A stretch of 31,444 bases of DNA from a virus (lineage: Duplodnaviria; Caudoviricetes): the IMG/VR virus record IMGVR_UViG_3300042154_001013, positions 1-31,444 of that record; one strand, 5' to 3'. A program made the position numbers and the translations under genes. Of this stretch, positions 1 through 31,444 are shown piece after piece (positions within the stretch are counted from its first letter, which is position 1; each line of letters opens with the position of its first letter). The notes under the pieces were generated by a model. It ran no database searches, had not been told where the DNA came from, and saw only the letters and a program-made list of their open reading frames with translations.

Positions 1-681
1 TGGACTTCTCAGTTAAAGCATGAAGTTAAGCTTGGGCAGTCTATAGCTAAGGGTCAAGCTGTTTATGTGTCTTCTGCTGATGGCACAAACATGATTGTTT
101 CTAAGGCTTCTAACGTTAGTGAGGCTAATTCTTCTAAGACTCTTGGTTTGCTTGAGGCTGGCGGTTTGACTAACGCTAAGGTTAAGGTTATTACTGAAGG
201 TCTTATTTCAGGCTTGAATACGTCTTCAGCGACTGCTGGAGACCCTGTTTGGCTTGGAACCGACGGGAACTTGATCTACGGTTTAACAAACAAGCCTAAA
301 GCCCCACAGCACCTTGTTTTTATTGGTGTTGTAACTAGGGTTAATAACAATAATGGTGAAATTTTTGTTAAAGTTCAAAACGGTTTTGAGCTTAAAGAGT
401 TACATGATGTTCAAATTAATGGGGTCGAAAATAATGATGTTTTAAGTTATGAAGCATCTTCTGGTCTTTGGAAAGCTAGCAAAGCTGCCTTAAGACATAC
501 ACATACACAAGCAGTTGCAGCGACAAGCTGGACTATCACACACAACCTAGGTTATATGCCTAGTATAACCGTTATCGACTCTGGTGGCAATGAAGTTGAG
601 GGGGATATGGTGTATAATGATACAAACACCGTAACAATATCTTTTTCTGCACAAATGTCTGGAATCGCATACTTATCTTAA
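1..681 (+). CDS. Fibre/decoration-like virion protein, 5'-truncated
   Basis: Frame 1 is open from base 1 (WTSQLKHEVKLGQSIAKGQAVYVSSADG...), so the ORF-track start at 67 is internal. It has an 'ELKELHDV' linker and a C-terminal 'WTITHNLG' beta module typical of phage fibre-like proteins. Confidence 0.6.
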   Translation, partial: WTSQLKHEVKLGQSIAKGQAVYVSSADGTNMIVSKASNVSEANSSKTLGLLEAGGLTNAKVKVITEGLISGLNTSSATAGDPVWLGTDGNLIYGLTNKPKAPQHLVFIGVVTRVNNNNGEIFVKVQNGFELKELHDVQINGVENNDVLSYEASSGLWKASKAALRHTHTQAVAATSWTITHNLGYMPSITVIDSGGNEVEGDMVYNDTNTVTISFSAQMSGIAYLS

Positions 682-692
682 GGAAATAAAAA

Positions 693-2150
693 ATGGCAAA
701 ACTTTTTTTGACTAACATTAACCTAAACGGAAATGAAATCTTGAATGCTTCATTCCAGAAGGCTACCACTGCTCCTACCGTGCCAGCTCCTGTTGCGGGT
801 CAGATCTATTACAACACTACTGATGCAGCGTACTATTTTTATGATGGTGCTGCTTGGGATAAGCTAGTTGTTTCTGGCACTATTGTTAACGCTGATATTG
901 CTTCTGGTGCGGCTATTGCTGCAACTAAGATCGCTGGCACGGCTATTACGGCTGCTGACACTGGCACAGTTACTTCTACTATGATCGCTGACGGAACTAT
1001 CGTTAACGGAGACATTAACGCTTCTGCAGCTATTGACAAGACTAAGATTTCTGGTACTGCAGTTACTTTGGGTGACTCTGGTACTGTTACTTCAACTATG
1101 ATTGCTAACGGCACTATTGTTGATGCTGACATTAACTCTTCTGCAGCTATTGCTTTGAGCAAGCTTGCTACTGATCCACTAGCTAGAGCTAACCACACTG
1201 GCACACAGCTTGCTAACACTATTTCAAACTTTGACACTCAGGTTCGCACTAGCAGACTAGATCAGATGGCTGTTCCGACAACTTCTGTTGCTTTAAACAA
1301 CCAAAAGATTACAGGTCTAGCAGATCCTACCGCTGCACAAGATGCAGCTACTAAAGCTTATGTTGATGCTTCACGTCAGGGTCTTGATGTTAAGGATTCT
1401 GTAAGAGTAGCTACTGTCGCTAACGTAACTCTTTCTGGAACACAGACTATTGATACTGTTGCAGTTATTGCTGGCGATAGAGTTTTGGTTAAGAACCAGA
1501 CTACTCCTTCCGAAAACGGTATTTGGGTTGTTGCTGCTGGTGCTTGGGCGAGATCTACTGATGCAGACACTGGAACTAAGTTAACTTCTGGTGCATTCGT
1601 GTTTGTTGAGTCTGGTTCACAGGCTGACTCTGGTTGGGTTATGACTCATGACGGTACAATAGTTATTGGAACTACTTCTATTTCATGGGCTCAGTTCTCT
1701 GGTGCAGGTCAGATTACTGCTGGTGCAGGTATGACAAAGAATGGAAACACTCTTGATGTAGGAACTGCTTCTACAGCTAGAATTGTTGTTAACGCAGATA
1801 ACATTGATCTTGCTACAGTAACTGCATCTAATACTACTCCATCTCAGGGACTTACTTCTGTTAGCACTGTTACTGTTGACAGCTATGGTCGTGTTACAGG
1901 TGTAGGAACTTCTACTCGTAAGTTTGCAGCACAGAACACTTTGCTCACCGCTACTGGTGGTAAGGTTACTTGGACTCTTACACACAACCTTGGAACTAAG
2001 GATGTTGTTGTGCAGTTTAGACAGGTGTCTAACGATGAGCTTGTTGAGGCTGATGTGTTCTTGACTAGCACAACTGTTGCTACGATTGAAATTCTTACTA
2101 CAGCTGCAAGCATTGCTGCTGACACTTACCGCGCAGTTATTATAGCTTAA
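693..2150 (+). CDS. Fibre-like structural protein (485 aa) with 39-aa repeats
   Basis: SD-like AAGGA upstream. T/A/G-rich, with 'DPTAAQDAATKAYVD' and 'GDRVLVKNQT..ENGIW' motifs common in phage fibres, and a C-terminal 'WTLTHNLG' module. Confidence 0.7.
   Translation: MAKLFLTNINLNGNEILNASFQKATTAPTVPAPVAGQIYYNTTDAAYYFYDGAAWDKLVVSGTIVNADIASGAAIAATKIAGTAITAADTGTVTSTMIADGTIVNGDINASAAIDKTKISGTAVTLGDSGTVTSTMIANGTIVDADINSSAAIALSKLATDPLARANHTGTQLANTISNFDTQVRTSRLDQMAVPTTSVALNNQKITGLADPTAAQDAATKAYVDASRQGLDVKDSVRVATVANVTLSGTQTIDTVAVIAGDRVLVKNQTTPSENGIWVVAAGAWARSTDADTGTKLTSGAFVFVESGSQADSGWVMTHDGTIVIGTTSISWAQFSGAGQITAGAGMTKNGNTLDVGTASTARIVVNADNIDLATVTASNTTPSQGLTSVSTVTVDSYGRVTGVGTSTRKFAAQNTLLTATGGKVTWTLTHNLGTKDVVVQFRQVSNDELVEADVFLTSTTVATIEILTTAASIAADTYRAVIIA
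876..1166 (+). repeat. Coding tandem repeat with 117-nt (39-aa) period, about 2.5 copies
   Basis: Units GTIVNADI / GTIVNGDI / GTIVDADI start at 876, 993 and 1110. Confidence 0.9.
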
Positions 2151-2159
2151 GGAAGTTAA

Positions 2160-3764
2160 ATGGCTAAAAAAATATTAGCCGATGTTACGGCTAGCGGGAA
2201 CGTTAGTGCAGCTAAAGGACTTGTTCTTCCGGGTACTACTGCACCTGTTAGCGTTAACGGATCAGTAGGTACTGCTGGGCAAGCTTTAGTTTCTGGCGGC
2301 GCAAACGCAACACCTTCTTGGGCTTCTGTTGTCGGCACATCAAGTAGCTACTTTGCAGGGCATAACCCTGAAGGTAGGTTAATGTATAACACTTACCTAA
2401 CAAATGACATGGCTAACGCTAGGCTTCGAGGTTCAGCTGTATCTGCAACACAGAACGGTAGCCCTTATTCAATCTCAAACGCTAACTGGGATGCCATGTT
2501 TGACGGGACAGCTACTTTCTTTAATATTAGCCCAACAAGCGGATTTACTTTTCCACTTGTAATTACCGTTCCTTTACCTAGAACCTTAACCTATGGTACA
2601 TGGGTTGGGCTAAGTTTTGGAAGCACTACGTTTAGAGCCAATAGCGTTACTATTGAAGTTTTTTCTTTAGACAGCAACTCTTGGGTAAATATTTTTACGA
2701 CTACAACAAACACAAGCGAAGATATTTTTGTTGGAATATCTGGAGTAGCAAATAGCAATGCTACTGGAATTAGCCGAGTTCGCTATACTATTTCAGCACC
2801 TAACAGCACACAATTAAGGCTGCAACATTTGTGGGCCTACAATTTTAACTCTGATATGTGGTCCCAAACAATGATGCCTCGTGCTGGTGGATCTTTTTAT
2901 GGGCCAGTAACAGCTCCAGGTTTAACTTTAAACGGCTCTACATCTCCGATAACTTTAAACACAAACGTCGGCACTTCAGGACAAGTTTTAACCTCTGCAG
3001 GTGCAGGTGCAACACCTACTTGGACAACTCCATCTGCTGGTGGAACATTTACTGGCGGCACTCTTACTAGTGGATTAGTGCTGGCTGCTGGAACTACAAC
3101 TTTGCAGCCTGTAAGATTTCAGTCTGGGACAAACCTGACTACACCTGTTGCTGGTGTGGGCGAGTACGATGGAACTGTATTTTATAAAACTTCTAACACA
3201 AATCCCGGCAGGGCTTTAGATGTGCAAAGCTACTACTATGTTTCTAATTCAACATATTTTGTCGATGCTTCAAGCGGTTCAGTAAATATACCTTTAATAG
3301 GTGCTAGCGTGACAGCGGTTAATGGTGTAAACGTGGCCTCTGGAACAACCTATGAATATGAAGTTGTTGTTGCACTTGAAGGAGGTTTCTTTGCAGGGCA
3401 ACCAAGCCAAACCCCAACAATAAACTTAACTTCCACAACAATATCTGGAACACCTACAGTAGCTCACACAACCATTCTTGAGACAGGAAATAACACTACA
3501 GGTTTTAATAATCCGATAACTTTAGGTGCAACTAGGATTACAGGAGCAACAGCTTTAACTGCTCTCACAACTGGAGTAAGGTATTATTTAATTAAAATGA
3601 GTGGGACTGTAAGAGTTACAGGCTCTGGCGTTGCTAGGATTGTGCCTACTGTAAACTTTAATGCAGGCTCATCTGAAAATGGTTGGTCTGTTTTATCTGG
3701 AGCAAAATTTAAATTAACACCAATTGGTAATGGCACTGTCACTTCAGTTGGAGCGTGGGCATAA
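2160..3764 (+). CDS. Fibre-like / putative adhesin protein (534 aa)
   Basis: Two 'VGT.GQ.L.S.G..ATP.W' fibre motifs flank an aromatic-rich beta domain. S/T/G-rich. Confidence 0.65.
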   Translation: MAKKILADVTASGNVSAAKGLVLPGTTAPVSVNGSVGTAGQALVSGGANATPSWASVVGTSSSYFAGHNPEGRLMYNTYLTNDMANARLRGSAVSATQNGSPYSISNANWDAMFDGTATFFNISPTSGFTFPLVITVPLPRTLTYGTWVGLSFGSTTFRANSVTIEVFSLDSNSWVNIFTTTTNTSEDIFVGISGVANSNATGISRVRYTISAPNSTQLRLQHLWAYNFNSDMWSQTMMPRAGGSFYGPVTAPGLTLNGSTSPITLNTNVGTSGQVLTSAGAGATPTWTTPSAGGTFTGGTLTSGLVLAAGTTTLQPVRFQSGTNLTTPVAGVGEYDGTVFYKTSNTNPGRALDVQSYYYVSNSTYFVDASSGSVNIPLIGASVTAVNGVNVASGTTYEYEVVVALEGGFFAGQPSQTPTINLTSTTISGTPTVAHTTILETGNNTTGFNNPITLGATRITGATALTALTTGVRYYLIKMSGTVRVTGSGVARIVPTVNFNAGSSENGWSVLSGAKFKLTPIGNGTVTSVGAWA

Positions 3765-3925
3765 TGGATGATATAAGAAAACATTTAGAGGCTTGGAAAA
3801 AAGATGGCATGACTAATGCTTCAGCTTTAGAGGCAGGTCATGGAGCTATTCTTTTGCTTTTAGCTAAAGTAGAAAAGCTAGAAAAACAGATCAAAGATCT
3901 TGAAGAAAACAATAAGGTAGAATAG
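3764..3925 (+). CDS. Small coiled-coil protein (53 aa), possible fibre chaperone; missing from the ORF track
   Basis: TAATG stop/start overlap with the upstream gene. Translates to MDDIRKHLEAWKKDGMTNASALEAGHGAILLLLAKVEKLEKQIKDLEENNKVE* and fills the intergenic gap exactly. Confidence 0.75.
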   Translation: MDDIRKHLEAWKKDGMTNASALEAGHGAILLLLAKVEKLEKQIKDLEENNKVE

Positions 3926-3929
3926 AGAC

Positions 3930-4325
3930 ATGGCAGATATCACACCCCCAGACTATAACACTCCTATCGGTCAAGTACGCTTACTTATTCCGGACACAGA
4001 GCAGCTTGAAGACCCTAAAGATCTTACTGCTCCAGATCAGTATATCTTCAGCGACGCCCAGCTACAGGCCTTCATCGTGCTCTACAACAATAACGTCAAG
4101 AGAGCTGCAGCTGCCGCCAAACTCGCTCTAGCAACCTCTGAAGCCCTAATTAGCAAGGTTATAAAGACCTACGACTTCTCAACTGACGGAGCTAAGCTTG
4201 GTGCTGAACTTCGTGCACAAGCTAAGCAGCTACAGGATGAAGCACGTGAAGATGACATGTACGACTCTTATGACACATTTATTGTTGTTGCACCTAAAGA
4301 AAAGTGGGATAACGAGTGGCTTTAA
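3930..4325 (+). CDS. Head-to-tail adaptor
   Basis: 'IGQVRLLIPD...IFSDAQL' N-terminus typical of actinophage adaptors; first gene of the neck cluster. Confidence 0.7.
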   Translation: MADITPPDYNTPIGQVRLLIPDTEQLEDPKDLTAPDQYIFSDAQLQAFIVLYNNNVKRAAAAAKLALATSEALISKVIKTYDFSTDGAKLGAELRAQAKQLQDEAREDDMYDSYDTFIVVAPKEKWDNEWL

Positions 4326-4789
4326 ACAAGCGTCCAATATTGGACCCACGTTGGGTAACCCACCACGCACCAGTTGAAGATGGGTTTGCTTTAGCTTACA
4401 TAGAAATTTTTAAACCAAACAACTCTGAAAAAGTTTACAACGCCACAACAAACACTTGGTCTGTAGATACCACTGTGCTGTACAAGGGTTGGGCTAGGAT
4501 TCAACCTAACAGACCTTTTACCACAGCTGAAGGTGCAAATGATTTTGTGCCTGCATCTAGCAAAGATGTTGCAATGTTTTTTAATATTATGAAAAATGAT
4601 ATTGCAGGCTTTAACCAAACCATTGCAGATATCCGTCCAGGGTATGAAGTTAAGGTAGTTAAAGCTCCTGTGGATGCTCAGATGAAAAATTTTAGTTACG
4701 TAGTTAAGTCTGTTATGAACAGCTCAAACACTTGGTCTAGAGGTATCGTGTGCGAAGTTAATCAAGAAACGAAACCTAACTATGCCTAA
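4316..4789 (+). CDS. Head-to-tail stopper (DUF6093-like)
   Basis: GTG start overlapping the previous gene; 'YNATT...LYKGWARIQP' motif; position in the neck cluster. Confidence 0.65.
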   Translation: MALNKRPILDPRWVTHHAPVEDGFALAYIEIFKPNNSEKVYNATTNTWSVDTTVLYKGWARIQPNRPFTTAEGANDFVPASSKDVAMFFNIMKNDIAGFNQTIADIRPGYEVKVVKAPVDAQMKNFSYVVKSVMNSSNTWSRGIVCEVNQETKPNYA

Positions 4790-5321
4790 AAGCTCAGTTG
4801 ATCTTGAAAAAAGCCTTGAAAAAGAATTTGAAAAGGTTAGACTTATTATTGGTAGAGGTGCTAGAACTGGTGCAATAGAGACACGTAAAAATATTTTAGG
4901 TGGCTCACCTACAGGGACTCAATGGCACATACAGGCAAACCGTAGACGCAACAACGCTTACGGAGCTCGTAGGGAAACAGGCAAGATGCTTGACTCTGTA
5001 GCTTATAGTCGTGCTAAATGGGATCCTCAAACTAAAAGCTATAGAGCTAGCTTTGGTTTCCCTTACGCTCCAGGCACATTTGGCAATATCAAGAATGTTA
5101 GATCTTCAGCTAAGTATGCTGCTAGAATAGATACTATGCGGGCACCAAACTTTAAACCTTGGGCTAGCGATAAAAACTATTTTGCTATGCAAGAATACGG
5201 GTCTGAAATGCCAGGCAGTAACGTTAAACGTGGCATGCATTCTACTAGGCGAGCTATGGTTCTTGTTAAAAAACAGATTGAAGCCGAAATGTCCAGACTA
5301 TATAAAAAGGGTAAGAAATGA
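4782..5321 (+). CDS. Neck / tail-completion protein (HK97 gp10-like)
   Basis: Basic protein with 'RRETGKMLDSV' and 'YFAMQEYG' motifs, located between stopper and terminator genes. Confidence 0.6.
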   Translation: MPKSSVDLEKSLEKEFEKVRLIIGRGARTGAIETRKNILGGSPTGTQWHIQANRRRNNAYGARRETGKMLDSVAYSRAKWDPQTKSYRASFGFPYAPGTFGNIKNVRSSAKYAARIDTMRAPNFKPWASDKNYFAMQEYGSEMPGSNVKRGMHSTRRAMVLVKKQIEAEMSRLYKKGKK

Positions 5322-5749
5322 CTTTATCTTTACTTCCAACACAGGATGCTATTGTGGCTAAGCTTTCAGAGCTTCCACAGACAGTTTATGAAAACACTGT
5401 CCCGACTGACGACATGCTAGAGTACGCTGGTGGGCAGATGCTACCGTTTATTGTGCCAATGTTTGGCGGCTATTCTAGAGCCATGGTTGGTAGGGGTATC
5501 ACTTCTGTGCGCCACGACCTTGGAGAAAGCTATGTTTCAGTGGCTTGTGTCGGTCCAACCGAAAGATCTGCTAGGCAGGTAGCTGACCTAGTTTTAAATA
5601 AACTTACTGGATTTAAGCCAGTAAATGCTGGGGAGCTTACTCCAGCACCAAGTACTGGTTCTCTAGTATTTGATAATTCAGTAAAACCCATAAAATACAT
5701 ATCTGAGATCACTTTTATTTTTTATGTGAACACAGATGTGGTATCATAG
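5318..5749 (+). CDS. Tail terminator protein
   Basis: ATGA overlap; 143 aa; position upstream of the major tail protein. Confidence 0.6.
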   Translation: MTLSLLPTQDAIVAKLSELPQTVYENTVPTDDMLEYAGGQMLPFIVPMFGGYSRAMVGRGITSVRHDLGESYVSVACVGPTERSARQVADLVLNKLTGFKPVNAGELTPAPSTGSLVFDNSVKPIKYISEITFIFYVNTDVVS

Positions 5750-5770
5750 TAAAGATAGGAAAGGACCATC

Positions 5771-5983
5771 ATGGCACTTTTTAAACACAAGCTTACTGGC
5801 CAGATCGTTGATGCGCCTGCGCATTACGGCAAGCACCCTGTATTGGGTCGTAACCTGATTCCAGTAGACGCTGAGATTCCACCTGCGGTGGAGACGAAGC
5901 ACAAAACAGAAGCTCCTGCGGCACTACCTCCGGTAGAGGTCGAAAAGGGCGAAACCCTAATCATCGAGAACGAGGAAAACTAA
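5771..5983 (+). CDS. Small hypothetical protein
   Basis: SD AAGGA; 70 aa; stop is 1 nt before the major tail protein start. Confidence 0.7.
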   Translation: MALFKHKLTGQIVDAPAHYGKHPVLGRNLIPVDAEIPPAVETKHKTEAPAALPPVEVEKGETLIIENEEN

Positions 5984-5984
5984 T

Positions 5985-7061
5985 ATGGCTACTAAAATGC
6001 TACGCCCTAATGTGGGTATATATGTTGCTACCGCAGATGCTTTTGCTAACTGGCAGAGTCCAACTCTTACAGAAATCTCTAGCGCCGTTAAGGTATTTGA
6101 CATTTCACAGGCCGTCACTGACGACTATACACTAAACCAGACTGAATCTCAGTCAGACAACTCATTGTCTATTGTTGACAATGCAGATGTTACCACTCCA
6201 ACCTACTACAACTACGAGGCTTCCCTTGATGGTTTCCGCGACCAGAACTTGACTGCAACTTCAGTTTACAACAAGTTCCGCGACCTATTTAAGACTCCTG
6301 ACGTTAAGTACTACCTTATCAAGCGTGTTGGTCTTGCACACGATGCAGATTTTGCTCTAGGGCAAGAGATCAGCATCTTTGGTGTTAAGACTGACTTCCC
6401 AACTGAACTTGTTGGCGATGGCGAAATGGTACGTATGGGAGCTCGTTTCCTAACTACAGGTGAAGTTGCTGTTAACGTAGCTGTTGCTGCAGGAACTCTA
6501 GGCACAGGCCCAGAACTTCGTGCAACTCTAGGAACCAAGTCTACTTCAAACGGTAAGATCAAGGTTGTTTGGGTTCCAGCTGCTGATGTAACAAGCGAAT
6601 CAGCTTTCATCTCAGCACCAGACATTGACATTATCAATGGTGGAGTTGACCTAACTGAAGCTATTGCTTTCGATGGTTACGAGCTAGGTGCTCAGGACTC
6701 AAACAAGATTGACGACCGTTCAATCATTGACGAAGGTCAGGTACAGGTTCGTGGTTTTGCACAGTTCTCTGCATCTCTAACTTTCTTCCGTGATGGCGAC
6801 CTAGACGACGCTACAAGCGTTTACAACGTTGCACGTGAAGTCTTTAAGGCGTCAACTGATGGAACTCGTCCAACCGGATTCCTAGTTACACGCATCAACA
6901 AGGCTGCTGGCCCTGATGTTGCTGCTGGTGAAGTTGTATCTGTATACAAGTTCATTGCAGACGCATACATGGACAACACCGAAGGTGAAGACAGCGTTAA
7001 GTTCATGGTCAACTTTGCCCCACAGGGTAAGCTTGGCGTAATGGTTACTGCTGCAGCTTAG
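5985..7061 (+). CDS. Major tail (tube) protein with two tandem tube domains
   Basis: Position before the chaperone and tape measure genes; codon usage suggests high expression. Internal duplication YEASLDGFRD..TSVYNKFRDLFK versus FSASLTFFRD..TSVYNVAREVFK. Confidence 0.85.
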   Translation: MATKMLRPNVGIYVATADAFANWQSPTLTEISSAVKVFDISQAVTDDYTLNQTESQSDNSLSIVDNADVTTPTYYNYEASLDGFRDQNLTATSVYNKFRDLFKTPDVKYYLIKRVGLAHDADFALGQEISIFGVKTDFPTELVGDGEMVRMGARFLTTGEVAVNVAVAAGTLGTGPELRATLGTKSTSNGKIKVVWVPAADVTSESAFISAPDIDIINGGVDLTEAIAFDGYELGAQDSNKIDDRSIIDEGQVQVRGFAQFSASLTFFRDGDLDDATSVYNVAREVFKASTDGTRPTGFLVTRINKAAGPDVAAGEVVSVYKFIADAYMDNTEGEDSVKFMVNFAPQGKLGVMVTAAA

Positions 7062-7070
7062 TCATAGACT

Positions 7071-7114
7071 AGTCGGGGTGGTGACTTGCGCCCATTTGCG
7101 CCACCCCGACTTTA
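7071..7114 (+). terminator. 13-bp GC-rich hairpin with 15-nt loop after the major tail gene (terminator, stabiliser or regulatory hairpin)
   Basis: AGTCGGGGTGGTG (7071-7083) pairs with CGCCACCCCGACT (7099-7111) with one G-U; only a short U tract follows. Confidence 0.65.
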
Positions 7115-7158
7115 AACCCCTTTAATGTGCGAAACTAAAATTTACGAAAGGCGCAATA

Positions 7159-7797
7159 ATGAGCGAAGATATTACATCTGCAGAACAGTCTGCAGCAGAA
7201 ACAAAAGCTAGTGATGTTGCTGATGAGATCTTAAAGATCGCTGAAAGCGCACAATCACAAGGAGTGTTCAACTTAAGCGAAGTTGTTAAAGGTAGGGGTT
7301 ACCCAACTAAAGAAGCTACTATCTATCTTGATGGTGCGGCTGCGTTTGAACTTGCTGAGCTAAACGACATCATGAAGTATGACTTTGATGGCGACAGTAT
7401 GATTGAGAACGAGAATAAGGCAAAAGAAATTGCTGAAAGAATTAAAAAGTCTGCAATTACTTTTGTTATGCGTGGCGTAAGCCAGAAGATTGTTGAAGAC
7501 ACTATTAAGCAAACTAACCTAAAGTATCCGCCAGAGGCTGGAAGAAATGAAGCTAGCGATAACCCTGAGTGGGTTAAATACTATATTGCTTCTTTGATTG
7601 CACAAAACATTGTAAAGGTCATTGACGCTAACGGTAATGTTGATGATCATGTTTACACTGCTGAAGAGATGCTTGATATTCGTGAGTCTATTGCTACTGA
7701 CTCTTGGAACACGCTTGTTGAGAACATGCAGAAGCTAACTCTTGCTAGCGGCTATTTTGAACAATTAACGGATGCAGGTTTTTTACCGAAGTCTTAA
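7159..7797 (+). CDS. Tail assembly chaperone (gpG-like)
   Basis: Lies between the major tail and tape measure genes and ends just after a slippery site. Confidence 0.85.
   Translation: MSEDITSAEQSAAETKASDVADEILKIAESAQSQGVFNLSEVVKGRGYPTKEATIYLDGAAAFELAELNDIMKYDFDGDSMIENENKAKEIAERIKKSAITFVMRGVSQKIVEDTIKQTNLKYPPEAGRNEASDNPEWVKYYIASLIAQNIVKVIDANGNVDDHVYTAEEMLDIRESIATDSWNTLVENMQKLTLASGYFEQLTDAGFLPKS
7779..7785 (+). other. -1 programmed ribosomal frameshift slippery heptamer T TTT TTA
   Basis: In-frame codons GGT TTT TTA. The -1 frame is open (FTEVLTWPGNRSYLVK...) and runs into ORF 7869-8201. Confidence 0.85.
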
Positions 7798-8201
7798 CCT
7801 GGCCCGGCAATCGTTCGTATCTGGTTAAGATAAAAACTGCTATCACTAATGGTATTCGCCCAGTCGCCATGTTGTTCCATGAACAGCCTGGCGACCCTTG
7901 GGTGCCATTTGATTTTATGCTTATAGAAGCATACCAAAACCTTCAAGATGAAACTTGTAATGAGTGCGGTAATCCTGTGTGGGTGTGCCGTAATGAAGAA
8001 GCCGGCAACGTTGGCTTTAAGGTTAAGGTTGGTAAATGTTTTGCTAAGGTTGAGTTAGATAAGTGGCTTGAAAAAGATTCTAAAAAGAATCGCAAGACTT
8101 ATGGTGAGCTCCCTTACATTGTTGCTTACACGTATAATGGCGGCCCTATGCCTACTCGCATGTCTTACTTGAGATCTCTCATGGAAAAGGATAGTGTATA
8201 A
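7782..8201 (+). CDS. Frameshift extension of the tail assembly chaperone (gpGT-like; fusion about 347 aa)
   Basis: No clear SD before ATG 7869; frame open from the slippery site; contains CNEC...C...C motif. Confidence 0.8.
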   Translation, partial: FTEVLTWPGNRSYLVKIKTAITNGIRPVAMLFHEQPGDPWVPFDFMLIEAYQNLQDETCNECGNPVWVCRNEEAGNVGFKVKVGKCFAKVELDKWLEKDSKKNRKTYGELPYIVAYTYNGGPMPTRMSYLRSLMEKDSV

Positions 8202-8203
8202 TA
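8192..8203 (+). promoter_or_regulatory. Candidate -10 promoter element TAGTGTATAATA upstream of the tape measure gene
   Basis: Consensus TATAAT; identical 12-mer at 24149-24160. Confidence 0.45.
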
Positions 8204-8235
8204 CTTATATACGATTTATCTGATTTAGGAGAAAA

Positions 8236-11200
8236 GTGGCTGCTGAAGACTTTAATATTTCCATTGGCTTGGATACTAGTGCAGCCAATAGTGATCTAGC
8301 TAAATTTATTGCGGGCACAAGAAAAGCTGCCCGAGATGCCAGGAAAGAGCTGGCAAGTATTAAAGCCCCTAAGATAGAGTTGTCAAGCAACATTCAAAGT
8401 GAACTTAAAAAAGTTGAAGCTCTCGTATCTAAAATTAACAAAAAGAAAATTGAATTGGGCGATGCTGCTGGGAGTTCTAGGGCAGGTAAACCTACTAGAC
8501 AGGCTGCCGCTGAGGCCGGGGGCAAAGTTAAGTCATCTAGTGCAGGTTCTTATGGTAAAGAAATAACCCGTCTTGAAAACCGAGTTACATATATTAAAAA
8601 TCAATTAGCTTCTTTAGCTAAAATTGCTGATCCTACAGCGACAGACAAACTTAATGTGTCAGCTTTAGTGGCTGAATTAGCTCAAACTCAAAAAGCCATG
8701 AGGGCTGTCAAAGAAAACGCTGGAAACACTTTTGAGGAAATAGCCGACTTACAAAAACAACTTGCCAAAATTGTGGCAGATCCTTCTATAGCTAAAGCTA
8801 TGGAGGAAGAAATAAGAATTGCTAAAAAGAATGTTGAAGCAAGAAAAGCTGCGGACAGTAAAAGAGCTCAGCTTCAAAAAATTATTGAAGAAAATGAACG
8901 TGGCAAGGATGTAGTTGACGCACAAAAGAAGCGTGTCAGTGAGTTAAAGCAGATGCGAGCAGAGTATGTTAAATCACATACAGCTATGCAAAGGGAAATT
9001 AATAGCACTAGAGCTGAGCTTGCTAAAACTACTGATGAGGCATCTAAGTCTCAGCTAAGTAAAAAGATTTCTATGCTAACTTCTGGTTTAAGAAAAGCTA
9101 ATGAATACATTACTTTTTATAGTGAAGAAATTGAAGACCTTAGCTTTGCTAGCCGAAATAAAAATTTAGGTGTTAAAAAGGATCTGAAGAGACTTGGTGT
9201 AGCTGGTGGTCGACAAGCTATTTTGGGTAGCCCAAACGGAACTTCTGCAGACGCTGCTTTACTTCCTCGTTCTCTTTCTAAGCTTGATATTGGCGGTGAG
9301 CAATCAAGCCAACTTAAGTCTATTGCTAGCACTGTTGCAGATGCATTTATTAAAGCCGCTGAAGAAAGTGGCGTAACAGATCCTGCTAAAGCTGTAGGGC
9401 TTAACCCAGATCAATTAGCTGGAGCTTTAAAATCAATTTTCTTCTTGACTTTAGAAAAAATGTTGCCAAACAAAGTCACCCCTCAAGTTGTTGCAGAGAT
9501 GCAGTCAAGCACTTTAGAGGGAAGAAAAAACGGAACAAATAATGCAGGCGGTATCGCGGTTGTGCTCGATGATGCACAGGCTACGGTAGAAGAACTTGCT
9601 GACGGTTTATCTGAAATTGAGGCTGAAGTTGCAGCCATGCTTGAAAAGTCAAGTGAAAACATTGACACAGCTAACGAGTCAAGTAGAAAAACTCGCGGCA
9701 GCAGGACTGATGCTAGCGCAACGCAAGAAATTACAAGAGCTGGAAGTCGCGATGCAACAGGTGAAGTAACTGATGCAGGAGAAGACAGAAGAAGAAACGT
9801 TAGAGATGCTAGCGAAGGCATCAAAGAAATCCTAGAGTTTTTTAGCTCAGGAAATGATATTAAAGATCGTCAAACAGGTCTTTGGCCTACAACAGTTGAG
9901 GCATCCACAAAACTTGCCGATGAAGGTAAACTTAAAGGTGGAGTTATTAATGCCGAAGAAGCTCAGCTCGCTTTTGAAGCAGCCGTGCTCGCATTCCAAG
10001 AAATCGAAAGAAGGCTGCAATCAGGCGAAGCTCAAGGTCTTGGCTTCTCAACCCTAGGCCCTGCTTCTATAGAAAAAGCAGGCATGCGTGGATTCTACAT
10101 GTCAAGCGAAAGACGCAAGCCAAAGTTTGATGATGGCATGTCTGGTAGCAGAGAAGAAGAGCTTAGTGACTCTGAAGATTCTAAATCTACTCCTCTAAAA
10201 AGAGTTCCATTTTTTGAAAAAGGTTTAACACCTGAAGTTCAGGCAGATTTTGATCGTGGCTTTAGAGCTATGCTTAAAAAGTTTTTTACTGACGCAGGAT
10301 CAACAATAGACCAAAGCCTTCTTGAAGCTATAAGAATGAAGGACGTTATAAGCAGTGGCCCTGTCGGAGGCTTTACTCAAAATGCTCCTGGCACTATAGC
10401 AGATTTAATTGTAAAAGAAATTAAAAGAATAAATTCTCAAAATGCTTCAACAGCTGATGTTGTTAGAACAAATGAAGATAAAATTAAAGGCGCTCTTGGA
10501 AATAATTTATCATCTCAAGCTTTAATTTCTGTGATTAGGCAAGTAACTGAAGGATATGTAAACCCACAGTTAGAGCAACAGCCTGATGCTGACCCAGGTT
10601 TTGTGCAGTATACTGCTGTTACTGAAAAAGCTGCAGCTGAAATTTTACAAACATTAAATGGTGCTTCTGATGGCCTTCTTGAAATTATAACAACTTATGC
10701 ATTAATTTTAAAACAATCAAATGAATCAGGTGCAGTAACAACTAATGCTTTTGGTGACCCTAACTTAGGAACTGGTTACGGCTTAGCAGGTAATCCTGCT
10801 ATCCCAGAAATGGCAAGATTATTTAACGCTGCACAAACTGGCAGATCAACTAAGTCTATTCCAGCTTTGGATGCGTCGGGCAATGCTGTGCCAGGTGTTG
10901 AAAGTTTAGTTGTAGAAAATCTGTTCTCTGGATTTAACGAAACAACAACTGATGTTACTAAAGCCGTAGTTCAACTTGCAAAAGAATTCCAAGCTATTTA
11001 TGGTGGAACCCTTTCAGAACTTGGTGCAAAAAAAGGTATGTTTAACAGGGAGACAGGTCTCCCAGCCCAAGAGGGTGACACTGATGTTGTCGAGGCAACA
11101 TTTGCGCAAGCTTTTGTAAAAAACACTCAAGGCTATATTAAAGAAATGTTACAGGCTGGAACAAAGTGGGTTTCAGGTGGTAAGGCAGATGCTTCGGATA

Positions 11201-14200
11201 AAGCTGGTGGAGCTGAAATTCCTTTAGCTGCAATTGAAAAGATTTTTGAAAAATTAAATGTTGCACCTGATGTTGGTTTGCTTGGTGGTGTTGATCTTGT
11301 TGAGTTACAAACAACAATAAAAGATTTGGCTTTAGGTACTACTGAGGTTTCTACTTCAAGAACTAATCTTTCAGCACAAGTTGTAGATGCTTTGAGAGAG
11401 GCCTTTCGCAAAGCTTCAACTGCTGAGGTAACTTCTTCTGGTAAAGTTTTGGCTCGCCCAGAAAATGCTATTGCAGAAAAGTATGGTAGACAAAGTTTGA
11501 TTGCTGCGCCTAAGAAGTTAGGACAGAATAGAAGCGACAACGTTGAGCTTTCAAGACTTTTTGCAAATCAAGAAAATGCTGAGCGTGATGCTGCAAAGCA
11601 GACCCAAGCTGGACTTATTGCAGGTTTAGCTAAAGACGTTACTGCAATAGAGCAAGCCGGTGCAAATACTGCTATAGCCTTTATTGATGGCTATGAAGGT
11701 AAGATGGAAATTCAGTCTCCTTCAAAGAGAATGAAGAAGTCTGGTAAAGATACTGTTAAGGGTCTTGAAGAAGGACTGTTCCAAGGTTTAGAAAGCTTAG
11801 ACTCTGCAGGTCGTGCACTTGCATCTACTTTCCATGAGGGTTACACTGAGCAGGCTAAGGTTGATGCTGTAAACCGTATGCGTCAACTTCGTGAAGAAGG
11901 CAAACATGCAGAAGCTACGCTACTGCACAGATCTATGAAGATGCCACCTGTCCCTGGCGGACCTGTTGGCCCTGCAAAACCTACTGTGCCTGCACCTGCC
12001 ACTGCTAGTGCTGCAGTTCTTTCTACCGAAGCACAGCTTATCGAGAGAAATGCGGTATTCTTAAGAGAACTCGGGATGCTCACTGAGGGTGTTGAAAATG
12101 CTGCAGATACTCTTATTGCTTTAGATATTGAAACCACTGGTCCTGTAAGTAAGGATGGCGGCCCTAATGTTAACCAAGTGTTTGGTTACTCTGTTGTTGC
12201 AGGTAATGGTGTAGCAAATAGGGATGCTGGTGCACTTCCTGGCACTGATGTTGTTACTCCTAGAATGCGCGGTATGGCTCACGGCATGGTTGTGCCACCG
12301 ATTGGCAAGTTCAACACTGGTGCAGCTAGAGCTTTAGGTTTGATGGGTCCAGAGGGCGATGATTTTAGTGTAATTAAAAAGACTCTTATGGATAGAATTA
12401 AGGGTCTTGGTTATGGTAAGGAAAACACTCAGGGCGATGAAGAAACTTACATCAAGCAACTTGAGGATATTGCTTTTATTCTTAGAAAGATTTATGAAGA
12501 AGATATTCCTTTAGCTATTCACAGCTCATCTATGAGCGATATTTCTGGTTTGGGTAAAGAGTTTGCCCGCTATGGAATTACTGCTCCGACTGGTGCACAG
12601 CTTAGAGATAAGGGCCTTCTTGTTGAGACCCAACGTTTAGCTGAAATGGCTGGTGTTCCTGCTGGTAAAGATCAGAGAACTGTAGGTGCTATTTATAGTC
12701 GTTACACTGGTCAAACTATGGGTCCACAGCTTAGACCTGCTGGAAACGTTCCAACTATTAAGGACAGCGCTGCTGTAGCTCACGACCCTACAATTGATAG
12801 TGCAGGAACTTTAGTAAATGCTTTCACAATGAGGGCACTTAAAGAAAAAGCTGCTGGTAAAGAAATTGGTTTGTTTGGTGAAGCGCTAAGTTGGGCTGGT
12901 GCTACTTGGAAGCAAGTAAGCAGCGCTATTTGGGGTAACCGCCAGAGCAAGGGCGGCTCTGAGATGAAGAGCATGGAGAGGCAAGCTGATCCTGTAACAG
13001 GAAACTTGCAGCCAGTCTATACTCCTGGCGCAACAGGTAAGCGCCCTCGTAAAGATCCTGCAGTTGAGCTTTATGAAACAATGACTGAGGACTTGCCGCG
13101 CAAACCTGAGACTGATGCTCAGCAGGCTGCACAGGATCAGGCTACTGCGGCTCAGGAGGCTGCAAAGCTTAGAGATGATTTAGAGAAGGAACGTGCTAGA
13201 CGTAGACGTTTGCAGGCTAATGCTGACTTGCAGTATGAGGCAGATAAGATTGAAGAGCTTGAGTCTATGCTTAAGCAGGCTTTGCTTGAAAAAGATATTC
13301 AACTTGGAAACGAAGGTCGAGGCAAGGGTAAGGATAGGGCTAACCGTCAGGCTCAGATTGACAAGCTTGCCGCAGATATTAAGAAAGCTAAGGCAGATAA
13401 TCCTGCCGCAGCTGATGCGCTAGCTAGAAAGCTTGCTGCTAAAGGCGGGGTTGAGACAGATTTTGTTGCTGTGCGCCAAACCATCGCAAAGAGCGACCTA
13501 GAAAAAGACCTCGAAAAGAGGGCTAAAGAGGCTACTGCAAGGCTTGAAGCAGCGTCAGGTGAGACAAAGCCACAAGGCCAAGGTAAGGGCTCTGCTAGAC
13601 GCCCAGGCAACCCTATTGCGGCACCTCTAGAGGAGCTGCTTGCTGCTGAAAAGAGAATTCAAGGTTCATTAAATAACCCTGACGCACAGTTAAGTCCACA
13701 GCTACGTAAGAGACTTGAAACTGTTATGAAAGCTATCCAGAAGAGTATCAAGGATGGTGCTGTTGGTAAGCTAACTGATTCAGAGATTGAAGTTTTTAAG
13801 GTTCCTGCAGGTGCAACTAAGGTTAAGGATCGTGTTGCAAGCAAGACCGACATGAACAAGCTTAAGAAAGAACTTGAAGTTAAGTTAAAGGAGGCTCAAG
13901 AAGCCGGCAACCAGTCTGCTATTGATTCCGTTACAGCAATGATTAAAGAGTTTGAAGAATCTCTAGCTAGAGGACCTGTAGGTAAATACAGAAACGGTAA
14001 AGATGCTTTTGCTATTCCAGAATCTTATAGACAGGGAACTGTAACTCCAGGTCAAAGACTTCCTAGCACTATAGCTGCTGGCGGTGGCATGAACCCTTCT
14101 AGAGTTGATCACGCTGCTAGACATGATCAAAAGATTGAGAAAGATCAGCTAGAAGCTAAGCAGTTCTCTGCGCAACTTCAGGGTCAGATGAAGGGCGAAA

Positions 14201-17200
14201 TGCGTACCATGGCGGAAGTTGAAAAAGCTAACCGCAAGATGATGGATGGCTGGATTAGCTCTCGTTATGCTTTGTATGACGTCTCTAACACTTACCAACA
14301 ATTCACACGTGTAATGCGTAGAGTTGGTATGGAAGTTAAGCAAGCCATCATGACTAACGCAATGTACGAAACTTCTTTCACTTCTGTTGAAAGATCTATG
14401 CAACCACTGCAAGATGAAATTGCAGGTATGCGTCAAGAAATCATTAAGCTTACTGCAGAACTACCTGTGGCTTTTGATGAGCTTTCTAGAGTAACAACTC
14501 TTGGTGCACAGATGGGTATTAAAGCTGATGGTATTACAAACTTTACTGAACAGGTAACAAAGTTCTCTGCTATTACAGGTTTGGCTTCTGACACTGTTGC
14601 ACAAAAGTTTGGTCGCATCAGTCAGTTAGCTAAGGTTCCTTCAGAGGACTTTGACAAGCTTGGTTCTGCTGTAGCTTATGCAGGTATTAGTGCTGTTGCT
14701 ACTGATGAGCAGATTCTTACATTAACAGAAAACATTGCAGCCGCTGCATCTAACTCTGGTTTTACTGCAGATAAAATTGTTGGTCTTGCTACAACTATGT
14801 CGTCTTTGGGTATTGCACCTGAACAGGCGCGTGGTGTTATTGTGCGTTTGTTCGGTGACATTAACCGTGCTGTTGAGGGTGGCGGAAAGCCTTTGGACGC
14901 TTACGCTGCTCAGCTTGGAATGACTGCTGATGCTACAAGAGAAATGTGGAAGAGCGACCCTGAAGGTTTCTTCAGAACAATGCTTAATGCTTTGGGTCAA
15001 AGCAAGAACATGACTACAGCTTTAGATGCTTTGAACATCACTGAGACACGTGAGGTTAACACTTTGCAGAGACTTGCAGAGAACATGGATGTTTATAACC
15101 AGTCTATGATGGATGCTCAAGAGTCTTACGCTAATGGAACTTTCTTGGGTGACGCTTACGCTAAGACTCAAGATAACATTGCAACTAAGATGACTCTTGT
15201 TGCTAACCAAGTTAAAATGTTGCAGGATGCTTTTGGTGAAGCTCTTGGCCCTGCACTTGACTTTGCCCTTGATGCTGTGCTAGGTATTTTGGATGGTTTA
15301 AATGCTGTTGCAAACAACCCTGTTGGAGCTTGGGCTATTCGTGTGGCTACAGGTTTGAGTGCCATGGTTGCAGCTTTTGTTGCTTACAGAATGATCAGCA
15401 TGAAAGCTACTGCAAGCTTGCTTGCGTTTAGAACTGCACAAGTTAGCTTAGCTAAGATGGGGCAGTCTGAGACTGGCCTAAATGCTTTTAGAAAGATGAT
15501 CACAGGTCAGGAAGTTTTGATTGTTCGTGCAAACGGTAGAGTTGAAGTTTCTAACAAGAAAGCTATTGAGTCATTTAAGAAACTTGGAATGATTAAAGAG
15601 GCTAAAGCAGGCACACCTGAATACGATGCGATTAGTGCTAACATGCAGCCTGGTCGTGGTGGCATGGATTCTATGGGAGAGTTTGGTGCTAGCGGTGCTG
15701 GGGCAAGACTAACTGACACTGAAAATGGTGATGGCTTAATTCAAACTTTGGATCACCAAGCAGCAGCTAAAAAGGGTTATGTTGATGAAACAATTAAATC
15801 TACTGCCGCAACTAAAGCTGAAGGTGCAGCTACTAGTGCAACTTCTGCAGCTAAGACTGCTGATGCTCTCGCAACTAAAGATCAGGCTGCAGCTATCGTT
15901 CAGCAGATGGGTATTAAGCAAGCTGCTATTAAGCTTAAAGAAAATGAAAACAGAGCTTTGCAGGCGGGTATCGCTGCAGGCAACGTTGACATAGCTCAAA
16001 GCCGTGCACAGATTGCAGCAAACAATGCAGAGATAGCTTCGCTAAATGGTGAAGTTGCTGCTCTTGAAAGAAGAAAGACAGCTATCCTTGCAGGTAACGC
16101 TGCAACCGCTGAGTCTGTTGTTGTAATGAACAAGGCTGGTGTTGCTGCAGGTAAGTTTGGTAAGGCGATGACTTTTGCTGGACCTGTTATGGCTGGTCTA
16201 ACAATCGTGCTTGGCTTGGTTGCAATGATTGCAGAAAAGATGGATTCAGCTAAGGTTAACATTGAAGAAGCTGGTGGAGGTCTTGCATCATTTAGAGAGT
16301 CAATTTATAAAGATACTCAAGCTTTGCGAGAAGGTGGAGATGCATACTCAACTTATCAAAGCAAGGTAACAACTTCTACCACCGGATTTAACGAGTGGGC
16401 TTCTAGCCTTCAAAAAGCAACTGGCGCAACCATTGAAGCAGAAGGTGCTACAGCTGAAACAACTGAAAGCGTTAAAGAACAGACTCTTGCTTTAGGCAAA
16501 AACTCTGCTGAATGGCTTGCTAACGCAGCTATGCAGGATGAAGTTGTGCAGAACATGTTTAAAGAATACTTTGACAAAGATAAGGACCTTGCTGCTCTTG
16601 CTGAAAGTGCTGGCACTTCATTCCAATCTATTATTACAGCTGCACTTACTGTGCCTGGAAGTGGTGCAGTAGATTTTATTAATGACACGTTTAATGGAAT
16701 TAAGATTGATCCGTCTATTGCAACTAAGGTTAAAGAAGACTTGCTTAACATTGCTAGAAGCTTGGATGCGACTACTCTTGCCGGTGTAGAAAACTCTAAG
16801 ATCTGGAAGGCCTTGATTGGTAGCCTAGAGCAAACCGAAGAAACTGCTAACGGAACAAACACAGCACTAGAAAAGACTGCTGAAAGAATTTACACTCTAA
16901 CAAATTATGTTAGCGACCTTAGTGGGCTGTTCAATGATGCGTTTAAGATTCGCTATGGACTAACTGAGTCAACCGATAAACTTACTACATCTTGGAAGGC
17001 TGTAGGTGACAGGCTGTCTGAAGCTAGAAAGCAGCTTGAAGCTATTAACCAAGAAATTGCTAGCATGGTTGCTGACAGGAATATTCTTGAATACCAGCTG
17101 AATATTGCTATAAAGTATGGTGACACTATTCGCGCAGATAAAATTCGTGCAGATATTGCTAAGGCTAATGCTGATATTGCTGAAAAGCAGGCAAGCCGTG

Positions 17201-18717
17201 CAGAGGCACAACAGAATGCTAGCACAAAGCTGACTGGAAATAGTGCTGGTGCTATACAGAACCGTGAGACTATGCGTGGAATGGTTGGTGACTATAATGC
17301 ACAGATGGCAGAGCTTGCTAACCAATATCAGTCTACAACAAATATTGTTGATAGAAGGAGACTTAAAGAACAGGCTAAGCAGCTTACCGCAGATTTTAAA
17401 GCTAAAGCAACTAGCATGGGTTTCAGCGAGCAAGAGCTAAAGCCTTACCTAGAATCTTTTAAGGACATGCAAACTGTAATAGCTAAGCTTCCAAACAGGC
17501 TTACTTTGAAGGTTGTTGCGGATCCTGGTATGCGCGCTTGGCTAGAGTGGTGGGCTAATAATAAGGATAAAGATGGTACAGCAAATGTTACAGCGAATAC
17601 TCCTGCCCCTGCTGGCACTAGCGGTGGTGGCGGTGGCGGTGGCGGTGGCGGCGGCGGCGGCACTGATCCTGCCGGTACTAATCCTGCGGGCACTTCTGGC
17701 ACACAGGTTTCGTCAAGGATCACTAAGAAAGAACAGGCGGCGCTTGCAGGCTTAAACTCTGGTTCTACCAAAAATTCTCTTATTGGTGACAAGCTTGTAA
17801 AAGCTGACAGTGCAGATAGAGTGTTTAGAAGATTAAACGCAAAAGGTGGGTATCGATTTGATCGAGTACTAACAGCAAAAGATGTTAGCGCAGAAAAAGG
17901 TTTTAACGATAATGATAGGTCTGCATTCTTTACTGCTGAAAAAAATCGTTTAAGCCCAATGGAAAGAATGGCTCTTCTATCTCAAGTAGATAAAGATGCT
18001 CTTGCTCAAACAGAAAAAGCTTTACCACAATGGGTTTTAGATGGCATTAGCCTTTTAAAAACATCTAAAACCGCTTACAGCAGATACTATGGTGCTTGGA
18101 ATACGGACACTATAGCTGATCGAATAGATGCTTACGAAGAAGCTGCAAAAAACCGTGGAGTTTCTAAAAATCCTGATGATTTTAAGACACTTATGAAACA
18201 AGATCAAGAAGTCATGAGGCCTTATAAACTTGCAATTCAAAATCTTACTGCAGAAGCTAAAGCAAAGGCTAAAGAGTTTATTGACATTAGAACTCTTTTA
18301 AATACAAATGGATTTAATGGAACAAATCTTAAAGGCTTACTAGGCGAAACATCTTTCAAGAAAACTTACGATAGCTTTGCTTCTGGTGGTCTAGTTAGAG
18401 GTCCCGGCACAGGTACAAGTGACAGCATTAACGCTAGACTATCTAACGGCGAGTTTGTGCAAAGACAAAAAGCTGTACAATACTATGGCCTAGACTTTAT
18501 GAACTCTATCAACAGGCTTCAAATGCCTAGAATGTCATACAACGCTGGGTCTCAACAGGCTGGAAGAAATAATATTATGGTAGAATTATCTCCTAATGCA
18601 GTTATGCAACTAATGGCGATGTCTAACAGACCTATCAACCTTTACTCAGACGACAGACAAATTGCCACTAGCGCAAACAATGGCAACAGATTACTTGCAA
18701 TGAGAGGGTCAAACTAA
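8236..18717 (+). CDS. Giant tape measure protein (3493 aa) with embedded DEDDh exonuclease-like domain
   Basis: SD AGGAG plus GTG start; follows the G/GT chaperone. TP901-family core from about 14360 (YETSFTSVERS...ELSRVTTLGAQMGI), hydrophobic segments, and a C-terminal FASGGLVRGPGTGTSDSINARLSNGEFV motif. Confidence 0.95.
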   Translation: MAAEDFNISIGLDTSAANSDLAKFIAGTRKAARDARKELASIKAPKIELSSNIQSELKKVEALVSKINKKKIELGDAAGSSRAGKPTRQAAAEAGGKVKSSSAGSYGKEITRLENRVTYIKNQLASLAKIADPTATDKLNVSALVAELAQTQKAMRAVKENAGNTFEEIADLQKQLAKIVADPSIAKAMEEEIRIAKKNVEARKAADSKRAQLQKIIEENERGKDVVDAQKKRVSELKQMRAEYVKSHTAMQREINSTRAELAKTTDEASKSQLSKKISMLTSGLRKANEYITFYSEEIEDLSFASRNKNLGVKKDLKRLGVAGGRQAILGSPNGTSADAALLPRSLSKLDIGGEQSSQLKSIASTVADAFIKAAEESGVTDPAKAVGLNPDQLAGALKSIFFLTLEKMLPNKVTPQVVAEMQSSTLEGRKNGTNNAGGIAVVLDDAQATVEELADGLSEIEAEVAAMLEKSSENIDTANESSRKTRGSRTDASATQEITRAGSRDATGEVTDAGEDRRRNVRDASEGIKEILEFFSSGNDIKDRQTGLWPTTVEASTKLADEGKLKGGVINAEEAQLAFEAAVLAFQEIERRLQSGEAQGLGFSTLGPASIEKAGMRGFYMSSERRKPKFDDGMSGSREEELSDSEDSKSTPLKRVPFFEKGLTPEVQADFDRGFRAMLKKFFTDAGSTIDQSLLEAIRMKDVISSGPVGGFTQNAPGTIADLIVKEIKRINSQNASTADVVRTNEDKIKGALGNNLSSQALISVIRQVTEGYVNPQLEQQPDADPGFVQYTAVTEKAAAEILQTLNGASDGLLEIITTYALILKQSNESGAVTTNAFGDPNLGTGYGLAGNPAIPEMARLFNAAQTGRSTKSIPALDASGNAVPGVESLVVENLFSGFNETTTDVTKAVVQLAKEFQAIYGGTLSELGAKKGMFNRETGLPAQEGDTDVVEATFAQAFVKNTQGYIKEMLQAGTKWVSGGKADASDKAGGAEIPLAAIEKIFEKLNVAPDVGLLGGVDLVELQTTIKDLALGTTEVSTSRTNLSAQVVDALREAFRKASTAEVTSSGKVLARPENAIAEKYGRQSLIAAPKKLGQNRSDNVELSRLFANQENAERDAAKQTQAGLIAGLAKDVTAIEQAGANTAIAFIDGYEGKMEIQSPSKRMKKSGKDTVKGLEEGLFQGLESLDSAGRALASTFHEGYTEQAKVDAVNRMRQLREEGKHAEATLLHRSMKMPPVPGGPVGPAKPTVPAPATASAAVLSTEAQLIERNAVFLRELGMLTEGVENAADTLIALDIETTGPVSKDGGPNVNQVFGYSVVAGNGVANRDAGALPGTDVVTPRMRGMAHGMVVPPIGKFNTGAARALGLMGPEGDDFSVIKKTLMDRIKGLGYGKENTQGDEETYIKQLEDIAFILRKIYEEDIPLAIHSSSMSDISGLGKEFARYGITAPTGAQLRDKGLLVETQRLAEMAGVPAGKDQRTVGAIYSRYTGQTMGPQLRPAGNVPTIKDSAAVAHDPTIDSAGTLVNAFTMRALKEKAAGKEIGLFGEALSWAGATWKQVSSAIWGNRQSKGGSEMKSMERQADPVTGNLQPVYTPGATGKRPRKDPAVELYETMTEDLPRKPETDAQQAAQDQATAAQEAAKLRDDLEKERARRRRLQANADLQYEADKIEELESMLKQALLEKDIQLGNEGRGKGKDRANRQAQIDKLAADIKKAKADNPAAADALARKLAAKGGVETDFVAVRQTIAKSDLEKDLEKRAKEATARLEAASGETKPQGQGKGSARRPGNPIAAPLEELLAAEKRIQGSLNNPDAQLSPQLRKRLETVMKAIQKSIKDGAVGKLTDSEIEVFKVPAGATKVKDRVASKTDMNKLKKELEVKLKEAQEAGNQSAIDSVTAMIKEFEESLARGPVGKYRNGKDAFAIPESYRQGTVTPGQRLPSTIAAGGGMNPSRVDHAARHDQKIEKDQLEAKQFSAQLQGQMKGEMRTMAEVEKANRKMMDGWISSRYALYDVSNTYQQFTRVMRRVGMEVKQAIMTNAMYETSFTSVERSMQPLQDEIAGMRQEIIKLTAELPVAFDELSRVTTLGAQMGIKADGITNFTEQVTKFSAITGLASDTVAQKFGRISQLAKVPSEDFDKLGSAVAYAGISAVATDEQILTLTENIAAAASNSGFTADKIVGLATTMSSLGIAPEQARGVIVRLFGDINRAVEGGGKPLDAYAAQLGMTADATREMWKSDPEGFFRTMLNALGQSKNMTTALDALNITETREVNTLQRLAENMDVYNQSMMDAQESYANGTFLGDAYAKTQDNIATKMTLVANQVKMLQDAFGEALGPALDFALDAVLGILDGLNAVANNPVGAWAIRVATGLSAMVAAFVAYRMISMKATASLLAFRTAQVSLAKMGQSETGLNAFRKMITGQEVLIVRANGRVEVSNKKAIESFKKLGMIKEAKAGTPEYDAISANMQPGRGGMDSMGEFGASGAGARLTDTENGDGLIQTLDHQAAAKKGYVDETIKSTAATKAEGAATSATSAAKTADALATKDQAAAIVQQMGIKQAAIKLKENENRALQAGIAAGNVDIAQSRAQIAANNAEIASLNGEVAALERRKTAILAGNAATAESVVVMNKAGVAAGKFGKAMTFAGPVMAGLTIVLGLVAMIAEKMDSAKVNIEEAGGGLASFRESIYKDTQALREGGDAYSTYQSKVTTSTTGFNEWASSLQKATGATIEAEGATAETTESVKEQTLALGKNSAEWLANAAMQDEVVQNMFKEYFDKDKDLAALAESAGTSFQSIITAALTVPGSGAVDFINDTFNGIKIDPSIATKVKEDLLNIARSLDATTLAGVENSKIWKALIGSLEQTEETANGTNTALEKTAERIYTLTNYVSDLSGLFNDAFKIRYGLTESTDKLTTSWKAVGDRLSEARKQLEAINQEIASMVADRNILEYQLNIAIKYGDTIRADKIRADIAKANADIAEKQASRAEAQQNASTKLTGNSAGAIQNRETMRGMVGDYNAQMAELANQYQSTTNIVDRRRLKEQAKQLTADFKAKATSMGFSEQELKPYLESFKDMQTVIAKLPNRLTLKVVADPGMRAWLEWWANNKDKDGTANVTANTPAPAGTSGGGGGGGGGGGGGTDPAGTNPAGTSGTQVSSRITKKEQAALAGLNSGSTKNSLIGDKLVKADSADRVFRRLNAKGGYRFDRVLTAKDVSAEKGFNDNDRSAFFTAEKNRLSPMERMALLSQVDKDALAQTEKALPQWVLDGISLLKTSKTAYSRYYGAWNTDTIADRIDAYEEAAKNRGVSKNPDDFKTLMKQDQEVMRPYKLAIQNLTAEAKAKAKEFIDIRTLLNTNGFNGTNLKGLLGETSFKKTYDSFASGGLVRGPGTGTSDSINARLSNGEFVQRQKAVQYYGLDFMNSINRLQMPRMSYNAGSQQAGRNNIMVELSPNAVMQLMAMSNRPINLYSDDRQIATSANNGNRLLAMRGSN
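12106..12830 (+). other. DEDDh (DnaQ-like) 3'-5' exonuclease domain within the tape measure protein
   Basis: ExoI LIALDIETTG (D1297, E1299), ExoII-like LAIHSSSMSD (D1435), ExoIII AHDPTID (H1516, D1521). Confidence 0.75.
17605..17700 (+). repeat. Poly-Gly (GGT/GGC)n linker with PAGT repeats in the tape measure protein
   Basis: PAGTS-G13-TDPAGTNPAGTSG. Confidence 0.9.
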
Positions 18718-19652
18718 TGGCTGTATATGATGGTAAAGTTTGGTTTGGTAACCAACGTTATGGCACTTGGATTAAAGCTCCCCTAGCTGACATGGATGCT
18801 AGCTCTACAGGGTTTCAGTCTGAGCAAAACTTTAGCAATGGTGGAAGCTTTATAAAGTCTTCTTTTGGTTCAGCTAGATCTTTCAGCATGTCTTGGAACG
18901 GTGACGTTAACGACCTTCAGGTTATTAAAAACTTTAAAGACGGCTTGTATGGTGGTGGACTTCTGTATTGGGAAGATCCGTTTGCTAAGAACATTCTTCC
19001 GCCACATTGGGCTGCACCTATGCTTACTGTGCGTGATTGGCCTAGCCTTATTTCTAGCGACAACAAACCTACTCCTATAACAGAGTCAACTTCAGGCAAA
19101 AACTTGCCTTACCAAAGTGCACAGTATGTTGTAACAAACACTGCGGAAACTTCTAGGTCTTTAACTATTCTTATTCCGGAAGAGCATGTCCTTAGACTTG
19201 GTTTTGTTTACTCTGCTACGGGCACAGCTAGCATTAAGGTTGTGCCAGTTCTAGCTTCTAACGGCCTTGATGCCACACACGTAACTTTAACACAACTAGC
19301 TTACAATACTTCTTCTATTTACGATATTAGCAACGGCACTTTTAGTAACGTAACTGGAGCAAGCCAAAAAGTTAAAGCTGTTAGAGTTTATATCTCTAAG
19401 TCGGATAATACTGCTTCAACTATAACTATTCGCGGTGGTATTGGTACATTATTTTTAGCTGATGGAGTTTCTGGGCATGGGCACGATCTTTGGGATTATG
19501 GTGTAGAATATGCAACTAACTGGAGTCCAGGTCAAGGGTTTACTGGCTGCGTAATGACAGAGCCACCTTCAATACAATACAATGGTATTGTTGGGGGGCA
19601 AAAGCTTGTTAAGGTTGGCGCAAAACTTAAAGAGGTTGAAGCATGGCTGTAG
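18717..19652 (+). CDS. Minor tail protein (distal tail/Dit-like)
   Basis: TAATG overlap; first gene after the tape measure gene; 'LYWEDPFAKNILPPHWA' motif. Confidence 0.7.
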   Translation: MAVYDGKVWFGNQRYGTWIKAPLADMDASSTGFQSEQNFSNGGSFIKSSFGSARSFSMSWNGDVNDLQVIKNFKDGLYGGGLLYWEDPFAKNILPPHWAAPMLTVRDWPSLISSDNKPTPITESTSGKNLPYQSAQYVVTNTAETSRSLTILIPEEHVLRLGFVYSATGTASIKVVPVLASNGLDATHVTLTQLAYNTSSIYDISNGTFSNVTGASQKVKAVRVYISKSDNTASTITIRGGIGTLFLADGVSGHGHDLWDYGVEYATNWSPGQGFTGCVMTEPPSIQYNGIVGGQKLVKVGAKLKEVEAWL

Positions 19653-21313
19653 TTTTTAAAGCAAAAACTGGTTCCGCGCATGTGAGCGAGCTCGCTAATT
19701 ACAGCGTAGTTGCAGAAACAGTTTCTACTGACGCGACAGACAGTGGTGGGTCTACTGGATCTATGGATGTGACCTTGCTTTCTTCAGATTCAACTATTGA
19801 CAAGGATGGCAACAGGGTTAACAGGCCAGGCTACATGAGGGCAAGCGCGTTGCTAGGTCGTGAAGTTTCTTTAATAGACTCACCTATGTATTACAATGAA
19901 TCAAAGTTTGATTACCAAAAGTCTACTAATGGTAGAGGATCTTTTCACGGAACCGTAAGCTCAATGAATGCTAGTGCAGGAGGCACAACTAGCTTTAGCG
20001 TAGATAGTTTGCTGTTTAAGTTTAACTGTGAAAAAACTGCTGAACCACACTTTGGGGCTACAGCTACACAAAAAACTGCTTTCATATATTACTGTAGCTT
20101 AGCTAATGTGGTTGTAGATCAAAACCTTATTAGCTCTGACTTTGACATTCCTGTAAACTATGCGGCTTGGAAGGGTAATGTTTGGGAGCACATTAAAATG
20201 TTTTGTGTAGCTAACAAGGCTGAAGTATTTGTTAACTATAGTGGGCAAATTGTTTTAAGAAAGATTAGACAAAACACTATTTCTGTCATGGAGAACAGCG
20301 GCGCTTCAATGAGCGTAAATCTTTTAGGCAACACTAGAGCTATTGAAATGTATCATTACGATAATTCTTGGGAGCAAGATGATGTAATATATTCTGCTGA
20401 AACAACTTTTCAACTTAATAGAGGCGAGCAACTTACTGAGCTTGTAGATGTAAGTTTTTCTACTACAGACGATAAGATTATCCAACCTGTGTGCGTCAAA
20501 GCAATTATGCCTTATCCTTTTGTTGGAGGTGTAAACCAATCTGTTTACACTGTTACTGACAACTTAAACTTTCCTGTAGAACCTGAGTGGTGGAATGATA
20601 GTGGTGGAAAAGTTTATGTCAGTGTGTCTAAGGAAAATCCTCTTCAACTTGAAATAAAGATTCAAGCACCCGATCAGGAAAACAGTGCGTATGTTGAGCC
20701 TTTTAAACTTGCAGAGTATGATACAGAATCTAGACCTGCCCTGTATATTTGTGGTGACGGTGTTAAGATAAACAAGAAACTTAGAACTATAGCTACTGGC
20801 GCTGATGAAACTTTTATTTCTAGGGACAGTAAGGCTACTGTAGACAATCCTTTTATTACAGATATTTCCTATCATTTATTGCAGTCTTCAGCTTATGCTA
20901 CTGGCCCTACCGCTAGCGTTAGTTTGACAATAGGTAAGTCTGGTTTGCCTTACGAAATAAATGAAGTTGCTGGAGCAAGATTTAAGCACAAGAACGGTTA
21001 CTATAGGGTAACTAACGCAAACATTTCAGATTCTGGCATAGGTTTAACAGGTAAAGCTGACACTACTTTTGATGATTTAACATTAGTGTATTCAGAAACT
21101 TTTGGTGAATACAATAGCACTGTAGCTTACAGCCCAAATAACTTTACTTCTTTTAACAATGACACTAGCAGGCCTTCAAATACTTTTGCAGGCTTTAACT
21201 TAGCTTATCCTGCTGAGACTTTCGAGCAAGTTGGAGAGTCTTACCTTGGGTTAAGCTTTTCGGACATGGCTTTTATGCCTCTAGGAGATAAGTTGGATCT
21301 ATATGTCAACTAA
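19643..21313 (+). CDS. Minor tail protein (tail tip / hub-like)
   Basis: Second gene after the tape measure gene; 556 aa; beta-rich. Confidence 0.65.
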   Translation: MAVVFKAKTGSAHVSELANYSVVAETVSTDATDSGGSTGSMDVTLLSSDSTIDKDGNRVNRPGYMRASALLGREVSLIDSPMYYNESKFDYQKSTNGRGSFHGTVSSMNASAGGTTSFSVDSLLFKFNCEKTAEPHFGATATQKTAFIYYCSLANVVVDQNLISSDFDIPVNYAAWKGNVWEHIKMFCVANKAEVFVNYSGQIVLRKIRQNTISVMENSGASMSVNLLGNTRAIEMYHYDNSWEQDDVIYSAETTFQLNRGEQLTELVDVSFSTTDDKIIQPVCVKAIMPYPFVGGVNQSVYTVTDNLNFPVEPEWWNDSGGKVYVSVSKENPLQLEIKIQAPDQENSAYVEPFKLAEYDTESRPALYICGDGVKINKKLRTIATGADETFISRDSKATVDNPFITDISYHLLQSSAYATGPTASVSLTIGKSGLPYEINEVAGARFKHKNGYYRVTNANISDSGIGLTGKADTTFDDLTLVYSETFGEYNSTVAYSPNNFTSFNNDTSRPSNTFAGFNLAYPAETFEQVGESYLGLSFSDMAFMPLGDKLDLYVN

Positions 21314-22100
21314 ACCTACATCTAATTCTCCTGCTGAAATGCAGAAGTGGTCTCGCTGGGTTGATAAGCAGCTTGATGAGCTTGGTGATGCAGCTATCCC
21401 TGCCATTAAGGCACAGCTTGATCGAATGAATGCTAATGATATTCGTTATCAACAAGAAATGGCTACTCTTCAATATCAGATCAAATATTTATCTGACGCT
21501 ATTACAGCTACTACCACCACAGATTTCGCTGCGTTACAAACTTTGTTAAGAACTGGTGAGCCGATACAACAGGTCGTGGCCCCTCCTTCAGCACCAGCGG
21601 CTACTTCTGCTACGGTTGTTTTTACTGCTTCGGGTTCAGCTTCTTGGGCTGGGGCTAACCTTATTACGGGCACAGGTGAGTTTACTGACGCGAAGATGAT
21701 GTATCAAGGCCCTGCTGCTGGCTCTCAAAAGACTGCTTCTTTTTGGTTTTCTGCGGCAGATCTTGCTAAGGTTGCAGATAAGACTATTACTTCTGCTTCA
21801 GTTTATGTGAAGAACAGGCATTTTTATTACAATGCTGGTGGCACAGTGAACTTTGGTACACACGCTAACCAAAGCGCACTTCGTCCTACTGCGCAAACTA
21901 ATGCTTTTAACGTGGCCTTTAAATATGGTGAAGGTAAATATGTAGCACTTGACTCTACGGTGTATAATGGTATCAGCAGCGGATCTGTTAAAGGTTTTTC
22001 TATTGGTATTCTTGCCACGGACGACCCAGAGGATTACGCATACTTTGATGGCGCACTAAAGTCTTCACCACCAAAGCTTAAAATAACATACAACTTATAG
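21303..22100 (+). CDS. Minor tail protein
   Basis: N-terminal coiled coil; C-terminal 'PPKLKITY' ending typical of tail-tip beta-sandwich domains. Confidence 0.65.
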   Translation: MSTKPTSNSPAEMQKWSRWVDKQLDELGDAAIPAIKAQLDRMNANDIRYQQEMATLQYQIKYLSDAITATTTTDFAALQTLLRTGEPIQQVVAPPSAPAATSATVVFTASGSASWAGANLITGTGEFTDAKMMYQGPAAGSQKTASFWFSAADLAKVADKTITSASVYVKNRHFYYNAGGTVNFGTHANQSALRPTAQTNAFNVAFKYGEGKYVALDSTVYNGISSGSVKGFSIGILATDDPEDYAYFDGALKSSPPKLKITYNL

Positions 22101-22109
22101 GAGATGTAG

Positions 22110-22958
22110 ATGTCTGAAACCCCAAATCTTAAAATTGTTGCACCTGATGCTTCTTCAGTGTTGGTGCCACTTCACGCACATTTTAAAGGTCTTGCTGACA
22201 CTGTAGATCAAGCAATCACAGATCGCTTTCAGCTAAAAAATCTTTCCTTTGAAACTACTGCAGCAAGAGATCTTGTTTACACAGAAACCACTGGACTGCC
22301 AACCGCAGCGAACACAGGTAAACCAGCTTTGGTTGATGGTGACGTTTGCTATATAAGGGATAAAAAAAGATATTTTATTTGGAATGTTAATACTTCTGGA
22401 ACCAACTCTTGGGCTCAGGTTCTTAAAAAATTTGTATTTTCAAACATTGCAAATAGAGACCTAATGCTAGCAGAAGACATAGCAACTGGGGATACTTGCT
22501 ATGTTATTGATATTGGTGTTGAGTATGTTTGGAATGGATCATCTTGGGATGGTGGCGCATGGAAAGCCTGGACACCTACCGTAACTGGAACTTTAACTTT
22601 AGGAACTGGAGGCAGTGCATCATATGCATATAGCAAGCAGGGTAAAACTATTACTGTTAGAGGTAAGATAACTTTTGGCACAAGTCCTGCAATGTCTAGC
22701 GTAACGCTTTCCTTGCCTGTAAATGCGATCTCAGCATATAGCGCATCAAATGATGGTGGCGGATTACTTACGGCATCTAAGAGCGGAACCCTTTATGCTG
22801 GAGTGGTGAGAATATCATCTGGAACTACATTAATCCCATCATCCTATACCTCAGCAGGCTTAGGTGCTATTGCTACCATTTCAGGATCATCTTTTAATGC
22901 TAACGCTTTTGCTAGCGGAGATTACATTAGCTTCTCAGCAACCTATGAAGCTGCTTAA
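22110..22958 (+). CDS. Minor tail / receptor-binding protein
   Basis: SD AGGAG; 'WKAWTPT...YSKQGKTITV...LSLPV...SFSATYEA' head-domain pattern. Confidence 0.7.
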   Translation: MSETPNLKIVAPDASSVLVPLHAHFKGLADTVDQAITDRFQLKNLSFETTAARDLVYTETTGLPTAANTGKPALVDGDVCYIRDKKRYFIWNVNTSGTNSWAQVLKKFVFSNIANRDLMLAEDIATGDTCYVIDIGVEYVWNGSSWDGGAWKAWTPTVTGTLTLGTGGSASYAYSKQGKTITVRGKITFGTSPAMSSVTLSLPVNAISAYSASNDGGGLLTASKSGTLYAGVVRISSGTTLIPSSYTSAGLGAIATISGSSFNANAFASGDYISFSATYEAA

Positions 22959-22972
22959 GAAAGGAATAACTA

Positions 22973-23584
22973 ATGCCTACAACAACACCTTGGCTCGTAG
23001 CCTATCCTGATGCAAACTCTAATTTGACTCCACTTGAGAGCCATTTTCAGAATCTTGCAACAACAACAAACACTGCTATAACTGCAGTGCAAAATGAAAT
23101 TGTAAACTCTGAAATTGATCCAATAAACAATAGGCTACAGCTTGATTTGAAGACAGGTCCTGCAGGGCCTAGCGGTTCTCCTACCGAGGGTTCAATGTAT
23201 TGGGATCAAGGGTCAAATATTATGTACACCTATTCTAGGGGTGGCTGGGTTCAGTCTTGGCACGATATGGATTGGACTAACATTACAGTTAGCTCTGGTT
23301 TTGCTGCGATGTCTGGCAATACTCCTCAATATAAAATTATTGGTGGCGTTGTATATCTTAGAGGCGGGTTTGCTTCAACAGGGATTTCTGCAACAAACAC
23401 ACTTTACAATATTGGAACAATTCCAGCAGGCTTTAGGCCTACTGGCACGGTTGTCTATCCCGGGATGACCACTGCAAACACACCTGACGAAACAAAGATT
23501 ACAGTATCAACTGCAGGAGTGTTAAGCATAAGCGTTTCAACTACGGGATCTAACTATTTTATTAGCGGTTCATACGCAATTTAA
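22973..23584 (+). CDS. Minor tail / receptor-binding protein
   Basis: SD AAGGA; 'QYKIIGGVVYLRG...IGTIPAGFRP' fibre head motif. Confidence 0.75.
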   Translation: MPTTTPWLVAYPDANSNLTPLESHFQNLATTTNTAITAVQNEIVNSEIDPINNRLQLDLKTGPAGPSGSPTEGSMYWDQGSNIMYTYSRGGWVQSWHDMDWTNITVSSGFAAMSGNTPQYKIIGGVVYLRGGFASTGISATNTLYNIGTIPAGFRPTGTVVYPGMTTANTPDETKITVSTAGVLSISVSTTGSNYFISGSYAI

Positions 23585-23597
23585 AGAAAGAAGAAAA

Positions 23598-24146
23598 ATG
23601 ACAGAAAAAATAGCAATTTATGTAGAACCATTCCCAAAAAACAAGCGTGGCGATGGCTTCAAGAACATGGCTTCATACAGAACTAACCCACACCGTGGCG
23701 TAGACTGGTCTGTTGCCGGAGGTTCAAAGATTAAGGCCATTACAGGCGGAACAGTTATGGAAGTTGGCGAGACTAAAGTCTTGGGTAACTACCTAATTCA
23801 ATCTACTTACGATGGTTGCTTTATTCTTTACGCACACTTCCAAGTCCCATCAACTCTAAAGCAGGGTGACAAGGTTGAGGCTGGAAAGACTATCGTTGGT
23901 CTAGTTGGAACAACTGGAACAGCTTCAACTGGAAACCACCTACACGTTACATACGGTGTGAAGAAGAACCTGATCACAGCTGGTATGCCTGATCTGCGTG
24001 ATCTATTCGCCGTACTCGATGCAGCACCTAAGAAGACTGTTGCAGCTAAGGTTGTGTCTGCTGTCAAAAAAGTTGTGCCAACTAAAGCTGCTAAGGCTAC
24101 AGTAGTCCTTTCTGAGCCAGCAAAGCCTACTGCAACCAAAAAGTAG
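23598..24146 (+). CDS. Endolysin, peptidase M23 family
   Basis: HxxxD (HRGVD), YAH and 'GTTGTASTGNHLH' (HxH) motifs; K/A/P-rich tail; upstream of membrane genes. Confidence 0.9.
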   Translation: MTEKIAIYVEPFPKNKRGDGFKNMASYRTNPHRGVDWSVAGGSKIKAITGGTVMEVGETKVLGNYLIQSTYDGCFILYAHFQVPSTLKQGDKVEAGKTIVGLVGTTGTASTGNHLHVTYGVKKNLITAGMPDLRDLFAVLDAAPKKTVAAKVVSAVKKVVPTKAAKATVVLSEPAKPTATKK

Positions 24147-24148
24147 GC

Positions 24149-24160
24149 TAGTGTATAATA
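24149..24160 (+). promoter_or_regulatory. Candidate -10 promoter element upstream of the holin-like gene
   Basis: TAGTGTATAATA, intergenic, identical to 8192-8203. Confidence 0.45.
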
Positions 24161-24197
24161 GGTAATGTATATTACTAAAGGGCGAGATTGGTATAAA

Positions 24198-24476
24198 ATG
24201 CGTGAAAGAATTAACAAGATCGTTTCTATCATTGGTATGCTTGCTTGGCGTGGCTTTGGGGTGTTTCTATTTATCCTTGGTGGTGCCGCTGGTTCTGGTG
24301 CTGTCATTACTGGGAGCCCTCTAACAGGTATTCTTATTGCTTGGGTTACTTTGATGCTAGGTATCGTTGGTGCAGTAGGTTATGCTATTGCAGTAACAGG
24401 AACAGTAACTGCTAAGGATGTTGAAAAGGCTACTAAGGATGCGGTTCAAAAGCATGCTGAGGAAACGAAAAAGTAA
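24198..24476 (+). CDS. Holin-like membrane protein (alternative start 24165)
   Basis: Two or three hydrophobic segments and a charged C-terminus; directly after the endolysin. Confidence 0.7.
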   Translation: MRERINKIVSIIGMLAWRGFGVFLFILGGAAGSGAVITGSPLTGILIAWVTLMLGIVGAVGYAIAVTGTVTAKDVEKATKDAVQKHAEETKK

Positions 24477-24718
24477 TGTCTGATCAGCAACCAGAATTGT
24501 ATGTATCCCTTGGGCGACTTGAAGAGGGGATGCGTTTTGTTAGAGAATCGCAGGAGCGTATGGAACGTAAGATAGATGCACAAGATGCTCGTATTAATGA
24601 GATTGAGCTTGATGTTAAAGAACTTAAAACTCATAGAGCAAACAAAGCTAACTCTATTGCTATATGGATTTCTGTTATTGCAGTTTTGGTTTCGCTAGTC
24701 TCAAGTTTTCTACCGTAG
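24476..24718 (+). CDS. Coiled-coil protein with C-terminal transmembrane helix (lysis accessory / holin-like)
   Basis: TAATG overlap; heptad pattern followed by IAIWISVIAVLVSLV. Confidence 0.7.
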   Translation: MSDQQPELYVSLGRLEEGMRFVRESQERMERKIDAQDARINEIELDVKELKTHRANKANSIAIWISVIAVLVSLVSSFLP

Positions 24719-24735
24719 GTAGAACTACCCGACAA

Positions 24736-24771
24736 AATAAAAAGCCCCCGATTGCTCGGGGGTTTTTTATT
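24736..24771. terminator. Bidirectional rho-independent terminator
   Basis: AATAAAAAGCCCCCGA-TTGC-TCGGGGGTTTTTTATT between convergent operons, with an A tract on one side and a T tract on the other. Confidence 0.9.
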
Positions 24772-25429
24772 ACTTCTTTTTCTTAGGATCTAAGTTTATT
24801 CTGTTAGTCCATGCTTGACCTGCGGATCCGCCCCAAGCGTCCCAAGCTACACGACCTGGGCTAGGGTAGCCTTCTTCTCCAGAGTTAAACCCTGTAGCTT
24901 TTTTGTCTACTGTGTGTCTAGCAAAGTATGATTTCATTCTTGCAACAGTGTCTCTGCTTACAGCTTGCCCAGAGGCTAGCTGTGAAGCTCTGCGTCTACC
25001 TACGCTAGTGAACCCGCTACCAGCTTTACCGTCAGAGATCCAACCTAGCGCTCTCTTAGCCGCGCTTTGCACACCTGCTGGTGGCTTGTAGGTTTCACCT
25101 GCAGCTTCAGTAACTCTTAGGCTAGTGTTTACTAGGCCCGGTGGAATAGCAGCAAATCTACATGCTCCACCTTCTTCAATGTCTTGCTCGATAGCGCTGC
25201 ATTCAATGTCTTCACCTTCGCCCATGTGGAACACACAGTTGCCACACTTGACACCTATATCTAGGTTAGGGTTGTTTGCCGCATTGTCGTAGCCTGCGTT
25301 GATCGAGCTACCTTCAGACTGAAACTTTCCAGACTGCTCTACAATAGCTAGCATCGCATCCACCAGAGCTTTCTCATCACCTTCAACTTGTGCGTAAAGC
25401 TCTTGGCTAAATTCTTCAAATTTTTTCAT
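24770..25429 (-). CDS. Two-domain protein: HiPIP-like four-Cys domain plus a conserved phage domain of unknown function
   Basis: C-x2-C-x11-C-x12-C; C-terminal 'RASQLA...TVARMKSYFARH...GRVAWDAWGG' domain. Confidence 0.65.
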   Translation of the reverse strand: MKKFEEFSQELYAQVEGDEKALVDAMLAIVEQSGKFQSEGSSINAGYDNAANNPNLDIGVKCGNCVFHMGEGEDIECSAIEQDIEEGGACRFAAIPPGLVNTSLRVTEAAGETYKPPAGVQSAAKRALGWISDGKAGSGFTSVGRRRASQLASGQAVSRDTVARMKSYFARHTVDKKATGFNSGEEGYPSPGRVAWDAWGGSAGQAWTNRINLDPKKKK

Positions 25430-25623
25430 CCGATATCCAATCTTGATTTCTTGTCGTTAGAGTAGAAACCATCTCCGTTGAACGTCACGCCACCAAAGGT
25501 AAACATCTTAAACAAAGATACCTTACATTCAGGGCAGTCCCTGATGGCAGGGTTGGCGTCCATCTTGTGTTCTTGCTCTATAATTATCTCACACTGTGGA
25601 CATTTATAGTTGTAGTTAGGCAT
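25426..25623 (-). CDS. FmdB-family zinc ribbon protein (65 aa)
   Basis: MPNYNYKCPQC...CPEC...VTFNGDGFYSND; perfect SD AAGGAGG upstream of ATG 25623. Confidence 0.9.
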   Translation of the reverse strand: MPNYNYKCPQCEIIIEQEHKMDANPAIRDCPECKVSLFKMFTFGGVTFNGDGFYSNDKKSRLDIG

Positions 25624-25930
25624 GTCTGTGCCTCCTTGGCTCTCGACAAGTGTAACATTCGGTATCGTCGCACACGTAGTCGCAGTGTACACAGCCTAAG
25701 AACTCATCACTGAGTTCGACAGCGTAACGCCCACAGCCACATACTACAGGAACCTCTACGAGGCTATCTGTTTCGCGGTCGTAGATTACTTGTGTTACCG
25801 TATAATCTGCTTGTCTTGGTGACGTTCCTCGGCTGTTACTACCCAGCTCGCCATCCCAGGTTTTGTTTCGTGACCTGAAAATTCTTTGAAATAGTGACTT
25901 CCGCCGTCTATTGTTGGACATTGAACCCAT
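25616..25930 (-). CDS. Small Cys-rich protein (start uncertain)
   Basis: CGC...CVHCDYVC...CYTC fills the gap 25616-25795, but the only canonical starts lie within the upstream gene. Confidence 0.5.
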   Translation of the reverse strand: MGSMSNNRRRKSLFQRIFRSRNKTWDGELGSNSRGTSPRQADYTVTQVIYDRETDSLVEVPVVCGCGRYAVELSDEFLGCVHCDYVCDDTECYTCREPRRHRHA

Positions 25931-27096
25931 AGAGTGTTACCCCAATCTTCTTGTGCATCGTGGTGAAAGTGATGCGTAACTAGAACGTCAGACCCACCTA
26001 CTGGGTGACGGTTTGCTGCCATTGTTTTGAACCAGTTGAATACTTTGTTGCGGACGCTACCTCCGGCTCCTCTGCCGTAGATGTCGCCATGTGTTACTCC
26101 GTAAGTCCAGCCAAGGATCTTGGTTGTTACGGACATTTCTTTTTCAGCTATTTCAAAGCTGACATGCTTGAATCTAGGGTCGTTTTTGCAGGCTAGTTCA
26201 GCCATCTCGAACACTAGCAGGTCATCATTGTCACCTATTTCGGTGCGGTTGCCTGTAATTCTGTGTTCACCGTGGTTTCCTGGGGCTACGACTATTCTGA
26301 CGGTCTTGAAGTGTGGGGCTAGTGTGGCTATTCCGTGTAGGATTGCGGCTACTGTGCCTCTGACTTGTTCGCGACGGTTTCTGTCGATCCCATAGGACTG
26401 GTTAGGGTAGATTACACAGCCTTCAACCATGTCTCCACCGCCAATAATTACTAGCTCATCTAGTTTACGCCCGATAAGTCTGAGCTCTTCTACGCGCCTT
26501 ACAGCACCTTTAAAAGCGGCGTCTAGGCGAAGCACAAGAGCTTCAGTGCCACCGCCCTCACTCTTACCTAACTGCCAGTCAGCCCAATCGAGCACAAAAG
26601 TAGACTCAACAGCACCCTTAGGAGCAGGCTTTATTGCAGGCTTAGAGGCAATAGATTTCAGGATGTCAAATACTTCAGCCTGATCTAAAACATCGCCTGC
26701 AGTCTTCTTTTTAACAGCAAATAGGTATGAGTGTTTCCAGCGCATAGCTTGGTTGTCTCTATCCCAATACTGTTTGTGGCTTTCACGCAAGACTTTATCA
26801 ATCTCAACCTGTTCAGGGTTGTGACCAAACATTTTAAGCACTTGTTCATGGCTCATACCTGTTAGTTCAGAAGTCAACACTCCAGTGTTAAATGTTCCGG
26901 AAGATCCAACCCAATCTAAAGACTGAAACTGATCTTTACTGTCAGTAGATATAGCTTTACCAGCGCACTTGTTCCGGTGGTTGTTCACAGTAGTCCTGCC
27001 TACATCATACATAGAAGCTATCTTTCTGCTTGAAGAAGTAGCGAGCATTAACTCTAATTGTTCGTCAGGCAGTAAATCACAAACCTTACATTTCAT
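25795..27096 (-). CDS. Calcineurin-like metallophosphoesterase (Mre11/SbcD-like) with N-terminal Cys/HTH module
   Basis: Motifs DWQLG, GDMVEG, GNHG, HGD, HHFH; N-terminal CKVC...SSRKIASMYDVGRTTVNNHRNKC. Confidence 0.85.
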   Translation of the reverse strand: MKCKVCDLLPDEQLELMLATSSSRKIASMYDVGRTTVNNHRNKCAGKAISTDSKDQFQSLDWVGSSGTFNTGVLTSELTGMSHEQVLKMFGHNPEQVEIDKVLRESHKQYWDRDNQAMRWKHSYLFAVKKKTAGDVLDQAEVFDILKSIASKPAIKPAPKGAVESTFVLDWADWQLGKSEGGGTEALVLRLDAAFKGAVRRVEELRLIGRKLDELVIIGGGDMVEGCVIYPNQSYGIDRNRREQVRGTVAAILHGIATLAPHFKTVRIVVAPGNHGEHRITGNRTEIGDNDDLLVFEMAELACKNDPRFKHVSFEIAEKEMSVTTKILGWTYGVTHGDIYGRGAGGSVRNKVFNWFKTMAANRHPVGGSDVLVTHHFHHDAQEDWGNTLWVQCPTIDGGSHYFKEFSGHETKPGMASWVVTAEERHQDKQIIR

Positions 27097-27532
27097 CGGT
27101 CGACCATCCTTTTCTTAGTGTCGGCATGTGCCGATTGTTTCTCAAATAAATAATACCATGCCTTATAGCATCGTTAGCGTGGCCAAGACCAGGTTTGTGC
27201 AGGCCAAGAACTTTAAGTCTACTGTCGTCGCACAAATGTTTTTGTGATGGAGACTGATAGATTAACTCTGTTGGGTGTTCTAAGGCTTCTAGCGCACCAA
27301 TAATGTAGACAGGTGAAAGGTCAGGAAACTTCACTGAGGTTCTTAAAGTAAAGTTTTCACACACAATAAAATCCCAAGCCCACACTTTAGCATTGTCTTT
27401 ATGCCAAGCAATCATTCCTGCAAGTCCATTAGGAACTTGCTCAAAATGTTTTAACTCAGCTTCAGTTTCATCAGTGTAATCTATGATAGCCAGACCAGTC
27501 TTACCCCCTGGATCTAAAGACAAGATTCTCAT
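27086..27532 (-). CDS. RuvC-like Holliday junction resolvase
   Basis: ILSLDPGGKTG, IVCENF and HANDAIRH motifs (RNase H fold). Confidence 0.8.
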   Translation of the reverse strand: MRILSLDPGGKTGLAIIDYTDETEAELKHFEQVPNGLAGMIAWHKDNAKVWAWDFIVCENFTLRTSVKFPDLSPVYIIGALEALEHPTELIYQSPSQKHLCDDSRLKVLGLHKPGLGHANDAIRHGIIYLRNNRHMPTLRKGWSTDEM

Positions 27533-27732
27533 CTTTTGTACACCTCTTTACGCATGTGTACAGCCCACGGTAATTCCTTGTAAGCACTAGATTCTACATA
27601 CTGAAAACATTCTCTAGCTAGCTGGTCTCTGTCACCCATAGAGTATCTTCTGTAGTGATAGTGCACGGCTTCAGTATCTTTGATTACATTCTCAAACAAA
27701 GACTTCTTATTGAATAAACTAACTACACTCAT
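27529..27732 (-). CDS. Hypothetical protein
   Basis: ATGA overlaps at both ends. Confidence 0.7.
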   Translation of the reverse strand: MSVVSLFNKKSLFENVIKDTEAVHYHYRRYSMGDRDQLARECFQYVESSAYKELPWAVHMRKEVYKR

Positions 27733-28124
27733 TTTGCTCCAAAATGTTTACTGATTGTAGACTGAGCCACACCGGTTAGCTTAGATATCATGCCCTGAGA
27801 TGTACCCTCAATCAAAACTCTCTCAATAATCTGATACTTTATCTGATCATTGTGTTTACCGTAAAGTATTTCCCTAATGTCTTCTAAAGAGTCTGGGTTT
27901 AAGTTACCGCCAGACTTAGAAGACTTTTGAGTGTAGCCACTGATGGTGGTGTAGCTCAGTCTACCCCTGCAAATAGCTTGCATTTGTCGATTAGAAAAGA
28001 CATTGTATTCCGCAAGATCTTGTATCCTCCAAACTAGCAGTTCTTTCTCCATCCCTTGCGCGTTATCTCTAATAAAAATTGCTAGGTTAATTGCCTGCAA
28101 TTGATGTGTTGCATTAATTGTCAT
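27729..28124 (-). CDS. Putative HTH DNA-binding protein
   Basis: Two HTH-like segments (FSNRQMQAI...LSYTTISGY; TSQGMISKLTGVAQSTISKH); ATGA overlaps. Confidence 0.6.
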   Translation of the reverse strand: MTINATHQLQAINLAIFIRDNAQGMEKELLVWRIQDLAEYNVFSNRQMQAICRGRLSYTTISGYTQKSSKSGGNLNPDSLEDIREILYGKHNDQIKYQIIERVLIEGTSQGMISKLTGVAQSTISKHFGAK

Positions 28125-30325
28125 TTAGTTACCTCCAAATAGGTTCTCATATTTTCTACCTTAACTACGATTCTTGCCTGAGACTTTAATGCATCAATCA
28201 TCTCATCAAATTCACGCTTACGCTTGTTACCAAACTTCTTGTATGCATCTTCATACTTCATGCGCCCACCTTTAGATGAAAGCAACAGCTCCAGCTGGTC
28301 AACTTCTCTCTGCCATTCAGATGCTGAGATAGCACCAGCCATGCGCACAAGATTACGGAACCACTGCTCCGCATAGTGCACAGCAATAAGTACATGCTTT
28401 GTTTCTACTTCATCAGACTTGTCATACATAGCTAGTAGCACTGCACACTTCCAGATAGATAGTGCTAGACGCTGACGTGCTGGCTCAATAGATTCTTCGT
28501 TGTGGTGACCTTTGCTGTAGTTACCCATGTCCCACTTGAAAGTGTTAAATCTAGCTAAAGCTTCATCAGTCATTCTTACAGGCCTAGGAAACGGTGCGCC
28601 TTTCTTCTGCCAATACAGAGTGCTGTCATATAGTGAGCGCACGATAGCTTCCATCTCGTCGTCTTGCTTAACAACTTCTTGCTCGTTAGACTGCTCGATA
28701 GCCTCACTCTCATAAGTTCTCTCTGGCGTGTCGGCAATCACATAAACGAAACGAGCAAGGAAACCACTGCGGAAATAATCTACAGTCAAAATCTCTGCAA
28801 CCTTACTAGTGATACCCATCAAGTACATGATAAAGTTTGTTTCAGCTCGCTCAGACTGCACTGCTTTAACAGATGATGTTGCGCCAGTAGCACGAATAAT
28901 AACCGGCACATGCCCATCATAAAGCTCTGTAAACTGATCTGCAGCAGCAGCCATATAAGTCTTAGTCACAAACTCCTTGAACATACCCTGGACTTCATCT
29001 CGGTGGAACAAAGAAGTTAACTTATCTCTACCAGACAAGTGCTTTACAAGAGCTTCAGCAGTTACGTTAGAACCAATGTCAATCTGGTAGCCAGCATATC
29101 TTTCAAAAGATCTCAGCATACGCAACATCAGCTGGCGGCTAGTAGACTTACGTGAAAGAGTTGTCTCACCCAATAGCATAAACCAAACATTCAAACCAAG
29201 CTTGCCATACTTAGGCGTAGCATATCCGATGTCAGAAAAACAAGAAGACAGTAGCGTAAACGCACTGGCTATCTGATACTCTACAGCACCATCAGTTTTC
29301 TTTTTAGCCCAGTCAACATACTTGTCAATAAAAGTTGGGTAACTCTCAACGACCTTGCGCTCATCATCAGTCAGCAAAGACACAACAACATCCTGAACCT
29401 GTGGCTCATCTTCAACTTCGTTAACAACAATACTTACAGTAGGATTAACTTGAAATGTTTGCTGTGCCCTAAGAACTTCACGCCACAAATCACCGTCAGG
29501 GTCAGCCCTGCGTGGACGATCAGGTCTAATATACTTGTTACATCTAGAAGCTTTAGCAACAGCAAAAACTTCATCAGCATTCAAACCTTGACGGAACAAC
29601 TCCAGTTCAAGTTTCCAAAGCATCTTGCTATAGTCTGCGTTAGGTCCAGGGATATCGCTGAACAAAGAAAGAATCTCAGGGTTGCTCTTAATCTTCATGA
29701 GCACACCATAAACTTCAGGAGTAATCTCGGGTTTAGGTGCAGTAGATAAATCTAAAACCTTATCAACTTCAACATCCTTGTAAACAGATTCAATTTCTTC
29801 AATCTTATAAACTAAACCATTAGTGGTAGCCTCAACCATCTGACTGTCACCATACTTAGTGTTACGGGTTTGTGGGATGCGCAAAAGCTTTGTAGGGTTC
29901 CAGCCGGAAAGATCACAGCCCTGATCCTTGTGTGCGTAAGCGATACGCTTAGCAAGCAGGGCTACACGCTGAGGGTCGGCCTCCTTATCTAGCACCCAAT
30001 ACGCATGCCAGCGACCCTCAGAAGTTTTAACACTAACAGTCGGTGCAAGCCTAAAGTTCTTAGGGTCACAAGTATCTGCATCAGCATAAACAGCTGAGAC
30101 AGTCTTAGCGTTCTCACGGATACGACGTTGCTCATGAAAAAGAATAGGGGAAAAATATACATCGTTACCAGAACGGTTAGACGCGTACTCACACATCTCT
30201 TCCATCTCATCTGGGTAGCTAAAAAACTTTTGCACAGTTGGTTGGCCTGCATTATCTTTAGTTACAACAGTTGCATATCCTGAGCCTGTGCCTAGCACTA
30301 GTTCAAGAAAACTTTTAATATCCAT
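28121..30325 (-). CDS. Primase-helicase (RepB/AEP-like primase plus DUF3987-like NTPase domain)
   Basis: DVYFSP, YADAD, KTSEGRWHAYW, LLRIP primase motifs; degenerate Walker A (GETTLSRKST), DE, and SGFLARF; SD GGAGGT. Confidence 0.85.
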   Translation of the reverse strand: MDIKSFLELVLGTGSGYATVVTKDNAGQPTVQKFFSYPDEMEEMCEYASNRSGNDVYFSPILFHEQRRIRENAKTVSAVYADADTCDPKNFRLAPTVSVKTSEGRWHAYWVLDKEADPQRVALLAKRIAYAHKDQGCDLSGWNPTKLLRIPQTRNTKYGDSQMVEATTNGLVYKIEEIESVYKDVEVDKVLDLSTAPKPEITPEVYGVLMKIKSNPEILSLFSDIPGPNADYSKMLWKLELELFRQGLNADEVFAVAKASRCNKYIRPDRPRRADPDGDLWREVLRAQQTFQVNPTVSIVVNEVEDEPQVQDVVVSLLTDDERKVVESYPTFIDKYVDWAKKKTDGAVEYQIASAFTLLSSCFSDIGYATPKYGKLGLNVWFMLLGETTLSRKSTSRQLMLRMLRSFERYAGYQIDIGSNVTAEALVKHLSGRDKLTSLFHRDEVQGMFKEFVTKTYMAAAADQFTELYDGHVPVIIRATGATSSVKAVQSERAETNFIMYLMGITSKVAEILTVDYFRSGFLARFVYVIADTPERTYESEAIEQSNEQEVVKQDDEMEAIVRSLYDSTLYWQKKGAPFPRPVRMTDEALARFNTFKWDMGNYSKGHHNEESIEPARQRLALSIWKCAVLLAMYDKSDEVETKHVLIAVHYAEQWFRNLVRMAGAISASEWQREVDQLELLLSSKGGRMKYEDAYKKFGNKRKREFDEMIDALKSQARIVVKVENMRTYLEVTK

Positions 30326-30338
30326 TTGCTACCTCCAT
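30315..30338 (-). other. Candidate leader minigene MEVANGY* overlapping the primase start
   Basis: AAGGAG-AATAA-ATG GAG GTA GCA AAT GGA TAT TAA; out of frame with the primase. Confidence 0.35.
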
Positions 30339-30351
30339 TTATTCTCCTTAT

Positions 30352-30426
30352 TGGTGCCCCGGTCGAGAATCGAACTCGAACTGTATCAGACAAAGGAGTT
30401 AAACCTGATACTCCGCCAGTAGGGGC
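30352..30426 (-). ncRNA. tRNA-like RNA (75 nt, CCA end) with an anti-SD loop in place of an anticodon
   Basis: GCCCC/GGGGC-A-CCA acceptor; perfect T arm TCGAG-TTCGATT-CTCGA; 8-bp stem GTATCAGG/TCTGATAC with loop TTTAACTCCTTTG; no D stem. Confidence 0.7.
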
Positions 30427-30429
30427 TTG

Positions 30430-30457
30430 TGAGCAGTTTTAAACCATGCTCAGGGTT
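30430..30457 (-). ncRNA. Compact H-type pseudoknot candidate
   Basis: AACC-CTGAGCAT-GGTT-TAAAAC-TGCTCA: stem 1 AACC/GGTT, stem 2 (T)GAGCA/TGCTC(A). Confidence 0.5.
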
Positions 30458-30465
30458 GCCCATTA

Positions 30466-30945
30466 CTACCAAATACCGCCAGTAGATGTTGGTGTTGCGC
30501 CCATTGACCTTAGAACTGCATCAACGTTACCGCTTGTTGCCGAAGTGAAACCGCCAACATTGTTTTCGTCCTCACCCGACATTGAGTTTGGGACTACAGT
30601 AACTTTAGCTCCGATTGCTTTACCCAAAAGTTCTTGGATCTCCGGAACCTGGAAGTTACCAGCTTTCATGTCGTAACCCAAAGCAGTGAAGAACGCCTGA
30701 GTTTTCCAGAAAGCCTTACCTGTGTACAGTGGAATGTAAGTAAACAGACGACGGTTAGCATACTCCTCACCGTCAGCAACCTTTAGCTGAACTTTCAGCT
30801 GTGGCTTACCTGCGTTTTCCCCACTCTTAACTTCGGTTAGTTCCGCAGAAAAGATAGTGGTTGAATATGTACCCTTAGGTAGAGCCTCGTAAGACCCTGT
30901 GTTTTGCTCTGTCAAGTCTCCGCTTGAAATGTTAATGATTGTCAT
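30466..30945 (-). CDS. DUF669-family putative ssDNA-binding protein
   Basis: 'YEALPKGTY...VKSGENAGKPQLKVQLKV' OB-like pattern; SD GGAGG; follows the AAA ATPase. Confidence 0.75.
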   Translation of the reverse strand: MTIINISSGDLTEQNTGSYEALPKGTYSTTIFSAELTEVKSGENAGKPQLKVQLKVADGEEYANRRLFTYIPLYTGKAFWKTQAFFTALGYDMKAGNFQVPEIQELLGKAIGAKVTVVPNSMSGEDENNVGGFTSATSGNVDAVLRSMGATPTSTGGIW

Positions 30946-31444
30946 TATTTGTTACCTCCTATAGTTTTGATTTCATCGATGATTTTTTTGATGCTTGGTG
31001 CATACATTTTTGGTGCAAGACCGAAACGATTACCAGTAACGAGTCGATCTGAGGACTGCAAGTATAGCACACGTTGCATGCCGTCCTCGGTTTTTTCACT
31101 GGTTAGATAACCAATGATGTCAGGGATAGCTGGTAGCGTACCCTTAGATGAGCCAGGGAGCATTGGAATAGTTTTAACTGCGCCAGTGTTCTCGTCTTTC
31201 TCATCCTGTGCGTGAGTAACAATGATTGATAGGAACGGTGCTCCATGGAATGCACGAATAAAATCATTCGTCCAGTTCTTAAGATCACCCCAACGACCAA
31301 ACTTGTTGTTTTTGTTCTCAGGCTTTTCGCCAAAGAACTTTTCTGCTCTATCCATGCAGACACCAAGTGTGTCGACAACAACTGTCTTGTACTTGTGTGG
31401 CTGTGAAGTTAGAGTGGTGATGATTGCCTGAAACTTTTCGTGTG
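30945..31444 (-). CDS. AAA_24 / Sak4-like ATPase, 5'-truncated
   Basis: Frame is open to the window edge (HEKFQAII...YKTVVVDTLG, Walker B); IIVTH, DIIGYL and GNRFGL motifs. Confidence 0.8.
   Translation of the reverse strand, partial: HEKFQAIITTLTSQPHKYKTVVVDTLGVCMDRAEKFFGEKPENKNNKFGRWGDLKNWTNDFIRAFHGAPFLSIIVTHAQDEKDENTGAVKTIPMLPGSSKGTLPAIPDIIGYLTSEKTEDGMQRVLYLQSSDRLVTGNRFGLAPKMYAPSIKKIIDEIKTIGGNK

What the first reader, a model, noticed from the sequence alone, without database searches (positions are those of the whole stretch)
12106..12830. Apparently intact DEDDh 3'-5' exonuclease inside the tape measure protein
Seen: all three Exo motifs occur in order within about 230 aa of the TMP. 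They are ExoI IALDIETTG (D1297/E1299), ExoII-like AIHSSSMSD (D1435) and ExoIII AHDPTID (H1516-x4-D1521). A Pro/Ala linker (PPVPGGPVGPAKPTVPAPATA) precedes the domain and a low-complexity charged segment follows it. Established: TMPs leave the tail during genome ejection, and their usual enzymatic cargo is peptidoglycan hydrolases, not DnaQ-fold nucleases. Inference: this may be a virion-delivered nuclease acting before phage gene expression, for example on genome ends, defence nucleic acids or signalling oligonucleotides, in the style of polyvalent ejected proteins.
Basis: partly seen in the sequence, partly recalled or inferred. Interest (0 to 1): 0.9.

Follow-up and report, generated by a model that had tools for sequence, protein, structure and literature searches.

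The report
Exonuclease built into phage tape measure
The giant tail-length "ruler" protein of an uncultured lake phage contains an exonuclease-fold domain whose five catalytic positions are kept in all 91 complete family copies compared, so the phage likely carries a ready-made DNA-end-trimming enzyme into the cell along with its genome.

Summary
Confirmed. Window 8236-18717 encodes a 3,493-aa tape measure protein (TMP). Residues ~1290-1540 fold (AlphaFold pLDDT 85.5) as a DnaQ/DEDDh 3'-5' exonuclease: Foldseek TREX1 E 1e-5; VIA Z 14.2 to Pol III epsilon. Pfam and PHROGs miss it. A search by the TMP core, not by the domain, gave 95 homologues; 91 carry the domain and form one clade. In 91 complete domains (query included) D1297, E1299, H1516 and D1521 are invariant and ExoII is always D/E, although many pairs are only ~25% identical. 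The three cultured relatives tested lack the whole arm. Independent lake-water contigs span the fusion, so it is no chimera. WhiB in relatives points to actinobacterial hosts. Likely mechanism (inferred): the head-proximal arm leaves the tail just ahead of the DNA, refolds at the entry channel and trims 3' ends before phage gene expression. The genome's own ends are my first guess for the substrate, host defence nucleic acids the second. Activity, delivery and substrate are untested. Closest precedent: the RNA-polymerase-bearing TMP of Thermus phage P23-45. I found no paper on nuclease TMPs. This scan noted the same kind of fusion before on other DNA (at least 14 genomes), but nothing resembling this sequence.

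The parts
5985..7061 (+). Major tail (tube) protein, 358 aa
   Evidence: PF25595 E 3e-60; PHROG 2491
7159..8201 (+). Tail assembly chaperones G (7159-7797) and T (7869-8201), with a predicted -1 frameshift heptamer TTTTTTA at 7779-7785
   Evidence: PHROG 15960/20192, the two ORFs matching positions 2-201 and 244-337 of 20192; heptamer and open -1 frame
8236..18717 (+). Tape measure protein, 3,493 aa
   Evidence: PHROG 17594 E 1.1e-112 and five more TMP families
8236..11943 (+). N-terminal arm ahead of the nuclease (aa 1-1236), poorly conserved, no family recognised, no RNA-polymerase DxDGD motif
   Evidence: mean identity to 19 more distant near-clade homologues 0.16-0.41 per 100 aa; Atlas gave only hypothetical proteins; motif 0 of 96
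11944..12021 (+). Pro/Ala-rich linker (aa 1237-1262)
   Evidence: sequence
12103..12855 (+). DEDDh (DnaQ-fold) 3'-5' exonuclease domain, about aa 1290-1540
   Evidence: AlphaFold pLDDT 85.5; Foldseek TREX1 E 9.9e-6; VIA Z 14.2, rmsd 3.4, 173 aligned to Pol III epsilon; Atlas RNase_T clusters at 0.93
12115..12141 (+). ExoI motif IALDIETTG (D1297, E1299), on the first strand of the model
   Evidence: D and E in 91 of 91 complete domains
12514..12540 (+). ExoII motif AIHSSSMSD (D1435), at the start of a helix after a short strand
   Evidence: D in 66 and E in 25 of 91
12778..12798 (+). ExoIII motif AHDPTID (H1516, D1521), loop and start of the last helix
   Evidence: H and D in 91 of 91
12913..14115 (+). 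Charged, poorly conserved linker between nuclease and TMP core (aa ~1560-1960)
   Evidence: linker 153-443 aa across the family
14122..15432 (+). Conserved tape-measure core (aa 1963-2399)
   Evidence: 95 homologues
15328..15384 (+). Predicted membrane segment 1 (aa 2365-2383)
   Evidence: Kyte-Doolittle scan
16174..16230 (+). Predicted membrane segment 2 (aa 2647-2665)
   Evidence: Kyte-Doolittle scan
18717..21313 (+). Minor tail genes directly after the TMP
   Evidence: PHROG 20280 and 14644

Best explanation
The tape measure protein contains a DnaQ-fold (DEDDh) domain with a complete, family-wide conserved set of catalytic residues, which likely works as a virion-delivered 3'-5' exonuclease that trims DNA 3' ends at the genome entry channel before any phage gene is expressed. 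Steps: (1) shown: the fold is predicted with high confidence, the catalytic residues are conserved, and the domain sits in the N-terminal arm 150-440 aa ahead of the TMP core. (2) From other siphophages: the TMP fills the tail as a trimer, C-termini at the baseplate and the far end against the DNA. So this arm would be packed extended at the head end and leave last, just ahead of the genome. (3) Inferred from the P23-45 precedent: the arm refolds on the cytoplasmic side while the hydrophobic part forms the channel. (4) Inferred, weakest: about three tethered copies suit a local, low-copy substrate. I commit to the incoming genome's own ends, trimmed or resected so that terminal repeats can pair and the genome can close early. 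Odds: real domain under selection for catalysis ~0.9; acts at infection after delivery ~0.7; own genome ends as the substrate ~0.4 overall.
For: Fold: for the window's domain; for a distant family member (P0055; pLDDT 95.7; RNase T E 2e-4). Selection: only five columns are invariant in 91 complete domains, and four of them are catalytic (D1297, E1299, H1516, D1521; the fifth is P1354); ExoII is D or E in all 91. Median pairwise identity in the outer group is 25%. The columns kept at 85% or more in 64 outer-group arms lie mostly in the nuclease. Stable fusion: 91 of 95 core-selected homologues carry the domain; they form one clade, FastTree support 1.0; domain and core distances correlate (Spearman 0.88; 0.62 and 0.60 within groups). 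No free-standing relative of 143-513 aa scored among the 8,000 candidates, and the five hits among 1.84 billion representatives were all TMPs. TMP orientation: PMC11445458 and PMC13033339 (passages). Enzyme carried in a full-size virion TMP: PMC10770324. Termini: after one unannotated record, the terminase of a complete relative is closest (44-45%) to Arthrobacter phages such as Amigo. Amigo and four other cluster AQ phages have 1,584-bp direct terminal repeats (PMC5513430).
Against: No activity, virion or substrate data exist, and no cultured member was found. The termini of this family were not measured; 45% terminase identity is only a hint. Cultured relatives with terminal repeats manage without the arm: Yappy, Pan2 and Commonplace have 164-205 aa arms and no domain. 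The family already encodes a Sak4-like annealer, SSB and a Cas4-type exonuclease that could close the genome after early expression. DEDDh enzymes mostly trim single-stranded ends and stall at duplexes (recalled), so deep resection is not their usual work. Both predicted membrane segments lie C-terminal of the domain; a simple hairpin puts arm and C-terminus on one side, so the arm must thread through the channel. The structural hits tie between DNA and RNA exonucleases (epsilon, DinG, RNase T, ERI1, ExoI at Z 12.9-14.2), so DNA specificity is not shown.
Confidence: 0.4

Rival explanations
1. Delivered and active as above, but the target belongs to the host: the nuclease destroys single-stranded defence nucleic acids (retron msDNA, reverse-transcriptase products, crRNA or prespacer ends, linear oligonucleotide signals) in the first minutes of infection.
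For: The best Foldseek hits are TREX1/TREX2, which remove immune-stimulating DNA in animals (recalled). One homologue (P0039) carries a YAcAr/SLOG domain 140 aa upstream of the nuclease (PF10686 E 1e-8). Injected polyvalent proteins are proposed to carry signal-targeting enzymes (PMC7824862 passage).
Against: Counter-defence cargo tends to turn over between relatives (recalled), whereas this domain is kept in all intact clade members and tracks the core tree. About three tethered copies are few for diffusible targets. A fold hit at TM ~0.46 does not carry TREX1's function over.
Confidence: 0.25
2. The nuclease works in the producing cell late in infection, as unassembled TMP or as a cleaved arm (trimming replication or recombination intermediates, or recycling host DNA); the fusion is only a way to be expressed late.
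For: Cultured relatives have a free-standing DEDD exonuclease beside the late genes (Amigo gp46, Pan2_25). None was found in 5 of 5 records of this family, two of them complete (PF00929, PF13482, tblastn and motif scan), so the TMP domain could fill that role.
Against: Those free-standing genes are DEDDy (YxxxD) RNase_H_2 proteins with no similarity to the TMP domain, so this is not a simple gene move. The domain sits inside the TMP, 400-1,400 aa from the N-terminus, and no free form was found. A late enzyme gains nothing obvious from that position.
Confidence: 0.15
3. The domain is a metal-dependent clamp for the 3' end of the packaged genome. It links the leading DNA end to the TMP so that the DNA is pulled into the channel, with little or no turnover.
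For: The head-proximal TMP end is thought to meet the DNA end (PMC11445458, PMC13033339). The near clade has drifted from canonical motifs (AHDPxxD, ET for DT), and 25 of 91 have E at ExoII.
Against: The general-base His is invariant (91 of 91), which a pure binder would not need. The domain lies 400-1,400 aa from the N-terminus, and a folded 250-aa domain in three copies would hardly fit a tail lumen in which the TMP density is about 2 nm wide (JBD30).
Confidence: 0.12
4. A decayed insertion that now serves only as tape length, or an assembly artefact.
For: No hit to Pfam, PHROGs or PDB sequences.
Against: Catalytic residues are invariant at ~25% identity; independent contigs span the fusion; 91 of 95 homologues share it.
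Confidence: 0.03

Closest known systems
Thermus phage P23-45 gp96 (TMP-fused virion RNA polymerase; Chaban et al. 2024, PMC10770324; abstract, sections 6 and 13 and passages read)
   Same: A giant TMP with a nucleic-acid enzyme in its N-terminal part and membrane segments further on. The enzyme is present in virions as part of the full-size TMP and is proposed to act at the TMP pore.
   Different: The cargo there is a two-barrel RNA polymerase. Here it is a DEDDh exonuclease, and no DxDGD motif occurs in 96 family proteins. Activity here is untested.
DEDDh 3'-5' exonucleases: E. coli Pol III epsilon (2ido, 1j53), S. aureus DinG exonuclease domain, RNase T, ExoI, TREX1/TREX2, Cas2-DnaQ (8h18)
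   Same: Same fold over nearly the whole domain (Z 12.2-14.2) and the same DxE / D / HxxxxD set.
   Different: 13-21% identity in most rows, about 80 aa of insertions, below Pfam RNase_T detection, and embedded in a tail protein.
Arthrobacter cluster AQ (Amigo), Microbacterium cluster ED, Curtobacterium phages Yappy and Commonplace, phage Pan2
   Same: Related TMP core (31-40%) and terminase (36-45%); Amigo has a similar primase / Sak4-like / Cas4-exonuclease / WhiB / helicase module.
   Different: Yappy, Commonplace and Pan2 have TMPs of 1,183-1,554 aa with 164-205 aa arms and no nuclease domain. Amigo and Pan2 have a separate, unrelated DEDDy exonuclease gene.
Polyvalent proteins of phages and conjugative elements (Iyer et al. 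2017, PMC5512222; term search of the main text only)
   Same: Large proteins thought to enter with the DNA and to carry enzymes; one homologue here has SLOG plus DEDDh.
   Different: The main text has 0 hits for 'tape measure' and 'DEDD'. Here the enzyme is single and fixed. Supplements were not seen.

Membership tests
DEDDh (DnaQ-like) 3'-5' exonucleases | DnaQ / RNase H-like fold | tested here: met
   pLDDT 85.5, pTM 0.86; Foldseek top 8 all TREX1/2, E 1e-5 to 6e-5; VIA Z 14.2, rmsd 3.4, 173 of 175 aligned to epsilon
DEDDh (DnaQ-like) 3'-5' exonucleases | ExoI DxE on the first strand | tested here: met
   D1297/E1299 on strand E11-18 of the model; 91 of 91
DEDDh (DnaQ-like) 3'-5' exonucleases | ExoII acidic residue | tested here: met
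   D1435; D in 66, E in 25 of 91
DEDDh (DnaQ-like) 3'-5' exonucleases | ExoIII H-x4-D (h subtype, not Y-x3-D) | tested here: met
   H1516/D1521; 91 of 91 each
DEDDh (DnaQ-like) 3'-5' exonucleases | Acidic residues clustered into a two-metal site | tested here: inconclusive
Pfam RNase_T (PF00929) | Score above the curated cut-off | tested here: not met
   No hit at E 1 for the domain or for any of 22 near-clade members; only an Atlas feature resemblance at 0.93
DEDDh (DnaQ-like) 3'-5' exonucleases | Metal-dependent 3'-5' exonuclease activity | not testable with these tools
   needs an assay
Siphophage tape measure proteins | Gene between tail tube / frameshifting chaperones and minor tail genes | tested here: met
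Siphophage tape measure proteins | TMP core homology and membrane segments | tested here: met
   PHROG 17594 E 1e-112; two hydrophobic segments. PF10145 does not hit the window protein but hits 14 of 15 homologues scanned
Siphophage tape measure proteins | Whole length sets tail length and is ejected | not testable with these tools
   At 0.155-0.159 nm per residue (from JBD30 and Douge) the tail would be about 540-555 nm with the arm and about 240 nm without it; no virion is known
P23-45-type TMP-fused virion RNA polymerase | DxDGD metal-binding motif in the N-terminal part | tested here: not met
   0 of 96 proteins
Polyvalent proteins (Iyer et al. 2017) | Several unrelated enzymatic domains in one polypeptide | tested here: inconclusive
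   One enzyme recognised in the window protein; about 1,200 aa of arm stay unassigned and were not folded; SLOG + DEDDh in P0039; no further arm cargo by Pfam in 15 more homologues
Polyvalent proteins (Iyer et al. 2017) | Delivered into the host with the DNA | not testable with these tools
   needs virion proteomics and infection experiments

The most novel reading that the evidence does not exclude
A clade of actinobacterial lake phages builds a tail of about half a micrometre so as to store an unfolded exonuclease. The enzyme refolds at the entry pore and cuts back the 3' ends of its own incoming genome, making cohesive ends from the terminal repeats so that the genome closes before a single phage gene is read: a virion nuclease aimed at its own DNA.
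Probability: 0.2. Interest if true: 0.85.

Novelty: new variant of a known kind. Interest (0 to 1): 0.66.

Why it matters
Tape measure proteins are treated as rulers and channels with at most wall-degrading cargo; the only nucleic-acid enzyme I found described in one is the P23-45 RNA polymerase. A nuclease held under strict catalytic selection in about 90 TMPs means that the tail lumen can be a regular delivery route for cytoplasmic enzymes, and that these phages need an exonuclease step at the earliest moment of infection. It makes two open questions testable with one small soluble domain: what happens to linear genome ends right after ejection, and which proteins act before gene expression. 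Standard annotation misses the domain entirely.

Tried and rejected
Sequence searches for the domain gave nothing in Pfam, PHROGs, PDB sequences or cultured phages (for the outer-group TMP P0061, 15 of 515 records were shown and none reached into the domain). Donor family not found: no free-standing relative among the 8,000 candidates scored at 143-513 aa; representatives search 5 hits, all TMPs. Rejected: that the domain is the relocated free-standing 'DnaQ-like' gene of Amigo or Pan2 (DEDDy type, no similarity). Rejected: a virion RNA polymerase in the arm. The near-clade and outer-group profiles match each other only moderately (hhalign probability 83-86%, E 5e-6 to 9e-6, over the second half). 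Their common origin rests on this plus the same position, one core clade and the same fold; two captures into the same slot are not strictly excluded. No related prophage or host contig in GTDB (24 pattern matches, none confirmed; close relatives only), so the host is inferred from WhiB and cultured relatives. No RNA holder listed. A locus scan with the outer-group alignment could not run for lack of a conserved stretch. The wide VIA search was not obtained; the second-look VIA search was. The 'direct terminal repeats' label of G001/G002 was not used as evidence of real termini, because G001 begins inside the replication module. Rows left out of the 91-domain count: P0072 (starts inside the domain), P0028 (starts just behind it), P0095-P0097 (short arms, outside the clade). 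Literature searches that showed no paper on a nuclease in a TMP (listings seen, selected papers opened): (0 papers); the library lacks most subscription papers, and no supplements were read.

Full report
Observation. The window is a 31,444-base virus record holding the tail module of a siphophage and part of its replication module. The ORF at 8236-18717 encodes 3,493 aa. It follows the tail tube gene (PF25595) and two chaperone ORFs that match successive parts of PHROG 20192 and are linked by a TTTTTTA heptamer at 7779 with an open -1 frame. Its residues 1963-2399 match TMP families (PHROG 17594, E 1e-112). No shuffle of 5,000 reproduced the ordered pattern (pattern written after the fact).

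Fold. Pfam, PHROGs and PDB sequence searches miss the domain. The ESM Atlas lists RNase_T-bearing viral clusters at 0.93 (29% and 90% of members; 158-160 shared features, below the level typical of same-family hits). AlphaFold on a 22-sequence alignment gave pLDDT 85.5 and pTM 0.86, with ExoI on the first strand, ExoII at the start of a helix after a short strand, and ExoIII at the last helix. Foldseek's top eight PDB hits are TREX1/TREX2 (E 1e-5 to 6e-5, TM 0.44-0.48). VIA gives Z 14.2 (rmsd 3.4, 173 aligned) to Pol III epsilon, tied within 1 Z unit with the DinG exonuclease domain, polymerase proofreading domains and Cas2-DnaQ; all 50 rows shown are DEDD-fold proteins. A distant family member (P0055) folds at pLDDT 95.7 and hits RNase T, REXO2/Orn and ExoI. 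The fold is thus settled; the subfamily and DNA/RNA preference are not.

Family. A search with the domain gave 21 full-length TMPs among 2,786 candidates, with all five catalytic residues invariant in 22 of 22. To avoid selecting on the domain I searched with the TMP core: 95 proteins among 2,446 candidates scored. Of 26 near homologues (core 59-94%), 25 carry the domain; the other (P0028) begins just behind it. Of 69 outer homologues (33-49%), 66 carry a more canonical version (DTEF...GxN-x4-D/E...AHxAxxD); the three without have arms of 268-322 aa. In a joint alignment of 91 complete domains, only D1297, E1299, P1354, H1516 and D1521 are invariant, and ExoII is D (66) or E (25). Median identity among outer domains is 25%. 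All domain-bearing TMPs form one clade in a core tree (support 1.0, rooted on Pan2), and domain and core distances correlate. This points to one old capture and steady selection on the active site. Against this: the two subgroup profiles match only at 83-86% probability, and no donor family was found.

Not an artefact. Sixteen runs are listed for the stretch (15 labelled lake-water metagenome), nine holding half or more of the words and four marked as possible sources. In two runs not so marked, single contigs cover 11761-17611 and 11824-17611; a third covers 8000-12596; no joints were listed.

The phage. WhiB occurs in 4 of 5 related records, among them one whose TMP is identical to the window's, so the host is likely an actinobacterium. 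The best cultured matches of TMP core and terminase are mostly phages of Curtobacterium, Arthrobacter, Microbacterium and Clavibacter. Three cultured TMPs tested are 1,183-1,554 aa, with arms of 164-205 aa and no nuclease domain. Among 45 ORFs scanned from the complete relative G001 (of 63 called; I left out the TMP, tail genes and some short ORFs) are primase, helicase, a Sak4-like annealer, SSB and a Cas4-type exonuclease, but no DNA polymerase, RNA polymerase or integrase hit. No free-standing DEDD gene was found in five records, two of them complete. Amigo and Pan2 have one, but it is a DEDDy enzyme unrelated to the TMP domain.

Mechanism. In JBD30 and the mycobacteriophage Douge the TMP is a trimer with its C-termini in the baseplate, the DNA end is thought to meet it near the connector, and it is proposed to form the entry channel (PMC11445458, PMC13033339; passages). 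Their ratios of tail length to residues would give about 550 nm here. In P23-45 an N-terminal RNA polymerase is present in virions as part of the full-size 5,002-aa TMP and is proposed to act at the pore (PMC10770324). By analogy (inferred), the arm is stored extended, leaves just ahead of the DNA and refolds inside the cell, tethered 150-440 aa from the core. About three tethered enzymes suit a local substrate, so I put the incoming genome's ends first (0.4). The terminase is closest, among annotated phages, to those of the Amigo group, which has 1,584-bp direct terminal repeats (PMC5513430), and trimming 3' ends could let such repeats pair. The case against: the termini are unmeasured, cultured relatives do without the arm, the phage has its own recombination genes, DEDDh enzymes usually stop at duplexes (recalled), and the membrane topology requires the arm to thread through the channel. 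Counter-defence (0.25) is next: a SLOG domain sits beside the nuclease in one homologue, but the fixed inheritance is unlike a fast-changing counter-defence gene. Late action in the producing cell (0.15) and a non-cutting end clamp (0.12) remain open.

Novelty. Six searches of the paper library on TMPs with nuclease or enzyme cargo showed no description of an exonuclease in a TMP. I saw the listings and ran term searches in PMC10684548, PMC7824862 and PMC5512222; the last has no 'tape measure' or 'DEDD' in its main text. Supplements were not read and most subscription papers are not held. Earlier notes of this scan report DEDDh domains in TMPs of at least 14 other genomes (unchecked AI notes, not tested here), while look-ups by this sequence and by place found nothing. 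The P23-45 lead and the 'entry site' wording came from those notes; I then read the paper. Verdict: a real, conserved, apparently unpublished enzyme cargo in a TMP, a new variant of a known kind (enzyme-bearing TMP), with function still to be shown. Interest 0.66.

Noticed in passing
P0039 aa 797-937 (homologue): A YAcAr-type SLOG domain (PF10686 E 1e-8; PHROG 289) is inserted in the arm about 80-140 aa before the DEDDh domain: a second enzyme-like cargo in one family member.
   Followed up: partly
window 7779-7785: TTTTTTA heptamer near the end of the first tail chaperone gene with an open -1 frame into the second: an ordinary G/GT-type frameshift.
   Followed up: yes
window ~11690-11850 (TMP aa ~1150-1205): A conserved block with an I-x-SPSK motif (19 of 96 proteins, nearly all in the near clade). 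I recall such motifs from C-terminal regions of TMPs, which may mean that the arm holds a piece of a second TMP.
   Followed up: no
window ~17600-18370 (TMP aa ~3120-3380): A Gly-run linker opens a hypervariable cassette before the conserved C-terminus (identity 0.10-0.22). L003 has P-G-x-Y-N-P-Y repeats here and P0045 a weak zinc-peptidase hit in its C-terminal part: a likely second cargo slot.
   Followed up: no
window 25795-27096 (-): 433-aa ORF labelled 'exonuclease' by PHROG 284; its motifs (DWADWQ, GGGDMVE, GNH, HGD, HHFHH) look like a calcineurin-type metallophosphoesterase (recalled).
   Followed up: no
window 24770-25429 (-): 219-aa protein whose C-terminal half matches PHROG 2859 (unknown, E 5e-44); G001 encodes that half alone as a 113-aa ORF.
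   Followed up: no
L020:17265-19998 and L021:7746-8027 (G001); L022:5226-6538 (G005): Relatives encode an amidoligase plus glutamine amidotransferase pair and a nucleotide-modification-associated domain 1 (PF07659) protein; the sibling record G005 also has a C5 methyltransferase. DNA modification could matter for self/non-self choice by the nuclease.
   Followed up: no
window 23598-24146 versus L019:4247-4957: The window has an M23 peptidase in the lysis slot where the relative G001 has a CHAP-domain protein.
   Followed up: no
L026:14317-15147 (Amigo gp46) and L017:20215-20940 (Pan2_25): The gene annotated 'DnaQ-like DNA polymerase III subunit' in Amigo is a DEDDy RNase_H_2 protein with a zinc ribbon, not a DEDDh epsilon-like one.
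   Followed up: yes
L017 (ON968453.1, phage Pan2): Recorded with a cyanobacterial host, yet its TMP core ranks among actinobacterial phages; the host label may deserve a check.
   Followed up: no
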